Shown piece after piece: positions 1-64,000 of a DNA stretch of 64,000 nucleotides. This stretch comes from an uncultured Acidobacteriota bacterium. Its GTDB lineage: Bacteria; Acidobacteriota; Vicinamibacteria; Vicinamibacterales; JAKQTR01. The translations under genes were made by a program, and so were the position numbers. A model generated the notes under the pieces. That model was not told the DNA's origin. It did not search any database and was given only the letters and a program-made list of their open reading frames with translations. How positions within the stretch are numbered: the stretch's first letter is position 1; the number at the start of each line of letters is the position of its first letter. The stretch lies in NCBI GenBank assembly GCA_963806085.1, contig CAWDWR010000003.1, positions 943,498 through 1,007,497 of the forward strand. Reading direction: 5' to 3'.

Positions 1-110
1 GCGTGCTGCTGGCGCCCGCGTGCGCCAGCTTCGACATGTTCGAGAACTACGCCGCGCGGGGCCGGGCCTTCAAGGCCGAGGTGGCCGCGCTCGGGCGCGA
101 GGGGCGATGA
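1..110 (+). CDS. murD: MurD (UDP-N-acetylmuramoylalanine--D-glutamate ligase), C-terminal fragment running off the window start
   Basis: Frame 3 reads LLAPACASFDMFENYAARGRAFKAEVAALGREGR, stop TGA 108-110. This matches the MurD C-terminal ACASFD..F.N...RG..F pattern. It lies upstream of ftsW. Confidence 0.6.
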   Translation, partial: VLLAPACASFDMFENYAARGRAFKAEVAALGREGR

Positions 111-138
111 CGGGAGGGGAACGAGGCGCGTAGGCGGC

Positions 139-270
139 GGTGTGAGCCGTGAGCAGTCGTCAGTCGGCTCTGCGCGGCATGGAGCTGGCTGCTGGGACCC
201 CGCGCGGCCCCGCGCGGGGAGCTGGTGTCCATGCCCAGGATCCGACTGATGACTGCTGACGGCTCACACC
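139..270. repeat. 132-nt compound hairpin with heptad-periodic arms in the murD-ftsW spacer
   Basis: Left arm 139-167 is ggtgtga gccgtga gcagtcg tcagtcg g. Right arm 242-270 is ccgactg atgactg ctgacgg ctcacacc. They are complementary at 27/29 positions. Inner stem is GGCATGGA/TCCATGCC, and the apex is the palindrome CCCCGCGCGGGG. Confidence 0.7.
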
Positions 271-348
271 CGGGCCGGCTGCCCGGGTCGTCCGGTGCCG
301 CTTCCTTTGTCGGTGCAAACGGAAGCGACTTTAGGGTTCCGCACACAC

Positions 349-1529
349 ATGGCACGCAAGCTCAAGTCCGATCGGCTGCTGTTCCTCACGACGCTGGTGC
401 TCGTCGCCGTCAGCATCGTGATGGTCTACAGCGCCTCGAACCAGATGGCGGCGGAGGCCGCTGTCCGGCCGAACGCCTTCCTGGTGAAGCAGGCGCGTCT
501 TCGCCGTGCATCGGCCTGATCGCGATGTTCATCGCGATGCGGGTCGACTACGAGCGCTATCGCGACCCGCGCGTGATCCTGCCGCTCGTCGGCGTCACGT
601 TGCTCGCCCTGGTCGCCGTCCTGGTCGTCGGCCCGGAGATCAACGGCACCCACCGCTGGTTCGCCGTCGCCGGGCGTGGGCATCCAGCCGTCGGAGCTCG
701 CCAAGCTGGCGATCATCCTGTTCACGGCCGCGGTGCTCGAGCGGCGGATGGATCGGATCGACAAGGTCGCAGTACGCTCTCGGGCCCGATCGTCGTCGTG
801 CTCGTGCCGATGGTGGGCCTCATCCTGCTCCAGCCCGACTTCGGCAGCTCCGTGGCCCTGCTGGCCATCGTGGCCGTGATGGTGTTCGCGGCCGGCCTGC
901 CCTGGCGGTACATCGTCTACGGCCGCGCTCGTCGGTCGTGCCGTTCGTGATCGGCTGTCGCGGTGATCGCGCCATTACCGCGTCCGCCGGCTGACCGCGT
1001 TCCTGGACCCGTGGGACGACCGCCTCAAGGACGGCTACCAGGTGGTGCAGTCGCTCATCGCCGTCGGGTCGGGCGGCCTGACGGGGCGCGGGCTCGGCTA
1101 CAGCGTGCAGAAGCTCGGGCTACCTGCCCGTACCCGCACACCGACTTCATCTACGCCGTGGTCGCCGAGGAGCTGGGCCTGATCGGGGCATCGGTGCTGC
1201 TGGCGTGCTTCTGCGTGATCACCTGGCGCGGGCTGAGGACGGCGTCGCGCGCGCCGGACGCGTTCGGGTCGTTTCTCGCGCTGGGCCTCACCGCGATGAT
1301 CGCGGTGCAGGCCTTCGTCAACATGAGCGTGGTGCTGGGCCTGCTGCCGACCAAGGGCATCACGCTGCCGTTCATCAGCGCCGGGGGGTCGTCGCTCATC
1401 ATGAGCCTCGCCGGCATGGGCGTGCTGCTGAACATCTCGCAGCGCGCGTCGGCGACGTACGTAGAGGAGGCATGGTGCTCGGCCGCACGCAGCGCGTGCA
1501 CTTCGTCGGGATTGGCGGCATCGGGATGA
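349..1529 (+). CDS. ftsW: FtsW (SEDS peptidoglycan polymerase), frameshifted in this assembly
   Basis: Homologous pieces lie in three frames: [30 protein letters not shown]; [23 protein letters not shown]; [15 protein letters not shown]; LLQPDFGSS; [18 protein letters not shown]...[17 protein letters not shown]. At least 3 frame changes. The 3' end is uncertain because the open frame overlaps the murC start. Confidence 0.8.
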
Positions 1530-2920
1530 GCGGCATCGCCGAGCTGCTCTCGAATCTCGGCTACGCCGTCAGCGGGTCCGACCGGAAGCTGTCGGAGGTC
1601 ACGGCGCGCCTCCAGACGCTCGGGGTGCGCGTCGCGGTGGGCCACGACGCCGCCCACGTCGGCGACGCCGACGTCGTGGTCTACTCGTCGGCCGTGCGAC
1701 CCGACAATCCCGAGATCGCCGACGCCCATCGGCGCCGGATCCCGGTGATCCCGAGGGCCGAGATGCTCGCGGAGCTCATGCGGCTGCGATCCGGCATCGC
1801 CGTCGCCGGCGCGCACGGCAAGACCACGACCACGTCGATGGTGGCGCTCGTGCTCGAGCGGGCCGGGCTCGACCCGACGGCGGTCATCGGCGGCAAGCTC
1901 TCCGCCTTCGGCAGCAACGCCCGCCTCGGGCCGCGGCGAGTACATGGTGGTGGAAGCCGACGAGAGCGACCGCTCGTTCCTGCGGCTGACGCCGACGGTC
2001 GCCGTCATGACGAACATCGACGAGGAGCACCTCGAGGCGTACCGCGACTTCGACGATCTCCGCCAGGCGTTCCTCGAGTTCGCCAACAAGGTGCCCTTCT
2101 ACGGCGCGTGATCGCCTGCGTCGGACGACCCGCACGTGCGCGGCCTCGTCCCGCGCATCACGCGCCGGGTGATCACGTACGGGCTCGACTCCGCCGACGC
2201 GGACGTGCGCGGCACGGCGTGCGTGCAGGAGGGCGGCACGTGGGCCTGCCAGGTCGCTGCCGGGCCCGGGCCTGAAGGACGCTGCCGGGCTCCGCGAGCC
2301 GCCGGCGTCGCCGCTGTGCACGCTGCGGCTGCCGATCCCGGGCCGCCACAACCTCCAGAACGCGCTCGCGGCGGTGGCCGTCGGCCTCGAGCTGGGCATC
2401 GACGCCGGCACCGTGGCCGGCGCCCTGGCGGCGTTCCACGGCGCCGACCGGCGCTTCCAGCGCCTCGGCGAGGCGGCCGGCGTCCTGGTCATCGACGACT
2501 ACGGCCATCACCCGACCGAGATCCGCGCGGTGCTCGACGCCGCGCGCGCCTCGCTCGGCCGGCGCCTGATCGTCGCCTTCCAGCCGCATCGCTATTCGCG
2601 CACGGCCCGGCTGATGGACCGCTTCGGGCCGGCGCTCGCGCAGGCCGACGAACTCGTGCTCGCCGACATCTACGCCGCGGGCGAGGACCCCATTCGCCGG
2701 CGTGACCGTCGAGGCGCTGGCCGACGCCATCAGGCCGGCGCTCGGGGGCCGGCTGCACCTGGCCCGCACCCTCGACGACGTCGTCGGCGTCGTGGCCGCG
2801 CTGGCGCGGCCGGGTGACGCCGTCATCACGCTGGGCGCCGGGTCGATCGGCACCGTCGGGCCGAGGGTGCTCGCCGCCCTCGGACCGCCGCGAAGGAGGG
2901 CGGGCCTGACATGTCGGTGA
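1472..2920 (+). CDS. murC: MurC (UDP-N-acetylmuramate--L-alanine ligase), frameshifted in this assembly
   Basis: GGAGG then ATG at 1472. Motifs: [47 protein letters not shown]. Frame changes occur near 1925 (extra g in a G run) and near 2700. Confidence 0.85.
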
Positions 2921-3795
2921 CCGCCCCGGCCGACCGCCGGTTCCGACGCAGCCAGATGCCCGCCACAGGCGGCGCCACCTGCGCGCGCGCCCCTGGTGGC
3001 GCGTGGCGAAGATCGCGGCGCTGGTGGGCGCTGGTCGCGGGTGCGGGATCCTGGGCCGCCGGCGCGGCCGCGGACCTGCCGTGGCTTCGCGTGCAGCACA
3101 TCCGCGTGCACGGCAACCAGCGCGTGCACGCGGGCGAAGTCGCCGCGCTGCTCGAAGGGATGACCGGGCAGAACCTGTTGTCGGTGGACCTCGATCGCTG
3201 GCGGTCGCGGCTGTTCGCCTCCGCCTGGGTGGCGGACGCGACGCTGCGGCGCCGGCTGCCCGGCACGATTGACGTCGAGGTGCGCGAGCGCGTCCCGATG
3301 GGCATCGCGCGCGCCGGCACCGACCTGTTCCTGGTCGACGCGGCGGGCACGGTGATCGACGAGTTCGGGCCGCGGTACGCGGACTGCGACCTGCCGATCA
3401 TCGACGGGATCATCGTGACGCCCGTGTCGGCGCCGCCGAAGATCGACCCTCCGCGCGGCCAGCTGGTGTCGCGGCTGATGTCCGAGCTGCGGACGCGGCC
3501 CGAGCTGGCGCGGCGCGTGTCGCAGATCGACGCGGCCGACGTGCACGACGTGCACGTGATCCTCGACGGCGATTCGACGGTGGTGCGCCTCGGAGAGACG
3601 CAGTTCGCGGAGCGCCTCGACTCGTACGTCAGCCTGCAGGCGACGCTGCGCGAGCAGGTGCCCGACATCGATTACGTGGATGTGCGCTTCGGCGAGCGCG
3701 TGTACGTCGGCGTCGCGCAGGCAGCGGGGGCGGCGCCCGGCCCGCGCACGCCGCCCGTGCCCGCCCGCAACGCGGGCGCGCGAGCCAAACGCTAG
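2911..3795 (+). CDS. ftsQ: FtsQ-like cell division protein (POTRA domain)
   Basis: Intact 294-aa ORF with LRVQHIRVHGNQRVHAGEVAALLEG..NLLSVDL..LPGTIDVEVRER. It sits between murC and ftsA. Confidence 0.75.
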   Translation: MSVTAPADRRFRRSQMPATGGATCARAPGGAWRRSRRWWALVAGAGSWAAGAAADLPWLRVQHIRVHGNQRVHAGEVAALLEGMTGQNLLSVDLDRWRSRLFASAWVADATLRRRLPGTIDVEVRERVPMGIARAGTDLFLVDAAGTVIDEFGPRYADCDLPIIDGIIVTPVSAPPKIDPPRGQLVSRLMSELRTRPELARRVSQIDAADVHDVHVILDGDSTVVRLGETQFAERLDSYVSLQATLREQVPDIDYVDVRFGERVYVGVAQAAGAAPGPRTPPVPARNAGARAKR

Positions 3796-3807
3796 CGAGG
3801 GGGGCTG

Positions 3808-5040
3808 GTGGGACGAAAGGAACGGCACCTGGTCGGGCTCGATCTCGGCACGTCGAAAGTGGCGGCCATCGTCGGCGAGGTCATGGGCAACGGCGAGGTC
3901 GAGATCATCGGGCTGGGCGTGGCCGAGTCGCAGGGCATCCGCCGCGGCGCCGTGGTGAACCAGGAGGCCGCGGTCGAGTCGATCCGCAAGGCCGTCGAGG
4001 CCGCGGAGCTGACCGCCGGGATCGAAATCGACAACGCCTACGTGTCGCTGTCGGGCACGCACATCAAGGGGTTCAACAGCCGCGGCGTGGTGGCCGTGGC
4101 CGGGCGCAACCGCGAGATCACGCGCGACGACGTCCGGCGCGCCATCGACGCGGCCCGCGCCGTCAGCCTGCCCGGCGGCCGCGAGATCCTCCACGTGCTG
4201 CCGCAGGACTTCGTCGTCGACGACGAGGACGGCATCGGGAACCCGATCGGGATGACCGGCGCCCGCCTCGAGGTCAACGTCCACATCGTCACCGGCGGCA
4301 CCACCACGACGCAGAACATCGTCACGTGCGTCAACAAGGCCGGCGTCAACGTGCAGGAGTCGGTGCTCGAGCAGCTCGCCGCGAGCGAAGCCGTGCTGAC
4401 GCCCGACGAGAAGGAGCTCGGCGTCGCGGTGATCGACATCGGCGGCGGCACCACCGACGTCGCGATCTTCGAGCGCGGATTCCTCTGGCACACGGCCGTG
4501 GTGCCGCTCGGCGGCGACCACTTCACGAGCGACATCGCGGTGGGCCTGCGCATGCCGATCCCCGAGGCCGAGAAGCTGAAGCGGCGCTGCGGCTGCGCCC
4601 TCTCGTCGATGGTCGGCGACGACGAGACCATGGACGTGGCCAGCGTCGGCGGCCGGGCGCCGCGCACGATGGCGCGGCGGATCCTGTCGGAGGTGCTGCA
4701 GCCGCGCGCCGAGGAGATGTGCCACCTCGTGTGGGACGAGATCCACCGCGCGGGGTACGAGAAGTCGCTCAACTCCGGCATCGTGCTCACGGGCGGCGGC
4801 GCCAACCTCGACGGCATGGCCGAGATCGCCGAGCAGATCTTCGACATGCCCGTGCGCCGCGGCGCGCCTGCGGGCCTCGGCGGGCTCGCCGACCACGTCG
4901 GCAACCCGTCGTTCGCGACGGCCGTGGGGCTGCTGCTGCGCGCGCACCGGCTGCGGGCCCACGAGATGGCCCAGGCCTCGGGCCGGGGAATCGGCCGGCT
5001 GACCGAACTCGTCAAGGGCGTGTTCAAGGAATTCTTCTAG
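3808..5040 (+). CDS. ftsA: FtsA cell division protein
   Basis: Intact 410 aa with a GTG start. Motifs: LVGLDLGTSKVAAIVGEV, DIGGGTTDVAIF, VLTGGGANLDG. Confidence 0.92.
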   Translation: MGRKERHLVGLDLGTSKVAAIVGEVMGNGEVEIIGLGVAESQGIRRGAVVNQEAAVESIRKAVEAAELTAGIEIDNAYVSLSGTHIKGFNSRGVVAVAGRNREITRDDVRRAIDAARAVSLPGGREILHVLPQDFVVDDEDGIGNPIGMTGARLEVNVHIVTGGTTTTQNIVTCVNKAGVNVQESVLEQLAASEAVLTPDEKELGVAVIDIGGGTTDVAIFERGFLWHTAVVPLGGDHFTSDIAVGLRMPIPEAEKLKRRCGCALSSMVGDDETMDVASVGGRAPRTMARRILSEVLQPRAEEMCHLVWDEIHRAGYEKSLNSGIVLTGGGANLDGMAEIAEQIFDMPVRRGAPAGLGGLADHVGNPSFATAVGLLLRAHRLRAHEMAQASGRGIGRLTELVKGVFKEFF

Positions 5041-5139
5041 CCGTTGTAGACTTTCGAAGACGTGGAGATCATCGATGCCGAACCCGATCGATAACCAGCC
5101 CCCCGCCGGTTCCCGCCTCCGGCCGCGACGCCCTTCCGG

Positions 5140-6361
5140 ATGATGATGGACGACGCGTCGCACACCGGCGCGCGCATCAAGGTCGTCGGCGTCGGCGGCG
5201 GCGGCGGCAATGCCGTCAACCGGATGGTGCGCGAAGGCTTCGATGGTGTCCAGTTCGTCGTCGCCAACACCGACGTCCAGGCGCTTCGCATGAACGCGGC
5301 CCCGATCAAGGTGCAGCTCGGCGAGAAGCTCACCAAGGGCCTCGGCGCCGGCGCCGACCCGTCCGTCGGCCGGCACGCCGCGCTCGAGGACACCGACAAG
5401 CTCATCCAGGCCATCGACGGCGCCGACCTGGTGTTCGTCACCGCGGGCCTCGGCGGCGGCACGGGCACCGGCGGCGCGCCCGTCATCGCCAGCCTCGCGA
5501 GCGAGCTCGGGGCGCTGACCATCGCCGTCGTCACGCGGCCGTTCACGTTCGAGGGGCGCAAGCGCGCGATGCAGGCCGAGGCAGGCCTCGAAGAACTGCG
5601 CGACTGCGTCGACAGCGTCATCACCATCCCGAACGAGCGGCTGCTGAGCACGATCGACCGCAAGACGCCGCTGCTCGACGCCTTCGCGGCCGTCGACGAG
5701 GTGCTGCGCCAGGCCATTCAGGGCATCTCCGACCTCATCCTGCTGCCGGGGCTGATCAACCTCGACTTCGCCGACGTGAAGACGATCATGACCGGCATGG
5801 GCGTGGCCGTGATGGGCACCGGCATCGGCTACGGCGAGACGCGGGCCGTGGACGCCGCCCGGAAGGCGATCTCGAGCCCGCTGCTCGAGGACGCGTCCAT
5901 CGACGGCGCGCGGGGCGTGATCATCAACGTGACCGGGCGGCTCCGACCTGTCGCTCGTCGAAGTGCACGAGGCGTCGACGATCATCCACGAGGCCGCCCA
6001 CGAGGAGGCCAACATCATCTTCGGCGCCGTGATCGACCCGCGCCTCGACGGCCAGGTGAAGCTGACGGTGATCGCCACCGGATTCGACCGGCCCGGCGAT
6101 CGAAGGCCGTCGTGCCGGGCAACGCGGGCCACACGCCGGTGGACCTGGGCAACTACACCTCGTGGCTGAACGGCGAGGGCGCCTCGCGCGTGACCATCGC
6201 GCGGCGTCACGGCGTCGGCGTGGCGGCACCAGCGCCGGCCGTCCCGCTGGCCATGACGCTCGACCCGGCGGCCGGCCAGGACGGGCTCGGCGCCCGCTGA
6301 CGGCGAGGCCGCCGGCGAACTCGACGTGCCGGCCTTCATGCGGCGGGTGAAGCAGGCCTGA
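5140..6361 (+). CDS. ftsZ: FtsZ, frameshifted in this assembly
   Basis: Motifs: [16 protein letters not shown] and the tubulin signature [16 protein letters not shown] frame change near 5935 comes from an extra g in accgggcgg, and at least one more follows downstream. The C-terminal peptide [14 protein letters not shown] ends at TGA 6359-6361. Confidence 0.9.
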
Positions 6362-6545
6362 CCCCGTCCACGTGGTACAGTGCGTACATCCACGGCATCC
6401 TCGATCGCCGGCGCCTGAGCGCGAGATGCCGCAGCGCGGGCGTCGGCGCGGCGCCGGCGCCGGGTGATGGTAGCGCACACAGGCATGGGCAGAACGCTCT
6501 CGTCGCGCATCGTCATCACCGCTCCTCGACCGCGAGGTCGGGTAC

Positions 6546-8238
6546 GTGCGCAAGCCGCACGCCGGCCGCCTTCGCGTCGCCCTCGCGTTCCCGAACACCT
6601 ACCACGTCGGCATGTCCAACCTGGGCTTCCAGACGGTCTACCGGCTGTTCAACGCCCTGGACGACGTCGTGTGCGAGCGCGTGTTCCTGCCCGGCCGGAG
6701 CGAACTGGCGGCGGCGCTCGAGCCGGCCCGGGTCGCTCGCCACGGTGGAGTCCGGCACCCCGGTGCGCGACTTCGACGTGCTGGCGTTCTCGGTGTCCTT
6801 CGAGTGGGACTACACGAACGTCGTCAGCCTTCTGCGCCTGGCCGGGCTGCCGCTCTATGCCGCGGAGCGCGACAGCCGCCACCCGCTCGTCGTGATCGGC
6901 GGGGCCGTGACCTTCGTGAATCCCGAGCCGCTGGCGCCGTTCGCCGACGTGGTGGCGGCCGGCGAGGGCGAGGTGCTCGTTCCGGCGCTCGTGACCCACA
7001 TCGCTGCCGCAAAGGAGCGCGGGACGCCTGCTCGAGGACCTGGCGCGCGAGCGAGGGTTCTACGTGCCGTCGCTCGTCAACGTGCGCTACGGCGCGAACG
7101 GCACGATCGAGGCATTCGAGCCGGTGCCCGGGTCCGGCGCCGCGGTGCCCGTGCGCAAGGCCGCGCTGCCCGCGTCGGCCGGCGGCAGACCCGCCGTCCA
7201 CGATCATCTTCACGCCCGACACGGAGTTCGGCTCGCGCCTGCTCGTGGAAGTCGTGCGCGGGTGCGCGAACCTGTGCCGGTTCTGCTGGGCCGGCTACAA
7301 CTACCTGCCGGTCCGGGCGTTCCCGGCCGACCGGATCCTCGAGATCGCCGGGCCGCACGCGCCCCATGCCAGCCGGGTCGGGCTCGTCTCGATCGCGCTC
7401 TGCGATCACCCGGAGATCGAGCGGCTGCTCGCGGGGTTGCTCGCGATGGGCTACTCGATCAGCCCGGCGTCGCTGCGCCTCGACGACCTGACGGAGCCCA
7501 TCGTGCGCATGCTCCGCGAGAGCGGCGAGCGCTCGATCACGATCGCGCCCGAGACCGGTTCCGACCGCCTGCGGCGCGTCATCAACAAGACGATGACGAA
7601 CGACGAGATCCTGGACCGGGCCGACCTCATCTTCCGCAGCGGCATCGAGAACCTGAAGCTCTACTTCATGATCGGCCTGCCGACCGAGACCGACGAGGAC
7701 CTGGCGGCCATTCGCGATCTGTCGATCGCGCATCAAGGAGCGCATGCTGGCGCACGGCCGGCCGCGCGGACAACTCGGGCGCATCAGCGCCAGCGTGAAC
7801 CCGCTCGTGCCGAAGCCCGGGCACGGCCTACCAGTGGCTGCCGATGGCGCCGCCGGACTCGATCGAGCGGTCGATCAAGCGGCTGCGGGCGCTCGATCGC
7901 CGGCATCGACAACGTGTACTTCTCGATCAAGTCGGAGCGGCATTCCTTCTACCAGGCGCTGCTGTCGCTCGGCGACCGGCGAGTGGCGCCGGTGATCGTG
8001 GCGGCCGAACGCAACGGCGGCCAGTGGCGGGCCGCCGCGGCAGAGGCGGGCGTCGACCCGGCGTTCTACGTGTACCGGGACCGGTCGAACGATGCCGTGC
8101 TGCCGTGGGACATCATCGACGGCGGCGCTCAAGTCGGCCTTCTACCGCGCCGAGTTCGAGAAGGGCCTGCGCGAAGAATGGACGATGCCGTCGAAGCGCG
8201 CCGCCGAGAACATCCGCCTGCTGCCGATGGCCCCGTGA
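6546..8238 (+). CDS. B12-binding-domain/radical SAM protein of uncharacterised function, frameshifted in this assembly
   Basis: N-terminus is RVALAFPNTYHVGMSNLGFQTVY. The cluster motif is VVRGCANLCRFCWAGY (CxxxCxxC). Also ITIAPETGSDRLRRVINK. Pieces lie in three frames. Confidence 0.7.
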
Positions 8239-8253
8239 CCGCCGCGACGATGC

Positions 8254-10020
8254 ATGGCTGAGCCCACCACCCAACCTGCTCTGCGAACCTGGCAGGTGCT
8301 CGCATCGGCTGGCGCGTGCGCCATCGCGTGCGGGGCATTGGTCGCCGCCACGGGCGGCTTCGACGTCGGCCTCGGTCCTCTGCATCTCCGGGCGCACCAG
8401 CCGTGGCGCCTGTTCGGTGCCGGCGCGCTGTTCGATCGGTGCGGCGGCGTGGCTGGGCGGCCGGCAGGTCGGGAGGGCGCTCGAGCGGGCGTGGGACGCA
8501 CCCGGCCGGCATGCCGGCGCGTTCGCGGCTGCGGCCGCCGCTGACCGTCGCCGTCGTCGGCCTGGCGAAGGGCACGTGGGTTGCGGGCGGCGCAGACGCC
8601 TACGGCTACGTGAGCCAGGCGCTGCTCTGGCTGAACGGACTGCCCGTCCGCGCAGAGCCGCTGGCGGCCATCGTGCCGTGGCCGCAGGCCGAATGGAGCC
8701 TGTCGCCGCTCGGGTACCGGCCCGGCCTCGGTCCCGGCCTGATCGTGCCGACGTACCCGCCCGGCCTGCCGCTCGTGATGGCGGCGGCTGCCGGCATCGG
8801 AGGGCCCGGCGCCGTGTTCTGGGTCGTGCCCGGTGCTCGGCGCCGCCGCCGTGTGGCTGACCTATCTTCTCGGACGCCGCTGTGGCGATGCCGCAAGCGG
8901 AACCGCGGCCGCGCGTCCTCCTTGCCGCCAGCCCGATCTTCCTCTACCAGGTCGTCCAGCCGATGAGCGACGTGCCGGTGACGGCATGGTGGCTCCTGTC
9001 GGCCTGGGGCGCATGCGCGCGCCGACCAGCCGTGGCGGGTGCGGGCGCGGCAGCGGCCGTCGCTGACACGCCCGAACCTCGCGCCCGGTCGCAGCCGTCA
9101 TCATCGTGGCGGTGCTCGTGCATGACTACGCCAGGAATCGGAGCGTGGGTGCCGCGCTGCGGGCCGGCGTCCTGTTCGCGTTCCCGCTCGCCGCGTCGGC
9201 AGCGTTCCTCGCCTGGTTGAACATGCGGCTCTATGGATCGCCGTTCGTGTCGGGCTATGGGCCAGCGTCCCAACTGTTCGCCCTGGACAACATTCCCAGC
9301 AATGCAGCCCGGTACGTGCGCTGGCTCCTCGACACGCAGACGCCCATCCTGCTGTTCGGCCCTGGCGGCTCCGGCCGTCGCGGCCTGGCGGCGGCGCCGG
9401 AGGCCCGGACGCGCCCTCGACGGGACATGAGTGGTTCGGCCTCGCGTTTGCGGCGGCTCGTCACCGCCTGTTACCTGCCGTACTCGACCTTTGACGACTG
9501 GTGGTACCTGCGTTTCCTGCTTCCCCTGATTCCGGTCCTGCTCATCCTCGCGATGGCGGTGCTGGTCCAGGCTGGTCTCGCTCGCGCCGGCGGCGCTTCG
9601 CGTGCCGATGCTCGTCGACCGTGGTGGGGCTGCTCGCGTCCTACGGCGTTTCGCTGGCCGTCGAGCGCGACGCCTTCGCCCTGCAGCGGCTCGAAAGCCG
9701 GTACGCGGCGGCGGGCGCGTTCGCCTCCCGAGAGTTGCCTGCCAACGCCGTCCTGCTGAGCGTCCAGGAGAGTGGACCGCTGCGGATGTATGGCGCCCGT
9801 CCCACCGTGCGGTTCGACTACATCGATCCGCAGGGCCTGGACGCCGCCGTGCAGTTTCTCGATCGCGCGGGGTACCGGCCGTACTTCGCCCTCGAGTCCT
9901 GGGAGGAGGCCCAGTTCCGCGACCGGTTCTCCCGCTACAGCACGCTGGGCCTCCTCGATTGGCCGCCGATGGCCGACGTCGGCAGGCCGGTGAGGGTGCG
10001 CTTCTACGGCGAACCGGCAC
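8254..10020 (+). CDS. Polytopic membrane protein, GT-C/ArnT-PMT_2-like glycosyltransferase candidate, heavily frameshifted; 3' end approximate
   Basis: Hydrophobic segments lie in several frames: YVSQALLWLNGLPVRAEP, PTYPPGLPLVMAAA, LAASPIFLYQVVQPMSDVP, FLAWLNMRLYGSPFVSGYG, WWYLRFLLPLIPVLLILAM. A soluble C-terminal part contains RFDYIDPQGLDAAVQFLDRAGYRPYFALE. Confidence 0.45.
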
Positions 10021-10351
10021 GACCGGCCGCGGTTCCTCGCCGGGCGTCTACTCGGCCGCTGACGAGCTGTTCTTCGTACTCGGCGTACGCCTGCAGGATG
10101 AACTCGCGCACGCGGTCCTGGGCTGCCGCGTCCACCACCGGGCGCAGGAGCGCGAAGCTGCGCCGCTCGCCGTTCACCGAGTACTGCCGGGCCGGGAACG
10201 TGACGTTGCGGCCGTTGCCGTTCTTCCGCTCCCAGATGCCGAAGCCGATGAGCTTCAGGCCGTCGAGCGTGCCTTCGCTGAAGTGCAGCTCGGCGTCGGC
10301 GAGCTTGCCGGGCGGGTTGCCGCGGTCGTTCGGAGCGAACTTGACTACCAT
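10004..10351 (-). CDS. Conserved hypothetical small protein (SpoVG-like family suspected from recall)
   Basis: Starts at the internal ATG MVVKFAPNDRGNPPGKLADAELHF..LKLIGFGIWERKNGNGRNVTFPARQYSVNGERRSFALLRP. Reads cleanly in one frame. Confidence 0.5.
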   Translation of the reverse strand: MVVKFAPNDRGNPPGKLADAELHFSEGTLDGLKLIGFGIWERKNGNGRNVTFPARQYSVNGERRSFALLRPVVDAAAQDRVREFILQAYAEYEEQLVSGRVDARRGTAAGRAGSP

Positions 10352-10634
10352 GACGTGCTCCTCGAGCCGCGTCCCGTGCCGCGCCCGGCCGACGGCGGAT
10401 GGGGTGGTCGCGGGCCGGCATGGTCGGTGGACCCGGGCGCAGAGAGCGGCGTGCTGAAAGCCGGCTCGCGACACGGTGAGGAGCGGAGCAAGGGCGGTGC
10501 CCGGCAACGCCGATGTCAGGGTGATGCGGCAAGATGCAAGAAGGCACGGCAGATCCGGCGCGAGTCCGGAGACCGGGTCCCGCGAGCCCGCGCGGCGCGA
10601 CCGCGATCCGACAACCGCTGTTGCGGACTGCCTG

Positions 10635-11019
10635 TCAGTCAGCCTTAAAGAGGAGCACTTGAGCCAGCGCGAGCGTGTCGGCGTGCGTGATCGTGAGCAG
10701 CGAGGACGTGGCGCCGCTTCGCTGGAAGTGCGCGAGCGCGCGCGCCGCGGAACACGAGCCGGGGAGGCCCGCCGCCGCGCACCACCTCGATGTCGCGCCA
10801 GGTGACGCCGCGCGTGAGCCCGGTGCCCAGCGCCTTCATGGCGGCTTCCTTGGCGGCGAACCGGCCGGCGTAGTGGGGCGCGGGACGGTACTTGGCTGAG
10901 CAGTAGGCGATTTCGGCGTCCGTGAAGATACGATGGATGAACCGGTCGCCGTAGCGCGCGATCGCCCGCTCGACCCGCGGGATGTCGGTGGCGTCGAGGC
11001 CGATGCCAAGGATCGTCAT
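10635..11019 (-). CDS. acpS: Holo-[acyl-carrier-protein] synthase, one frameshift in this assembly
   Basis: MTILGIGLDATDIPRVERAIARYGDRFIHRIFTDAEIAYC..RFAAKEAAMKALGTG. The C-terminus continues in another frame as ARALAHFQRSGATSSLLTITHADTLALAQVLLFKAD, with stop at 10635-10637. Confidence 0.85.
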
Positions 11020-11030
11020 AGGACTCCAGT

Positions 11031-11892
11031 ATGCCTGAGAGTTCCCCTGCCGGACTCCTTCCTGTGGACGCAGTATCCGTGGGGCCTGGCCCTCCGGTGC
11101 CGCGCGCTGGATGGTGCGGCGGACCACTGTTTCACCACGCGCGAGCCGGTGTTGGGGGCAGGCCCGCTCGCGGCCGGGGACGGGTGGCATCGCGTCGCGC
11201 TCGCCATGGGCATCCCGGCCGCGTCGGTCGTCCGCCTGCGGCAGGTTCACGGCACGCGCGTCGTGAGCCTCCCTGGGCGGTCGCGCGTTTCCCCCCGAGG
11301 CGCCGGACTGGAACGTCGGCGACATCGCGGCGACCGACGATCCCGGCGTGGCGCTCGCGTGAAGGTGGCCGACTGCGTGCCGATCCTCCTGGCGGACGCG
11401 CGGCGCGGGGCTGTGGCGGCCGTGCACGCCGGCTGGCGCGGCACGGCTGCCGGCGCGGCGCGGTCGGCGGTCGGTGCGCTCTGCGCGCAGTTCGGCGCAG
11501 CGCCGGGCGATCTTGTCGCCGCCATCGGTCCCAGCATCGGCCCCTGCTGTTACCGCGTGGGCGAGGACGTGCGCGCCGCATTCGACGCGACGGGAGAGTG
11601 GGGCGGATCGCTTGACGCCTGGTTCAGCCCGTCACCGGCCTTTGCACCGCGGTGCGGCGTGCCCGGCACCGACCCATCAGCGTCGGGCGGCGGCCCGGCC
11701 CTGTTTCTGGACACCTGGAAGGCGAACGCCGATCAGTTGCAGGCCGCCGGTGTGCCGTCGTCGCAGATTCACGTGTCGCGACTCTGCACGTCCTGTTACA
11801 GGGAGACATTTCACTCCTACCGCGTCGATGGCGATCGGGCGGGGAGGATGATTGGGGTGATTAAGAAGAAGCAAGAAGCAAGAAGCAAGTAG
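11031..11892 (+). CDS. pgeF: YfiH/PgeF-family laccase-domain protein (purine nucleoside phosphorylase/peptidoglycan editing factor), frameshifted; start uncertain
   Basis: Motifs: LRQVHGTRVV, VKVADCVPILLAD, VHAGWRGTAAG, GPSIGPCCYRVGEDV, CTSCYRETFHSYRVDG..GRM. A short out-of-frame stretch lies around 11280-11360. Confidence 0.8.
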
Positions 11893-11969
11893 GATGGCCG
11901 GTTCCGCTGAACTCACCCTTCTGGCTTCTGACGAACGTCAGTTGGCCCTTCTGGCTTCTTGCTTCTTCT
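11863..11969. repeat. Heptad-repeat hairpin spanning the convergent pgeF / RNase H gene ends
   Basis: The left side carries (AGCAAGA)x3. A perfect 15-bp stem pairs GAAGAAGCAAGAAGC (11865-11879) with GCTTCTTGCTTCTTC (11954-11968). CCCTTCTGGCTTCT occurs twice (11916-11929, 11946-11959). Confidence 0.75.
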
Positions 11970-12358
11970 GATCGTCCATCGCCTCGTTCGCGAGGCGGTC
12001 GGCGTCGGCGTTGAACTCGCGCCGCACGTGCTCGAAACGCACGCGGCCGAGCTCCCAGACCAGACGACGTGCCTCTCCGTGCAGCGCCTGCAGGCCGGGG
12101 TTCTTCACCTTGTATTCGCCGCGCATCTGGCACACGAGCAGCAGCGAATCCGAGCGCACGGTGAGGTTCGGTGTAACCGTGCTCCTTCGCGTAGCGAAGA
12201 GCGGCGAGCAGCCCGCGGTACTCGGCGACGTTGTTGGTGGCGACGCCGATGGCTTCGCTGAACTCCGCGACCACGGTGCCGTCGGCGTCCGCGAAGCGCA
12301 CGCCGTAGCCTGCCGGGCCCGGGTTGCCCCGGGAGCCGCCGTCGATGTTGACGATCAC
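11938..12358 (-). CDS. RNase H family protein, one frameshift in this assembly
   Basis: MIVNIDGGSRGNPGPAGYGVRF..NNVAEYRGLLAALRYAKEHG, then in a second frame MRGEYKVKNPGLQALHGEARRL..RVRFEHVRREFNADADRLANEAMD. Confidence 0.75.
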
Positions 12359-12365
12359 AGGCGGG

Positions 12366-13134
12366 CTACTCCGTGGGGCGGGATGCCGGGTCGGCCGGGG
12401 CCGGTGCGCCGGGAGCGGCCGTCTGGGGCACGTCCTCGTAGTAGAGGATGCGCAGGCAGCTCTCGCACTGGAAGATGATCTCGTTGCGGCGGAGCTCGTT
12501 CACCGTCTGCGGCCTGAGCAGGATCTGGCAGGCGGAGCAGCGCCCGCCGCGGACCGGCGCGACGGCGGACGTCTTGCGGTACTTCAGCACCCGCTCGAAG
12601 AGCGCGAGGACCGGCGGGCTGATCTCGGCGGCGAGCGCGGCGCGCTCGGCCGCCAGCGTGCCGATGGCGGCGGCCGCCTCGACCAGCTGGGTGGCCAGCG
12701 CCGCCCGTTCGGCCTCGATCGCGGCCTGCTCGCGGGCGAAGGCCTGCTCGGCCTGCTTTGACCTGCTGCGTCACCTCGTCGAACTCGATCATCTGCTCGA
12801 GCAGCCGGTCTTCGTGCTTCCGGATCTCGTGCTGGGCGGTCTCGATCTCCTTCTGCATCGCCTGGTATTCGCGGTTCGTCTTGACCTCCATGAGCTGGTC
12901 CCGGAACTTCGAGAGCCGGGCCTGCTGCATGGCGAGTTCCTTCTCGATCTCGCGCCGGGCGGCCTGGTTGGCGGCCAGGCGCGCGCGCTCGTGCTCGAGG
13001 GCCTGGCGGGCGGCCTCGAGGGCCGCCGCCAGCTCCTGCTGGCGGGCGGGCTCGTCGGCGATGGTCCGGCGCGCCCGCTCGGCGGCGTCCTCGATCTGCT
13101 GGAGGTGAATGACCCGTTCGAGATCAGGATGCAT
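12366..13134 (-). CDS. Coiled-coil plus C4 zinc-ribbon protein (DUF164-like), frameshifted in this assembly
   Basis: N-terminus is MHPDLERVIHLQQIEDAAERARRTIA..SKFRDQLMEVKTNREYQAMQKEIE. The C-terminus in another frame is GGRCSACQILLRPQTVNELRRNEIIFQCESCLRILYY. Confidence 0.65.
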
Positions 13135-13140
13135 GGTCTG

Positions 13141-13216
13141 TGGTGGGCCCACCAGGATTCGAACCTGGGACAGGCCGGTTATGAGCCGGCGGCTCTTACC
13201 GCTGAGCTATGGGCCC
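13141..13216 (-). tRNA. tRNA-Met (anticodon CAT), CCA encoded
   Basis: The reverse complement folds as GGGCCCA TA GCTC AGCGGTAA GAGC C GCCGG CTCATAA CCGGC CTGTC CCAGG TTCGAAT CCTGG TGGGCCC A CCA. All four stems are perfect. G1-C72 is paired, so this is an elongator type. A lysidine-modified tRNA-Ile2 cannot be excluded. Confidence 0.9.
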
Positions 13217-13224
13217 GCATAAGC

Positions 13225-14913
<1,689 letters not shown>

Positions 14914-14923
14914 GCGTCCTCCC

Positions 14924-16696
14924 TCAGGTGCCCGTGATCTCCAGCGCCGCGATGCGCCGGAGCAGTTCGTGTTTCTGCTGCCACAACCGGTCGATGTCGT
15001 CGCCGCCCCCGGACTGCTGGACGCGGTCGATTTCCTGCTGCACCGCGGCGCCCTCGCGCTCGAGGCGCAGCCGCTTGAGCGCCAGCGCGCACTCGTGCGC
15101 CGGAGCCGGGGCGGCCGGTGCCGCGGCGATGCCCGTCACCAGCTGGGCCTCCTCCTTGCTTAGACGCGCGAGGAAGGCGACAGGTGAACGGGCGGCCCCG
15201 GAGGCCTGCGCCCGGACGGCCTGCTCCAGGATCCGGCCCGACGCCAGCGCCTCCAGGTCGGCCGGCGTCCAGCGGCGCCGAGCGCGTCGGCCGCCTCCTC
15301 GGGCTGGTTCATCAGGGCCCACAGCAGCCCGCGTTCGGCCGGCTTGATCTGGCCCAGCGCCGGCATCTCCCGCGCGCTCACCTCGGTCCGCCGCTCGACG
15401 GCCGCCTTGCGGATCTCGTCCCGCACCACCGACTCGGTAATCCGGGCCCGGTGCGCGATCCGGTCGGCGAACTGGTCGCGGGCCGCCGCGTCCGGGATGC
15501 GCGCCGCCACCGCCAGCATCTCCTGCAGGAACGCGCGGCGGCCGTCGTCGCGGCGCAGGTCGTGCGCGGCCGCCGTCCGATCGAGCAGGTACTCGAGGTA
15601 CGGCTTCGACTGCTGGAGCTGGGCCGCGTACTGCCGGCCCGTCCGGTTCCGGATGAACGTGTCCGGGTCGTCGCCGCCCGGCAGGACGGCCACGTTCACC
15701 TGGAAGCCTTCCGACGACCAGCAGGTCGCACGACCGCGCCGCGGCGCTCTGGCCGGCGGCGTCGGGGTCGAAGCTGAGCACGACCTTCGAGACGAACCGC
15801 CGCAGCAGCTGCGCCTGCTGCGGCGTGAGCGCCGTGCCGCAGGTGGCCACCACCGGCAGACGGCACTCCTGCAGCACCTGCGCGAAGTCGAAGTAGCCCT
15901 CGACCAGCACCACGAACCCCGACTTCCGGAGCAGCGGCTTCGTGTGGTTGAGGCCGTAGAGCGTCCGGCTCTTCGAGTAGATCGGCGTCTCGGGCGAGTT
16001 CAGGTACTTCGGCACCTGGTCCGCGTCCATCGACCGCCCGGCAAACGCGACGATCGACCCCGAGTCGCGCGCGATCGGGATGATCAGGCGGTTCCGGAAC
16101 CGATCCACCACCTGGCCGTTGTCGCGCTCGAGCGACGAGCCCGCTCCGCAGGAGCAAGCGGCACCGGGAACCCCTGGGCGCGCAGGTGGGCCAGCAGCAG
16201 GTCCCGCGAGGGCGGCGCGTAGCCGAGGCCGAGCGTCTCGATGGTCTCGGCCGTCATCGCCCGCTCGGCTCGAGCTGCTGGCGGGCGCGCGCGCCCGCCG
16301 GCGTCGCCAAGCTGCTGGCGGAACCAGGCCGCCGCCACCTCGTGGATCTTCAGGAGCGTCTCGCGGTCGCGCGCGTCCGCCTCGTTCCCGTCCGGCCCGG
16401 TCTCGGGCACCGTCAGGCCGAACTTGCGGGCGAGCAGGCGGACGGCGTCGGTGAAGCCGACCTTCTCCTGCATCTCGACGAACTTGATGACGTCGCCGCC
16501 GACGCCGCAGCCGAAACAGTGGAAGAACCCCTTCTCGCGGTTCACGTGGAACGACGGGCGTCTTCTCGCCGTGGAACGGGCACAGGCCCTTGTAGCTCGT
16601 GCCAGCCTTCTTCAGCGACACGTACTCCTGGATCACCTGCACGATGTCCGCGCGGGCGCGCAGGTCCTCGACGAAGGCCGCCGGGAACAGGGCCAC
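14924..16696 (-). CDS. dnaG: DNA primase DnaG, frameshifted in this assembly
   Basis: GTG start overlaps the mutS2 stop. The zinc-finger region KGLCPFHGEKTP / FHCFGCGVGGDVIKFV is split across frames. Also RNRLIIPIARDSGSIVAFAGRSM and the TOPRIM motif VVLVEGYFD. The C-terminal helical domain lies in further frames. Confidence 0.88.
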   Translation of the reverse strand: MALFPAAFVEDLRARADIVQVIQEYVSLKKAGTSYKGLCPFHGEKTPVVPREPREGVLPLFRLRRRRRRHQVRRDAGEGRLHRRRPPARPQVRPDGARDRAGRERGGRARPRDAPEDPRGGGGLVPPAAWRRRRARAPASSSSRAGDDGRDHRDARPRLRAALAGPAAGPPARPGVPGAACSCGAGSSLERDNGQVVDRFRNRLIIPIARDSGSIVAFAGRSMDADQVPKYLNSPETPIYSKSRTLYGLNHTKPLLRKSGFVVLVEGYFDFAQVLQECRLPVVATCGTALTPQQAQLLRRFVSKVVLSFDPDAAGQSAAARSCDLLVVGRLPGERGRPAGRRRPGHVHPEPDGPAVRGPAPAVEAVPRVPARSDGGRARPAPRRRPPRVPAGDAGGGGAHPGRGGPRPVRRPDRAPGPDYRVGGAGRDPQGGRRAADRGERAGDAGAGPDQAGRTRAAVGPDEPARGGGRRARRRWTPADLEALASGRILEQAVRAQASGAARSPVAFLARLSKEEAQLVTGIAAAPAAPAPAHECALALKRLRLEREGAAVQQEIDRVQQSGGGDDIDRLWQQKHELLRRIAALEITGT

Positions 16697-19187
16697 TAGT
16701 CCTTCAACTCCGCCACCGTGACACCGCCGCCGCCGTGCTCCTGCGGCGCGGCCTGGTGGCTGGCGACGAGCGGATGCCGGTCCAGGTACTCGCCGATCGC
16801 GCGGCGCAGCTGGCCGGTACCGAATCCGTGAATGATGCGGACCTGCCGTTCGTCGGTCAGCAGCAGGTCGTCGAGGAACCGCTCGACGCGGCCCAGCGCC
16901 TCGTCGACCGAGCAGCCGATCACGTTGATCTCGGTGGCCGCGCCGTCGCGGGCGTTCACCATGACGTTGACGTTCACCTTCGACGGCGCCGCCGCGCCGC
17001 CGCCGCCGACCACCTGCAGTTCCGCCACGCGCGCGCGCAGCCGCTTGCCGCGCACGTCGACGTCGGCTTCCCCCGACTGCACCGCGAGCACGCGGCCTTC
17101 GACGCCGAGGCCCCTCAGCAGGACGCGGTCGCCAACCCGGGCCGCGGCACCCTCGGGGCCTGCAGCTGCCGCCGCCACCGGCGGCTCGGGCCGTCCGCGC
17201 ACCGTCCGGCCACCTCGTCCAGGGCCGCCTTCGCCTCGGCGCGCGCCGCGCCGGCCTCGCCGGTGGAGAGGGGCCTGCCGTGCAGCGCCCGGCGGCTCGC
17301 CTCGGCGGTGAGCCGCTCGACCTCGCGGCGCAGGTCGTCGACGACCTTGTCGATGTCCTCCTTCGCCGGCGCGCACCCGCGTCGCGATCTCCTCGTCGGC
17401 CCGCTGGCGCAGCCGCTCTTCCTTCTCGCGCAGCGCCTGCTCGCGCGCCTTCATGCGGGCTTCCGACTCGCCGAGCGCCTCGCGTTCGCGGGTGACCAGC
17501 CGCCGCTCGTGGTCGAGGCTGCGCAGGTCGGCGTCGATCTTGGCGAGGTGCTCGGCCAGCTGCGCCTCGCGCGCCGAGATGTTGCGCCGGGCCTCGTCGA
17601 GGATCGCCGGGCTCAGGCCCAGCCGCCCGGCAATCTCGAGCGCCAGGCTGCGGCCGGGCGTGCCGTACGTGCAGCCGGTACGTCGGCGCGAACGTCTCGG
17701 GATCGAACCCGAACGCCGCGCAGGCCACGCCGGCGGTCGTCGAGGCATACGACTTCAGCGGCTCGTAGTGCGTCGTCGCCACCACGTGCGCGCCGCGCGC
17801 CCGCAGGTGGTCCACGATCGCGAGGCCGAGCGCGCCGCCCTCGACGGGGTCGGTCCCCGCGCCCACCTCGTCGAGCAGCACCAGCGCCGGCAGCGCCAGC
17901 GACCGGTCCATCTGGACGATGTTCGCTCATGTGCCAGGAGAAGGTGCTCAGGTTCGCGGCAATCGACTGCTCGTCGCCGATGTCGGCGAACACGGACCTG
18001 AACACCGGCACGCGCGAGCCATGCTCGGCCGGCACGTGCAGCCCGGCCTGGGCCATCAGCGCCAGCAGGCCGGCCGTCTTGAGGGCGACCGTCTTGCCGC
18101 CCGTGTTGGGGCCGGTGATGACGAGCACCGTCGTGCCGGGGATGAGCTTGACGTCCACGGGCACGGGGCCGTTCTCGGGGGCCCCCGAGCCGCCGGCGCT
18201 GCCGGCCTGTCCGCCTGCGCCCCGCGCGTCCGCGAGCCGCCCGGCGATGGCCGGGATGAGCAGGGGATGCCGGGCCGCCAGCAGTTCGAACGCGCCGTCG
18301 GCGGCCAGCGCCGGTTCGACGCCGCCCACCAGCGCCGACAGCCGGGCCTTGGCCTGGATGACGTCCAACTCGGTGGCCGCCTCGATGGTCCGCTGCAGGT
18401 CGAGCGCCCGGCGCCGGTACTGGTCGGTGAGGCCGAGCAGGATCCGCCGGACCTCCTCGGCCTCCTGCTGCTCGAGGGCCACGATGTCGTTGTTGATCTC
18501 GACCGTGCTCAGCGGCTCGAGGTAGAGGCTGGCGCCGCTCGACGAGCTGCCGTGGACGATGCCCGGAATGGCCGAGCGGTGCTCGGCGCGCACCACGAGC
18601 ACGAACCGGCCGTTGCGGTCCGTCACGACCTGGTCCTGCAGGTACTTGGCGGTGTCGCGGTTCCTCAGGAACGATTCCAGTGTGCCCTTCAGCCGGGTCC
18701 GCTGCCGCCGGAGCCGCTCGCGCACCGCCTTCAATTCCGGGCTGGCGCCGTCGGCCACCTCGCCGGACGGCTCGATCTTGTGTCGCGTCTCGGCGATTTC
18801 CCCGCGGAACGACGCGCCGCTCTCCGCCAGCGCCTTCAGGATCGGGAAAGCGTGCTCCGTCCGGCGGACGGCGGCGCGCGTCGTGTCGACCGACTCGAGG
18901 TACTCGGCCAGGCCGAGCAGGCGCAGCGGCTCGAGGGCGCGGCCCTCGACGGCGAGGCCGCCGAGGATGGCCGGCAGGTCCGCCGGGGCGGACAGCGCAA
19001 AGCCGCCCGCCAGCTCGTTGAACCGCACGCCTTCGGAGGTCGCCGCCAGCAACTGGGCCACCTTGCGCGGGTCGGCAGACGGCTTCAGCCCCGCCAGGCG
19101 CTCGGCGCCCAGGGGCGTGACCGCGCACCCGCGCAGCACATCCAGGATGTGCGTGAACTCGAGGGCCTGAAGGACGGCTGTCTGCAT
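16696..19187 (-). CDS. mutS2: Endonuclease MutS2 (MutS domain plus C-terminal Smr), frameshifted in this assembly
   Basis: Walker A is VITGPNTGGKTVALKT. Also LVLLDEVGAGTDPVEG, a coiled-coil middle region, and the Smr domain VRIIHGFGTGQLRRAIGEYL. At least 3 frame changes. Confidence 0.88.
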
Positions 19188-19262
19188 ACCTGTCGGGATC
19201 GCCGCTGGAGAGGTTGTGTGCCCCGGGGGACCGGCCGTACACACAAAGGGCTGCAACCTCCC

Positions 19263-19291
19263 AATATGCTCCCTGCGGACCCTATTGTCAA
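19263..19291 (-). promoter_or_regulatory. Candidate sigma-70 promoter upstream of mutS2
   Basis: The minus strand reads TTGACA - 17 nt - CATATT, about 75 nt upstream of the mutS2 ATG. This is pattern only. Confidence 0.35.
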
Positions 19292-19301
19292 GGCGAAAGC
19301 G

Positions 19302-20061
19302 CTACAAATGATTGATTTGGCTGGCGATGCACGCCGCGCCGAAGCCGTTGTCGATGTTCACGACGGCCACCCCCGGCGCGCACGAGTTCAGCATGCCGAG
19401 CAGCGCCGCCAGTCCGCCGAAGCTGGCGCCGTAACCGACGCTGGTCGGCACGGCGATGACGGGCGCCCGCACCAGGCCGCCGACGACGCTCGGCAGGGCC
19501 CCCTCCATCCCCGCGACGACGATGACCACCCGGGCGGCGTCGAGGCGGTCGCGGGCGCTCAGCAGCCGGTGAAGGCCGGCCACGCCGACGTCGAACAGCC
19601 GGTCCACCGGGTTGTTCATGACCTCGGCCGTAATGGCGGCCTCCTCCGCGACGGCCAGGTCGGAGGTGCCGGCGACGGCCACCAGGATGGTGCCGGTGCC
19701 CCTGGCGAGCTCTCCGGCGCCGCCGCTCGATGATGCGGGCCTGCTCGTGAAAGACGGCGTCGGGCACGGCCTGCCGGACCGCCTCGTAGGCCTCGGCGCC
19801 GGTGCGGGTGACGAGCAGCGTGTGGCCGTGGCTCACGATGCGGCCGGCGATGGCCGCCAGCTGGGCGGGCGTCTTGCCCTCCCCGAACACGACTTCCGGG
19901 AAGCCCTTGCGGACGGCCCGGTGGTGATCCACGCGGGCGAACCCCAGGTCTTCGAACGGCTGCGCCCGAAGCCGGTCCAGCAGGTCGGCCTGGACGGCCT
20001 CGAGCGGCACCTCGCCCCGTTGCAGGCGGCCGAGCAGGTCGTGGAGTTCCTTGGGATTCAT
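19302..20061 (-). CDS. larB: LarB-like nickel-pincer cofactor biosynthesis protein (AIR-carboxylase fold), one frameshift in this assembly
   Basis: N-terminus is [25 protein letters not shown]. The C-terminus in a second frame is [51 protein letters not shown]. Confidence 0.7.
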
Positions 20062-20078
20062 GGGTGCGCTCCGGGCGT

Positions 20079-20107
20079 TTGTCAGTGAGGCGTACGACCG
20101 CTATAAT
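20079..20107 (+). promoter_or_regulatory. Candidate sigma-70 promoter for the GT2 gene
   Basis: TTGTCA (20079-20084) - 17 nt - TATAAT (20102-20107). A 7-bp hairpin TTGTGCC atcc GGCACAA (20114-20131) follows in the leader. Confidence 0.5.
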
Positions 20108-20152
20108 GAATGATTGTGCCATCCGGCACAACTTCACGCGGGCAAAGCGCTT

Positions 20153-21654
20153 ATGACCTTGCTTGAGACCCTCGTCCTCGGGTCGTACTTCTTCGTCCTG
20201 GTCATCCTGGGGCTGTACGGGTGGCACCGGTACTACCTGGTCTACGCGTACATGAAGAACAAGGACCGGGCGCCGGGGCCGCCGCCCGCGTGGGACGGGC
20301 CGCTGCCGCCGGTCACCATCCAGCTGCCGCTCTACAACGAGATGTACGTCGTCGATCGGCTGCTGCAGGCGACGGCCCGCATCGACTACCCGAAGGACCT
20401 TCTGGAAATCCAGGTCCTCGACGACTCGACGGACGAGACGACCGACGTGGCGCGGCTGGCCGTCGACCGGCTGGCTGCCCAGGGGTTCGACATCAAGTAC
20501 ATCCACCGCACCGACCGCACCGGATTCAAGGCCGGGGCGCTCGATGCGGGCCTGAAGGTGGCCCGCGGCGAGTTCGTGGCGATTTTCGACGCGGACTTCG
20601 TCCCCAGCCCCGACTTCCTGCAGCGGACCGTGCCGTACTTCCGGAACCCGAGGATCGCGCTGGTGCAGGCGCGGTGGGGGCACGTCAACGCCGATTACTC
20701 ATTGCTGACGAAGGTCCAGGCCATCCTGCTCGACGCACACTTCGTGCTCGAGCACGGCGGCCGCAACCGCGCCGGTCACTTCTTCAACTTCAACGGCACG
20801 GCCGGCATCTGGCGCCGCGAGGTCATTCCCGCCGCGGGCGGGTGGCAGCACGACACGCTCACCGAGGACCTCGACCTCAGCTACCGGGCGCAGCTGCTCG
20901 GCTGGAAGTTCCTGTTCCTGCCCGAACTGGTGGCGCCGGCGGAAGTGCCGGTCGAGATGAACGCGTTCAAGTCGCAGCAGCACCGCTGGGCAAAAGGGCT
21001 CCATCCAGGTCTGCCTGAAGCTGCTGCCGAGGATCCTGCAGTCGGACCTGCCGTTCGGCGTCAAGGCCGAGGCGTTCCTGCACCTGACGGCGAACTTCAA
21101 CTACCTGCTCATGTCGGCGCTGTCCATCCTGATGTTCCCGTCGATGGTCATCCGCTACAACATGGGCTGGTACGAGATGCTGCTCATCGACGTCCCGCTG
21201 TTCTTCGCGGCGACGGCCTCGGTGGCCAACTTCTACGTGGTTTCGCAGCGCGAGCTGTATCCCGACTGGAAGGCGCGGCTGAAGTACGTGCCGTTCCTGA
21301 TGGCGGTGGGCATCGGCCTCGCCGTCAACAACACCCGGGCGGTCCTCGAGGCGATGTTCCGTCACGAAACGGCGTTCGCGCGCACGCCGAAGTACGGCAT
21401 CGAGCGCGGCTCCGACCAGTGGGCGGGCAAGAAGTACCACGCAGGCGATGGCCGTCCAGCCGCTCGTCGAGATCGGCCTCGGCCTCTATTTCACGACGAC
21501 GGTGTTCTACGCCCTGGCCAACGGCATCTACGGCTCGCTGCCGTTCCTGGTGCTCTTCCAGGTCGGCTTCCTCTACATGGGGCTCACGTCAGTCATCCAG
21601 CAGTTCGGCGGCGGGGAAGCCGTCCTGAACACGCAAGTGGCGCGCGGCAAGTAG
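20153..21654 (+). CDS. Processive family-2 glycosyltransferase (cellulose-synthase-like/CslA-like), frameshifted in this assembly
   Basis: Motifs: QLPLYNE, LDDSTDET, FDADFVP, TEDLDLSYR, QQHRWAKG (QxxRW). N- and C-terminal TM helices are present. Frame changes occur near 21000 and 21440. Confidence 0.8.
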
Positions 21655-21664
21655 GGCACCGCCA

Positions 21665-22081
21665 GTGAACTTCGGCCGAGTCGCAGCCGCGGCGATCGCG
21701 GCGTGGGTCCTCTACCTGGGGCTCAGCCCGCTCGTGAACAACGTGCTGCTCGCGGACCTGTACGCCCGGCACGCCGGCGTCTTCAGGCCCCAGGCCGAGA
21801 TGAACGTCGCGTTCGGCCTCACGGCGACGCTCGTTGGCTTCTTCGTGTTCGCCTACGCCTACGCGAAGGGGTACGAGGGCGGACCTGGCGCCGTCGAGGG
21901 CCTCCGCTACGGCGTCATCGTCGGCCTCCTGCTGGCCACCTTCTCGGTGGCGTGGAACTACGTGGTCCTGCCGGTGTCGGGCGCGCTCGCCGCGGCGTGG
22001 ATCGTCGACGTGATCGTGGAGATGGCGATCTACGGTACCGCCGTCGGCCTCATCTACAAGCCGCTCGGCGGCCGCAAGTAG
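21665..22081 (+). CDS. Small integral membrane protein, function unknown
   Basis: Intact 138-aa ORF with four hydrophobic segments, immediately downstream of the GT2 gene. Confidence 0.5.
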   Translation: MNFGRVAAAAIAAWVLYLGLSPLVNNVLLADLYARHAGVFRPQAEMNVAFGLTATLVGFFVFAYAYAKGYEGGPGAVEGLRYGVIVGLLLATFSVAWNYVVLPVSGALAAAWIVDVIVEMAIYGTAVGLIYKPLGGRK

Positions 22082-22087
22082 CCCAGG

Positions 22088-23898
22088 ATGGATCAGCAGT
22101 ACGTCCGCAACTTCTCGATCATCGCGCACATCGATCACGGGAAGTCCACGCTCGCGGACCGCTTCCTGGAACTGACCGGGGCGCTGCAGCCGCGCGAGAT
22201 GACCGAGGCGCAGGTCCTCGACTCGATGGACCTCGAGCGCGAGCGCGGCATCACGATCAAGGCGCACCCGGTCCGGCTCACGTACCAGGCGCTCGACGGC
22301 CGGACCTACATCCTGAACCTGATCGACACGCCCGGCCACGTGGACTTCTCGTACGAGGTCACGCGCTCGCTCGCCGCCTGCGAAGGGCGCGGTGCTGCTG
22401 GTGGACGCGTCGCAGGGCGTGGAGGCGCAGACGCTCGCCAACGCGTACCTCGCGGTCGACTACAACCTCGAGATCATCCCGGTCATCAACAAGATCGACC
22501 TGCCGAGCGCGCAGCCCGAGGAGGCGCGCCGGCAGCTGGCCGACATCATCGGCCTCGACCCGGCGCACGCGATCCTGACGAGCGCCAAGGCCGGCACCGG
22601 CGTCCAGGACGTGCTCGAGGCGGTCATCGCGCGGCTGCCGCCGCCCGCGGGCGACGCGCAGGCGCCCCTGAAGGCCCTGATCTTCGACTCCTGGTACGAC
22701 GCCTACCGCGGCGTCGTCATCGTCGTCCGGGTGATCGACGGCGTGCTGCGCGGGCGCATGAAGATCCGCCTGATGGCGCTGGGGCAGGAGTACGACGTCG
22801 AACAGGTCGGCGTCTTCACGCCGAAGCCGGTCCAGGTGGACGAGCTCGGCGTCGGCGAGGTCGGGTTCTTCACCGCGACCATCAAGAAGGTGAGCGACGC
22901 GAAGCTCGGCGACACCGTGACCGAGGCGGCCCGCCCGGCGGTCGAGCCGTTCCCCGGCTTCCGCGAGCTCAAGCCGATGGTGTTCGCCGGCCTGTACCCC
23001 GTGGAGGGCCACGAATACCCGGAGCTGCGCGACGCCCTCGAGAAGCTGCGGCTGAACGACGCCTCCTTCTTCTACGAGCCCGAGTCCTCGTCGGCCCTCG
23101 GACTTCGGCTTCCGGTGCGGCTTCCTCGGCCTGCTGCACATGGACATCGTGCAGGAGCGCCTCGAGCGCGAGTTCGACCAGGACCTGGTCACGACGGCGC
23201 CGGGCGTGCTCTACCGGGTGACGACGACGGACGGCGATGTGCACGAAATCGACAGCCCGGCGAAGCTGCCCGAGACGGGCCGCATCTCGAAGTTCGAGGA
23301 GCCGGTCATCAAGGCGATGATCCTGACGCCCGCCGAGCACGTCGGCGGCATCCTGCAGCTCTGCCAGGACAAGCGCGGCATCCAGAAGTCCCTCGAGTAC
23401 CTCGCGAGCGACCGCGTCCTCATCACGTACGATCTGCCGTTCGCCGAGGTCGTCCTCGATTTCTACGATCGGCTGAAGACCATCTCGCGCGGCTACGCGT
23501 CGCTCGATTACCACATCAGCGGCTACTGGGAGTCGCCGCTGCAGAAGCTCGAGATCCTGGTCAACGGCGATCCCGTTGACGCGCTGTCGGTCATCGTCCA
23601 CCGCGACTCGGCCTACACCCGCGGCCGCGCCCTGGCCTCGAAGATGCGCGAGCTGATCCCGCGGCAGATGTTCGAGGTGGCCATCCAGGCCAGCATCGGC
23701 AGCCGCATCATCGCGCGCGAGTCGGTCAAGGCCCTGCGCAAGAACGTGCTGGCCAAGTGCTACGGCGGGGACATCACCCGCAAGCGGAAGCTGCTCGAGA
23801 AGCAGAAGGAAGGCAAGAAGCGGATGAAGCGCGTCGGCAAGGTCGAAATCCCGCAGGACGCGTTCCTCGCCGTCCTCAAGATCGGAACGGAGGAGTAG
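22088..23898 (+). CDS. lepA: Elongation factor 4 (LepA), frameshifted in this assembly
   Basis: Motifs: [29 protein letters not shown], and the C-terminal [25 protein letters not shown]. Frame changes occur near 22385 (extra g in gaaggg) and near 23110. Confidence 0.93.
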
Positions 23899-23900
23899 CC

Positions 23901-24545
23901 GTGCCGTTCAAGAAATCGGTCGTCCGCGAGTACTTCGAGACGATCGTCATCGCCGTCGTCCTCGCGCTGTTCATGCGGACGTTCGTCGTCCAGGCCTTCA
24001 AGATTCCCACCGGGTCGATGGAGCCGAACCTGCTCATCGGCGACCACCTGCTGGTCAACAAGTTCGTGTTCGCGCCGACACTTTCGAGCGTGGAGCGGGC
24101 GGTGCTGCCGGTCGCCGCCATCCGCCGCGGCGATATCGTCGTGTTCAAGTACCCGGAAGACCCCGAGCGCGACTTCATCAAGCGCGTCATCGGCCTCTCC
24201 GGCGAGACGATCGAGCTCCGGGACCACGTGATCCGCGTCAATGGGCGGGCGATCGAGGAGCCGTACGCCCATTACCTCCCGAGGCCGCAGGGCCTGGGCG
24301 GAGGCGAAATGACCTCGGACGACGTCCGGGACCGCTACGGCCCGGTGGTGGTGCCGGCGGGCTCCGTGTTCGTGATGGGCGACAACCGGGACAATTCGCA
24401 GGACTCAAGGTACTGGGGGTTCCTGCCGAAAGAGAACATCAAGGGGAAAGCCCTGATGATCTACTGGTCCTTCGACAGCAGCGAGGGCGGGCTGAACCTG
24501 TTCACCCAGACCCGCTGGGCACGACTCTTGCGTCAGATTCACTGA
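23901..24545 (+). CDS. lepB: Signal peptidase I
   Basis: GTG start 3 nt after the lepA stop. Motifs: IPTGSMEPNL, DFIKRVIGLSGE, GDNRDNSQDSRYWGF. Intact. Confidence 0.9.
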   Translation: MPFKKSVVREYFETIVIAVVLALFMRTFVVQAFKIPTGSMEPNLLIGDHLLVNKFVFAPTLSSVERAVLPVAAIRRGDIVVFKYPEDPERDFIKRVIGLSGETIELRDHVIRVNGRAIEEPYAHYLPRPQGLGGGEMTSDDVRDRYGPVVVPAGSVFVMGDNRDNSQDSRYWGFLPKENIKGKALMIYWSFDSSEGGLNLFTQTRWARLLRQIH

Positions 24546-24548
24546 GCC

Positions 24549-24911
24549 ATGGGACGCCTCTTCCGCCTCCTCGTCGTCGCGGCCATTGCTTGGACCGCCT
24601 GGCACGCCGGCATGGCTGCCTGGAACCAGTTCCGCTTCAGCGACGAGGTGGAGAAGATCGCGCAGTTCGGTCCCGACAAGGACTCCGCGTCGGTTCTGGA
24701 CGGCGGTCCTCGACGGCCGCGGCGCGCTACGACCTGCCGGTCACCGAGAAGGATGTCCGCCTGCGCCAGCAGGATCGGCCGGCCGAGCGTCTACATCGAC
24801 GTGAGCTACACGGTCAACATCGAGATCCTGCCCAGGTTCCGCTACCCGTGGACGTTCACGACGAGCGCCCACGGCTGGTTCGTGCCTGGCGGCCGCGCGC
24901 CGCTCAAGTAG
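24549..24911 (+). CDS. Hypothetical membrane-anchored protein, frameshifted internally
   Basis: N-terminal TM helix MGRLFRLLVVAAIAWTAW. The middle section reads better in a second frame (AARYDLPVTEKDVRL). The C-terminus VYIDVSYTVNIEILPRFRYPWTF is back in the first frame. Confidence 0.45.
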   Translation: MGRLFRLLVVAAIAWTAWHAGMAAWNQFRFSDEVEKIAQFGPDKDSASVLDGGPRRPRRATTCRSPRRMSACASRIGRPSVYIDVSYTVNIEILPRFRYPWTFTTSAHGWFVPGGRAPLK

Positions 24912-25038
24912 CGCCGGCACCCGCCACGACAGGCGCCCGCACGCTCCCTGGCCCAGCCGTACTCTGCGGAGCCACGGCCGGCGGGTGTTATGCTGGTTGG
25001 TCTGTGACCATCCACCTTCACCCTTACAGAGGTCCGCT

Positions 25039-26962
25039 ATGCGTCGAGTGACCGGAGCCGCCGCGATCCTGATCGCGTTCATCGTCACGCTCACGTTCGT
25101 CAACGCGGCCCCGCAGCAGCCCGGCGGCGGCTACGGCAACGCGTCGGCCATCACGGCCGACGAGCTCAGCACCTACCTTCATGTGCTGGCGTCCGACCAG
25201 CTCGAAGGGCGGAACACGCCATCGCGGGGGTACGACACCGCGTCGCTCTACATCGCCAGCCAGCTCAAGCAGTGGGGCGTGAAGCCGCTCGGCAGCACTA
25301 CGGGCACGAAGGGGCCGCTCCAGGCCTACTTCATGCCCATCGAACTGGTGAGCACCCAGCTGAACCCCGCGGGCATGAAACTCACGCTCACCGCGCCCAT
25401 GATCGTGGGACGGGGCGGGTTCGGCGGGTCTTCGATGGGCGGTCCGCGCACCTTCGAGTACGGGACCGAGTGGGCGCTCGGAGGCGGGGCGTTCGGCGGG
25501 TTCGGCGGCGGCCGGGGCGGCGGCGGGATGGCCGATCCGATCGACATCGCGGGCGCGCAGCTCGTCTTTGTCGGCAACGGCTACATCATCAACAAGACGA
25601 ACACGGACCCCTACAAGGGTCTCGACGTGAAGGGCAAGATTATGGTCGTGGCCGGCCTGCCCGCCGAACTCGCGGCGCTGCAGGCAGCGGGCCGTGGCGG
25701 CGGGCGTGGCGGCGCCACGCCGAACCCGCTCGGCGTCGAGAACACCGACTTCTTGACGCCGCAGGGCTACGCCGTGAAGAACGGCGCCCTCGGCATCGTC
25801 ATGATCCCGTCGTTCCAGCAACTGAGCGCCATGGCGGCGCCGGCGACGGGGCGGGCCGCGGGGCCGAACGGCCCGGCGTACCAGGTGGTCAGGTTCCAGG
25901 CGAACCGGCCGCCGTCGGTGCCGACGATCACCGCCGGCGTGGCGCTCACCAACGCCCTGTTCGTGGGCGAGAAGCTGACCGGCGCGCAGGTCTTCGAAGG
26001 CGCCGCGGCCGGCGCCAAGCTCGACTCCTTCGCCCTGAACGCGGAGAAGAAGATCGCGATTCAGACCGCGGTCACGAAGACCCCGGGCTCGACACAGAAC
26101 GTCGATCGGCATGGTCGAAGGCCGCGACCCGGTGCTCAAGAACGAGTTCGTCGTCATCTCCGCGCACCTGGATCACACGGGACTTGCCGCGGCGGCCCCC
26201 GGGGGCGACACCGTCAACAACGGCGCCGACGATGACGGATCAGGATCGGTGGCCGTGATGGCGATCGCGCGCGCCTACGCCCTCGGAGCGGCCAAGGGCA
26301 TCCGGCCCAAGCGCTCCATCATCTTCCTCTGGGTGACCGGAGAGGAAAAAGGGCTGTGGGGCTCGCAGTACTTCGCGCAGTTTCCGCCGGTCGACATCAC
26401 GAAGGTGGTGGCCGACCTCAACATCGACATGATCGGCCGCAGCAAGCCCCAGGGCTACACCGACCCGCCGTCGTACAGGCTGGTGGCGCCCGGCGAGGTG
26501 TTCGTGGTCGGTCCGAGGGTGAGCAGCGACGACATGGGCGCGATTGTCGCGCGCGTGGCCGCTGAGGTCGGCAAGCTGAAGATCAACGACTTCTACGACA
26601 CCACGGCGCCCGACGCGACGCACGACAACGCGGGGCCGCAGCCCAATGGCCAGCGGATCTTCTACCGCAGCGACCACTACAACTTCGCCAAGGTCGGCAT
26701 CCCGGTGGCGTTCTACACGACGGGCCTCCACCCCGACTATCACCGGCCATCCGACAGCCCGGACAAGATCGACTACCCGTCGATGGAGACCATCACCAGG
26801 AACATCGCGGCGGCGGCCTGGGTGATCGGCAACGCGGCGGGCCGGCCGAAGCTGAACGCCAAGCTGCCGGACATGCTGGTGAACGACATGAAGGCTGCGC
26901 AGGCGGCCGGCTGGGGCACGCTGACGCCGGTGATTCCGCCACTGCCCACGACGCCGTTTTAG
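25039..26962 (+). CDS. Secreted M28-family metallopeptidase with N-terminal PA-like region, one frameshift in this assembly
   Basis: A signal peptide is present. Motifs: SAHLDH, GADDDGSGS, VTGEEKGLWGS, DMIG, RSDHYNF. Frame change near 26100. Confidence 0.8.
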
Positions 26963-27078
26963 GAAGAAGCCAGAAGCCAGAAGCCAGAAGCCAGAAGAAG
27001 ATCCACCGGTGTAGCTCTGTCGTTCTTCTTGCTTCTGGCAATCGTCAGTAGGCCCTGCTCTGGATTCTGGCTTCTTCC
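26962..27078. repeat. Heptad-repeat compound hairpin filling the peptidase / hutI convergent spacer
   Basis: (CCAGAAG)x4 lies at 26970-26997. The outer stem pairs GGAAGAAGCCAGAAGCCAG (26962-26980) with CTGGATTCTGGCTTCTTCC (27060-27078) at 18/19 positions. The inner right arm is CTTCTTGCTTCTGG (27025-27038). The element touches both stop codons. Confidence 0.8.
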
Positions 27079-28320
27079 TCAGCAGACCTCGCCCTTTTTG
27101 ACCACCGCCCGAATCGCGGGAACGCCTACCTTCAGCAGGTCCACCGCCTCGCCGTCGAGGATGACGGCGTCGAGCTGCTTGCCGGCCTCGAGGCTGCCGA
27201 CCCGATCGTGACGGTCGATGGCGTAGGCGGCATTGATGGTCGACGCGACCAGCGCTTCTTCCAGCGTCATCCGCATGGCGAAGCAGGCGAGCGCCATCGC
27301 GAAGGGCATCGAGGGAGAGAACCCGCCGCCCGGATTGAGGTCGGTGGCGAGGGCCACCGGCACGCCGCCCTCGATGAGCTCGCGCGCCGGCGCGAAGCGG
27401 CCCAGCTTCAGGTAGAACGCGGCGATGGGCAGCAGCGTCGCGACCACGCCAGCGTCCTTCATCGCGTGGATGCCGCGCGACGCCGACGTACAGCAGGTGG
27501 TCCGCCGACCGCGCGCCCACCTTCGCGGCCACGAGGGACCCGCCGCTTTCCGCCAGTTCGTCGGCGTGGATGCGCGGCTTGAGGCCGTGCCGCTTGCCGG
27601 CCTCGAGGATCTCCTCGGCTTCGTCGGGCGTGAAGACGCCGGTCTCGCAGAAGACGTCGCACCACTCGGCGAGGCCGTCCCGCGCCGCAGCCGGGATCAT
27701 CTGGCGCACGAGCTGGTCGATGTAGAACCGCCGGTTCGCCCGGTGCTCGATCGGGATCTCGTGGGCGCCCATGAAGGTCGGCACGAGCTCGACGGGCTGT
27801 TCCGCGTTCAGGCGGCGGATGACGCGCAGCATCTTCAGCTCGGCGTCGGCCTGGAGGCCGTACCCGCTCTTGGCCTCGCACGTCGTGGTGCCGCAGCGGA
27901 GCATCTGGTCGAGGCGCGCGCGCGTCGCGGCAGCCAGCTCGTCCTCGGTGGCGTCGCGCGTCGCGCGGACCGTGGAGAGGATGCCGCCGCCTTCGGCGGC
28001 AATCTCGGCATAGGTGGCGCCGGCCAGGCGGCGGCGGAGTTCCTCGCGGCGATCGCCGCCGAAGACGACGTGCGTGTGCGGATCCACGAAACCCGGCACG
28101 ACCGTGCAGCCCGAGGCGTCGATCACCGTGGCGCCCGGACGCCGGCGGGCACAGCCGGTCGGCGTCGGCGGCCGGCCCGACGAAGGTGATGACGCCGTCG
28201 GCGGCGACAATCGACGCGCCGCGAATCGGGCGGGCATCCGCCTGCGCAGGGCCGCACTTGGGTGCGCCGCCGGCGCAGGTGAACACGACCCTGGCGTTGC
28301 GGATGAGCGTGCAGCGGCAT
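27079..28320 (-). CDS. hutI: Imidazolonepropionase HutI, frameshifted in this assembly
   Basis: Motifs: PGFVDPHTHVVFGG, CEAKSGYG, RIHADEL, ALATDLNPGG. Pieces lie in three frames. Confidence 0.85.
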
Positions 28321-28331
28321 GACGGGCCGCG

Positions 28332-28907
28332 CTAGCCGCGGCGCTCGATGACGACCGGGCCGTCGTCTTTGCGCTCCTGGCTCCACCCCGGCATCACCTC
28401 GCGCGAGTCGGTGATGCGCGGCCGGTGCAGGAGGATCTTCTCGTCGCGGTCGCGCGCGTCCTGCTCGCGGACGAAGTCGAGCGTGTTCTTGAGCGACGCG
28501 ATCACCGCCTCGACGGAGTTCTCGACCTCGCGGCGCTTCAGGCGGAGGCCGTCGATCTCGCGCTGGACGTCCTCGTAGCGCGCCTGCGCCTTCTCGAGGA
28601 TGAGGCTCGCGCGCGACTCGGCGTCCTTGATGATCGTCGCGGCCTGCTTGTGCGCGTTGTCGCTGATCTCGTCGGCCAGGCGCTGCGCGGTCATCAGCGT
28701 GTTGCGGAGGTTGCGCTCGTGCTCGCGGTGCTCGTTCACCAGCCCTTCGAGCCGCGTCACCTCCTGTCGCAGGCGCTCCGCCTCGCGGATGGCCTCCGCG
28801 TAGTCGTCGGCCGCCTCGGCCAGGAACGCGGTGACCTCGTCCTTGTCGAAGCCGCGCATCGACGAGCGGAACTGCTGCTGGCGGAGATCGAGTGGCGTGA
28901 CGTTCAT
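28332..28907 (-). CDS. DivIVA-domain protein
   Basis: MNVTPLDLRQQQFRSSMRGFDKDEVTAFL followed by coiled coil. Intact. It lies next to yggS, as in many bacteria. Confidence 0.8.
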   Translation of the reverse strand: MNVTPLDLRQQQFRSSMRGFDKDEVTAFLAEAADDYAEAIREAERLRQEVTRLEGLVNEHREHERNLRNTLMTAQRLADEISDNAHKQAATIIKDAESRASLILEKAQARYEDVQREIDGLRLKRREVENSVEAVIASLKNTLDFVREQDARDRDEKILLHRPRITDSREVMPGWSQERKDDGPVVIERRG

Positions 28908-28947
28908 GTTCGGCTCCTGCGTCCCTTCGCCGGCCAACCGCGCGGCC

Positions 28948-29655
<708 letters not shown>

Positions 29656-29661
29656 GCCGGC

Positions 29662-30641
29662 CTACTTCTTGATGCTGCGACAGGATGCCCTTCGCCGTCG
29701 CCGCGAACTGGCCGGTCGGGGCCAGCTCCAGGTACTTCTCGAACATCGGCACCGCTTCGGCCATCTTGTTCTGGTTCACGTAAGCCATGCCGAGCTGGTA
29801 GTGCGCGTCGGCATGGTCCGGCTTCATGAAGATGACCTTCTGGAAGTGCTCCGCGGCCTCGGCGATCTTGCCGGCGTTCCAGACGATGACGCCCTGGTTG
29901 TACTCGGCGTCCACGCCGCCGGAGCCGCCCGCGCCGCCCGGACCCGCCGCGCCGGCCAGTTCGACGGCCTTGGTGCTGGCCTCCTGCGGCCTTGTCGAAC
30001 TTCTTCTGGGCGTTGTACACCGTCGCCAGCCCGTTGTAGGCCTCGACGTAGTTCGCCTTCAGCTCGATGGCCTTGAGGAACGCCGCCTCAGCCTGGTCGT
30101 ACTCCTTCTTCTGGGAGTGGTTGAATCCGATGTTGTAGAAGCAGTCGTAGCAGCCCGGGACCATGCCGGACGCCTCGGTGAACTTGGCGATCGCCTCGTC
30201 GTACTTGCCGTCCTTGCTGAGGCTCACGCCCTCCTCGAACACCGTCTTCAGGGCCGCGGCCTTGGCGGCGTCTTCCTTCGGTCACGCCGGTGGCGGCGCC
30301 GAGCTTGAACTCGAGCTTCGTCGGGTCGCCGAGGCGGACGCGGACCGGGAACGCTCTGCTCGCCCAGCTTCTCGAACGACGCGGTGACCTTGTAGTTGCC
30401 CGGGGCCAGGCCGATCTGGATGAACTCGCCCTTCTTGTTGGTCTTGACCTCGTACTTGCGGTTGATGCCGTCGGTGAACTCGATGGTGACGACGGCCTTC
30501 TCGAGCGGCTTGCCGGCGACATCGGTGACCTTGCCCTGCAGGGCGCCGGTCTGGGCCTGGCCGGGCGACGCGAACAGGAGGACCGCACAGGCCATCGAGG
30601 GCCAGCATGAACAGGTTGCGGCCGGAAATCAGGCGAAACAT
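29662..30641 (-). CDS. Secreted carboxypeptidase-regulatory-like domain plus TPR repeat protein, frameshifted in this assembly
   Basis: A signal peptide MFRLISGRNLFML is present. Also GALQGKVTDVAGKPLEKAVV..GNYKV. TPR units include AIAKFTEA..CYDCFYNIGF, AEAAFLKAIELKANYVEAY, ADAHYQLGMAYVNQNKMAEA. Confidence 0.6.
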
Positions 30642-30746
30642 TGGCACTCCTCTATAGGGGAGACGAACCGGATGATGAAGACAACTACGCTCGATCGGCA
30701 CCTCGCCGATCGTGGCTAGTCTACACCCAAACCGCGGAGCCTGTGA

Positions 30747-32752
30747 TCACCGGCCGGGCGAATCCACGGCGAAAAACCGGTCGATGTCGGCCGGATCATC
30801 GCTCACCGGGGCCGGCGGCAGCGATGCCAGGAAACGCCGCCCGTACGGCATCGTCCTGATGCGCGGATCGAGGACGGCCAGCACCCCGCGGTCCCGCCGG
30901 TGCCGGATGAGCCGGCCGAGGCCCTGCAGCAGCGTGAGGATGGCCAGCGGCACCTGGAGGTCGGCGAAGCCGTCGCCGCCCCTCGCCGCGATGGCCTCGA
31001 CCCGGGCAGCGACCACCGGGTCGCCGGGCGACGCGAATGGCAGGCGGTCGATGATGACGCAGCTCAGGGCGTCGCCGACCACGTCGACGCCCTGCCAGAA
31101 GCTCGACGTCGCCAGCAGCACCGCGTGCGGCGTCGACCGGAACTGCGCGAGCAGCGCCGACCGCGGCGCGCTGCCCTGCACGAGCAGCGGGTACTCGAGC
31201 GCACCGGCGAGCGTCGCCTGCACCGCGCGCAGCACGGCGTAGCTCGTGAAGAGCACGAACGCGCGGCCCTGCGTCCGCCGCAGGATGTCGAGGACCTCGC
31301 GCCCGGCCGCAGGCGCGAAGTCGGCCGTCTTCGGTGACGGCATCCGCGCCGGCAGGTACAGCAGCGCCTGCGACGCGAAGTCGAACTCGGACGCCAGCCG
31401 GAGCTCCTCGCAGCGCTCGATGCCCAGCCGGCTGCGGATGTAGGTGAACGACCCTTCGACGGCCAGCGTGGCCGAGGTCAGCACGGTGGCCGCGAAGCGA
31501 TCGAGCAGCAGGTTGCGCACGAGCGAGGACACGTTGATGGGCGCGGCCCGCAGGAAGACGCCGCGGCCCCGCTGCTCGAGGTAGTAGACGTAGTCGCGGT
31601 CGTTGGCCTGCGAGCAGGAAGCGCAGTTCGTCGCGGATCTCCGCCGCGCGCCGTCCGATGGCCCGCAGATCCTCGGTCGCATCCTTGACCAGGGCGACGA
31701 TGGCCTCGAGGGCGTCGAGGGCGTCGAGACGGCCGCCCCAGGCTCCTGCCCCGGCTCCAGATCGCGGCGCCGTCACGCGCACGCGGTCGTCGCTCGCCGG
31801 CGGCGCGCCGCCCCCGGGCCCCGGCGGGCCTGACCTGCCCGAGCGCCGCGAAGAAGAGCCGGGCCCGCTCGTCGACGCGCGCCATGGCCCGGCCGAGCTC
31901 GCCGTTGTTGTCGGCGACGACGCCGGCCGCCAGCACGCGGTCGACGTCGCGCACGAGCTCGGTGACGCGGAAGTTGCTGACGGAGAACCCGAAGTACTGC
32001 GTTGCCACGTCCTCGAGCTGGTGGGCCTCGTCGATCACGGAGTACGCGCACTCGGGGATCACCTCGCCGTACGAGCCCTGGCGCACGGCGGCATCGGCGC
32101 ACAGCAGATGGTGATTGACGATGACCACGTCGGACGCGGCGGCGCGCTGGCGCATGCGCGTGACGAAGCAGTCGTCGAACTCCGGGCACTCCGACCCGAC
32201 GCAGTTCTCGTTGGTGGCGGCGATGCCCGCCCAGAACGGCACGTCTTCGGGCAGGTCGGCCAGCTCGGCGCGGTCGCCGGTGGCTGTCGCGGCCGCCCAG
32301 TCGTCGACCATCTCGAGGTACACGCGGTCCGCCGGCGAACCGGCCTCGATGTCGTCGCGCAGCGCGGCGAACCGGCGGAGGCAAAGGTAGTTGCCGCGGC
32401 CCTTCATGCACGTGGCCGTGAACGGCACGCCGAGGGCCTCGCGCAGCAGGGGGACGTCCTTGAAGTAGATCTGCTCCTGCAGGTTCTTCGTGCCGGTCGA
32501 CACGAGCACGCGATGGCCGCTGAGGATGGCCGGCGTCAGGTACGCGAGCGTCTTCCCCGTGCCGGTCCCCGCCTCGGCGAGGAGGACGCCGCCCCGGCCG
32601 AAGACGCGCGCGACGGCCGCGGCCATGTCCCGCTGCCCGGGCCGCGGCTCGAACTCGGGGACCGCCCGCGTGAGGGGGCCGTCGTCCGCGAAGACGCGCT
32701 CGACGAGCGCGTCTAGATCAGCTTGTCCGCGTACAGCGGGAACGTCCGGCAC
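30747..32752 (-). CDS. dinG: DinG-family ATP-dependent DNA helicase (Rad3-like, Fe-S type), frameshifted in this assembly
   Basis: Walker A is [14 protein letters not shown] and the DEAH box is [10 protein letters not shown]. The Cys cluster reads [22 protein letters not shown]. The C-terminus is [26 protein letters not shown]. Confidence 0.8.
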
Positions 32753-33982
32753 AGGGCTTCCACTTCGGCGCGCACCATCGACTGCACGCGCTCGTCCTCG
32801 GGAGCGGCCAGCACCCGGGCGATGAGCTCCCCGATCTGGGCCATCTCGGCCTCACCCATACCGCGCGTCGTCACGGCCGGCGTCCCGATGCGGATGCCGC
32901 TGGCTTTGAGCGGCGGGTTCTGATCGAAGGGGATGGTGTTCTGGTTCACCGTGATGCCGGCCTTCCCGAGGGCCGTGGTGGCGTCCTTGCCCGTCAGGCC
33001 CTTGGAGAACACGTCGACGAGCATCAGGTGATTGTCGGTGCCGCCTGACACGAGCCGGAACCCGTGCGACGCGATCGTGGCGGCCAGCGTCCTGGCGTTC
33101 GCGACGATCTGCCGCTGGTACGCCGCGAAGGTGGGCTCGAGCGCCTCCTTGAAGCACACGGCCTTCGCCGCGATGATGTGGACCAGCGGCCCGCCCTGCA
33201 CGCCCGGGAAGACCGACCGGTCGAGATCCTTCGCCCACTTCTCCTTGCACAGCACCAGGCCCGCTCTCGGCCCGCGCAGGGTCTTGTGCGTGGTGGTCGT
33301 GACGAAATCCGAGTCGGGCACGGGGCTCGGGTGGACGCCGCCCGCCACCAGGCCGGCGATGTGCGCCATGTCGGTGACCATCGCGGCGCCGCACTGGTCG
33401 GCGATTCCGCGGATCCGGCCGAAGTCGATGACGCGCGGGTAGGCGCTCGCGCCCACCATGATCATCTTCGGCTTGTGCTGGTCGGCCAGGCGCTCCAGTC
33501 TCGTCGTAGTCGAGGCGTTCGTCGTCCTGGCGGACGCCGTAGGGCACGATGGTGTAGAGCTTGCCCGAGAAGTTGAGCGGGTGGCCGTGCGTGAGGTGGC
33601 CGCCGTGCGACAGGTTCATGCCCAGCACCGTGTCGCCGGGCTTGAGCAGCGTGAAGTACACCGCCATGTTCGCCTGGGCGCCCGAGTGCGGCTGCACGTT
33701 CGCGTGATCGGCCCCGAACAGGGCCTTGGCCCGATCGATCGCGAGGCGCTCGACGACGTCGGTGAACTCGCAGCCGCCGTAGTAGCGCCGGCCAGGATAG
33801 CCTTCGGCGTACTTGTTCGTGAAGACGGAACCGGCGGCCTCGAGCACCGCGTTGCTCACGAAGTTCTCCGACGCGATCAGTTCGAGCCCGGTGGCCTGGC
33901 GCCGGACCTCGTCACGGATGGCCGCGGCGATCTCCGGGTCGGCGTCACGCAGGCTGCGGCGGTGGGCGACGGTGTGATCCAT
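32713..33982 (-). CDS. glyA: Serine hydroxymethyltransferase, one frameshift in this assembly
   Basis: Motifs: [38 protein letters not shown]. Frame change near 33470. Confidence 0.92.
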
Positions 33983-33984
33983 GG

Positions 33985-34428
33985 CTACCTGTCCTTGCAT
34001 TCGAGGCGGGCGATCTTGGCGAGACGGGCGTCGTGGCGTCCGCCTTCGTACTCGCTGGTGAGGAACGCGCGCACGATGGGTTCGACCTCGGCGGCGGGCG
34101 TCGTGCGCCCGCCGAGCGTCAGAATCGTGCGCGTTGTTGTGCGCGCGGCCAGGTGCGCGGTGGCCGCGTTCCAGACGAGCCCTGCGCGGATGCCCGGGAT
34201 CTTGTTCGCGGCGATGACCATGCCGATGCCCGTGCCGCACACCAGGATGCCGCGATCGGCGCGGCCGTCGAGGATCACCCCGGCGGCGGACCGCCGCGAA
34301 GTCCGGGTAGTCGACGAGGCGGCCGACGAAGCGTCCCGACGTCCTCGCACGGGACGCCCAGCCTGTCGAGCAGCGCCTTGATGGTGTTCCTTGAGGACGA
34401 ATCCGGCGTGATCGGAACCGATGAGCAA
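33985..34428 (-). CDS. rpiB: Ribose-5-phosphate isomerase B, frameshifted in this assembly
   Basis: Motifs: [48 protein letters not shown]. Confidence 0.8.
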
Positions 34429-34535
34429 CGCGCACGACGGGAATTCTACTCGATTTCCCGGGCCGGATTCCGCATGATGGAGGGGCGCGGCCGGCGGGCG
34501 CGCCGCGCATTGCGGCCCGAAAGAGCAGGCGTATC

Positions 34536-35713
34536 GTGACTACGACAGCCGAACCCAAGGTCGTCATCAGCGGGCGCGGCGAGGAGCGCGTGCGGGGCGG
34601 TCATCCGTGGATCTACCAGACCGACGTCGCCGACGTCAGCGCCTCCGGCGGCGACACGGTGGTCGTCCACAACCCGCGCGGGCGCATCGTGGGCCACGCG
34701 CTTTCAGCGACAGGTCTCAGATCGCCCTGCGCATGCTGACCATTGGCGAGGCGCACGGCGGGACTCGACCTGTGGCGTTCGCGCCTCGCGTCCGCCATCG
34801 CGTTCCGCCGCTCGCTCGACATCGACGCGACCGCGTGCAGGCTCGTGCACGGCGAGGGCGACCTGTTGCCGTCGCTGATCGTCGATCAGTACGGCGAGTA
34901 CCTCGTCGTGCAGGCCCTCTCCCAGGGCGTCGACCGCCTGCTGCCCGAGATCGTGGGATTGCTCGCCGACCAGGTGAAGCCGGCCGGCGTGCTCGCGCGC
35001 AACGACGTGCGCGTCAGGCTGCTGGAAGGGCTCGCATCGTCGGTCTCGCTCCTGCACGGCGAGGTGCCGGACGTGGTGCACGTGCGCGAGGGACGCACCG
35101 ATCACGAGGTCGATCTGTGGCACGGGCAGAAGACCGGCCTCTTCCTCGACCAGCGCGAGAACCGCGTCGCCGCCCGCGCCTACGCCCGGGGCCGGATGCT
35201 CGACTGTTTCAGCTACCACGGCGCCTTCGCCCTGCAGCTCGCCGACCGCTGCGAGTCGGTCGTGGCCCTCGACGTGTCGGAAGAGGCCGTGGGCCGCATC
35301 CGCAGCAACGCAGCGCGCAACGGGATCGCCAACGTCGAGGCGCGGCTCGCCAACGTGTTCGACGCGCTGAGGCAGATGGAACGCGACCGCGAGCGCTTCG
35401 ACACCATCGTGCTCGACCCGCCCGCCTTCGCGAAGAGCAAGGACGCCGTCGAGAAGGCCTGGGCCGGCTACAAGGAGATCAACCTCCGCGCGATGAAGCT
35501 GCTCAGCCCCGGCGGCGTGCTCGTCACCTGCACGTGCTCCTATCACGTCGACGAAGCCTCGTTCGGCCAGATCGTCTACGAGGCGTCGATCGACGCCCGC
35601 GCGCGCATGGCGGTGCGTCGAGAAGCGAATGCAGTCGCGCGATCACCCCGTCGTGCTCGGGCGTGCCGGAGACCTACTACCTGAAGTGCTTCATCCTGCG
35701 GAAGCTCTCATAG
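34536..35713 (+). CDS. rlmI: RlmI-like class I SAM-dependent 23S rRNA m5C methyltransferase, frameshifted in this assembly
   Basis: The N-terminus [10 protein letters not shown] is PUA-like. Also [18 protein letters not shown] and [12 protein letters not shown]. The C-terminus is restored in another frame as [16 protein letters not shown]. Confidence 0.75.
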
Positions 35714-35828
35714 GACCGGTTTCATCACCTGCGTGCGGCGGCTCGACCCCGCCCGCAAGAACGGGTGATGACACCGCCTCCGGGGCGCGGCCGGCTAATC
35801 GCGGTGCGCAGGCCGAAAATGGAACCTG

Positions 35829-36459
35829 TCACCTTTTCGGCGCGGCGGGCGGCGGCACGATCTGGATCACGGTGGGAAAGAACGCGGGCGCGGCACCGGG
35901 CCTCGGGTTCATGTAGCCGGGCGACCCGCCCCACGTGTAGTCCTTCACCGTGACGCCCGGCGGAAACGCCACGTCCGTTTCCTTGAACTTGCCGACCTCG
36001 AACATGTGCGTGGCCGGCGCGTCGAACACCAGCTCGCCGCGGTCCTTGAGCGCCGTCCGGTAATAGGTCACCACGTCGGCAAAGCTCTGCGCCGAGCCGT
36101 AGAGGCAGTACGTCTGGCCCATACCGGCGTCGTACGACGCCGAGGTACTGCGCCCCGGCCAGGACCGGCGCGCCCTGGCTGCACGCAACCGGAGCGACTT
36201 CCGGCGCGCTGACCGGGGCAGCGGGCTGCGCCGGGGACGGCTGCGCGGCCGCCGGTGCCGACTGGGGTTTCGCAGTCTGCTGCTGGGGCGGAGCGGGCGT
36301 GGGGGTCGTCGCCGTGGCCGGCTTCGGCGGCAGTTTCGACGCCGGTGCGGGCGGCGGCGGCTGAGGGCGCGCCACGGGGGGCTGGGCCTGCGCGGCAGAC
36401 ACCGACAGCACCGCCACCAGCGCCGCCACGATCGACACCGCCTCGAGAATCCGCCGCAT
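35829..36459 (-). CDS. Secreted proline-rich protein, function unknown, one frameshift
   Basis: A signal peptide MRRILEAVSIVAALVAVLSVSAAQA is followed by a Pro/Ala/Gln-rich linker. A globular C-terminus in a second frame reads GQTYCLYGSAQSFADVVTYYRTAL. Confidence 0.5.
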
Positions 36460-36472
36460 GAGGGCATTATAT

Positions 36473-36507
36473 AGGGACTAGGGCCTAGGCGCTGGGCGCT
36501 AGTCCCT
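36473..36507. repeat. Short heptad-periodic hairpin in a divergent promoter region
   Basis: A 9-bp stem AGGGACTAG/CTAGTCCCT flanks the heptads gggacta gggccta ggcgctg ggcgcta. Confidence 0.55.
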
Positions 36508-36540
36508 CGCACCTCCGCGCGAGCGCCAGACCGGGAAGCG

Positions 36541-37695
36541 ATGAAGCCACTACTCACGTACTGCGAGCGCGAATTGCCGTGGCTGATCGAGACCATTGAG
36601 GCCCTGGTCCGCCTCGAGTCGCCGAGCGGCGACGCGCCGGCAATCAATCGGTGCATGGCGGAACTCGGGTCCCGCCTGCAAGCCATCGGCGGCACCATCA
36701 CTCGCATCTCCGGCGGGCCGGCCGGCGATCATCTCAGGGCGGAATTCGGCGGAGGCGGGCGCCGGACGCTGCTGCTCGGCCACATCGACACGGTCTGGCC
36801 GGTCGGCACGCTCGCGGAGCGTCCGTTCCGGGTGGCAGACGGCAGGCTGGCCGGGCCCGGCGTCCTCGACATGAAGGCCGGCCTCGCGCTCGCGGCGCTG
36901 GCCATCAGGGCGCTCGCGCGTGACCCCGGCGGGCTGCCTGGCCGGCTTCTGATGCTCGTCACAACAGACGAGGAAGTCGGCAGCGCCGCCTCGCGCCCGG
37001 TCATCGAGGCGGAGGCCCTCGCGAGCGATGCCGTCCTCGTGCTCGAACCCGCGCTGCCGGACGGCGCCCTCAAGACGAGCCGCAAAGGCTGCGGCGCCTT
37101 CGTCCTCCGCGTGTCGGGCCGCGCCGCGCACGCCGGCGTCGAACCCGAGCGCGGCGCCAGTGCCATCAGCGAACTGGCAAGGCAGATCCCCCGCGTCGAA
37201 GCGCTGGCAGACCCGGCTGCCGGCACAACCGTCAACGTGGGCGTCATCCGCGGCGGGTTGCGCCCGAATGTCGTAGCCGCCGACGCCGAGGCGGCCGTCG
37301 ACGTCCGCGCCCCTTCCGCCGCCGAGGCGGCCCGGGTTGCCTCGGCGCTGGCGGCCCTGACGCCGCTCGACGGGCGGACCCGGCTGAGCATCACGGGCGG
37401 GTTCGACCGTCCGCCGATGGAGCGCTCCGAGGGAGCGGCCAGGCTTTTCGCCATGGCCCGGGATGTCGCCGCCGGGCTCGGGCGCACGCTTGGCGAAGGG
37501 GGCACGGGCGGAGGCTCGGACGGGAACCTGACCGCCGCGCTCGGCGTCCCAACGCTAGACGGGCTCGGCGCCGTCGGCGGGGGAGCCCACGCCGAGGACG
37601 AACACGTGATCATCGCCGACCTCCCCTGGCGCGGCGCGCTGCTGGCCGGGTTGCTGCGTGAGGTCTCGCGGTCTACACTGGTTCGTCGAGGCTGA
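36541..37695 (+). CDS. M20-family metallopeptidase (carboxypeptidase G2-like)
   Basis: Intact 384 aa. Motifs: LLGHIDTVWP, GPGVLDMKAG, TTDEEVGS. Confidence 0.8.
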   Translation: MKPLLTYCERELPWLIETIEALVRLESPSGDAPAINRCMAELGSRLQAIGGTITRISGGPAGDHLRAEFGGGGRRTLLLGHIDTVWPVGTLAERPFRVADGRLAGPGVLDMKAGLALAALAIRALARDPGGLPGRLLMLVTTDEEVGSAASRPVIEAEALASDAVLVLEPALPDGALKTSRKGCGAFVLRVSGRAAHAGVEPERGASAISELARQIPRVEALADPAAGTTVNVGVIRGGLRPNVVAADAEAAVDVRAPSAAEAARVASALAALTPLDGRTRLSITGGFDRPPMERSEGAARLFAMARDVAAGLGRTLGEGGTGGGSDGNLTAALGVPTLDGLGAVGGGAHAEDEHVIIADLPWRGALLAGLLREVSRSTLVRRG

Positions 37696-37707
37696 CAGGG
37701 AATCATC

Positions 37708-38547
37708 ATGGGAAACACGATCAAGACCGCATTGTTGCTGGGGCTGATGAGCGGCGTGCTGCTGGTGCTCGGGGACTACCTGGGCGGGTCCGGCGGCCTG
37801 ATGATGGCGTTCGTCTTCGCCGTGATCATGAACTTCGCCTCGTACTGGTTCTCCGACAAGATCGTCCTGGCGATGTACAAGGCGCAGCCGGTGGGTCCGG
37901 AGCATCCCCTTTACCAGATCACCGCTCGGCTGGCGCAGCGCGCCGGATTGCCGATGCCGAAGGTCTACATCATTCCCGACCAGTCGCCCAACGCGTTTGC
38001 GACCGGGCGCAACCCGTCGCACGCGGCCGTGGCGGCCACCGAGGGCATCCTCCGGCTGCTCGACGAGCGTGAGATCGAAGGCGTCCTCGCGCACGAACTG
38101 GCCCACGTGAAGCACCGCGACATCCTGATCAGCTCGATTGCGGCCACGATGGCTGCCGCGATCATGATGGTGGCGCGGATGGCGCAGTTCGCGGCGATGT
38201 TCGGCGGCGGCAGCCGCGACGACCGCGAGGGCGGCTCGAACCCGATCGCGCTCCTCGCGACGGTGATCCTGGCGCCCATCGCCGCGATGCTCATCCAGGC
38301 GGCCATCTCGCGCTCACGCGAGTTCGGCGCCGACAGGGGCGGCGCGGAGATCGCCGGCACGCCGTACGGCCTGGTCGACGCCCTCAAGAAGCTGGAGTTC
38401 GCGTCGAAGCGTATCCCGATGGACGCGAACCCCGCGACGGCGCACATGTTCATCATGAAGCCGTTCAGCGTGCACGGGATGCTCTCGCTGTTCAGCACCC
38501 ACCCGCCGACCGAGGCCCGCGTCCGCGCCCTGCTCGGGCAGGCGTAA
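37708..38547 (+). CDS. htpX: Zinc metalloprotease HtpX
   Basis: Intact 279 aa. Motifs: HELAHVKHRD (HExxH), NAFATG, REFGADRGGAEI. TM helices are present. Confidence 0.92.
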   Translation: MGNTIKTALLLGLMSGVLLVLGDYLGGSGGLMMAFVFAVIMNFASYWFSDKIVLAMYKAQPVGPEHPLYQITARLAQRAGLPMPKVYIIPDQSPNAFATGRNPSHAAVAATEGILRLLDEREIEGVLAHELAHVKHRDILISSIAATMAAAIMMVARMAQFAAMFGGGSRDDREGGSNPIALLATVILAPIAAMLIQAAISRSREFGADRGGAEIAGTPYGLVDALKKLEFASKRIPMDANPATAHMFIMKPFSVHGMLSLFSTHPPTEARVRALLGQA

Positions 38548-38551
38548 AGAT

Positions 38552-38586
38552 CGGGACTCGGGATTCGGGATTCGGGATTCGCGAAC
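38552..38586 (+). repeat. Single-arm heptamer array (CGGGATT)n, G-rich on the htpX sense strand
   Basis: cgggact cgggatt cgggatt cgggatt cgcgaac starts 5 nt after the htpX stop. It fits G3N4G3N4G3N4G3. It shares its tail CGCGAAC-YGCRACGCC with the inverted copy at 60444-60478. Confidence 0.8.
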
Positions 38587-38705
38587 CGCACGCCCCGGGC
38601 GCAGCCTTGACGATGGCCTGCCACAGGCATTCGGCAGGCCTGGCTGCCGGCTCCTCCGTTCCGCCGCCTCTGGCCGCTGAATGCTAGAATCAGCCGTTCA
38701 GCTCC

Positions 38706-39707
38706 ATGGAGGGAGCCGCGATGCAGAACAACCTTCTTTCCAGGCGTGCGTGGTTGCGTGCGGCGGGCGGAGCCGCCGTTCTCGGTGCCATCCCGTTCAG
38801 GAGCTCCAAGGCCTCGGCCCAGGCGGGCCGCAAGCCGAACTCCAAGGTGGCAGGCGTTCAGCTGGGTGTCACCACCTACAGCTACGGATCGATGCCCCAC
38901 AAGGTCGATGACGTGGTTCAGTACCTGCTCTACGCGGGAGTCAATTCCATCGAGCTTCGCAACGTGGCGGAGGAGGACCTCGGCATCCCCGAGATCCCGC
39001 GCCGGCCGCGCGGCGGCGCGCCGCTCACCGAGCAGGAGAAGGCGGAGCTTGCCAAGGCCGCCGAATCGATCCGGGCAGCGCAGCGGCAGTGGCGCCTGTC
39101 GCTGCCGATGGAACGCTACGCGCAGATGCGCAAGAAATTCAACGATGCGGGCATCGAGGTCTACATCGCCAAGTTCGCGCCGTCCGCGTGGTCCGACGAG
39201 GAAATCGACTACGCCTACACGGCCGCGAAGACACTCGGCTCGATTGGCATCACGGACGAGCTGAGCGAGCAAGCCTGCAGGCGTCTGGGCACCTTCGCGG
39301 AGAAGCACAAGAGCCTGGCGATGTTCCACACGCACGGCCAGGTAGCGGACGCCGGGTTCTCCTTCGACAAGTACCTCGCCTATTCGCCGGCCAACCTGCT
39401 GAACCTGGATGCCGGCCACTACTTCGGGGCGACCGGCCTGCATCCGAACGACGTGATCGTGAAGTACCACGACCGGATGCGCAGCATCCACATCAAGGAC
39501 AAGACCGGGCCGAAGCACGCCACGCCGAACGCGAACAAGCCCTTTGGCCAGGGCGAGACGCCGATCGCGGACGTCCTCCTGCTGCTCAAGAAAGAGCAGT
39601 GGCCGATCAGGGTCGACGTCGAGCTGGAGTATCCGATCCCGGAAGGCTCCGACGCGGCCAAGGAAACGAAGAAGTGCATCGACTACATGAGGAACATCCT
39701 CGAGTAG
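38706..39707 (+). CDS. TAT-exported sugar phosphate isomerase/epimerase (xylose-isomerase-like TIM barrel)
   Basis: Intact 333 aa. The twin-arginine signal reads LLSRRAWLRAAGGAAVLGA. TIM-barrel-like segments include LGVTTYSY, IELRN, HIKD. Confidence 0.75.
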   Translation: MEGAAMQNNLLSRRAWLRAAGGAAVLGAIPFRSSKASAQAGRKPNSKVAGVQLGVTTYSYGSMPHKVDDVVQYLLYAGVNSIELRNVAEEDLGIPEIPRRPRGGAPLTEQEKAELAKAAESIRAAQRQWRLSLPMERYAQMRKKFNDAGIEVYIAKFAPSAWSDEEIDYAYTAAKTLGSIGITDELSEQACRRLGTFAEKHKSLAMFHTHGQVADAGFSFDKYLAYSPANLLNLDAGHYFGATGLHPNDVIVKYHDRMRSIHIKDKTGPKHATPNANKPFGQGETPIADVLLLLKKEQWPIRVDVELEYPIPEGSDAAKETKKCIDYMRNILE

Positions 39708-39717
39708 CCGGGACGCC

Positions 39718-39761
39718 GGGGTCAGCCGCCGATTGCGGGTGACTGACCCCGTTCTCGGGGG
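39718..39761 (+). terminator. Stem-loops just after the isomerase stop (candidate terminator, no U-tract)
   Basis: GGGGTCAG (39718-39725) pairs with CTGACCCC (39743-39750). An overlapping alternative hairpin is CCCCG ttct CGGGG (39747-39760). Confidence 0.35.
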
Positions 39762-39787
39762 ACACGTCAGTTACGGGGGAACAAGAT

Positions 39788-40249
39788 AAGGCCGCCGAGT
39801 GGCGGGCGAAGCTGCCGAAGCCCGCCGCACAGGCGCCGGTAAAGTGATCCCTCCCACCCAGCGGGCGAGGACGTGATCACCTGACGTGTCACCGAACACA
39901 TGTTTGTCGAGACGCGCGTTCGCCCAAGTCCCGATGCGAAATCGATCCGGTTCTTGAGACTTTCGGAGCGCAGAATCCAGGGGGATTCTTGAGACGCTGG
40001 CCGGCAGCCGCCATGGGTAGGGTGAGGCAAGAGCGCACCGCGGGTGTCTCAATTGGCCGAGGGGTGCACGCTGATGGCCCGGAAGGCTTCACCGCGGCAT
40101 GACAAGGTCGAGCCTCGACACGGGTTCGAATCCCCGAGGGGAGTGCGGCAAGGGTGGCAGGGGGCCCCTCGCACGCGGATCGCCGGCCGGGTGGATCGCG
40201 CCGCGAAGAGCGTGCGCTGGTTCGAATCCGGTCATCCCGGACGCCAGCC
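39788..40249 (+). ncRNA. Structured non-coding stretch with an RNase P S-domain-like motif and two T-loop modules; identity unresolved
   Basis: There is no credible ORF. 40006-40044 reads AGCCGCCAUGGGUAGGGUGAGGCAAGAGCGCACCGCGGG, which resembles bacterial RNase P ..CCGCCGAUGG..GGUAAGGGUGAAAGGGUGCGGUAAGAGCGCACCGCG. T-loop motifs lie at 40122-40135 (GGGTTCGAATCCCC) and 40216-40232 (GCTGGTTCGAATCCGGT). Helices include GGCGGGC/GCCCGCC and TTGAGAC/GTCTCAA. I could not find the canonical CR-I GGAAAGUCC or a P4 pairing. Confidence 0.3.
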
Positions 40250-40274
40250 CCTATTTGACGAACCACCGCGCCGT

Positions 40275-40946
40275 TCACGACAGCAGGAAGGGCCTCATCG
40301 GCGCCCACCGCTTTTTCCAGACCAAGGGTACAAGCAGTCGAGTCACGATGAATGGCATTCCCCTGGCAAACATCGCCCGTTCCTCCGGCGGGAGGTTGTA
40401 TAGGAGAAACGGCACGACGAGATAGTCCGGCCCCGTATGCTTTCGGCCGTGCTCCGCAAACAGCCCGCTCAGCCTCGTGTGCTCTTCCGGCGCGAGCAGG
40501 GGTCCGACCTTGTCAGGTGCAAAATGGCCTTGCTCAACCCCAATGTGGGGATGCCATATCTCGGCGATCCTCCTTAAGAACCCATTCAGCTTGTTTAGCG
40601 AAGCAGCGTCCTGTGGATCGCCTGCCACGTCCTCAACCGCGAGCTTGATTTGATCCAAGATGTGCACCAGTTCCTGGTGTTGGGCAATCAGCAGGTCGTA
40701 CGGCGCATCCGGCAACTTCGCTCGCAGGTAGGGGAACACCAGTTCCTCCTCCGTGAGGTGGTGCGCATGGAGCACCGAAACAAAACTCCGGGCGTAGCCG
40801 ATGAACCCTTCCCGCGTTGACGCATCGGGAAAGCCCTCTCGAGCAAACACCAGACTCTTCTCGGTGGCCACGTTCAAGCCACGCGTGATGATCGAGTGGA
40901 TACTGAGCAAATCCAACGCCACATTGGGTGCCCTCGTCTCAGCCAT
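40275..40946 (-). CDS. Hemerythrin-like (HHE cation-binding) domain protein
   Basis: Intact 223 aa with SD GAGGAGG upstream. His/Glu ligand patterns include SVLHAHHLTEEELVFPYL and IWHPHIGVEQGHF. GC is visibly lower (about 57-58%) than the flanking genes. Confidence 0.65.
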   Translation of the reverse strand: MAETRAPNVALDLLSIHSIITRGLNVATEKSLVFAREGFPDASTREGFIGYARSFVSVLHAHHLTEEELVFPYLRAKLPDAPYDLLIAQHQELVHILDQIKLAVEDVAGDPQDAASLNKLNGFLRRIAEIWHPHIGVEQGHFAPDKVGPLLAPEEHTRLSGLFAEHGRKHTGPDYLVVPFLLYNLPPEERAMFARGMPFIVTRLLVPLVWKKRWAPMRPFLLS

Positions 40947-41156
40947 CTCCGCCTCCTCGAATGTAGTGGTTCTGATGCAGCGCTGCTACCGCGCTGGCTG
41001 CCGTTTCTTCTCCGAGGCTCTGGGCTGCTCCTAAACGGTACAAGCTTCTTCTCTGCGCATGCGCGGCCAATTCTCTGATCCGTTGCCAACAGACATTCTT
41101 GCGTCAAAGCACGAATCCCCGCCTTGGACCTCCGGCTTGCGCATCATAGGCTCCTA

Positions 41157-41870
41157 CCGACCTTGAGACAATGCGTTCGCCACCAGAGCAGGCCCTGGCT
41201 TCTCCCGAGGCTTCGCCTCGACCACCGGAGGAGGGGAGTCAGCGGGAGCGTCGGGCCTCTTCAATCCGGGAAACGCTCTGCGAATCGCAGCGGCTTCGTC
41301 TTCGAGTTCCTTCAACCGCGCAATCGCGCCAGTTTCTCGAACTCGTGCTCAACGGGCGCATCACGATCACGCGAGGGAGGAACCGGCTCGGCTTCGACAC
41401 GCACCGCGTCCGGATCCCGCTCCGGCTGGATCGACTCTTCGAGGGCAAATTGTCAATTCGTGTGGCGTCCCCGACGGGATTGCCCATGTCGGACGGGGTT
41501 GGAGGGCTACTGCGCAGAGCCGCCTGAAGGTTCAGGCGTACACGACGAGGGTCGCCGCGGCGGCACGGGATTCCGTCAATCCCGCACCCGCCGCTTGCAG
41601 ATCCAAATGGTCTGGGTTGGGAGGAAGTCCAGGATCTTCACCGTCTCGAAGTCGGCATCCTGAAGCTGTCGGACAGTCTGGTGGAGGACGGACTTCGTAT
41701 CCTGCTCGGGTATCTCCGGATTCCCGGGACGTGAACTGGCTGAGGGAGCGCTTCTGACGCACCCCCGGGCGTGGTCATCGGCGGCTCCTGGGTCCCCAGG
41801 ACCTCCAGAGTACCGAGCAGGCCCAGCACCAGCCAGCCACATGTCGTCCATGCCCTCGCCTGATCCATGT
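41157..41870 (-). pseudogene. Decayed ORF fragments, including a sigma-70 region-4-like HTH segment and an acidic coiled-coil fragment
   Basis: IPEQDTKSVLHQTVRQLQDADFETVKILDFLPTQTIWICKRRV fits the ECF sigma region 4 pattern. Downstream fragments read EHEFEKLARLR / LKELEDEAAAIRRAF...ALSQGR. These are spread over three frames and no region 2 was found. Confidence 0.25.
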
Positions 41871-42430
41871 CCGCCTCCCCGGCTGTTACTCAATCAGACG
41901 ACGCAGCCAGGTCCGCGGCTGCAAGGAGCGACGCTGGACAAGCGCAAAGATGTGTATCAAGACTGCGACACCGAGCCGCAGCCGAGGGACGCCGCACCGT
42001 GCTGGGGGAGTAGACGTCACTTCGGCGGCTGGGCCGACGGGCCGCACCTCACGGGGGGACTCTCACGCGGCCCTGTCCGCGGTCGTAGCAGGCCCCTCGA
42101 GGGGGAGACCCGTGTTCGCGAGCGTCAAAGCGGATGACGACGCGCTTGAGTCGCCGTCTCATCAAACCTCTCCGGATCTCGGCTACAGGAACCCACGAAC
42201 TCGGAACAATTCCATATGGTTCCGCGCGTCGGCGCGTGTACCGACAAGCATCCGATTCTCGAGACGGTGGACCGGGCCTAAGCACTGGGAGAGGTCGTCT
42301 GACCGCCGAATGGGCCACGTCACCCGTGTGATGGTCGCGTGCCCGAGCCGCGAGCTCCCTCAGGCATCGCCCGCACGCACGTGGTCGCCCCCGCGGACGG
42401 ACGACCGAATCTGGATTGGTTTTCGACGTT

Positions 42431-44388
42431 CTAGGCTGAAGTTCCACGTGATGGTGTGACAGATCTCCTCCGCTGTCAACGAGATCGCGGGCGGAGGCGT
42501 CGACGGTTTCTGACTACGTGACCGTGATCGTCTGGATCAGATCCAAGGCACGGCGCTGCGTGGCGGTTGGCGTCGTCGTCATGGTGAAGGTGGCCGCCTC
42601 GGCGCTCTCTCGCGGCCGACAGTGATTGCGGACGATCGCGCGGAGATCCTGCAGGAGGGTGCGGAAGCTGTGGACTGGGTCCCCCGCCGAGGTGCGGTGG
42701 GTGGCGGCCTTCGCGTCGGCGGCGGGTGAGCGGGTGGCGCGCGCCACCGGATCGCGCGTGGCCTTGGCCGCCTGATCCTCATCGGCAAAGAGCAGCGGCC
42801 GCCACACCTCGCGCAGGTGCCACTCGACGTAGTACGCCAGCATGCAGAGGAAGATGTGGCTACGCACGCGATCGGCGGTGCGATGGTGAATCGGCCGGAC
42901 GTGGAGGTCGATCGTCTTGAGACACCGAAACGCCCGTTCGACCTGGCTTAACGCCTTGTAGGTGCGGACCGTCTCGGCGTCATCCATCCGCGCGCGCGGG
43001 AGATTGGTGCGAATCACGTAGATCCCATCGAGCGCGGCTTCGGTGGTGATCGAGGTGCGCTTGCGCGTATAGGTGAAGCGACCCGCGCGGATCGTCAGCG
43101 CGAAGTGTTTCGCGACCTTGTATTTGTTGATGACGCGGCCGACCCGCACGCCGATGGCGGCGCGGTCCCGGAGGCGTCCCCGCGCAATCATGCGGTCGAC
43201 CGTGGCGAGCTCCGCCTCCGTCGCGGCCAGCAGCGCCTCGCGTTTATGCGTCCGGCGCGCCGCGAGGTCCGGATTCCGGCACGCAATCAGTCGCTCGCCG
43301 GGATACGCGGGACTGGTCAGGGCGCAGCGGTCGCGATCGTCGAAGAGGCCGAGTTGGAGCGGCCCGTCGGTATAGAGCTGTCGGATGGAGGCGCTCTTCA
43401 GCGCGGTGATCCACGCGACCCCGTCGAGGGTCTTCAGCGTGTCGATCGTGGCCTGGGCGATCATGCCCCGATCCCCGACCAGCACCACCTCCCGAATCCC
43501 AAAGGTCTCGCGGACGCGCTGCACCTGGGCCAGCACCGTCTGGCTGTCGGCGACATCGCCGTCGAAGACCGACACGGCGACCGGGCACCCGCGGCCGTCG
43601 GTGACCAGCCCGTAATTGACCTGGAGTTTGTCGCGCTTGCCGTCGCGGCTGTAGCCGCGTTTGGCCAGCGGGCAGGTCGTGCCTTCCAGGTAACTGGAAC
43701 TCAGGTCGTAGAGCACCAGCCCCCCCTGCGTGAGGTGGCGGGCCGCGAGCGCCTTCTCGATCTGCGGTTGCCGGGCGAGCAACCAGTCCATCGCCGCATA
43801 CAGGTCGTCCTCGGACGCCGCCTGCACGCCGAGATCCTCGGCCACGGTGGAAGTCTGCCACCATCGCGTTGTGGCCAACTTCGTGTGGGGCTCGAGCACC
43901 CGCGCGGCAATCAGGGCCTGCATCCGCGCTGCTTCCGGCGTGCGGCGCGATCCCAAGAGGCGCGCCAGCCCGACCCGGTCCATGGCCGCGAGTACCGCCT
44001 GCGCATCGCCGTGCGCCACGGAGCGAACCACCTCGATCGCCTCGGCGGGCAGCACAGCCTCGCCGCGCAGCGCGCGACGGATCCACGCAATCAAGGGGCG
44101 CGGCAGATGCGAGAGATTGCCGACCGTTTCGTTGCGCACGGCCGCCCCGTCGCGGTAACTGCGGCGGAGCAGGTGGGTCTCGTAGACCTTGCCTTTGTAG
44201 TGCCGTGTTGTGGTGACGACATGCACCGCGCCAGATCGTCGTGGCATCGGTAGATAATACTCATCGCCCCGCCGTCTGTCAAGGCTATTAGTGACTACAT
44301 TTGACAACAGGAAAAAGGCCAGAACCCCACGGATTCTGGCCAGAAACCGCTTCAATGCGAGGCTAACGTGTACGGAACTTCAGTCTAG
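42431..44388 (-). mobile_element. IS1634-family (IS4-like) insertion sequence, about 1.96 kb, apparently complete
   Basis: The terminal inverted repeats are CTAGGCTGAAGTTCC (42431-42445) and GGAACTTCAGTCTAG (44374-44388), matching at 14/15. They enclose one intact transposase ORF. Confidence 0.75.
42514..44247 (-). CDS. IS1634-family DDE transposase
   Basis: Intact. The likely start is MPRRSGAVHVVTTTRHYKGKVYETHLLRRSYRDGAAVRNETVGNLSHLP. Also LVLYDLSSSY, VLVGDRGM, YKALSQVERAFRCLKT, RVRSHIFLCMLAYYVEWHL. Confidence 0.8.
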   Translation of the reverse strand: MPRRSGAVHVVTTTRHYKGKVYETHLLRRSYRDGAAVRNETVGNLSHLPRPLIAWIRRALRGEAVLPAEAIEVVRSVAHGDAQAVLAAMDRVGLARLLGSRRTPEAARMQALIAARVLEPHTKLATTRWWQTSTVAEDLGVQAASEDDLYAAMDWLLARQPQIEKALAARHLTQGGLVLYDLSSSYLEGTTCPLAKRGYSRDGKRDKLQVNYGLVTDGRGCPVAVSVFDGDVADSQTVLAQVQRVRETFGIREVVLVGDRGMIAQATIDTLKTLDGVAWITALKSASIRQLYTDGPLQLGLFDDRDRCALTSPAYPGERLIACRNPDLAARRTHKREALLAATEAELATVDRMIARGRLRDRAAIGVRVGRVINKYKVAKHFALTIRAGRFTYTRKRTSITTEAALDGIYVIRTNLPRARMDDAETVRTYKALSQVERAFRCLKTIDLHVRPIHHRTADRVRSHIFLCMLAYYVEWHLREVWRPLLFADEDQAAKATRDPVARATRSPAADAKAATHRTSAGDPVHSFRTLLQDLRAIVRNHCRPRESAEAATFTMTTTPTATQRRALDLIQTITVT

Positions 44389-44505
44389 GCGCGACGCTTT
44401 CCTGCAATCCACCCCTGGTCCAAGCTGTCAGCCGATGCCTACTCCTGGCGCGTGACGGAGAAGCGGCGCACGCACGGATTCGACTCGACCTGCGCGCGCG
44501 CCTGT

Positions 44506-45423
44506 TCACAGCAAATAGGCGAGGGCGAAGCCGACCTGGGCGACGAACATCATGCGGTACATGTGCGCCCACGACACGTGGTTCTCCTCCACGGCCAGGT
44601 CGTCCGGACGGCGCAGCATCAGGTAGCACACATACAGCCCGTAGGCGGTCATGAACGCGCCGAGCGCCTGCAGCAGCCAGAAGTTGCCCGTCAGCACGCC
44701 GGTCCACGCGCCGATCGGGATCATCAGGAACGGGAGCACGAACGACGGCGAGATCATCCACGCCGCCTTCGTGACGCCGAACTGGATCGGCAGCGTCCGG
44801 CAGCCCCCGCGGGCGTCGCCGTCCATGTCGGCAAAGTCCTTGGTCGTCGTCGCGCCGAGCAGGAATAGTCCGAAGATCGCGCCGAGGAACCACGGCTCGA
44901 ACCCCATGGCCGTCTTCACCGACGACCACCCGGCCACTTTCAGCAGGACGCCCCGCGGGATCGCGATCGTCACGTTCGCCCAGATGCCGAGCCGCTTCGT
45001 CCGGAACGGCGGCACCGAGTAGAGCGTCGTGATCGCCCCCGCCGCCAGCACCATCCAGAAACACTCGTGGCGTCCGCCTGGCGCGACGAACCACGCCAGC
45101 ACAAACGCCAGAACGAAGCTCGCAATCGTGACCACCCACGCCTCGCGCATCGACAGGCGCCCGCTCGGGAGCGGCCGCTTCGGCTTGTTGATGCGGTCGA
45201 TGTCGAAGTCGTAGATCTGGTTCAAGCCGTTGGAGGCGATGTTCAGCACCGCCGCCATGAGGGCGCCGATGGCCGGCGCGGCCAGCAGTCCCCAACTCCA
45301 CGGCTCCCGCGGGTGTGCGCCGATCGCCGTCGCCGCGGCGGACGCGAAGCCCAGCGCGGGAGCGATGAGCGTGAACGGCCGGGCGAAATCGACGAGGGTC
45401 CTTACGCGCGACGTGTCGCTCAC
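44506..45423 (-). CDS. UbiA-superfamily aromatic prenyltransferase, homogentisate phytyl/prenyl-transferase-like motifs
   Basis: Intact. The GTG start overlaps the upstream stop (GTGA). The first Asp-rich motif is NGLNQIYDFDIDRINKPKRPLPSG and the second is KDFADMDGDARGGCRTLPIQFG. There are 8-9 TM helices. Confidence 0.75.
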   Translation of the reverse strand: MSDTSRVRTLVDFARPFTLIAPALGFASAAATAIGAHPREPWSWGLLAAPAIGALMAAVLNIASNGLNQIYDFDIDRINKPKRPLPSGRLSMREAWVVTIASFVLAFVLAWFVAPGGRHECFWMVLAAGAITTLYSVPPFRTKRLGIWANVTIAIPRGVLLKVAGWSSVKTAMGFEPWFLGAIFGLFLLGATTTKDFADMDGDARGGCRTLPIQFGVTKAAWMISPSFVLPFLMIPIGAWTGVLTGNFWLLQALGAFMTAYGLYVCYLMLRRPDDLAVEENHVSWAHMYRMMFVAQVGFALAYLL

Positions 45424-46130
45424 GACATCCTCACGATCGCGATCGCGACAATGGCGCCCGTCGCGGTGTTGATGAAGTTCAGAAGATCGTTGTTGACGAT
45501 GCCCGACGCCTCGAGCGTCGCGGCCAGGGCGCTCTCGAGGACGGACCCGGCGATTGCCCCGGCGACCACCGCCCACACCGTCCATGCCGGAACGAGTCCA
45601 AGGAGCGCGCCGCACCCCGCCAGCGCCAGCGCGCCGAGAATGCCGGCCGCCGATCCTTCGAGCGACACCGCGCCGGGCGTGCCCGGCCGCACCTCGGCGA
45701 GCGTGGCCGGCAGGTACGTCTTTCCGCCCCAGGCCTTGCCGATCTCGCTTGCCACCGTATCGCCGCCGCCCGTGGCCAGGGCGGCGACGAACGCAAGCAG
45801 AGCGGCCTCACGATAAGGCGTCGCCACCGCCGCGGCCGCCGCGATCGCGGCGAGCCCCGTGTTCGCGAACGCGTTGCCCCCGCCACGCCGCCCTTCGCGC
45901 TCTTCCGCGATGCCGAGCAGCGCCTTCTTCTTCATTCCCAGCCGCGAGGTCACTGTCGCGGTCGCGAATGTGAGGAACAGCAGCGCCCATCCCCCGAAGC
46001 CGAGCGAGGCGAACACCGCCACGCCGATGGCCCAGCCGACGAGCATGCCGGACAGTCGCACGGTTCGCGCCAGATAGCCGCCGAGCGCCGCAACCGTGTT
46101 CACGACGATGGCCGGCACCAGGTTGGCCAT
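45420..46130 (-). CDS. DUF92/TMEM19-family membrane protein (the family of plant VTE6 phytyl-phosphate kinase)
   Basis: MANLVPAIVVNTVAALGGYLARTV..VTSRLGMKKKA..RRGGGNAFANTG..TGGGDTVASEIGKAWGG..GAVSLEGSAAGILG. Its start overlaps the upstream stop (TGATG). Confidence 0.65.
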   Translation of the reverse strand: MANLVPAIVVNTVAALGGYLARTVRLSGMLVGWAIGVAVFASLGFGGWALLFLTFATATVTSRLGMKKKALLGIAEEREGRRGGGNAFANTGLAAIAAAAAVATPYREAALLAFVAALATGGGDTVASEIGKAWGGKTYLPATLAEVRPGTPGAVSLEGSAAGILGALALAGCGALLGLVPAWTVWAVVAGAIAGSVLESALAATLEASGIVNNDLLNFINTATGAIVAIAIVRMS

Positions 46131-46758
46131 CACGCCGTCGACATGTCCGACGTCCACGCCGCCGCCGTTACGAGGCTGCACAGCCAGAGCACCGCGCCGG
46201 CGGTGGCGGGCACCGAAATGTTGTCGTCGAGCGCGATCGGGATGGTCTCCACCAGCCCCGCGGCCGCGGCGGCGATGACGGGCGCGATCAGGATGAACGT
46301 CATCGACGGCGGCGGCGTCACTGCCGGGGCCGTCCACCAGGCTAAGCAGCACCGCCGCGGCCCCACCCAGGACGACGAAGGCGAGCCATGCCCTCCACCG
46401 TCTTCCCGGGGTTCCAACTCAAGCGGTGGCGTCCCCACCGCCTTCCCGCGAGCGTCGCTGCCCCGTCGCCGATGGCCAGAATCCCCCACGCGCCCGCCGC
46501 GATGTCGAGCCGGGCCGGAAAGGCGAGGATGAGCAGCAGCACGCTGACGGGATAGATGAGGATCCCGCTCGGGTAGCCGCGCGAAACGTCGGCCGGCCGG
46601 AGGATGGCGCGTCCTCCGGTCCGCGGCAGGACGACGGCGTTGAAGACCAGTGCCGCAACCGCAAAGAGCGCCGCCTGCCACCACGTCAGCACCCGCAGCA
46701 GCAGCGCGAACGCGCCCATCGACATGTGCACGAGCTGGCGCGCGGTCTCGGAGAACAT
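46130..46758 (-). CDS. Polyprenol/phytol kinase-like membrane protein (VTE5/dolichol-kinase/CTP-transferase-1 type), frameshifted in this assembly
   Basis: Segments: QLVHMSMGAFALLL, GILAIGDGAATLAGRRWGRHRLSWNPGKTVEG. The C-terminus in another frame is LVETIPIALDDNISVPATAG. Confidence 0.55.
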
Positions 46759-46760
46759 CT

Positions 46761-47711
46761 TCAGGCTGCGTCCGGGACGGCAAGAAGCGCCCTGACCAGC
46801 CGCGCCACGCCCTCCTCGAGGGGCGTCACGCGGTAGCCAAGTTCCTCGGAAGCACGAGCGTGCCCGAGGGGCCAGTCCCGCAGCAGGATCTCCAGTGTTC
46901 CTGTCGTGATGAGCGGCGCCCGCCGGAATCCCTCCGCCAGCAGCTCATAGGCGAAGGCCGCCGGCGATGCCAGCCAGTCGGGGATGCGCCGGGGCTGCGC
47001 GCGCCCGGTCAACTGCCTCACGATGTCGAAGACACGCATCTGCGGGGCATCCACCCCGCCAAGCGGATAGCGCGCACCGGGCGTGCCAGCTTCCAGGGCC
47101 GCGACGTGCGCCGCCGCGACATCGTCGACGAAGGAGAAAGACCAGATGCGATCGCCGCCGATCACGCCGGGCAGCCGCCTGGCCAGATGATCCCGGACCA
47201 TGCCGCCGACCAGGTTGCCTTCCGTTGCGGCGCCCGGGCCGTAGATCACGCCGGGATACAGCCGGATGATCGGGGCGCCCTGCCGCACGGCGGCCTCGGC
47301 GAGCCTGTTGGCGGCGGACTTGGTCCGCTGGTAGTCGTTCCAGTCCGGCGCCGCCTCGAGGCCGGCGGGCGTCAGGGCGAGGAACGACGAGGTGTAAACC
47401 AGGCGCCTGATGTTGTGGCGGGCCGCGGCACGGAGGATGGTCTGCAGCGCGCCCACGTTCACCTCGTCGAAATCGCCGCGTCGGGGCCTCCACGTCGCAA
47501 CCAGCGCCGCGCTGTGCAGGATCGCCCCGCACCCCCGGGCCGCATCGCTGAGCCGGGTCGCATCGCGGACGTCGCCGTCGACGGCAGAGGCGGGCAGGCC
47601 TGACCTGCTCGCGCTTCTGCCGTAGAGCACGACGTCGTGCCCCGATGCGCAGAGCGCGCCGACAACGGCCCGCCCGAGGTAGCCGGTCCCGCCGGTGACC
47701 AGGACCTTCAT
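46761..47711 (-). CDS. NAD-dependent epimerase/dehydratase family protein (extended SDR)
   Basis: Intact. Motifs: MKVLVTGGTGYLGRAVV and YQRTKSAAN (YxxxK). The stop lies 3 nt from the downstream kinase start. Confidence 0.75.
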   Translation of the reverse strand: MKVLVTGGTGYLGRAVVGALCASGHDVVLYGRSASRSGLPASAVDGDVRDATRLSDAARGCGAILHSAALVATWRPRRGDFDEVNVGALQTILRAAARHNIRRLVYTSSFLALTPAGLEAAPDWNDYQRTKSAANRLAEAAVRQGAPIIRLYPGVIYGPGAATEGNLVGGMVRDHLARRLPGVIGGDRIWSFSFVDDVAAAHVAALEAGTPGARYPLGGVDAPQMRVFDIVRQLTGRAQPRRIPDWLASPAAFAYELLAEGFRRAPLITTGTLEILLRDWPLGHARASEELGYRVTPLEEGVARLVRALLAVPDAA

Positions 47712-47718
47712 GGGCGTC

Positions 47719-48681
47719 TCACGCCGCGCGCCGCCAGTAGGCCAACAGGTCGCGGAGAGTCTCGTCGAGGGGCACGCGCGGCTCCCAGCCGGTCGCCTCC
47801 GTGATGCGCGACGGATCGCCAAGCAGCAGCGGCGTGTCGTTCGGGCGGAAGCGTTCGGGGTCGGGCCGGACGTCGACGCGGACACGCGCGTCCGCGACGA
47901 TGGCATCGAGCAGGTCGCGCATCCGTGAGGCGCGGCCCGAGCAGACGTTGTACGCGCAGCCCGGGGTCCCGTGCTCGGCGAGGGCCCGATAGGCGCGCAC
48001 CGTATCGCGCACGTCCGTGAGGTCTCGGCGGCTTTCGAGGTTGCCGACGCGGATGACCGGCTCCAGGCGGCCCGCCTCGATGAGCGCCACCTGACGCGCC
48101 ACGCCGGACGCGAAGAAGGACGGATCCTGGCGCGGCCCGATGTGGTTGAAGGCGCGGGCCACGACAGCGTGGAGGCCGTCGACGCGGGCGGCGCGAATGA
48201 CCGCCAGTTCGGTTGCCACCTTGCTGATGGCGTACGGGTTCGTGGCCTCGACGGCATCGTCTTCGTTGAGCGCCCGGTCGGCCGGGCGGTACACATAGGC
48301 CGAGCTCGGCACCACCACCCGGCTCGCAGCGCTTTCAAGCCGAATCGCCTCGAGCAGGGCGTGGGTGCCCATGACATTGACCGCGAGTGTCTCGGTGGCG
48401 GCCGACCAGGACTGCCCGACGTGAGGCACGCCGGCGAGGTGATAGACGGCGGCAGGCGCCGTCTCGGCCACCACCCTCCGCATCGCCTCGCGGTCGAGCA
48501 GGTCGATTTCCAGCCACGTGATCGCCGGGTAGGCGGCCTGCGTCTCCGCGCCGACACCCGGCTTGCGCAGGGCGACGATGCGCACGCCGTCCTGCGAGAG
48601 CAGGTCCAGCAAGTGGGACCCGGCGAAACCCGCGGCGCCGGTGACGAGGACGGTGGGCTGTCGGCTCATAGGCAGCGGCAT
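47719..48681 (-). CDS. NAD-dependent sugar-nucleotide epimerase/reductase (GDP-6-deoxy-mannose reductase-like SDR)
   Basis: Intact. Motifs: VLVTGAAGFAGSHLLDLL, NPYAISKVA, RAFNHIGPRQ, RDLTDVRD. Confidence 0.7.
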   Translation of the reverse strand: MPLPMSRQPTVLVTGAAGFAGSHLLDLLSQDGVRIVALRKPGVGAETQAAYPAITWLEIDLLDREAMRRVVAETAPAAVYHLAGVPHVGQSWSAATETLAVNVMGTHALLEAIRLESAASRVVVPSSAYVYRPADRALNEDDAVEATNPYAISKVATELAVIRAARVDGLHAVVARAFNHIGPRQDPSFFASGVARQVALIEAGRLEPVIRVGNLESRRDLTDVRDTVRAYRALAEHGTPGCAYNVCSGRASRMRDLLDAIVADARVRVDVRPDPERFRPNDTPLLLGDPSRITEATGWEPRVPLDETLRDLLAYWRRAA

Positions 48682-48697
48682 CACTCGCGGCGTGCGG

Positions 48698-49717
48698 CTA
48701 CGCCCCGGTCCTGGCCGAGTACTGCGCCTTGTAGTAGGCCTGGAAAGCCGGGTCTTCGTGCTTGATCGGCCTCCACCACCACGGGCTGGCCTTGTACCAC
48801 TCGACCGTGGCCGCGAGCCCGTCTGCGAACACATGCCGGGGAGTCCACCCGAGCGCCCGCAGCTTCGCGGTGTCGAGGGCGTACCGCCGGTCGTGGCCGA
48901 GCCGGTCGGCCACCGGGCGGATCAGCGTGTCCGGCTTGCCGGTCAGTTGAAGGATGCGCCGCGTGAGATCGACGTTCGGCACCTCGTTTCCGCCGCCGAT
49001 GTTGTAGACCTCGCCGTCGGCGCCCTTGTCGATCACCAGGTCGATGGCCGAGCAGTGGTCCTCGACGTGCAGCCAGTCGCGCACGTTCATCCCGTCGCCG
49101 TACAGCGGCAGGTCGCGGTCCTCGAGGGCATTGGTGATGAAGAGCGGGATCACCTTCTCGGGAAACTGGTACGGCCCGTAGTTGTTCGACGCGCGCGTGA
49201 CGACGACAGGCACCTGGTAGGTGGCCCAGTAGCTGTACGCGAGGCGGTCCGCGCCGGCCTTGCTGGCCGAGTAGGGATTGCGCGGCCGCAGTTCGTCGGT
49301 CTCCTTCGAGGCGCCGGTCGGGACCGAGCCATAGACCTCGTCGGTCGAGATCTGGATGAAGCGGCGCAGGCCGGTGGCCTGGCGGGCCGCCTCGAGCAGG
49401 GCGAAGGTGCCGAAGACGTCGGTGTGGATGAACGCCCCGGCGCTCTGCAGGGATCGATCCACGTGGGTCTCGGCCGCGAAGTGCACCACGACGTGCGAGC
49501 CCCTCACGAGCGGGGCGCTGACGGCACTGTCGGCGATGTCGCCCAGCACGAACGTGTGCCGCGGGCTGTCGAGCACGTCGTGCAGGTTCTCGAGGCGGCC
49601 GCAGTAGGTCAGCTTGTCCAGCGTGGTGACGTGCCAGTCCGGGTGCGTGCGCAGGGCGAAGCGCACGAAGTTGCTGCCGATGAACCCGGCGCCGCCGGTG
49701 ACGAGTACCTTGACCAT
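48698..49717 (-). CDS. rfbB: dTDP-glucose 4,6-dehydratase
   Basis: Intact 339 aa. Motifs: VLVTGGAGFIGSNF, FIQISTDEVYG, NPYSASKAGADRL, GDGMNVRDWLHVEDH. Confidence 0.9.
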   Translation of the reverse strand: MVKVLVTGGAGFIGSNFVRFALRTHPDWHVTTLDKLTYCGRLENLHDVLDSPRHTFVLGDIADSAVSAPLVRGSHVVVHFAAETHVDRSLQSAGAFIHTDVFGTFALLEAARQATGLRRFIQISTDEVYGSVPTGASKETDELRPRNPYSASKAGADRLAYSYWATYQVPVVVTRASNNYGPYQFPEKVIPLFITNALEDRDLPLYGDGMNVRDWLHVEDHCSAIDLVIDKGADGEVYNIGGGNEVPNVDLTRRILQLTGKPDTLIRPVADRLGHDRRYALDTAKLRALGWTPRHVFADGLAATVEWYKASPWWWRPIKHEDPAFQAYYKAQYSARTGA

Positions 49718-49745
49718 CGCGCCCTGTCCTCCCGTGCCGGCCCGC

Positions 49746-52083
49746 CTACCGGTAGACGCCCGTCGGGCTCATGTTGCCGAACGGCGGCGAGAACGACCCG
49801 ATTCCCGCCAGCGAGATGGAAATGCTGAAGCGGCGATCCTGCTGGACGGTCGGCGAGTAGACGCCGCCGTAGCTGTAGCCGCCGAAGTTGAACGTCTGGA
49901 ACTCGGCCGTCACGCCGCAGCACTGGGCGTTGTAGTACGCGAGGTACCGGCGCTGCAGGAAGTACGCGTTCTTGATGTCGTAGTTGAACGAGACGCCCAC
50001 GCCGTACCGGTTCTGGCTGAAGCGGAGGCTGGCGTCCGCGTTCAGGTAGTGGTTCGCGCGCGACGGGTCGTCGTAGCCGGAGAGGTTCGCGATGTAGCGC
50101 CGCTGGCTCCAGCCGGCCGACACCATGCCGTGCTCGCCCAGCATGTACGTGCCCGCGGCGCCCAGGGTCATGAACGCGTTCACGTACGTGTTGTACTCGG
50201 TCCGGAACGTCGCGTTCAGCTCGTCGGCGGGCGAGAACCTCGCCGCCAGCGAGACCGGCGACAGGCTCTTCGGCAGGACCGTGCCGAAACTGGTGGAGTA
50301 GTTGGGGTCGACGGCCGACGCCAGGGAATTCGTGTAGTAGGTCTGGCGGATGCCGACGTTGAGGATCTCGCGCGACCGGCCGCCGTCGGCGCCGCCCTTG
50401 CGCTTCGCGTACACGCGGTTGTTCAACCCGTACATGATCCGCGTCGTGCCGCCGACGATGTAGTCGGTCGAATCGAGGCGCACGATCCGGTTGTCGAGAT
50501 CGATCATCGTCACCCGCTGCAGGTTCACCCAGGGTTCGATGGTGTGCTTGATCTTCTCGGCGTAGCCGCTGTCGGGCGTGTTGTAGATCCGGTTCAGCAC
50601 CGGGCCGACGATGCGCGCCTGCAGATCGAAGTAGCTGCGGCTGATGGACTGGGGAACCTGCTGGCCGTTCACGGGGCTCAGGCTCTCGCTCCACCACGTG
50701 TAGCGCCAGCCCAGCGAGGAGTTCACGGTGAAGAAGGGAAACTTGCGCCACGGGAAGCGCAGCGTCGGCGTGGCGTCGACCCGCTGCAGGCCCGAGTCGT
50801 AGGTCGACGCGCCCGAGATCGTCTGCCGCACCATCGCCGAGTACTCGCCCGCCACGCCGAAGTAGACCGGCCACTTCTTGATCGGCTGCTCGCCTCGGCT
50901 GACCGACGACGCGCGGCAGCGCTCCCGAGACCGTCGAATCGTCCGCGTTGAAGAAGTACTGGCTCCGGTCGATCCAGGCGCCGACGCTGTACGGGCCGTA
51001 GTTGCCGCTCACGCTGCCGGAGAAGCTCCGCTGCCGCCTCGACGTGTCGTAGACGTTGGTGTTGTAGGTCCGCTGGACCGTGATGTCGGAGAAGTAGTCG
51101 AGGCGCAGGCGGCCCCGCAGCCTGAACGGGAGGTTCTGGGCCAGGTTCGCCGCGAGCGTCGAAACTGCGCCGCCCCGCCACGTCGACCGTGCCGCCCGTG
51201 CCGTCGGGCGCGGTGGTGGGCCGCTCGTTCAGCATGTAGAACCGCGCGTCGCCCGACGAGGACCGCGAGCGGACGTAGCGGTACTCGCTGCCGAACCCGT
51301 GGCCCGTCTTCGAGAACCAGTCGTAGTTGAACGTCGCGTCCTGGCTGCGGCTGATCGCCCAGAAGAACGCGTTGCTGATGGTGTTCCCCTTGAGCGTCGA
51401 CGTCGGTGTACATCGGCAGCAGGAAGCCGGTGGCCCGGTCCTCCTTGTTGATCGGGTAGTACATGATCGGCAGGTAGAGGACCGGCAGGCCCTTCACCCG
51501 CATCAGCGAGTTCTGCAGCATGGCGTAGTGGTCGATGTTCAGGATCACCGTCCCCGACGTGATCTCCCAGCGCGGCTTCGGCTGCACGCACGTCGTGAAG
51601 CCGCCGTCGGTGATCCGGTATCGCTTCTCGCCGATCTTCTCCAGCGTCTCGCCGTAGAAGAGCACCTCCGGCTCCTGCGTGCCGAAGACGCGCTTTTCGG
51701 CCGGCGGCTCCTGTTCCGGATGCAGGAGCGCGCTGCCCGACGCGTGATGGAACGTGCCGAGCTTCGTCTTCGTGTTGAACTCGAGCGAGTCGGCCGAGAT
51801 GCGCTGCGTCGGCGTCGTCACCGTGACGTTGCCCCGGGCGAGCAGCAGGTCGCGGTCGGTGAAGATTTCCACCTCGTCGGCGAAGATCTTCGTGTCGTCC
51901 TTGTCGATCTCGACGTCGCCGGTCAGCTTCCAGTGCGCGTCGCCGATGCGCTCGATGTACCACTGGCGCGCCGCGTCCACGCCCGGAATGGCCTGGCCGC
52001 CGGCCTGCTGCGCGAAGGCGCCCGCGGGCGCCAGCAGGGCCGCCAGCGCCAGCCACACGAGACGCGCGGGGCGGAGTCGTCAT
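49746..52083 (-). CDS. lptD: LPS-assembly outer membrane protein LptD/OstA, frameshifted in this assembly; start 52058 or 52083
   Basis: A signal peptide is present. The OstA-like N-domain reads KLTGDVEIDKDDTKIFADEVEIFTDRDLLLARGNVTV. Also GFLLPMY. A long beta-barrel region is rich in alternating aromatic residues and ends ..SLAGIGSFSPPFG. Confidence 0.8.
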
Positions 52084-52094
52084 CGACCCGAAGA

Positions 52095-53400
52095 TTACCA
52101 TGCCGGCGCCGCGGCTTTCGAGGCGCGGGAGCACGGCGCCGAGCAGGAAGATCGAGCCTGCGACGGTGATCGCCGGTCCGGCGCTCCAGGCGGCGTCGAG
52201 GGCGCCCTCGGGATCGGCGGCCACCATCACGTCCGCGCCGGGATCGATGGCCAGCGCCGCCGCTCTCAGGGCGCCGGGATCGGCGGCGCGCGGCGTCGGC
52301 GGCGCCGTGAGGACCACGCGCGATCGCGCACGGCAGCAGGCAGCCGGAGCATCCCGCCGTAGTCCTTGTCGCGCATCGCGCCAAAGACGAGCGGCTGGCG
52401 CCCGCCCGGCAGGGCCTCGCGCAGGTACTCGGCCAGCGCGGCCGCTCCCGCCTCGTTGTGCGCGGCGTCGAGCAGCACCCGCCGCCCGTCGGCGAGGCGG
52501 CGCCAGTCGAGCCGGCCGGGCCACCTCGCCTCGCGCAGCCCGCGTTCGATGGCGGCCGCGGCACCGCCAAGCCCTCTCCCGACAGCGCTTCGAGCAACCG
52601 CACGGCGACCAGCGCGTTCTGGACCTGGTGGCGGCCCCTCAGACCCAGCGTCAGCGGGCCGTAGGCCCCCGCCGGCGTGCGCAGCGTCATCGTCGTCTCG
52701 CCCTCTGTCATCGTCGCCTGCACCGACGCGCCTTCCGCCGCGTCGCACGAACCGCGCTCCGCTCCGCGCGCACGCGGCGGCGATCACGGCGCGCGGCCCG
52801 GCGGCCCGTTCACCGCAGACGAGCGGCATGCCGGGCTTGACGATCCCGGCCTTTTCGACGGCGATCGCTTCGAGCGTGCCGCCGAGATACTGCTGGTGAT
52901 CCAGCGCGATGTTCGTGATCGCGCCCGCGCGCGGCGAGGCCACCGACGTGGCGTCGAGACGCCCGCCCATGCCCACTTCGAGCACCGCCACCTCGCACGT
53001 CGCGCCGCCTGAACATCTCGAAGGCGGCGGCCGTGGCCACCTCGAAGAACGTCGGCGTCGCCTGCAGCCGCCCGTCCGTCCGCAGCCGGTCGATGAGCAC
53101 GCGCAGGTGCTCCACGACCTCCTCGAGCTCAGCGGGGGCCACCTGCACGCCGTCGATGGTGAAGCGTTCCTCGATGCGGACCAGGTGCGGCGAGGTGTAG
53201 CAGCCGGTCCGGTATCCGGCGGCCGACAGGGCCGCCGACGCCATCGCGCACACCGACCCCTTGCCGTTCGTGCCCGCCACGGCCACCGACGGACACGCGT
53301 CCTGCGGCCTGCCCAGCGCGTCCGTTATGACCCGGATGTTGTCGAGGCCCAGCTTGTGGCCGTGGAATTCGAGGCCGAAGAGATACTCAAGCGGGTGCAT
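52095..53400 (-). CDS. folC: Bifunctional folylpolyglutamate/dihydrofolate synthase FolC, frameshifted in this assembly
   Basis: Motifs: [62 protein letters not shown]. At least 4 frame changes. Confidence 0.85.
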
Positions 53401-54237
53401 GCATGAATCGCAGGGCCTTGGCCACCGTGCGCCTTGAGCTCGCGCCGGTCGACGACCATGTCGATCATGCCGTGCGCGAGCAGGAACTCGCTGCGCTGGA
53501 ACCCGTCGGGCAGCGTCTGGCGGATCGTCTGCTCGATGACGCGCGGGCCGGCGAACCCGATGAGCGCCTTCGGCTCGGCGATGTTGAGGTCGCCCAGCAT
53601 CGCGAAGCTCGCCGTGACGCCGCCCGTCGTCGGATCCGTCAGGATCGAGAGGAACGGAATGCCGGCGCGGTCGAGCCGGGCGAGGGCGGCCGAGACCTTC
53701 GCCATCTGCATCAGCGACAGCGCCCCTTCCATCATCCGCGCGCCGCCCGAGCAGGACACGATGATGACCGGCTGACGCGAGGCCAGGCCGCGCTCAACCG
53801 CCCGGGTGATCTTCTCGCCCACGACGACGCCCATGCTGCCGCCGATGAAGCTGTACTCCATGGCGGCGACGACCACCGGGATGCCGTCCAGCGCGCCGCT
53901 GCCCACGATGACCGCGTCGAGGATGCCCGTGGAGGCCTGGCCGGCCCGCAGGCGGTCGCGGTACGGCTTCGTGTCGGTGAAGGCCAGCGGGTCCAAGGAC
54001 GAGAGACCCGCGTCGTGTTCCTCCCAGGGGCCGTCGAGGAGCGACCGGAGCCGCTCGGTCGCCGTCATGCGGAAATGGTGGGCGCACTTCGGGCAGACCT
54101 GGAGGCTGGCCTGCAGGTCCTTGTTGTAGATGACCTGCGTGCACGAGGGGCACTTGATCCACAGCCCCTCCGGCACCCGCACGGCCGTCGTCCGGCGCCG
54201 GCGCGATCGGCGTCTTCGCTTTCTTGAACCAGGGCAT
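53387..54237 (-). CDS. accD: Acetyl-CoA carboxylase carboxyltransferase beta subunit, frameshifted in this assembly
   Basis: N-terminus MPWFKK. The zinc ribbon is [23 protein letters not shown]. Also [11 protein letters not shown] and [10 protein letters not shown]. The C-terminus ends at TGA 53387-53389 in a second frame. Confidence 0.9.
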
Positions 54238-54250
54238 TCAGGAAAACTGT

Positions 54251-54367
54251 ATCAGAAGTCAGCATCCAGTAGTCAGTAGTCAGTAGTCAGTAGAAAGGCC
54301 ACGTCAGACCGCAGCGGCGTCCGACTGTGCTCTACTGGCTACTGGCTACTGGCTACTGGCTGCTGGT
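54251..54367. repeat. Heptad-repeat hairpin filling the whole dNK-accD spacer
   Basis: The left arm 54251-54293 degenerates toward its outer edge into (GTCAGTA)x3-4. The right arm 54333-54367 is (TACTGGC)x4 plus tgctggt. The units are complementary except for one T:G position per unit. The inner pair is GTCAGAC/GTCCGAC. Confidence 0.85.
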
Positions 54368-55071
54368 TACTTCCTCGGCACGTAGTACTGCGTCCCCCGG
54401 CCCATCGCCTTGAGCTGGCGGAGCAGGTCGTCCACCGCGTCGTCGCTCCGGCCGAAGTCGATCTGCGACGTTTCCACGACGAGCAGCGGCGTGGCCGTGT
54501 AGTGGAAGAAGAAGTGCTGGTACGCCTCGTTCAGCTCCTTCACGTACTCGGGGACGGGCGGTGCCCCTGGTGCTCGGGATCGCGGGCGCGGTCGCGCAGG
54601 CGCTTCAGCAGGATGTCCGTCGGCGCCTGGAGGTAGCACGACGAGATCGGGCGCCGGGATGTCGCGGGCCAGCAGGTCGTAGAGCCGCTGGTAGATGAAC
54701 AGCTCGTTGTCGTCGAGGCTCAGGTACGCGTAGATGCGATCGCGGTCGAACAGGTAGTCGCAGATGGAGACCTGGCTGAACAGGTCCGTCTGGCGAAGGC
54801 CCGACAGCTGGCGATGGCGGTTGAGCAGGAAGAACAGCTGCGCCTGGAACGCGGAGCCCGGCCTATCCTGGTAGAAGTCGGCGAGAAAGGGATTGTCCGC
54901 GTCCTCGAGGATGGCTGTGGCGTCGAGGCGCAGCGCCAGGCGCTCGGCCAGCGCCGTCTTGCCGGCGCCGACCGGGCCTTCAATCGCCAGGTAGCGGTAG
55001 TCCAATCTGCGGCGAGTATACCGACCGCCGCGCGGACAAGGCAAGGCGCGGTAAGATGGCCGCGTGATCAT
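54367..55071 (-). CDS. Deoxynucleoside kinase family protein; two compensating frameshifts; alternative TTG start at 55005
   Basis: Motifs: YLAIEGPVGAGKTALAERL, FLADFYQD..FQAQLFFLLNR, DYLFDRDRIYA. The central stretch (LVVLPPGADG..) reads properly in another frame (YLQAPTDILLKRLRDR). Confidence 0.75.
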   Translation of the reverse strand: MITRPSYRALPCPRGGRYTRRRLDYRYLAIEGPVGAGKTALAERLALRLDATAILEDADNPFLADFYQDRPGSAFQAQLFFLLNRHRQLSGLRQTDLFSQVSICDYLFDRDRIYAYLSLDDNELFIYQRLYDLLARDIPAPDLVVLPPGADGHPAEAPARPRPRSRAPGAPPVPEYVKELNEAYQHFFFHYTATPLLVVETSQIDFGRSDDAVDDLLRQLKAMGRGTQYYVPRK

Positions 55072-55104
55072 CGATCCGCCGACCCGGCGGCTGGAGATGG
55101 CGCC

Positions 55105-57257
55105 GTGACGAGACGCGTGTCAGGACTGGCCGTCTGGCTGGCGCTGCTGGCCGCGGGCCCGGCCGTGGGCCAAGCCCGCGCGCCTCAGCCCGCGCCGGTA
55201 ACATTCGAACAGAAGCTGGCCTGGATGCTCAGGCTGGAAGACCAGCGGATCCTCCGTGCCCCGGCGCCGCCGCCGGCGGCCGAACCGGCTCCGGCGAAAG
55301 GGCGCCGCCCGAAGCAGGTCCTGGCGCCTCCGCCGCCCGCGCCCGACCTGCTCGCGCTCCTCATCGATCCCGATGGACGGGTGCGCCGCCGCGCTGCCCA
55401 GGCGACAGGGCGGGTCGGGCTGCCGGAGGGCGTCGCGCCGCTGGCGGCCGTGCTCGCCGGCGACGGCGATGCCGACGTGCGGCAGATGGCGGCCTTCGCG
55501 ATGGGGCTCATCGGCCATCCGTCGGCCGTCGAGCCCCTGCGGGCCGCCTTGCGCGACCCGTCGCCGCTGGTGCAGGGGCGCGCGGCCGAGGCGCTCGGGC
55601 TCGTGGGCGATGCCGGTTCGGCTCAGGCTATCGCCGCCATGGCGTCCGGCCATCTCCCGGCACTGAAGGCGGCGGTCCTCGGGGCTGACGACGGCGCCTA
55701 CCCGCTCGATCCTCCCGCGGAAGCGTTCCGCCTCGGCGTCTATGCCCTGACGCGGCTCAAGGCGGCCGACGCGCTGCTGTCGCTCGTGCTGGACGCCGCA
55801 GGGCAGCCGCGTCTCGCGTGGTGGCCCGTGGCGTACGCGCTGTCCAGGACGGATGACGCGCGCGTGGTGCCCGCGCTCGCAACTCTGGTGCGGAGCGGGA
55901 ACCGCGTCTCCCGCGCGTTCGCGGCACGCGGCCTCGGGGCGCGCAAGGCGGCGGGGAGCATCGGCCTCCTCGCGCCGCTCGTGGGGGGCTGGCAGACCGA
56001 CCGCGGGACCGCGGTGGCGGCGATCCGGGCGCTCGCGCAGATCGGCGGCGCCGAAGCCGCCGCGCCGATCAGGGCCGTGGCGCAGGCGCGCGACGCCGAC
56101 CCGAACGTCCGGCTCGAGGCCGTCACGGCGCTCGGCGCGCTCAAGGATCACGAGGCTCTGAACCTCGTGCTCGACGCCGTCACCGATCCGTGGCCCGCGA
56201 TGCGCGCCGCCGGCCTGCGGGCGCTGAAGGACATCGACCTCGACACATTCGTCATCGTGCTGTCGGGGCTCGACGCGGACCCGCACCCGAGCGTGAGGAC
56301 GGCCGTGGTGTCGCTGCTGCCGGCGCTCGGACCGGCGCGCGCCATCCCCAGGCTCGCGGCCTCGATGACCGGCCCCGACGCCGCGGTGGCCGCCGCCGCC
56401 ATCACCGCCATGCTGGCCATGCCCGAGAAGCCGGCTGACTTCGCCGCCACGCTGCAGCGCCTGCTCGCCAGCGGCGACGTGATGGTGCGTGCGGCGGCCG
56501 CGTCGGCCCTGGGCGAACTGAAGCCGCCTGGCGGTGAGCGGGCGCTCACCGCCGCGTACACGGCCGGCCTGGCCGACGACCTGTATCAGGCGCGCGCGGC
56601 CGCGCTTGTCGCGCTCGCGAAGTACGGCGCGGCTGCCGCGTCGGCCGTGCTGAACGACGCGCTCGCGCGACCGCGAGTGGCCGGTGCGGCTGCGCGCCGC
56701 CGAGCTGCTGCGCGCCTTCGATCCCGCCAGCGACGCGAGCGAGAGGATCAGGCCGGCGCCCGGGCGGCCCGTCGAGGCGTACGGCGCGCCGGCGCTGGTC
56801 GCGCCGCAGGTGTCGCCGCACGTGTTCCTCGACACGGACAAGGGGTCGGTGGAGATCGAACTGGCCGTGCTCGACGCGCCGCTCACCGCGGAGAGTTTCC
56901 TCGCGCTGGCGCGCCGGGGCTACTTCAGCGGGAATGGCGATCCATCGCGTCGTGCCGAACTTCGTCGTCCAGGCCGGCGACCGGCGCGGTGATGGCGAAG
57001 GCGGGCCCGGCTACACGCTGCGCGACGAGATCAACATGCTGCCGTACCTGCGCGGCACGGTCGGCATGGCGCTCGACGGCGCGGACACCGGCGGCAGCCA
57101 GTTCTTCATCACGCTCTCGCCTCAGCCGCACCTCGACGGGAAGTACACCGTCTTCGGCCGCGTGGTGGCCGGCATGGACGTGGTCGATCGCCTGCAGCAG
57201 TGGGATGTCATCCGGCGCGTACGCGCGTGGGACGGCGTCGAACTGGTCGTGCGCTAG
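55105..57257 (+). CDS. Secreted HEAT-repeat protein fused to a C-terminal cyclophilin-type peptidyl-prolyl isomerase, frameshifted in this assembly
   Basis: GTG start and a signal peptide (LAVWLALLAAGPAVGQA). About 550 aa of HEAT/PBS-lyase-like repeats follow (DPDGRVRRRAAQATGRVG, DADVRQMAAFAMGLIG, DPSPLVQGRAAEALGLVG). The PPIase part reads FLDTDKGSVEIEL, AIHRVVPNFVVQAGD, TGGSQFFIT, KYTVFGRVV. Confidence 0.75.
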
Positions 57258-57330
57258 CCTGCCTGCAGCCATCGCGGCCGGCCGGCGGCTGCTGCACCGT
57301 CGTCTTCGCCAGGCTCGTGATCCCGCGTAC

Positions 57331-57358
57331 AAAAAAACGGGGGTGAGATCACCCCCGT
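57331..57358 (-). terminator. Rho-independent terminator of the AKK minigene
   Basis: The minus strand reads ACGGGGGTG atct CACCCCCGT (9-bp GC-rich stem) followed by TTTTTTT. Confidence 0.85.
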
Positions 57359-57375
57359 CATCGGCGCATCGAAGC

Positions 57376-57429
57376 TTAGCGCTTCTTCGCAGCCTTCTTC
57401 GTCGCCTTCTTCGCAGTCTTCTTCGCCAT
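57376..57429 (-). CDS. 17-aa Lys/Ala-rich small protein MAKKTAKKATKKAAKKR
   Basis: The ATG is preceded by GAGGAGGAACA. The ORF is built from 12-nt repeats, which are four AKK-type units. It has its own promoter (57523-57550) and terminator (57331-57358). It was too short for the ORF track. Confidence 0.55.
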   Translation of the reverse strand: MAKKTAKKATKKAAKKR

Positions 57430-57522
57430 TGTTCCTCCTCGGAATGTGGCTGCTCAGCTGGTTACCGCCGCCGATCGATCACAAGCTCTGGGCTGAGCGA
57501 ACCAGGCTCATACAAGCTGTAG

Positions 57523-57550
57523 ATTATGGATGAGAACAAAACGATGTCAA
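57523..57550 (-). promoter_or_regulatory. Near-consensus sigma-70 promoter of the AKK minigene
   Basis: The minus strand reads TTGACA - 16 nt - CATAAT, in an AT-rich patch about 95 nt upstream of the ATG. Confidence 0.6.
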
Positions 57551-57556
57551 GCACAA

Positions 57557-57581
57557 AGTTGCGTCCGCGCGCAACTTTTTT
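57557..57581. terminator. Hairpin with flanking A- and T-tracts downstream of the TPR gene (candidate bidirectional terminator)
   Basis: AAAGTTGCG tccgcg CGCAACTTTTTT. On the minus strand the stem is followed by TTTGTGCTT. Confidence 0.5.
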
Positions 57582-57649
57582 CGATCGCGATCGCTGATGA
57601 CGGCGATCGGGACCGCGCGCGGCGAGGATGAATTGTGCGGGACGCGAGG

Positions 57650-60382
<2,733 letters not shown>

Positions 60383-60425
60383 CGGACTAATATATCCCGA
60401 TGCGTCGTCGGTGACCTGCTGGTAG

Positions 60426-62091
<1,666 letters not shown>

Positions 62092-62095
<4 letters not shown>

Positions 62096-63664
62096 AGAAC
62101 TTGCGCTGGAGGGTGATCACCATCCTCGTCGTCGTGGGCCTCGCCATCTGGGCGATCATCCCGCCCGACCAGAAGATCAAGCTCGGGCTGGACCTCAAGG
62201 GCGGCGTCCACCTGGTGCTCCGCGTCCAGACCGACGACGCGCTCCGCCTCGACACCGACACGACGATGGAGCAGTTGCGGGAGGCGGCCGAGGGCAAGGG
62301 ACTGACGAGCCTGACCTTCACCGGCGTCGATCCCGACCCGGTTCCGGGTCGAGGGCGTGCCCCAGGGCCAGGACGCGGCGTTCCGCGAGGCGGCCACCGA
62401 GATCGAGACCCGGTTCAACCGGGAATCCGGTGACGGCCGGCTCCTACAGCTTCGTGATGAAGCCGAACCTCGTCGTTCAGCTGCGCGAGGACGCGGTGAC
62501 GCAGGCGCTGCAGACCATCGAGCGGCGGGTCAACGAGCTGGGAGTCGCCGAGCCGATCATCGCGAGGACCGGCAGCGCAGAACGACCAGCTCATTGTCGA
62601 GCTGCCGGGCGTGAGCCAGGTGGCGCGCGCCAAGGAGCATCATCAGCTCCACGGCGCTGCTCGAGCTGAAGCTGGTCGAGGACGGCCCGGCGAGCACGAA
62701 GGAGCAGCTCCTCCAGGCCCGCGGCGGCGTGTTGCCCGGCAACATGGACATCGTGCCCGGCGTGAGCGACACGAGACGCGCCGGCGAGCGCGCCGAGACC
62801 GTGTACTACCTGGTGCGGAAAGTCGCCGTCGTGACAGGCCGCGACCTGCGCAACGCGAAGCCCTCGCTCGACGAGACGAACCGGCCGGCGGTCAGCTTCT
62901 CGCTGAACACGGACGGGGCGCGCAAGTTCGGCAAGGCCACCGGCGAGAACATCGGCCGCCGCCTCGCCGATCATCCTGGACGGCCGCGTGCAGTCGGCGC
63001 CCGTGATCGAGGGCCGCATCTTCGACGAGGGCCGCATCTCCGGCACGCTTCACCCAGCAGGAGACTCAGGACCTCTCGCTCGTGCTGCGGTCGGGCGCCC
63101 TGCCGGCGTCGCTGACCTACCTCGAGGAGAACACCGTCGGGCCGTCGCTCGGCGCCGACTCGATCCGGTCCGGCGTGCATGGCGTCGATCGCCGGACTTG
63201 CCGCGGTCGTCGTGTTCATGCTGTTCTACTACCACCTGGCCGGGCATCAACGCGATCGTGGCCCTGGTGTTCAACCTGGCGATCCTGCTCGGCCTGATGT
63301 CGTACATCGGCGCGACGATGACGCTGCCCGGCATCGCCGGCTTCGTGCTGACGATGGGCATCGGCGTCGACTCGAACGTGCTGATTTTCGAGCGCATCAA
63401 GGAGGAGCTCGGCCGGCCGGGCGCAGCGTCCGGCAGGCGATCGACGCCGGCTTCAGCCGCGTGTTGACGACCCTGATCGACACGCACGTCGCCTCGCTCA
63501 TCTCGGCGGCGTTCCTGTTCCAGTTCGGCACCGGCCCCATCCGGGGCTTTGCGACGACGCTGACGTTCGGCTTGTTGTCGAACCTGTTCACCGCGACATT
63601 CGTGTCCAAGACGATCTTCGAACTGGTCCTGGCGGGCCGGAAGGTCACGAAGCTGAGCATCTAA
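62092..63664 (+). CDS. secD: Protein translocase subunit SecD, frameshifted in this assembly
   Basis: Segments: [101 protein letters not shown]. At least 5 frame changes. Confidence 0.88.
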
Positions 63665-63682
63665 GGACCGGCGGCTGGCACC

Positions 63683-64000
63683 ATGCAGATCTTCAAGAAT
63701 CCCAATTTCAACTTCGTCAAGTACCGGTGGCATGCGCTGGTCCTGTCGTGGCTCGTCATCGGGGCGGGCCTCCTCACGATCGTCACGCAGGGCCTGCCCA
63801 TGGGCGTCGAGTTCTCGGGCGGCACCATCGTCATCGTGAAGTTCGACGCGACGCCGTCCGTGCAGAGCGTCCGCGACGCGCTCAGCCGGCACCAGGGGTT
63901 GACCGCCGGCCAGAACATCGTCGTGCAGCGGTACGGGGACGAGGCGGCTCGCGAGGTCCTGTCCGCCTGCCGGAAGTGGGCGCGGAGCAGGGGACCGGGC
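63683..64000 (+). CDS. secF: Protein translocase subunit SecF, N-terminal part (runs off window end)
   Basis: MQIFKNPNFNFVKYRWHALVLSWLVIGAGLLTIV..GVEFSGGTIVIVKF. It follows secD. Confidence 0.8.
   Translation, partial: MQIFKNPNFNFVKYRWHALVLSWLVIGAGLLTIVTQGLPMGVEFSGGTIVIVKFDATPSVQSVRDALSRHQGLTAGQNIVVQRYGDEAAREVLSACRKWARSRGPG

Follow-up and report, generated by a model that had tools for sequence, protein, structure and literature searches.

The window, by which we mean the whole stretch of 64,000 nucleotides of a soil acidobacterium analysed here, carries on its minus strand an array of genes that begins with lptD (49749–52010) and ends with a UbiA-superfamily intramembrane prenyltransferase (44506–45423). 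LptD is spread over four frame segments in the window and is intact, with 783 aa, in the related loci L004 and L005. It is followed on the same strand by SDR1 (48698–49717), a dTDP-glucose 4,6-dehydratase scored as an RfbB equivalog (TIGR01181, 442 bits against a cut-off of 365), by SDR2 (47719–48669), a generic NAD-dependent epimerase/dehydratase, and by SDR3 (46761–47711), an extended SDR similar to HpnA, OleD and 3-beta-HSD, whose stop lies 2 nt before the ATG of the next gene and overlaps the start of that gene in L004. The next gene (45420–46758, minus strand) encodes a fusion of an N-terminal domain of the CTP_transf_1 superfamily, similar to dolichol and phytol kinases, with a C-terminal DUF92 (VTE6-family) domain. 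The UbiA gene, intact and coding for 305 aa, starts with a GTG at 45423 that overlaps the stop of the fusion in the sequence GTGA (45420–45423). A previous sequence-only reading of this DNA had placed its genes at the end of an array of lptD, rfbB and two SDRs, and the upstream genes are indeed lptD, an rfbB equivalog and two further SDRs. The locus consists, however, of two genes, the fusion and UbiA, and not of three translationally coupled ones. An Rfam search of 38000–47500 returned nothing.

In clean relatives (loci L004–L007) the fusion gene is a single ORF of 444–445 aa, and the two domains share one unbroken frame in 78 of 83 species-level Acidobacteriota loci. In the window, three insertions distribute the gene over three frames. 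With the L005 fusion as the tblastn query, HSPs in the window were obtained at 46758–46387, 46363–46154 and 46160–45423, in three different frames. DNA alignment with L004 and L005 located one extra nucleotide near 46387 (46385–46387, context GGC-A-TGG), one near 46349 (46347–46349) and two at 46149–46150, the last in the linker between '...AAAW' and 'GHVDGV(M)ANLVPA', for which the L005 counterpart is 'AWAGHADAVAANLVPA'. A GC3 frame plot has the coding frame switching twice near 46340–46400 and once more near 46150. The first segment of the kinase-like domain (46387–46758) reads from the ATG at 46758, its last segment (46151–46346) reads ...WWTAPAV...ETIPIALDDNISVP...LWLCSLVTAAAW, and the DUF92 domain occupies 45420–46148; the GKTVEG and DDN motifs of the kinase-like domain thus lie in different reading frames of the window.

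The sequence-only reading had described three genes overlapping start-to-stop, with the kinase-like part as a gene of its own. That separate gene does not hold: from 46758 to 46130 there are 629 nt, which is not a multiple of 3, the frame of the ATG at 46758 stops at 46342, and the relatives have one ORF. The TGATG at 46128–46132 is present, but its ATG aligns to an internal residue of the relatives' fusion ORF and the true frame change lies ~20 nt upstream, so that this stop/start overlap is an artefact of the +2 insertion. The GTGA overlap, on the other hand, is real. The same 4-nt overlap is exact in 44 of 69 related loci and is also found in L004–L007, and it represents genuine translational coupling. 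Both enzymes of the unit would be inner-membrane proteins made by co-translation. The AF2 model of the fusion is one compact bundle (pLDDT 93.3, pTM 0.89).

Assembly errors most likely account for the three insertions in the kinase gene, since essential genes all over the window are disrupted in the same way. Over ~20 kb of aligned sequence we counted 55 insertions and 20 deletions of non-3n length, or about one per 270 nt aligned, and glyA (SHMT), folC, lptD, a helicase and a methyltransferase gene are split over frames elsewhere in the window. That the kinase gene is a genuine pseudogene here, or is expressed via programmed frameshifting, might be argued from the occurrence of three frame breaks within 240 nt and from an IS element 118 nt downstream of UbiA. 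We consider this highly improbable, since single-base insertions of the same kind disrupt glyA, folC, lptD, the helicase and other genes, three breaks in 1.34 kb are no excess at the above rate, and similar breaks are seen at other positions in other long-read MAG loci (L001–L003, L073, L079). Programmed frameshifting in particular was rejected, as the three sites have no slippery motif in common and the same errors occur window-wide. The lesson for this window is that apparent gene overlaps and small ORFs should be checked against frameshift errors.

The CTP-binding motif of dolichol kinase has been defined as DXXAXXXGXXXGX8KKTXEG (PMC13586052). In the N-terminal domain, at 46390–46470, the corresponding stretch is D-GA-A-TLA-G-RRW-G-RHRLSWNP-GKTVEG (GDGAATLAGRRWGRHRLSWNPGKTVEG), in which the spacing is exact and G replaces the first K. 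A looser form of the motif is present in 61 of the 78 fusion homologues; the motif is also common to cytidylyltransferases of the same superfamily. LDDNISVP is found at 46208–46231, and a motif of this DDN type occurs in 73 of the 78; the E...DDN..VP ending of the domain is presumably as in the kinases. Products annotated by JGI among the homologues include 'dolichol kinase' and 'phytol kinase'. The CdsA signature, which we take to be KR..G.KD.G...PGHGG..DR.D (PROSITE PS01315), was present in none of the 78 homologues, either as a PS01315-type pattern or in a loose HGG..DR.D form, which speaks against the CdsA-type cytidylyltransferase that the sequence-only reading had named as the alternative to its polyprenol/phytol-kinase-like assignment.

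Profile searches with Pfam and NCBIfam gave no match to the N-terminal domain, for the window fragments or for a hand-stitched sequence of this part. The HMM assignments suggested by the sequence-only reading were thus obtained above threshold for UbiA (PF01040) and DUF92 (PF01940), but not for CTP_transf_1 (PF01148) with the window fragments. Sub-threshold matches to PF01148 were seen in four of eight relatives (best E 2.7e-5, 17.9 bits against a gathering threshold of 24), and one homologue (P0409) has precomputed PF01148 and PF01940 assignments. A profile of the domain searched against PDB sequences gave no match at E<=10. Its AF2 model (pLDDT 93.5) has CdsA and CarS as best PDB neighbours by Foldseek probability; matches of both AF2 models were to CdsA and CarS only and were non-significant (E 0.3–2.4). 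The domain shares with dolichol kinase (SEC59/DOLK) and the CTP_transf_1 superfamily (CdsA, CarS) a DXXAXXXGXXXG-X8-(K)KTXEG motif and a polytopic helical fold. It is shorter than DOLK, however (~200 aa and roughly 7 helices, compared with 15 TM), and differs from the superfamily in scoring below the Pfam threshold, in having no CdsA C-terminal signature and in being fused to DUF92. From its motifs we regard it as resembling the dolichol and phytol kinases.

The second part of the fusion had been read as DUF92, the family of the phytyl-phosphate kinase VTE6, and this is borne out by PF01940 (4.1e-39, 134.9 bits against a gathering score of 27.5). A function for COG1836 was reportedly predicted because its prokaryotic genes cluster with phytol-kinase genes or are fused to them. 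Against TIGR00297 the window sequence scores 151 bits and the L004 fusion 143.5 bits, both below the curated cut-off of 205.85. The evidence for prenyl-phosphate kinase activity of the VTE6 type comes from plant genetics and biochemistry only (PMC9782597).

The UbiA assignment itself is clear (PF01040, 2.3e-40, 138.9 bits against a gathering threshold of 34.2), and homologues of 305 aa are 82–95% identical. Two Asp-rich Mg/diphosphate-binding motifs characterise the UbiA superfamily (PMC10617047). In the window they are NQIYDFDIDRINKPKRPLPSG at 45160–45222 and KDFADMDGD at 44815–44841. The RPLPSG of motif 1 is, we assume, nearer to ChlG and DGGGPS, the HPT form being LPLASG, and the KD..D..GD form of motif 2 presumably resembles HPT. 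When the protein was placed by HMM score ranks among NCBIfam models it was far nearer to the ChlG/HPT/DGGGPS group than to UbiA, MenA or CtaB. The HPT model NF009525 aligned nearly end to end at 120 bits (equivalog cut-off 226; 88–126 bits among UbiA relatives), archaeal PRK12884 gave 121.5 bits, the ChlG/BchG models NF005742 and TIGR01476 gave 113 and 92 bits (cut-offs 313 and 212), and the DGGGPS models NF009521 and NF009522 gave 84 and 66.5 bits (cut-offs 296 and 353). Ten diverse members of the family were likewise below every equivalog cut-off. The closest solved structures are those of ChlG (PDB 9SAU/9SAS, 1e-16) and DGGGPS (PDB 6M31, 1e-15). A homogentisate-type enzyme had been proposed; the distance from MenA, UbiA and CtaB stands, but the specificity for HPT does not, as 120 bits falls below 226 and ties with ChlG and PRK12884. 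These scores place the UbiA in an uncharacterised family that is no nearer to any one of ChlG, HPT and DGGGPS than to the others and that has 193 representatives (50% clustering) at E<1e-30. A protein search of plasmids with the UbiA found only an annotated chlG (31.6% identity). A DUF92–UbiA fusion (P0251) on a 4x long-read contig may be a frameshift artefact and was left out as evidence, and the genomic context of one relative (P0354, locus L091) was uninformative.

The unit is conserved well beyond this genome. Fusion and UbiA co-occur near-universally in Vicinamibacterales and reach other Acidobacteriota classes, a co-occurrence on which the sequence-only reading had made its proposal depend. 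UbiA lies directly downstream of the fusion in 70 of 71 loci with enough flank, the listed exceptions having been inspected, and each of the 78 intact loci has an SDR immediately upstream of the fusion, at a median gap of 39 nt. The SDR3 type is missing in many loci, and the number and type of SDRs differ between lineages. The order lptD–SDRs–fusion holds across at least three classes of Acidobacteriota, including Vicinamibacteria, a Polarisedimenticolia locus (L088, where the contig ends within the fusion and UbiA would lie beyond its end) and a more distant Acidobacteriota MAG (L087). In one relative (L090) a polyprenyl diphosphate synthase occupies the position of the kinase fusion, which fits an upstream gene that supplies the prenyl-PP donor. 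As the sequence-only reading had observed for the window, no genes for hppD, tocopherol cyclase and MPBQ methyltransferase were found in it, nor were any found in the conserved flanks. Genes for GGGPS and G1P dehydrogenase were found neither in the window nor in the inspected flanks.

Gene structure, domain families, motifs, fusion, coupling and conservation are direct observations; the activities of the two kinases, the substrate, the flux direction and the acceptor step in the following mechanism are inferred. With moderate confidence, we propose that the unit re-activates a free isoprenoid alcohol and then attaches the prenyl group to an acceptor. The N-terminal domain would be a CTP-dependent isoprenoid-alcohol kinase of the dolichol/phytol-kinase type that converts prenol to prenyl-P, and the DUF92 domain would convert prenyl-P to prenyl-PP, the two acting in sequence within one bifunctional protein of ~445 aa. 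The substrate would likely be C15–C20, for example geranylgeraniol or phytol, a chain length deduced indirectly. The 305-aa UbiA would then transfer the prenyl group from the prenyl-PP made by the fusion to an acceptor molecule. Salvage of a free isoprenoid alcohol to its diphosphate had been suggested by the sequence-only reading, and the idea gains strength from the natural fusion of both kinase-like domains. The place of the unit as the last part of a conserved array of lptD, sugar-nucleotide-type SDRs, fusion and UbiA makes a lipid of the membrane or envelope the probable product.

The same logic is used by VTE5, VTE6 and VTE2/ChlG in plants and cyanobacteria (PMC9782597). The likeness to that phytol salvage route (VTE5, then VTE6 = DUF92/COG1836, feeding VTE2/HPT, ChlG and MenA) extends to the two kinase families, to the order alcohol, monophosphate, diphosphate, to a UbiA of the ChlG/HPT/DGGGPS group as the next step and to the CTP-binding motif. 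Here, however, the two kinase-type domains are one polypeptide with a translationally coupled prenyltransferase, the host is a non-phototrophic acidobacterium, tocopherol genes are not nearby, the unit sits in an lptD/sugar-SDR array, and the UbiA, which misses all NCBIfam cut-offs, is not an orthologue of VTE2, ChlG or MenA. With ChlG and archaeal DGGGP synthase, both of which use C20 prenyl diphosphate donors, the UbiA shares the motifs N..YD.DID.IN.P.RP.PSG and D....GD, but at only ~30% identity it forms a separate family, and chlorophyll or G1P-lipid genes are not nearby. Two observations sit less easily with the proposed mechanism: the need of a non-phototroph for a kinase route to prenyl diphosphate is puzzling, and simple salvage does not explain why the unit is so tightly and deeply linked to lptD and the sugar-nucleotide SDRs.

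A rival reading is a polyprenyl-phosphate carrier pathway, in which the kinase would regenerate polyprenyl phosphate, a DPPR-synthase-like UbiA would load a sugar phosphate and the SDRs would modify the lipid-linked sugar, for LPS or another envelope glycan. The order lptD–rfbB/SDRs–fusion–UbiA is kept in Vicinamibacteria, L087 and L088 (as far as the L088 contig reaches, within the fusion), an SDR is always directly upstream of the fusion, UbiA relatives adjoin GT-C (PMT_2) and Wzy_C genes and phosphatases, and DPPR synthase is a UbiA-family precedent for the use of a prenyl phosphate (PMC5133447). The DPPR synthase family is nevertheless absent from the best 25 NCBIfam matches of the UbiA (weakest E 3.5e-6), where ChlG, HPT and DGGGPS stand at ~1e-35; a carrier that works as the monophosphate would have no use for the second kinase step, by DUF92, although nearly every genome has the two domains fused; and the SDRs vary in number and type by lineage. 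We judge this pathway unlikely.

The two remaining readings are each a little less probable still. One starts from the three coupled genes of the sequence-only reading (VTE5-like, VTE6-like and homogentisate-type), which would use salvaged phytol to form a prenylated benzoquinol similar to tocopherol or plastoquinol. Its salvage logic is identical to that of the mechanism we favour, homogentisate is common in soil bacteria, and the HPT model does align almost end to end. The three-gene structure on which it was built is an artefact, though, the HPT score is far below its cut-off and level with ChlG and PRK12884, the nearest solved structures are ChlG and DGGGPS, diverse family members also miss every equivalog cut-off, and hppD, cyclase and MPBQ methyltransferase are absent from the window and conserved flanks. 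The other would make the locus an archaeal-type ether-lipid module, with a DGGGPS-like UbiA that would add an isoprenoid chain to a glycerol phosphate derivative, a CarS/CdsA-like cytidylyltransferase as N-terminal domain, by which the resulting lipid would be activated, and DUF92 as an accessory. One of the two solved structures nearest to the UbiA is a DGGGPS, some relatives (for example P0212 and cluster members P0353–P0355) are named 'geranylgeranylglycerol-phosphate geranylgeranyltransferase' by JGI, CdsA and CarS are the best fold neighbours by probability, and UbiA relatives with B12-radical SAM enzymes and phosphatases as neighbours (L092), or with a PF01663 phosphodiesterase as fusion partner, fit a phosphorylated lipid product. 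Those fold matches are non-significant, however, none of the 78 homologues has the CdsA signature and the E...DDN..VP ending is present, the DGGGPS models reach only about 84 and 66 bits against 296 and 353, no inspected flank has a GGGPS or G1P dehydrogenase gene, and the DUF92 fusion is left unexplained.

Returning to re-activation of an isoprenoid alcohol followed by prenyl transfer, a VTE5/dolichol-kinase-like domain that is naturally fused to DUF92 provides "Rosetta-stone" evidence, which suggests that proteins of the DUF92 family, human TMEM19 among them, work in the step immediately following a prenol kinase. Prenyl-phosphate kinases have so far been identified only in plants, and the farnesol/geranylgeraniol salvage pathway has been called "missing" (PMC9782597). 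A single bacterial polypeptide with both putative kinase steps would be a convenient enzyme for characterisation, and the UbiA coupled to it is a member of a sizeable, uncharacterised family. In soil, Vicinamibacterales and other Acidobacteriota rank with the most abundant bacteria. As the unit is conserved in so abundant a soil order, the prenylated lipid is probably widespread in soils, which would affect the interpretation of isoprenoid lipid biomarkers. More speculatively, and only as a tentative possibility, these bacteria may produce a prenylated lipid of the membrane or envelope that has yet to be described, such as a DGGGP-type isoprenoid ether or a prenylated quinol, from a salvaged isoprenoid alcohol (possibly plant phytol or geranylgeraniol from litter) by means of one bifunctional kinase, with expression tied to the outer-membrane operon of lptD.

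A further parallel concerns EboC and EboF of the ebo operon, where a UbiA-family enzyme is paired with a PF01663 phosphodiesterase. The EboC model scores only 39 bits against a cut-off of 250, and partners of the phosphodiesterase, cyclase or TatD type are lacking from the Acidobacteriota unit, but some UbiA relatives (P0211, P0342) are fused to a PF01663 phosphodiesterase domain, which is the same pairing.

In four clean relatives, a JGI contig (L004) and three Vicinamibacterales MAG loci (L005, L006 and L007), accD-folC-lptD and three SDR genes (SDR1-SDR2-SDR3) are followed by one gene of 444–445 amino acids and then by a 305-amino-acid UbiA gene, the start of which overlaps the stop of the longer gene by 4 nt. 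The longer gene is a fusion of an N-terminal domain resembling dolichol and phytol kinases with a C-terminal DUF92 (VTE6-family) domain. The sequence-only reading had instead described three overlapping genes ending in a homogentisate-type UbiA enzyme, a description that is partly an artefact in its gene overlaps and over-specific in its enzyme label. Its first gene, a VTE5-like kinase spanning 629 nt (46758–46130), is not an ORF: the frame from the ATG at 46758 stops at 46342, and the GKTVEG and DDN motifs quoted for it lie in different frames. The coding frame switches near 46340–46400 and again near 46150 (GC3 frame plot; the sequence is 70% G+C), and aligning the window DNA to L004 and L005 reveals three insertions, +1 near 46387, +1 near 46349 and +2 at 46149–46150. 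The third sits between "...AAAW" and GHVDGVMANLVPA in the window, while the L005 counterpart, AWAGHADAVAANLVPA, is in a single frame. Therefore the ATG of the TGATG at 46128–46132 (minus strand) is an internal codon and its TGA a wrong-frame read, and the stop/start overlap described there is an artefact. Homologues of the stitched kinase gene all come from Acidobacteriota metagenomes, and several continue directly into a DUF92 domain. The second proposed overlap, GTGA at 45420–45423 (minus strand), is genuine and recurs in the clean relatives; the DUF92 reading frame ends at 45420 (minus strand; translation), and the intact UbiA ORF (44506–45423, minus strand; ORF listing and translation) has a GTG start at 45423 and encodes 305 amino acids. 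Pfam identified UbiA (2.3e-40) and DUF92 (4.1e-39) in the window proteins.

The window comes from an assembly prone to insertions, probably one of long reads. FolC, LptD, SHMT, a helicase, a methyltransferase and a TPR protein of L005 are each spread over two to four frames in the window (tblastn). Within 28900–55100, comparison with L005 locates the split housekeeping genes as SHMT (break at 33498), helicase (30750–32752), methyltransferase (34536–35710), LptD (49749–52010) and FolC (52105–53400). Over about 20 kb, blastn counted 55 insertions and 20 deletions of lengths other than multiples of three, mostly single bases outside homopolymers, part of them being real divergence in compensating pairs. 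We regard the breaks in the kinase gene as very probably assembly errors, because the three events in the 1.34-kb fusion gene do not exceed the window-wide indel background, essential genes in the window are broken likewise, and other long-read MAG loci (L001–L003, L073 and L079) have their frame breaks at different positions. That the gene is a real pseudogene in the source organism is a minor alternative. Gene overlaps and small ORFs in the window are unreliable.

Conservation was assessed by scanning one genome per GTDB species with a profile of the N-terminal domain. The best 80 of the 405 loci found were all from Acidobacteriota MAGs, mostly Vicinamibacterales, with one labelled Betaproteobacteria; together with L004–L006 they form the 83 loci counted here. 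The kinase-like and DUF92 parts lie in one uninterrupted frame in 78 of the 83, and the non-intact loci include two from long-read MAGs and two at contig edges. Of the 71 loci with 1 kb or more of flanking sequence, 70 have UbiA directly downstream of the fusion; the sole true exception is L084, where the fusion is intact and UbiA is absent from the 6 kb downstream. In 44/69 loci the stop and start codons overlap by exactly 4 nt. An SDR gene is always immediately upstream of the fusion (median gap 39 nt); loci differ in how many SDRs they carry and of which type. The order lptD-SDR-SDR-fusion was also observed in a Polarisedimenticolia MAG (L088), the contig ending inside the fusion, and lptD...SDR...fusion-UbiA in a more distantly related Acidobacteriota MAG (L087). 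The deep linkage of fusion and UbiA to lptD and sugar-nucleotide SDRs is real.

Some individual loci depart from the common arrangement. L077 has the N-terminal domain without detectable DUF92 or UbiA behind it. The protein P0251 (L089:8001–9716), from a long-read contig at 4x coverage, is an apparent DUF92-UbiA fusion of 571 amino acids, which could reflect a real three-domain trend or a stop lost by indel error. SDR3 (window 46761–47711; L004:7717–8670) is HpnA/OleD/3-beta-HSD-like (HpnA 169.6 bits, below cut-off), with a weak thioester-reductase match; it lies 2 nt from the fusion start in the window, overlaps it in L004 and is absent from many lineages. It may act in the same pathway as the fusion.

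No Pfam or NCBIfam model matched the N-terminal domain at threshold. PF01148 (CTP_transf_1) gave sub-threshold matches in 4 of 8 diverse members (best E 2.7e-5), one homologue has precomputed PF01148 and PF01940 matches, and the JGI product name of many members is "dolichol kinase" or "phytol kinase". The CdsA cytidylyltransferase signature occurs in none of the 78 fusion proteins, and 73 of the 78 have an E...LDDN[ILV][ST]VP ending, whose DDN is associated with the kinases. The AlphaFold model of the domain (pLDDT 93.5) has CdsA and CarS as best PDB neighbours by probability, with non-significant E-values; a model of one whole fusion protein, P0029, is a single compact helical bundle (pLDDT 93.3, pTM 0.89) with no significant match in the PDB. 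The window sequence GDGAATLAGRRWGRHRLSWNPGKTVEG fits, with exact spacing, the dolichol-kinase CTP-binding motif DXXAXXXGXXXGX8KKTXEG (PMC13586052). The domain is a member of the CTP-transferase/kinase superfamily and, judged by motifs and below family thresholds, looks like its kinase branch.

The UbiA protein is highly conserved: it belongs to a set of more than 100 soil-metagenome proteins, all of about 305 amino acids, with 82–95% identity among them. When 1.84 billion cluster representatives were searched exhaustively, 193 had E<1e-30. Its best NCBIfam score was to the prenyltransferase model PRK12884 (121.5 bits, cut-off 269), and ChlG (chlorophyll synthase) reached 113 bits (cut-off 313). 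None of 10 diverse full-length relatives passes a curated NCBIfam cut-off, and 9 of the 10 show a sub-threshold pattern like that of the window protein. Because the tested relatives miss every cut-off and repeat this pattern, we assign the enzyme, on sequence comparison, to an uncharacterised family of its own within the ChlG/HPT/DGGGPS group.

From the families, motifs, fusion, coupling and conservation observed at the locus we infer a mechanism, its two kinase activities, chain length and acceptor included, that we consider reasonably probable. A free isoprenoid alcohol would be phosphorylated by the N-terminal domain, the prenyl phosphate would be phosphorylated a second time by the DUF92 domain, and the prenyl diphosphate would be consumed by the co-translated UbiA enzyme. 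The step logic is that of VTE5-VTE6-VTE2/ChlG in plants and cyanobacteria (summary in PMC9782597), whereas here it would be carried by a fusion protein and a coupled gene in a non-phototroph host.

Three other pathways were weighed against this two-kinase mechanism. An ether-lipid module of the DGGGPS/CarS kind seems distinctly improbable; the nearest solved structures to the UbiA protein are chlorophyll synthase (1e-16) and the archaeal DGGGP synthase (1e-15), and the NCBIfam DGGGPS model scores 84 bits (cut-off 296). A polyprenyl-phosphate carrier pathway like that of DPPR synthase (decaprenyl-phosphate phosphoribosyltransferase), tied to the lptD/SDR array, is unlikely; the array is conserved, and the DPPR synthase model is not among the best 25 NCBIfam matches. 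The earlier view that the enzyme is unlike MenA, UbiA and CtaB was right: the MenA model is also outside the best 25, and UbiA and CtaB score only 40–47 bits. The homogentisate/tocopherol-like version proposed from the sequence is also distinctly improbable, and its enzyme label was not borne out: the model for homogentisate phytyltransferase (HPT) scores 120 bits against a cut-off of 226, close to PRK12884 and ChlG. Genes for hppD, cyclase, MPBQ methyltransferase, GGGPS or polyprenyl synthase were not found within the window.

The component families are of already-known kinds, and PlantSEED work reportedly predicted the function of COG1836 from its prokaryotic clustering with phytol-kinase genes. 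What appears to be new is the domain fusion, how tightly it is coupled to UbiA enzymes of an uncharacterised family, and the conservation in abundant soil Acidobacteriota, and the biology of this locus deserves a biochemist's attention.

Among UbiA relatives at 41–54% identity, two (P0211 and P0342) carry a fused PF01663 phosphodiesterase and one (P0230) a fused fatty-acid-desaturase domain. At L090 (7124–10862), a polyprenyl diphosphate synthase gene lies immediately upstream of the UbiA-phosphodiesterase gene, amid Wzy_C and PMT_2 genes; it provides prenyl diphosphate by de novo synthesis, at the position held in Acidobacteriota by the kinase fusion, which agrees with an upstream partner supplying the prenyl diphosphate donor. 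At L092 (1–16870), UbiA has PhoD, PMT_2 and three B12-radical-SAM genes around it. These contexts point to lipid or envelope products, and the loci resemble additional isoprenoid-lipid clusters that are likewise uncharacterised. Pairing of UbiA with PF01663 is reminiscent of EboC/EboF (PMC5133447), yet the EboC model scores 39 bits on the window UbiA.

UbiA and htpX (M48 peptidase, 37708–38547) are separated by about 6 kb in the window (38548–44505) and by only about 100 nt in L005 and L007. The interval holds a TAT-signal xylose-isomerase-like TIM-barrel ORF (38706–39707), a hemerythrin-domain ORF (40275–40946), about 1.5 kb (40950–42430) that lacks a clear ORF and matches nothing in Rfam, and an insertion sequence (42431–44388). 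The latter follows the UbiA stop at a distance of 118 nt and encodes a 613-amino-acid DDE_Tnp_1 transposase (42514–44355, minus strand) between terminal inverted repeats of 15 nt (CTAGGCTGAAGTTCC / GGAACTTCAGTCTAG). The remainder of the window is housekeeping, with the cell-division genes ftsQ, ftsA and ftsZ at its start (2818–6297), a sigma-70 factor (13228–14130), mutS2/Smr (16699–19301), lepA (23056–23895), glyA and others.

Follow-up and report, generated by a model that had tools for sequence, protein, structure and literature searches.

The heptamer hairpin between dNK and accD

The stretch of DNA that was analysed (64,000 nt, hereafter the window) has a G+C content of 70%, and its AccD protein most resembles those of MAGs from the Vicinamibacterales (Acidobacteriota); the highest match to a species representative is 80%. 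The spacer between dNK and accD, which are both read from the minus strand, is wholly occupied by a hairpin built of heptamer arrays. This quasi-palindrome is 124 nt long, spans window positions 54251-54374, and has (GTCAGTA)n opposite (TACTGGC)n. The identity of the upstream gene follows from the Pfam dNK domain that was called on the orthologous gene of three related loci, L084, L085, and L087. The features of the gene junction, in order of position, are as follows.

54235-54237, minus strand: accD start codon ATG; the N terminus MPWFKK... matches the MAWFKK(A/T)RKPI of about 30 orthologs
54246-54251, minus strand: TACAGT, a -10-like hexamer of the form TAnnnT, which follows the hairpin foot and precedes the accD ATG by 8 nt
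54251-54292, plus-strand reading: accD-proximal arm, with ATCAGAA (54251-54257), GTCAGCA (54258-54264), TCCAGTA (54265-54271), and three GTCAGTA (54272-54292)
54293-54332: asymmetric centre of 40 nt, with the inverted pair GTCAGAC (54303-54309) and GTCCGAC (54319-54325)
54333-54374: dNK-proximal arm, with four TACTGGC (54333-54360), TGCTGGT (54361-54367), and TACTTCC (54368-54374)
54367-54369, minus strand: dNK stop codon TAA (ORF 54367-55071), inside the last unit of the dNK-proximal arm

Read in gene sense, the accD-proximal arm consists of three TACTGAC units followed by TACTGGA, TGCTGAC, and TTCTGAT. The 3' end of the centre on the gene-sense strand is CCTTTC, which abuts the first TACTGAC, and the distance from the accD ATG to the first heptamer unit is 14 nt. 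Unit 2 carries CAGCA in both arms and represents a compensated change. In the accD-proximal arm, the outer units ATCAGAA, GTCAGCA, and TCCAGTA are decayed and the inner GTCAGTA units are perfect. A first-pass annotation of the window had described the hairpin as filling the whole spacer, with its right arm at the dNK stop and its left arm about 14 nt from the accD ATG, and the coordinates agree. The same annotation had counted four perfect TACTGGC units facing GTCAGTA units, with one T opposite G in every unit pair. All four TACTGGC units are indeed perfect, but this holds for only three GTCAGTA units, and the T:G pair is present in the three inner unit pairs; the fourth TACTGGC faces TCCAGTA, which yields a C:G pair and an adjacent T·C mismatch.

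Both arms were detected by TRF with a period of 7 (6.0 and 5.7 copies), and a separate repeat scan agrees with this result. The arrays at 54251-54292 and 54333-54374 are convergent, complementary, intergenic, and 40 nt apart. Searches with 14-mer patterns gave 6 and 10 matches, compared with 0.01 and 0.07 expected, and the heptamer pattern is far beyond chance. Because two independent metagenome contigs, L082 (97% nucleotide identity) and L090, reproduce both the arm and the GCCAGTA/TACTGAC asymmetry, the hairpin is no assembly artefact.

Folding energies were computed for both strands, as the first-pass annotation had proposed. The plus-sense RNA folds with -78.1 kcal/mol (z = -7.6) into a stem that is continuous through G-U pairs, whereas the minus-sense RNA, which has the sense of the genes, folds with -68.0 kcal/mol (z = -6.4) and contains 1x1 A·C loops every 7 nt. 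The computed folds agree with the strand asymmetry that had been read from the letters, and the opposite bias claimed for the inner pair GTCAGAC/GTCCGAC was also borne out, the G-U pair in this case falling on the gene-sense strand. The advantage of 10 kcal/mol for the plus-sense RNA would hardly discriminate between the strands, because both stay extremely stable at -68 kcal/mol or below. Folded as DNA, the plus and minus strands are nearly equal (-40.5 vs -38.6 kcal/mol), and the z-scores of all four folds (RNA and DNA, both strands) are -6.3 or lower. Rfam searches with the dNK-accD element and five related contigs gave sub-threshold miRNA-precursor matches only, which are usual for long hairpins.

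Orthologous spacers and dispersed relatives

The dNK-accD synteny was found at 24 Vicinamibacterales loci, with spacers of 11-218 nt. All close relatives (AccD 92-98% identical) possess the element, and the accD-side end is common to all of them in the form TTCTGAT-A(C/G/A)AGT...CTGA-ATG. The arrays of the close orthologs are homologous and in register, because the outermost TTCTGAT unit and the flank are common to all. Their inner units vary (TACTGAC, TTCTGGC, TTCTGTC), and the copy number ranges from 3 to about 10.

L082 (AccD 97%): proximal arm identical to that of the window
L083 (AccD 98%): about ten CTTCTGG
L084 (AccD 93%): seven CTTCTGT
L085 (AccD 92%): TACTGAC and TACTGGC mixed
L087-L089 (AccD identical to that of L090): GACAGAA/GTCAGAA opposite TTCTGGC
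L090 (AccD 92%): (CCAGTAG)x6 opposite TACTGAA and two TACTGAC, with the (CCAGTAG)x6 array at the site of the window's dNK-proximal arm

One and the same AccD protein is accompanied by two element types, the GAA-type or the GTA-type. L087 and L088, which share 98.8% nucleotide identity, differ by the gain of one unit in one arm and the loss of one in the other; base substitutions between them number only 9 over 1.9 kb. Because they are separated by two whole-unit indels and few substitutions, the gain and loss of units is much faster than base substitution. Judging from the aligned arrays, old unit variants appear to persist only at the array edges. Mobility or ectopic conversion, instead of in-situ turnover, could underlie the swap from the GAA-type to the GTA-type within about 5% nucleotide divergence.

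Five of the 24 spacers, all from more distant Vicinamibacterales, are 11-15 nt long and lack the element. Other long spacers of distant relatives hold hairpins made of unrelated units (GGCAAAA/TTTTGCA, GGCTGGG/CCCCAGT, and TTGGCAG/TTGCCAG), the longest with 218 nt and -123 kcal/mol. The first-pass annotation had proposed to compare orthologous spacers for unit number and mismatch position, and had itself named spacers without the element as evidence against its reading. The outcome is divided: the element and the position of its mismatch recur in all close relatives, unit number is not conserved, and spacers without the element do exist in the five distant loci.

The window copy had been called an archetype element, and related heptamer hairpins are found at two other places in the window.

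11860-11975: element A, an (AAGAAGC)n/(CTTCTKG)n hairpin with an inner CTGACGTTCGTCAG hairpin, between convergent yfiH-like and rnhA genes
26960-27080: element B, an (AGAAGCC)n/(TTCTGGC)n hairpin, between convergent M28-peptidase and hutI genes

Over 60 nt, the core of element A aligns at 88% with the dNK-accD element of L084 (E=1e-15), and over 66 nt the core of element B aligns at 80% with that of L087 (E=7e-9). Since these cores are homologous to dNK-accD elements, the family is dispersed. Multiple copies were found on single contigs, three in L109 and two each in L127 and L170, and in some contigs two or three copies have a common core of about 60 nt. A search with the central 46 nt of the window copy found no homolog among the contigs and orthologs compared.

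Period 7 is the dominant and sole enriched tandem period in the window, in acidobacterial accD loci, and in related contigs. The window holds six tandem arrays of this period, compared with 0-1 for each other period between 4 and 12; 80 acidobacterial accD loci contain 27 such arrays and at most 6 for other periods, and L127 has 14 within 12.3 kb. Two single (GGGATTC)n arrays of the window, at 38551 and 60451, fit the G-quadruplex GGGNATC class (Rehm et al. 2015), whose units each have a run of at least three G and which prefers four units. Many unrelated heptamer units build the same paired-array architecture, and of 95 acidobacterial heptamer arrays, 22 have a CTGAC core.

Most heptamer hairpins (43 of 55) lie between co-directional genes, with gene orientation in the metagenome contigs called from GC3 and open frames rather than from annotation. 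In the direction of the genes, the family is laid out as upstream stop, (GNCAGTA)n, asymmetric centre, (TACTGNC)n, and start codon. The upstream stop is a TAG supplied by the array itself in 14 of 26 cases among the matches listed, at offsets of -1, -8, and -15. The next start codon typically follows 4-30 nt past the array, with one case of up to 59 nt, and a Shine-Dalgarno sequence is often located between the 3' arm and this codon. In the subfamily to which the window copy belongs, the centre ends in a YTTTC motif directly 5' of the 3' arm, and this motif is on the gene-sense strand by 13 to 0 among the co-directional cases of the matches listed. Neutral slippage alone fails to explain a single mismatch-prone position, phylum-wide CAGTA/CTGAC cores, and strict gene polarity.

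The hairpins could be non-autonomous mobile elements of a MITE- or REPIN-like kind, inserted or ectopically converted into stop-to-start spacers with a fixed polarity, in which case the heptamer arrays would be the terminal inverted repeats. Such an origin would be consistent with homologous non-repeat cores at unrelated loci (element A and L084, element B and L087), with several copies per contig in L109, L127, and L170, with the 13:0 polarity among the matches listed, and with different element types in the same spacer beside identical AccD. It would also fit the GTAG inside each unit, the tetranucleotide that flanks REP hairpins in REP/RAYT systems. When judged as a MITE, the element has arms able to act as inverted repeats, and empty orthologous sites exist, but a clean boundary or duplication is not recognisable. 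The copies have diverged from one another rather than being near-identical, a target-site duplication was not observed, and the centre of the window copy lacks a homolog in the sequences compared. Moreover, the edge units are in register among orthologs, as in-situ array turnover predicts, and the same architecture built from many unrelated units argues for a general slippage process. We consider a mobile origin unlikely.

The variable unit position and the origin of the mismatches

A metagenome scan for (GYCAGTA)/(CAGTAGY)n arrays of four or more units identified at least 120 contigs. The family sample comprised 38 (GNCAGTA)n/(TACTGNC)n hairpins from the orthologs and the metagenome matches listed. 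The N of GNCAGWA is the mismatched position in every close ortholog, in line with the earlier claim that the position of the mismatch is not random. Across the family this position is hypervariable, although its contrast to the rest of the unit is inflated because the regular expression required the six other unit positions to be perfect. The pairs at the variable site in the 38 hairpins among the matches listed were distributed as follows.

T-A: 42
C-G: 27
A-T: 12
T:G: 18
C:A: 18
Transversion mismatches: 20

Variants follow each other in mirrored order in the two arms, with Watson-Crick pairs at 76 of 132 positions compared with 64.7 +/- 3.5 in within-element shuffles (P=0.002, matches listed). 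A mismatch at every scored unit was observed in only 6 of the 38 elements among the matches listed, the window copy being one of them, and L102, L162, L193, and L199 are perfect palindromes.

The first-pass annotation had taken the regular T:G pairs as a sign of selection on strand-specific structure. According to this explanation, the periodic T:G would be selected so that the stem is unbroken on one strand alone, either in the RNA (for example a plus-sense antisense transcript) or in the DNA. The constant position of the mismatch within the unit and the 10 kcal/mol by which the plus-strand RNA of the window folds better than the gene sense would agree with it, and the antisense strand is the better-folding one in L085 and L090 as well, the latter with the same asymmetry. 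The direction of the fold flips in other orthologs, however: L087-L089 prefer the sense strand by 10-12 kcal/mol. In addition, the arm of L085 includes one perfectly matched unit, and either strand of the window copy still folds at -68 kcal/mol or below. In the CAGTA family, the arm alignment of the matches listed leans towards G·U on the antisense strand, with 12 vs 5 elements and 40 vs 22 sites, but this is not significant (p=0.14). The lean is gone over the 43 co-directional heptamer hairpins of all families (10 vs 14, p=0.54), and the trend in the non-CAGTA families is opposite (8 vs 4). A tally of fold energies found the antisense strand stronger in 19 vs 7 elements, a hand count that is confounded by loops, and merged pair counts are noisy and point in the opposite direction. 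None of the four versions of the test for strand bias relative to gene direction was significant. Finally, T:G is no more frequent than C:A (18 of either), and Watson-Crick pairs, in mirrored order, make up the majority of the unit pairs (matches listed). A conserved strand-specific design is not supported, and selection of the periodic T:G for the sake of one strand appears very improbable, although a mild bias toward a weaker sense-strand stem could still exist.

Evenly spaced T:G pairs need no selection, because slippage copying of a unit with one substitution spaces the mismatches regularly. The strand asymmetry needs none either, because any transition in a palindrome is G·T on one strand and A·C on the other. 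A periodic mismatch in a hairpin built from repeats is thus no evidence of selection. With moderate confidence, we favour the reading that the dNK-accD hairpin is a member of a family of heptamer-SSR quasi-palindromes present throughout the lineage and that the T:G pairs represent a transition copied by slippage. The element would be formed by two 7-nt arrays with the unit G-N-C-A-G-W-A, opposed across an asymmetric centre and reaching from the dNK stop to just before the accD start. Slipped-strand mispairing would add and remove units far faster than substitution and would in this way render the arms internally uniform, and their complementarity would largely be kept by hairpin-templated correction (template switching), by selection for pairing, or by both. 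The T:G would have arisen as a single plus-strand transition from GCCAGTA to GTCAGTA, which spread along the accD-proximal arm and which the other arm has not yet matched. At the variable site, both the GAA-type relatives and the TCCAGTA of the left arm carry C/G, so that GCCAGTA/TACTGGC was probably the ancestral state.

Known heptamer systems and expression of the flanking genes

In many prokaryotes, heptamers make up the most frequent class of long SSRs (Mrazek 2007, as quoted in PMC4679880). Closest among the known systems are the inverted GGGAATC pairs of Xanthomonas (Rehm et al. 2015, PMC4692102), whose genomes each contain 70-75 such convergent heptamer pairs. Tandem 7-nt units that are over-represented and intergenic are shared with these pairs, with heptanucleotide SSRs, and with the STRR heptamers of cyanobacteria. 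Like the Xanthomonas pairs, the acidobacterial elements are convergent arrays able to form a stem-loop or cruciform, related genomes differ in repeat length but retain the type (single or inverted), and they are rare between divergent genes. Unlike GGGAATC, GTCAGTA/TACTGGC is without a G-tract, so that no G-quadruplex is expected. A further difference is that the acidobacterial unit sequence itself changes between close strains, and that the family has a hypervariable co-varying position, a polar asymmetric centre, and a stop-to-start span.

The TAACTGA repeats of marine Beggiatoaceae, cyanobacteria, and Bacteroidetes (MacGregor 2015, PMC4679880) comprise 169 direct sets and 1 indirect set. 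As in the elements described here, they are located a few nt upstream of start codons with few canonical ribosome-binding sites nearby, and their unit is similar (TAACTGA compared with TACTGAC) and has stop codons in each copy. However, the two units differ by an insertion or shift, and the acidobacterial arrays are paired as a hairpin whereas the TAACTGA repeats are almost all direct. An earlier description of such heptamers in Acidobacteriota was not found in the literature searched. The element is of a known kind, the inverted pair of heptamer SSRs, and is set apart by its polar core and its position from stop to start. It is conceivable, if doubtful, that the elements constitute an undescribed class in Acidobacteriota, especially Vicinamibacterales, of polar, dispersed stop-to-start GNCAGWA/CTGAC elements with a co-varying position, which might serve as evolvable intercistronic regulators. 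Candidate roles of such a class would be termination or insulation, protection of mRNA ends, and stop-start coupling across the hairpin.

In this abundant and poorly studied soil phylum, heptamers are the stems of large hairpins at gene junctions, which change faster than their surroundings, break metagenome assemblies, supply stop codons, and abut start codons. Should the hairpins affect termination, the stability of mRNA, or the coupling of translation, they would be a widespread means of tuning operons that can evolve rapidly. Even as neutral sequences, they would offer a clean natural system for the concerted evolution of quasi-palindromes.

REP/BIME, ERIC, and Correia hairpins and intercistronic stem-loops are co-transcribed between genes and thought to stabilise upstream mRNA or to insulate cistrons. 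In their architecture, the acidobacterial elements are like these and like the stem-loops of operons under selective RNA processing and stabilisation (e.g. PMC4423207), in that they are dispersed intergenic hairpins after stops or between cistrons; the REP/BIME, ERIC, and Correia elements, in contrast, are conserved unique sequences and not tandem heptamers. By this analogy, the dNK-accD element may have a role like that of REP, ERIC, and other intercistronic stem-loops. In the dNK-sense transcript it could form a very stable intercistronic or 3'-UTR hairpin with a weak terminator-like core ending in CUUUCUACU, a proposal to which we give somewhat less than an even chance. The transcription of dNK would be ended or paused at the hairpin, or the 3' end of the upstream mRNA would be protected by it, and accD would be expressed via read-through or from the TACAGT -10-like box. 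The element could just as well be a passenger that is tolerated and almost neutral.

A weak terminator-like structure was called on the minus strand from 54315 to 54298, with the tail CTTTCTACTG, and the outer hairpin has a U4 run 7 nt past its stem. As a canonical intrinsic terminator, the outer hairpin is a poor candidate: the tails of the family's outer hairpins show no enrichment in T that is specific to the sense side, with 5.2 T on the sense and 6.2 T on the antisense side in 16 nt. In L127, the heptamer hairpin at 4079-4210 encloses a canonical 20-bp terminator with a U-tract.

In the 5' UTR of H. influenzae hmw1A, an (ATCTTTC)n hairpin is processed by RNase III, and its unit count sets expression (PMC12721329). 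By analogy, the number of repeats might tune accD. The two elements have in common a heptamer SSR before a start codon, a place in the arm of a long hairpin, and a variable unit number, and hmw1A provides a precedent for the mechanism. The array is located 14 nt from the accD ATG, its unit number differs among near-identical strains, and in many members a Shine-Dalgarno sequence follows the 3' arm ahead of the ATG, so that the element is probably transcribed in the downstream mRNA. On the other hand, the second arm of hmw1A is a non-repeat G-rich sequence whereas both arms are arrays here, and phase variation of an adhesin is demonstrated there. Since accD is a housekeeping gene, it has no obvious need of phase variation, many orthologs are without the element, and the -10-like box past the hairpin suggests that the accD mRNA may start downstream of it. 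A tuning of accD by repeat number therefore seems improbable.

The element might also act at the level of DNA, either as a set of protein-binding or promoter modules or through mismatches that shield the palindrome from cruciform formation and SbcCD cleavage. CTGACT resembles the -35 sequence TTGACA, its CTGAC core recurs in 22 of 95 acidobacterial arrays, canonical TTGACA/TATAAT promoters are used by these genomes, and the mismatches are concentrated at one unit position. But a promoter scan found none within the dNK-accD element, the two strands hardly differ in DNA fold energy, and perfect palindrome versions occur in L102, L162, L193, and L199. CTGACT in the arm was rejected as a -35 box because it lacks the 16-18 nt spacing to TACAGT, the best candidate having a 19-nt spacer and a 4/6 match. 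Action at the DNA level is accordingly rated as highly improbable, although some constraint on perfect palindromes could operate there. TACAGT itself is a candidate -10 box of an accD promoter, and a TAnnnT hexamer is conserved in about 30 orthologs at a distance of 6-10 nt before accD, whether the heptamer element is present or not.

Dispersal and composition of the heptamer hairpins

Two hairpins elsewhere in the window, A (11860-11975, between a yfiH-like gene and rnhA) and B (26960-27080, between an M28-peptidase gene and hutI), have a non-repeat core, GGGCC-NAC-TGACG..CGTCAG..., that recurs in relatives' dNK-accD elements (E=1e-15 for A with L084, 7e-9 for B with L087). The relatives' elements with this core are:

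L084:2071-2268, dNK-accD element of a related locus
L087:2311-2438, dNK-accD element of a related locus

Because the core of A and B is homologous to these elements, the heptamer-hairpin family is dispersed to unrelated loci. The convergent genes on either side of element A both run into it, and both encoded proteins end in ...KKQEAR.... Across loci L001-L091 and the window, CTGA is found in 34 of the 95 heptamer array units and CTGAC in 22 of the 95, both far above chance. The CTGA/CTGAC-rich acidobacterial units resemble the TAACTGA repeats of Beggiatoaceae as well as the cyanobacterial STRR heptamers that contain CAGT.

Unit turnover and the neighbouring reading frames

The close orthologous loci L087 (2311-2438) and L088 (2165-2292) encode the same AccD protein and have spacers of equal length (128 nt), with one heptamer unit shifted between the arms (+1/-1). 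The (GNCAGTA)n elements, in which (GNCAGTA)n faces (TACTGNC)n, include the dNK-accD hairpin. In 14 out of 26 of them (L085-L193 and the window) a TAG supplied by the array is the stop of the upstream ORF, at offset -1, -8 or -15 relative to the array start, so the repeats remodel protein C-termini. The accD-bearing short-read metagenome contigs L081, L082, L083, and L091 stop within or right beside the hairpin. Thus, heptamer hairpins break assemblies, and metagenomes under-sample dNK-accD spacers.

The accD start region and apparent frameshifts

In about 30 orthologs (L002-L028 and L082-L091), a -10-like TAnnnT hexamer is kept 6-10 nt ahead of the start codon of accD, both with and without a heptamer element in the spacer; its variants include TACAGT, TAGAGT, and TGTAAT.

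Window 54246-54251, - strand, -10-like hexamer TACAGT, conserved upstream of accD

This conserved hexamer suggests a leaderless accD transcript or one with a very short leader. Apparent frameshifts interrupt several housekeeping genes in the window:

11938-12358, rnhA
27079-28237, hutI
52266-53400, folC
54185-54200, accD, +1 insertion versus relatives
about 54560-54640, dNK

The accD gene of the window has ccggacgacgg in place of the ccggcgacgg of relatives with 97-100% identity, which points to indel errors of the source assembly rather than true pseudogenes.

An enclosed terminator and single arrays

The related contig L127 carries, at 4079-4210, a canonical terminator inside a heptamer hairpin, (CGTGAAT)n/(ACGATTC)n; the terminator consists of a perfect 20-bp GC-rich stem and then TGTTTTTT. 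This locus shows that terminators can have heptamer arrays built around them. The window also holds single arrays:

38551-38581, single (GGGATTC)n array
60451-60478, single (GGGATTC)n array

One has its G-rich strand in the sense direction and sits 4 nt past a stop codon; in the other, which lies 2 nt 5' of the tgt ATG, the antisense strand is the G-rich one. Their placement matches the rule reported for Xanthomonas GGGAATC repeats (PMC4692102), and the GGGATTC unit is found again in the related contigs L111 and L114.

Follow-up and report, generated by a model that had tools for sequence, protein, structure and literature searches.

A conserved lysine-rich micro-gene at a fixed locus of Vicinamibacteria probably encodes an overlooked nucleic-acid-binding peptide

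The DNA analysed here, termed the window, is a stretch of 64,000 nucleotides from an uncultured Acidobacteriota bacterium with an overall GC content of about 75 %. On its minus strand, a compact unit of promoter, leader, micro-ORF and intrinsic terminator is located downstream of a TPR-repeat gene, the stop codon (TAA) of which lies at 57650..57652 (minus strand). The next gene, encoding a HEAT-repeat/cyclophilin fusion, is convergent and ends with its stop codon at 57255..57257 (plus strand), 73 nt beyond the T-run of the terminator. Besides these two, the neighbouring genes in the window comprise accD, ddl and tgt; together with their relatives, these genes assign the window to Vicinamibacterales within the Acidobacteriota. 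Several conserved genes of the window shift reading frame without acquiring stop codons, from which its assembly is judged to be indel-noisy. The first-pass annotation of this DNA had described the region as a self-contained minigene with its own promoter and terminator and a Lys/Ala-rich peptide as product. All described elements were recovered on the minus strand with only small corrections of coordinates, and the proposal as a whole is supported by conservation of the ORF and by coding-type substitutions.

The promoter scan identified a −35 hexamer TTGACA (57550-57545; feature 57545..57556, minus strand), 5' of which a conserved TTTGTGC is apparent from the upstream alignment, and a −10 hexamer CATAAT (57523..57528, minus strand) at a distance of 16 nt. 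Together they agree with the consensus at 11 of 12 positions, bearing out the near-consensus promoter proposed from the letters alone. Scanning of 2 kb yielded this one site versus 0.1 expected from shuffled sequences, and only four sites with at least 10 of 12 consensus positions are present on both strands of the 64-kb window (128 kb). The remaining near-consensus promoters of the window are located upstream of ordinary protein genes, and no further minigenes were found there. The conspicuous AT-rich patch noticed earlier is evident from a GC content of 0.47–0.52 at 57450-57599 versus 0.75–0.84 in the flanks.

The −10 hexamer is embedded in an invariant 23-mer, CCATAATCTACAGCTTGTATGAG (57507..57529, minus strand; exact match in loci L001-L010), which also covers the predicted start site and the first leader nucleotides. 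The exact 23-nt block from the −10 into the leader (CCATAATCTACANCTNGTATGAG) is common to the window and to 10 of 10 relatives found by means of the TPR protein (see below), and it occurs in at least 120 metagenome contigs, for which part of its invariance is imposed by the search pattern. Among 122 unique upstream sequences, TTTgTGCTTGACA around the −35 is nearly invariant, and TTTGTGCTTGACA upstream of the 23-mer is likewise almost invariant. Abutting the −35, an inverted repeat (AAGTTGCG/CGCAACTT; 57556..57577, minus strand) is restricted to the clade of the window and possibly represents the terminator of the upstream TPR gene; locus L009 carries another sequence at this site, which forms the same kind of hairpin. 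A quasi-palindrome around the −10 (CTCATCC...GGTATGAG) was considered as an operator; this reading was abandoned, as the class of loci with a long leader does not share the 5' half of the palindrome.

The anticipated Shine-Dalgarno sequence GAGGAGG is present at 57434..57440 (minus strand), and AGGAG(G/A) is kept before every first-copy ORF. The micro-ORF itself (57376..57429, minus strand; ATG 57429-57427, TAA 57378-57376) comprises 17 sense codons plus TAA, in agreement with the 18 codons originally counted, and codes for the peptide MAKKTAKKATKKAAKKR. Since the frame is closed by a stop codon 27 nt 5' of the ATG and the interval contains no other start codon, the ORF has exactly 17 codons. 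The peptide carries a net charge of about +10 and contains neither hydrophobic nor acidic residues. Of the four 12-nt repeats formerly attributed to the ORF, the period of 12 was retained, and the tandem repeat was measured at 3.8 copies with 84 % matches (57382-57426). An identical peptide is encoded by the window and by loci L001, L002, L009 and L059, all differences being synonymous; this agreement with four independent relatives was found despite the indel-noisy assembly of the window.

The intrinsic terminator, a GC stem-loop followed by T7 (57331..57359, minus strand; stem 57359-57336, T7 57337-57331), was scored with 10 pairs (7 of them G-C) and a 4-nt loop. It contains the expected 9-bp GC core (ACGGGGGTG/CACCCCCGT) and was the only terminator-like site detected in the scan, versus 0.5 expected. 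By a strict heuristic, 86 of 110 loci (among the matches listed and the genomes) have a hairpin with T-run behind their last sORF, in 76 different sequences.

The 5' leader spans about 91 nt (57430..57520, minus strand) if transcription starts, as predicted, near A57520, close to the approximately 90 nt estimated before. A profile of the leader detected exactly one copy in the window (nhmmer, E = 1.5e-17) and one per related locus. Its first ~35 nt are more conserved than the ORF, several positions being invariant across lineages with flanking proteins of only 40–50 % identity. This part is predicted to form a 5' stem-loop, H1 (57485..57507, minus strand), with the stem GCCUGG ... CCAGAGC and the sequence GCUCAGC (57492..57498) in its loop. 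The loop sequence is complementary to 57458-57452, where the distal partner GCUGAGC (57452..57458, minus strand) is located 11 nt 5' of the Shine-Dalgarno sequence; this pairing is contained in the MFE and centroid folds of the window.

Neither the leader of the window (z = 0.11) nor the whole transcript (z = −1.23) is unusually stable compared with shuffled sequences, and RNAalifold applied to 73 leaders returned only an invariant 4-bp helix, UGAG/CUCA, with zero covariation. Following this result, H1 and the long-range helix were examined individually against controls with slid partners and shuffles. Across 76 unique 5' ends, 82 % of the cells of H1 were paired versus 39–64 % with the partner slid, and seven cells were changed on both sides, a number reached by none of 500 shuffles. 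The stem varies from GGGUGG/CCACCC in relatives to GCCUGG/CCAGAGC (window) or GGAUGG/CCAUCC. For the long-range GCUCAG/CUGAGC helix, 86 % of cells were paired among 73 leaders; the changes were mostly one-sided from G-C to G-U, with few double changes. Taken together, the two helices were paired in 82–88 % of cells versus 28–64 % in the slid controls. Two mutually exclusive pairings had been suggested for the leader on first reading. Both are present, and their crossing order implies that they are either mutually exclusive or form a pseudoknot; GCUCAG/CUGAGC is kept in relatives, whereas CUGGUU (57505-57500)/AACCAG (57463-57458) was found in the clade of the window only. The middle of the leader is lineage-specific, its hairpin reaching a mean z of −0.39 versus mononucleotide shuffles, and a clear middle hairpin (GACGGNN...NNCCGUC) occurs in one leader class only. 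Owing to the strong sequence conservation, the leader shows modest covariation, and its structure is regarded as plausible but only modestly supported.

A possible upstream ORF of 10 codons, MSLVRSAQSL, extends from an invariant AUG at about +10 (57479..57511, minus strand). Among the matches listed, an upstream ORF of 9–10 codons ends at the conserved stop in 91 of 111 unique leaders and stops after three codons in 5; its status is uncertain, a Shine-Dalgarno sequence and a clear codon-position signal being absent across the 111 leaders.

Relatives of the locus were retrieved by searching one genome per species with the in-frame part of the TPR protein rather than with the minigene. Ten loci (L001-L010) with TPR proteins of 40–85 % identity were obtained, and each of them harbours, at the same position behind the TPR gene, a Lys-rich mini-ORF of the form MAKK...KKR, which is present in two tandem copies in seven of the loci. 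Those with a named lineage all belong to Vicinamibacterales or Vicinamibacteria. By this survey, all Vicinamibacterales-type Acidobacteriota relatives examined, from soil and from the sea, have retained the gene at one and the same locus. The order TPR gene, minigene(s), convergent HEAT-cyclophilin gene is kept almost everywhere, even where the HEAT domain is only 33–50 % identical to that of the window; among the best 120 homologues of the HEAT-cyclophilin neighbour, identity never falls below 54 %. In essentially every locus the following gene is convergent, and no downstream cistron is found.

For pooled counts, at least 120 metagenome contigs with the 23-mer were combined with the ten genome loci and the window, and loci were counted for presence of the ORF if at least 300 nt followed the motif. 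As about 70 nt separate the end of the 23-mer from the Shine-Dalgarno sequence, the metagenome scan did not select for the ORF. A MAK-type ORF was present in 110 of the 111 loci with enough sequence (matches listed, ten genomes and window); it is thus the ORF itself, and not the terminator alone, that is conserved in relatives. Among the matches listed, the genomes and the window, 179 ORF copies encode 61 distinct peptides of 13–70 aa (modal length 16–17 aa). Of the 179 copies, 178 start with MAKK, 167 end with KKR and 12 with KKK, the family composition being K 53 %, A 28 %, G 6 %, R 4 %, T 4 % and V 4 %. The suspected variation of repeat number between lineages is reflected in this length range and in the 61 variants. 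At loci of the same set with at least 750 nt, one copy was found in 34, two in 55 and three in 1, i.e. about 60 % possess two tandem copies.

At two-copy loci, the first ORF is followed by its own hairpin and T-run at a distance of ~10–40 nt in 49 of 67 loci (matches listed and genomes), and the second copy is preceded by a different conserved leader, GUGCCAGGCGGCAG ... GAAGGGGGGGAU. Long-leader loci with a single copy have the 5' stem-loop joined directly to this second leader. Most lineages possess two tandem copies with the same peptide as product.

Between copies at one locus, compared in 40 unique pairs of equal length (loci among the matches listed), codon differences were synonymous in 221 and non-synonymous in 27 cases, and were distributed 25:25:238 over the three codon positions. 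Identical peptides with 3–9 silent differences were encoded by 24 of the 40 pairs, and lineage-specific variants, e.g. MAKKTAKGGKKKATKKR, MAKKGGKKKGGKKR and MAKKAKKAKKAKKR, are shared by both copies. Gene conversion would also have erased the silent differences, so that peptide identity reflects purifying selection within each lineage; the synonymous excess within pairs thus indicates selection on the peptide. Across orthologues with 17 codons, the summed column entropy was 2.3, 5.0 and 14.5 for codon positions 1, 2 and 3, respectively, and substitutions in the 179 intact copies (among the matches listed) fall mostly on synonymous third positions, as is characteristic of a protein-coding gene. 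The peptide, including its small spacer residues, is constrained within a lineage but differs between lineages, and the constraint on the A/G/T spacers argues for a specific partner. On this comparative evidence, the locus holds a genuine free-standing protein-coding micro-gene.

Searches against known families were consistently negative. With Rfam 15 at gathering score, only a tRNA (13144-13216) was detected in the whole window, and the region (at E up to 10) and nine related loci gave only chance-level matches carried by terminators, the best in the region being sroD (18 bits versus a threshold of 50, E = 1.5; likewise carried by the terminator). Six family members were compared with Pfam and NCBIfam at E up to 1, without any match to a ribosomal-protein family. 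The best match to Pfam PF07382 (HC2; gathering 40 bits) was 13.7 bits (E = 0.068) for a 60-aa member, the other five giving none, and NCBIfam NF038053 (cut-off 80 bits) matched the 60-aa and 70-aa members with 12.6 and 12.1 bits (E = 0.12–0.17). By these scores, the sub-threshold matches are compositional and do not reflect homology. The likeness to AKKA tails of H1-like proteins suggested at the outset is accordingly real as regards composition, but does not extend to homology, since the best matches, with E values of 0.07–0.17, fall far short of the cut-offs. Exact look-up of ten family members (20–70 aa) among 15 billion proteins retrieved none. The gene is undescribed in the literature searched on Acidobacteria, Lys-rich small proteins, the peptide string, unannotated ribosomal proteins and Vicinamibacteria transcriptomes, where likewise no ribosome structure or ribosome proteome of a Vicinamibacteria strain was found. 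The gene therefore matches no protein-family or RNA-family library and is previously undescribed.

The micro-gene probably encodes an overlooked nucleic-acid-binding peptide. A sigma-70-type near-consensus promoter would direct synthesis of a transcript of ~190 nt consisting of the leader, a strong Shine-Dalgarno sequence, the 17-codon ORF and the intrinsic terminator, and these signals would predict strong expression with respect to transcription, translation and abundance. The 5' stem-loop with its GCUCAG loop and the segment upstream of the Shine-Dalgarno sequence would most likely serve mRNA stability and control of translation, and the peptide may feed back on its own leader. With a charge of about +10, the peptide would act by binding a polyanion. 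The best explanation, considered reasonably likely, is that of a real micro-gene with an abundant cytoplasmic polycation as product, acting on polyanionic nucleic acid.

As to the partner, structured RNA of the ribosome, bound in the manner of bL37, bS22/eL41 and bTHX, is tentatively put first by analogy. The identity of paralogues at spacer residues argues for such a defined partner. Against a ribosomal role, the micro-gene is located outside any ribosomal-protein operon, and its AT-rich region between −10 and start is unlike stringently controlled ribosomal promoters; the latter rule derives from E. coli and may not transfer to Acidobacteriota. The length range and the ready replacement of A, G, T and V by one another between lineages are also more easily reconciled with a non-specific polycation than with a fixed pocket in rRNA. 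Ranked after RNA and the ribosome, chromosomal DNA is the less likely partner, with the product acting as a minimal H1-tail or protamine-like nucleoid peptide by analogy. The range of 13–70 aa and the A/G/T/V exchange between lineages argue for the looser, charge-driven binding expected in this case, but a peptide of 17 aa lacks a domain for dimerisation or bridging and is in this respect unlike known nucleoid proteins. A more specific version of the ribosomal reading, in which the peptide would be a new Vicinamibacteria-wide structural component of the ribosome with its synthesis fed back through the near-invariant leader, is rather doubtful. Both the loop of the leader (UGGCUCAG) and the motif of the second leader (CAGGCGGCAG) may resemble the first conserved stretches of 16S rRNA, which would hint at rRNA mimicry; no 16S rRNA was found by blastn in the DNA of the retrieved loci.

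A real peptide with a target other than nucleic acid, such as polyphosphate granules, replacement of polyamines or action as an exported cationic antimicrobial, is improbable. A charge-driven function of this kind is suggested by the family composition (K 53 %, A 28 %, G 6 %) and by AlgP, an H1-like protein that organises polyphosphate granules (PMC9239181). The peptide has neither a signal peptide nor a hydrophobic face, which makes export or membrane activity unlikely, and no transporter or modification genes are linked to the locus, its neighbours encoding the TPR and HEAT-cyclophilin proteins. Moreover, the sequence constraint between paralogues exceeds what bulk charge would need.

A low probability is assigned to the transcript being mainly a regulatory RNA, either an sRNA or of dual function, with the ultraconserved 5' part as active element. 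The first ~35 nt exceed the ORF in conservation, the leader structure is modestly supported, and the compact layout from promoter to terminator is typical of small RNAs. Part of the invariance in the metagenome set is, however, imposed by the search pattern, Rfam gave no match at gathering score and only chance-level ones at E up to 10, and the three-periodic substitutions together with the intact ORF in 179 copies (among the matches listed) demonstrate that the peptide is selected; a dual function would be compatible with this selection.

That the ORF is a translation-dependent regulatory device, i.e. a leader or attenuator sensing Lys-tRNA or translation capacity and rendering the peptide itself irrelevant, is very unlikely. 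Its shortness and a content of more than half Lys codons do resemble leader peptides that sense amino acids. At two-copy loci, read-through into the second ORF could depend on translation of the first, because a hairpin with T-run lies between them (49 of 67 loci among the matches listed). Yet no gene follows downstream: in essentially all loci, the terminator behind the last ORF faces the convergent gene, and this ORF is therefore not a leader peptide for a downstream gene. The window possesses a single ORF, the sole possible target of a first ORF elsewhere is a second copy of the same peptide, and the non-Lys residues as well as the MAKK and KKR ends are under purifying selection. Finally, the view that the signals co-occur by chance in an intergenic patch rich in AT, or stem from faulty assembly, is refuted for practical purposes: single promoter and terminator matches are weak alone and the window assembly carries many frameshifts, but all ten independent genomes and at least 120 metagenome contigs share the promoter-ORF-terminator unit, its substitutions being of the coding type, and it is this conservation that places the set of signals beyond chance, for which promoter, terminator and fold scans alone would be insufficient.

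The preferred reading of a nucleic-acid-binding micro-peptide concerns a major soil lineage throughout which the micro-gene is found: Vicinamibacteria rank among the most abundant bacteria in soil, and the gene is too short for standard gene callers. It represents a vertically conserved, free-standing gene of only 13–20 codons, with a promoter and leader that are much better conserved than the proteins around them. Since its tandem copies specify the same peptide despite numerous silent differences, it is among the clearest purely comparative proofs of coding in so short an ORF. Should the peptide prove ribosomal, a lineage-specific ribosomal protein would be added in a phylum from which no ribosome structure is known, and with its 13–17 aa it would be smaller than any known ribosomal protein; should it be nucleoid-associated, it would constitute a minimal bacterial 'protamine'. 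In either case, a concrete small-protein target is at hand, consisting of a synthesisable peptide and a 23-nt tag that locates the locus in any genome.

Among known systems, tiny polybasic ribosomal proteins are closest to the micro-peptide in size, charge, status as a stand-alone sORF and lineage restriction. Proteins of the bS22/eL41 type and bTHX (Thermus) are such tiny, lineage-specific and polybasic ribosomal proteins. The lineage-restricted bL37 of Actinobacteria (24 aa) came to light only when small ORFs were fitted into cryo-EM density that had remained unexplained (PMC5876184). Like bL37, bS22/eL41 and bTHX, the micro-peptide is very small, strongly basic, encoded by a stand-alone sORF, confined to one lineage and missed by annotation. 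It shares no sequence similarity with bL37, bS22 or bTHX, which have fixed lengths and Arg/Lys-rich, non-repetitive sequences, whereas the micro-peptide contains Ala/Gly spacers and ranges from 13 to 70 aa. Paralogues encoding one peptide with silent differences also recall yeast RPL41A/B.

Two further systems share single traits. Attenuator and arrest peptides (the his, trp and pheL leaders, ErmCL and TnaC) resemble the micro-ORF, attenuator leader peptides likewise having 13–20 codons, one dominant amino acid, a structured leader and a close terminator hairpin. The micro-gene differs in that no structural gene lies downstream, the next gene being convergent, and in that the peptide is under purifying selection. 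ScvA of Coxiella burnetii is a basic protein of ~30 aa from the condensed nucleoid of the small cell variant and is presumed to bind DNA. Likened by description, it is also very small, highly basic and stand-alone, but it is Arg/Gln-rich rather than Lys/Ala-rich, and stage-specific in an intracellular pathogen.

The closest systems in terms of composition and repeats are bacterial H1-like Lys/Ala-repeat proteins. Hc2/HctB (PF07382), AlgP, Burkholderia hist_H1_lk (NF038053) and the lysine-rich tail of HBHA are likewise rich in Lys and Ala and contain AKK-type tandem repeats, and tandem repeats varying in number are also found in the micro-peptide (period 12; 13–70 aa among the matches listed). 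Proteins with Lys-rich repeats in variable number bind DNA or serve to organise granules of polyphosphate (PMC2848022, PMC9239181): the length of Chlamydia Hc2 varies with the number of Lys-rich repeats from 165 to 237 aa (PMC2848022), Pseudomonas AlgP is the H1-like protein of polyphosphate granules (PMC9239181), and mycobacterial HBHA is nucleoid-associated (PMC10665949), binding of DNA or polyphosphate by H1-like proteins being presumed electrostatic (PMC9239181, PMC10665949). Faint matches to H1-like profiles arose only from family members of 60–70 aa. The micro-peptide, usually 16–17 aa, is 5–15 times shorter than H1-like proteins and differs from them by fixed MAKK/KKR termini and by tandem paralogues that are identical as peptides, while its gene differs by a dedicated, nearly invariant promoter and a structured leader. 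By the tests run, it belongs to none of the families compared; it is an extremely short variant of the Lys-rich basic-protein theme, encoded in an unusual, near-invariant expression cassette.

The spacer between the two mini-ORFs (tandem paralogues of the Lys-rich micro-ORF) of two-copy loci is occupied by a second, conserved leader (GAGUGCCAGGCGGCAG ... CCCAAC..GAAGGGGGGGAU), e.g., in the Vicinamibacterales loci L007 (7240–7425) and L003 (7270–7530) as well as in the metagenome contig L021. In this second leader, the G-rich tract reads as an extended sequence of the Shine-Dalgarno type. Where a locus has only one copy and a leader of 140–235 nt, that leader consists of the 5′ stem-loop fused to the second leader. 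At a contig end, L085 (1129–1182) carries another copy of the leader, which is partial and inverted. In one lineage, comprising L007, L008, L010, L014, L022, L109 and similar loci, copy 1 consistently ends with KKK and copy 2 with KKR; the paralogues are otherwise identical, and the single-residue difference is fixed.

A subset of loci (L013, L024, L030, L043, L063, L068, L099, L105, L112, L121 and L126) encodes a single long peptide of 35–70 aa composed of AKKK/AVKK repeats, its promoter and leader being the same as elsewhere; L126 harbours two such forms (70 and 49 aa). These loci suggest that the long forms arose by repeat expansion or by fusion of short forms. Locus L019 contains the 23-mer (the invariant block reaching from the -10 into the leader) and the 5′ stem-loop; the mini-ORF is absent from the whole contig and unrelated sequence begins after ~90 nt. 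The contig is either rearranged or chimeric.

A putative upstream ORF (MSLVRSAQSL; 57479–57511, minus strand) overlaps with the 5′ stem-loop and starts at an invariant AUG located ~10 nt into the predicted transcript. Among the unique leaders of L001–L130 and the window, 91 out of 111 display this ORF with 9–10 codons and a conserved UAG/UGA/UAA end, the consensus peptide being MRVD[GR]SAH[PL]L; in five leaders a stop occurs already after 3 codons. Neither a Shine-Dalgarno sequence nor a clear coding signal accompanies the upstream ORF.

Upstream of the -35, most relatives (L003–L008, L010 and most metagenome loci) possess TTTTGAC as a second conserved box, positioned ~19 nt upstream of TTGACA and about 55–60 nt upstream of the -10. 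Together with TTGACA, it places (T)TTGAC in direct repeat, an arrangement that could represent either two promoters in tandem or a site for an activator. The clade of the window lacks this box, and an inverted repeat (57577–57556) adjoins the -35 there instead. Apart from the minigene promoter, near-consensus promoters of the sigma-70 type occur in the window only at 44282 (minus strand), 20079 (plus strand) and 19291 (minus strand). As judged by eye, the genes behind them are ordinary protein-coding sequences: an ORF at the first site, an N-terminus resembling a membrane glycosyltransferase at the second and a MutS2-like N-terminus at the third. Of the Rfam families, only tRNA reaches its gathering score anywhere in the window, with one gene (13144–13216, minus strand; 68.4 bits).

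Four conserved genes, coding for the HEAT-cyclophilin (55100–57257, plus strand), the TPR protein (57650–59203, minus strand), Ddl (ddl; 59594–60547, minus strand) and Tgt (tgt; 60480–61733, plus strand), repeatedly switch frame without stop codons, and the HEAT-cyclophilin orthologue of L001 is intact (718 aa). The window assembly therefore seems to contain many indel errors, unless these genes are pseudogenes.

No 16S rRNA gene was found by blastn in the DNA retrieved for the loci. In class-B leaders (e.g., L016, L021), the loop UGGCUCAG appears identical to the last bases, at the 3′ side, of the 27F site used for universal 16S primers, and the second-leader motif CAGGCGGCAG appears to resemble the next conserved 16S stretch; both likenesses could be due to chance in GC-rich RNA.
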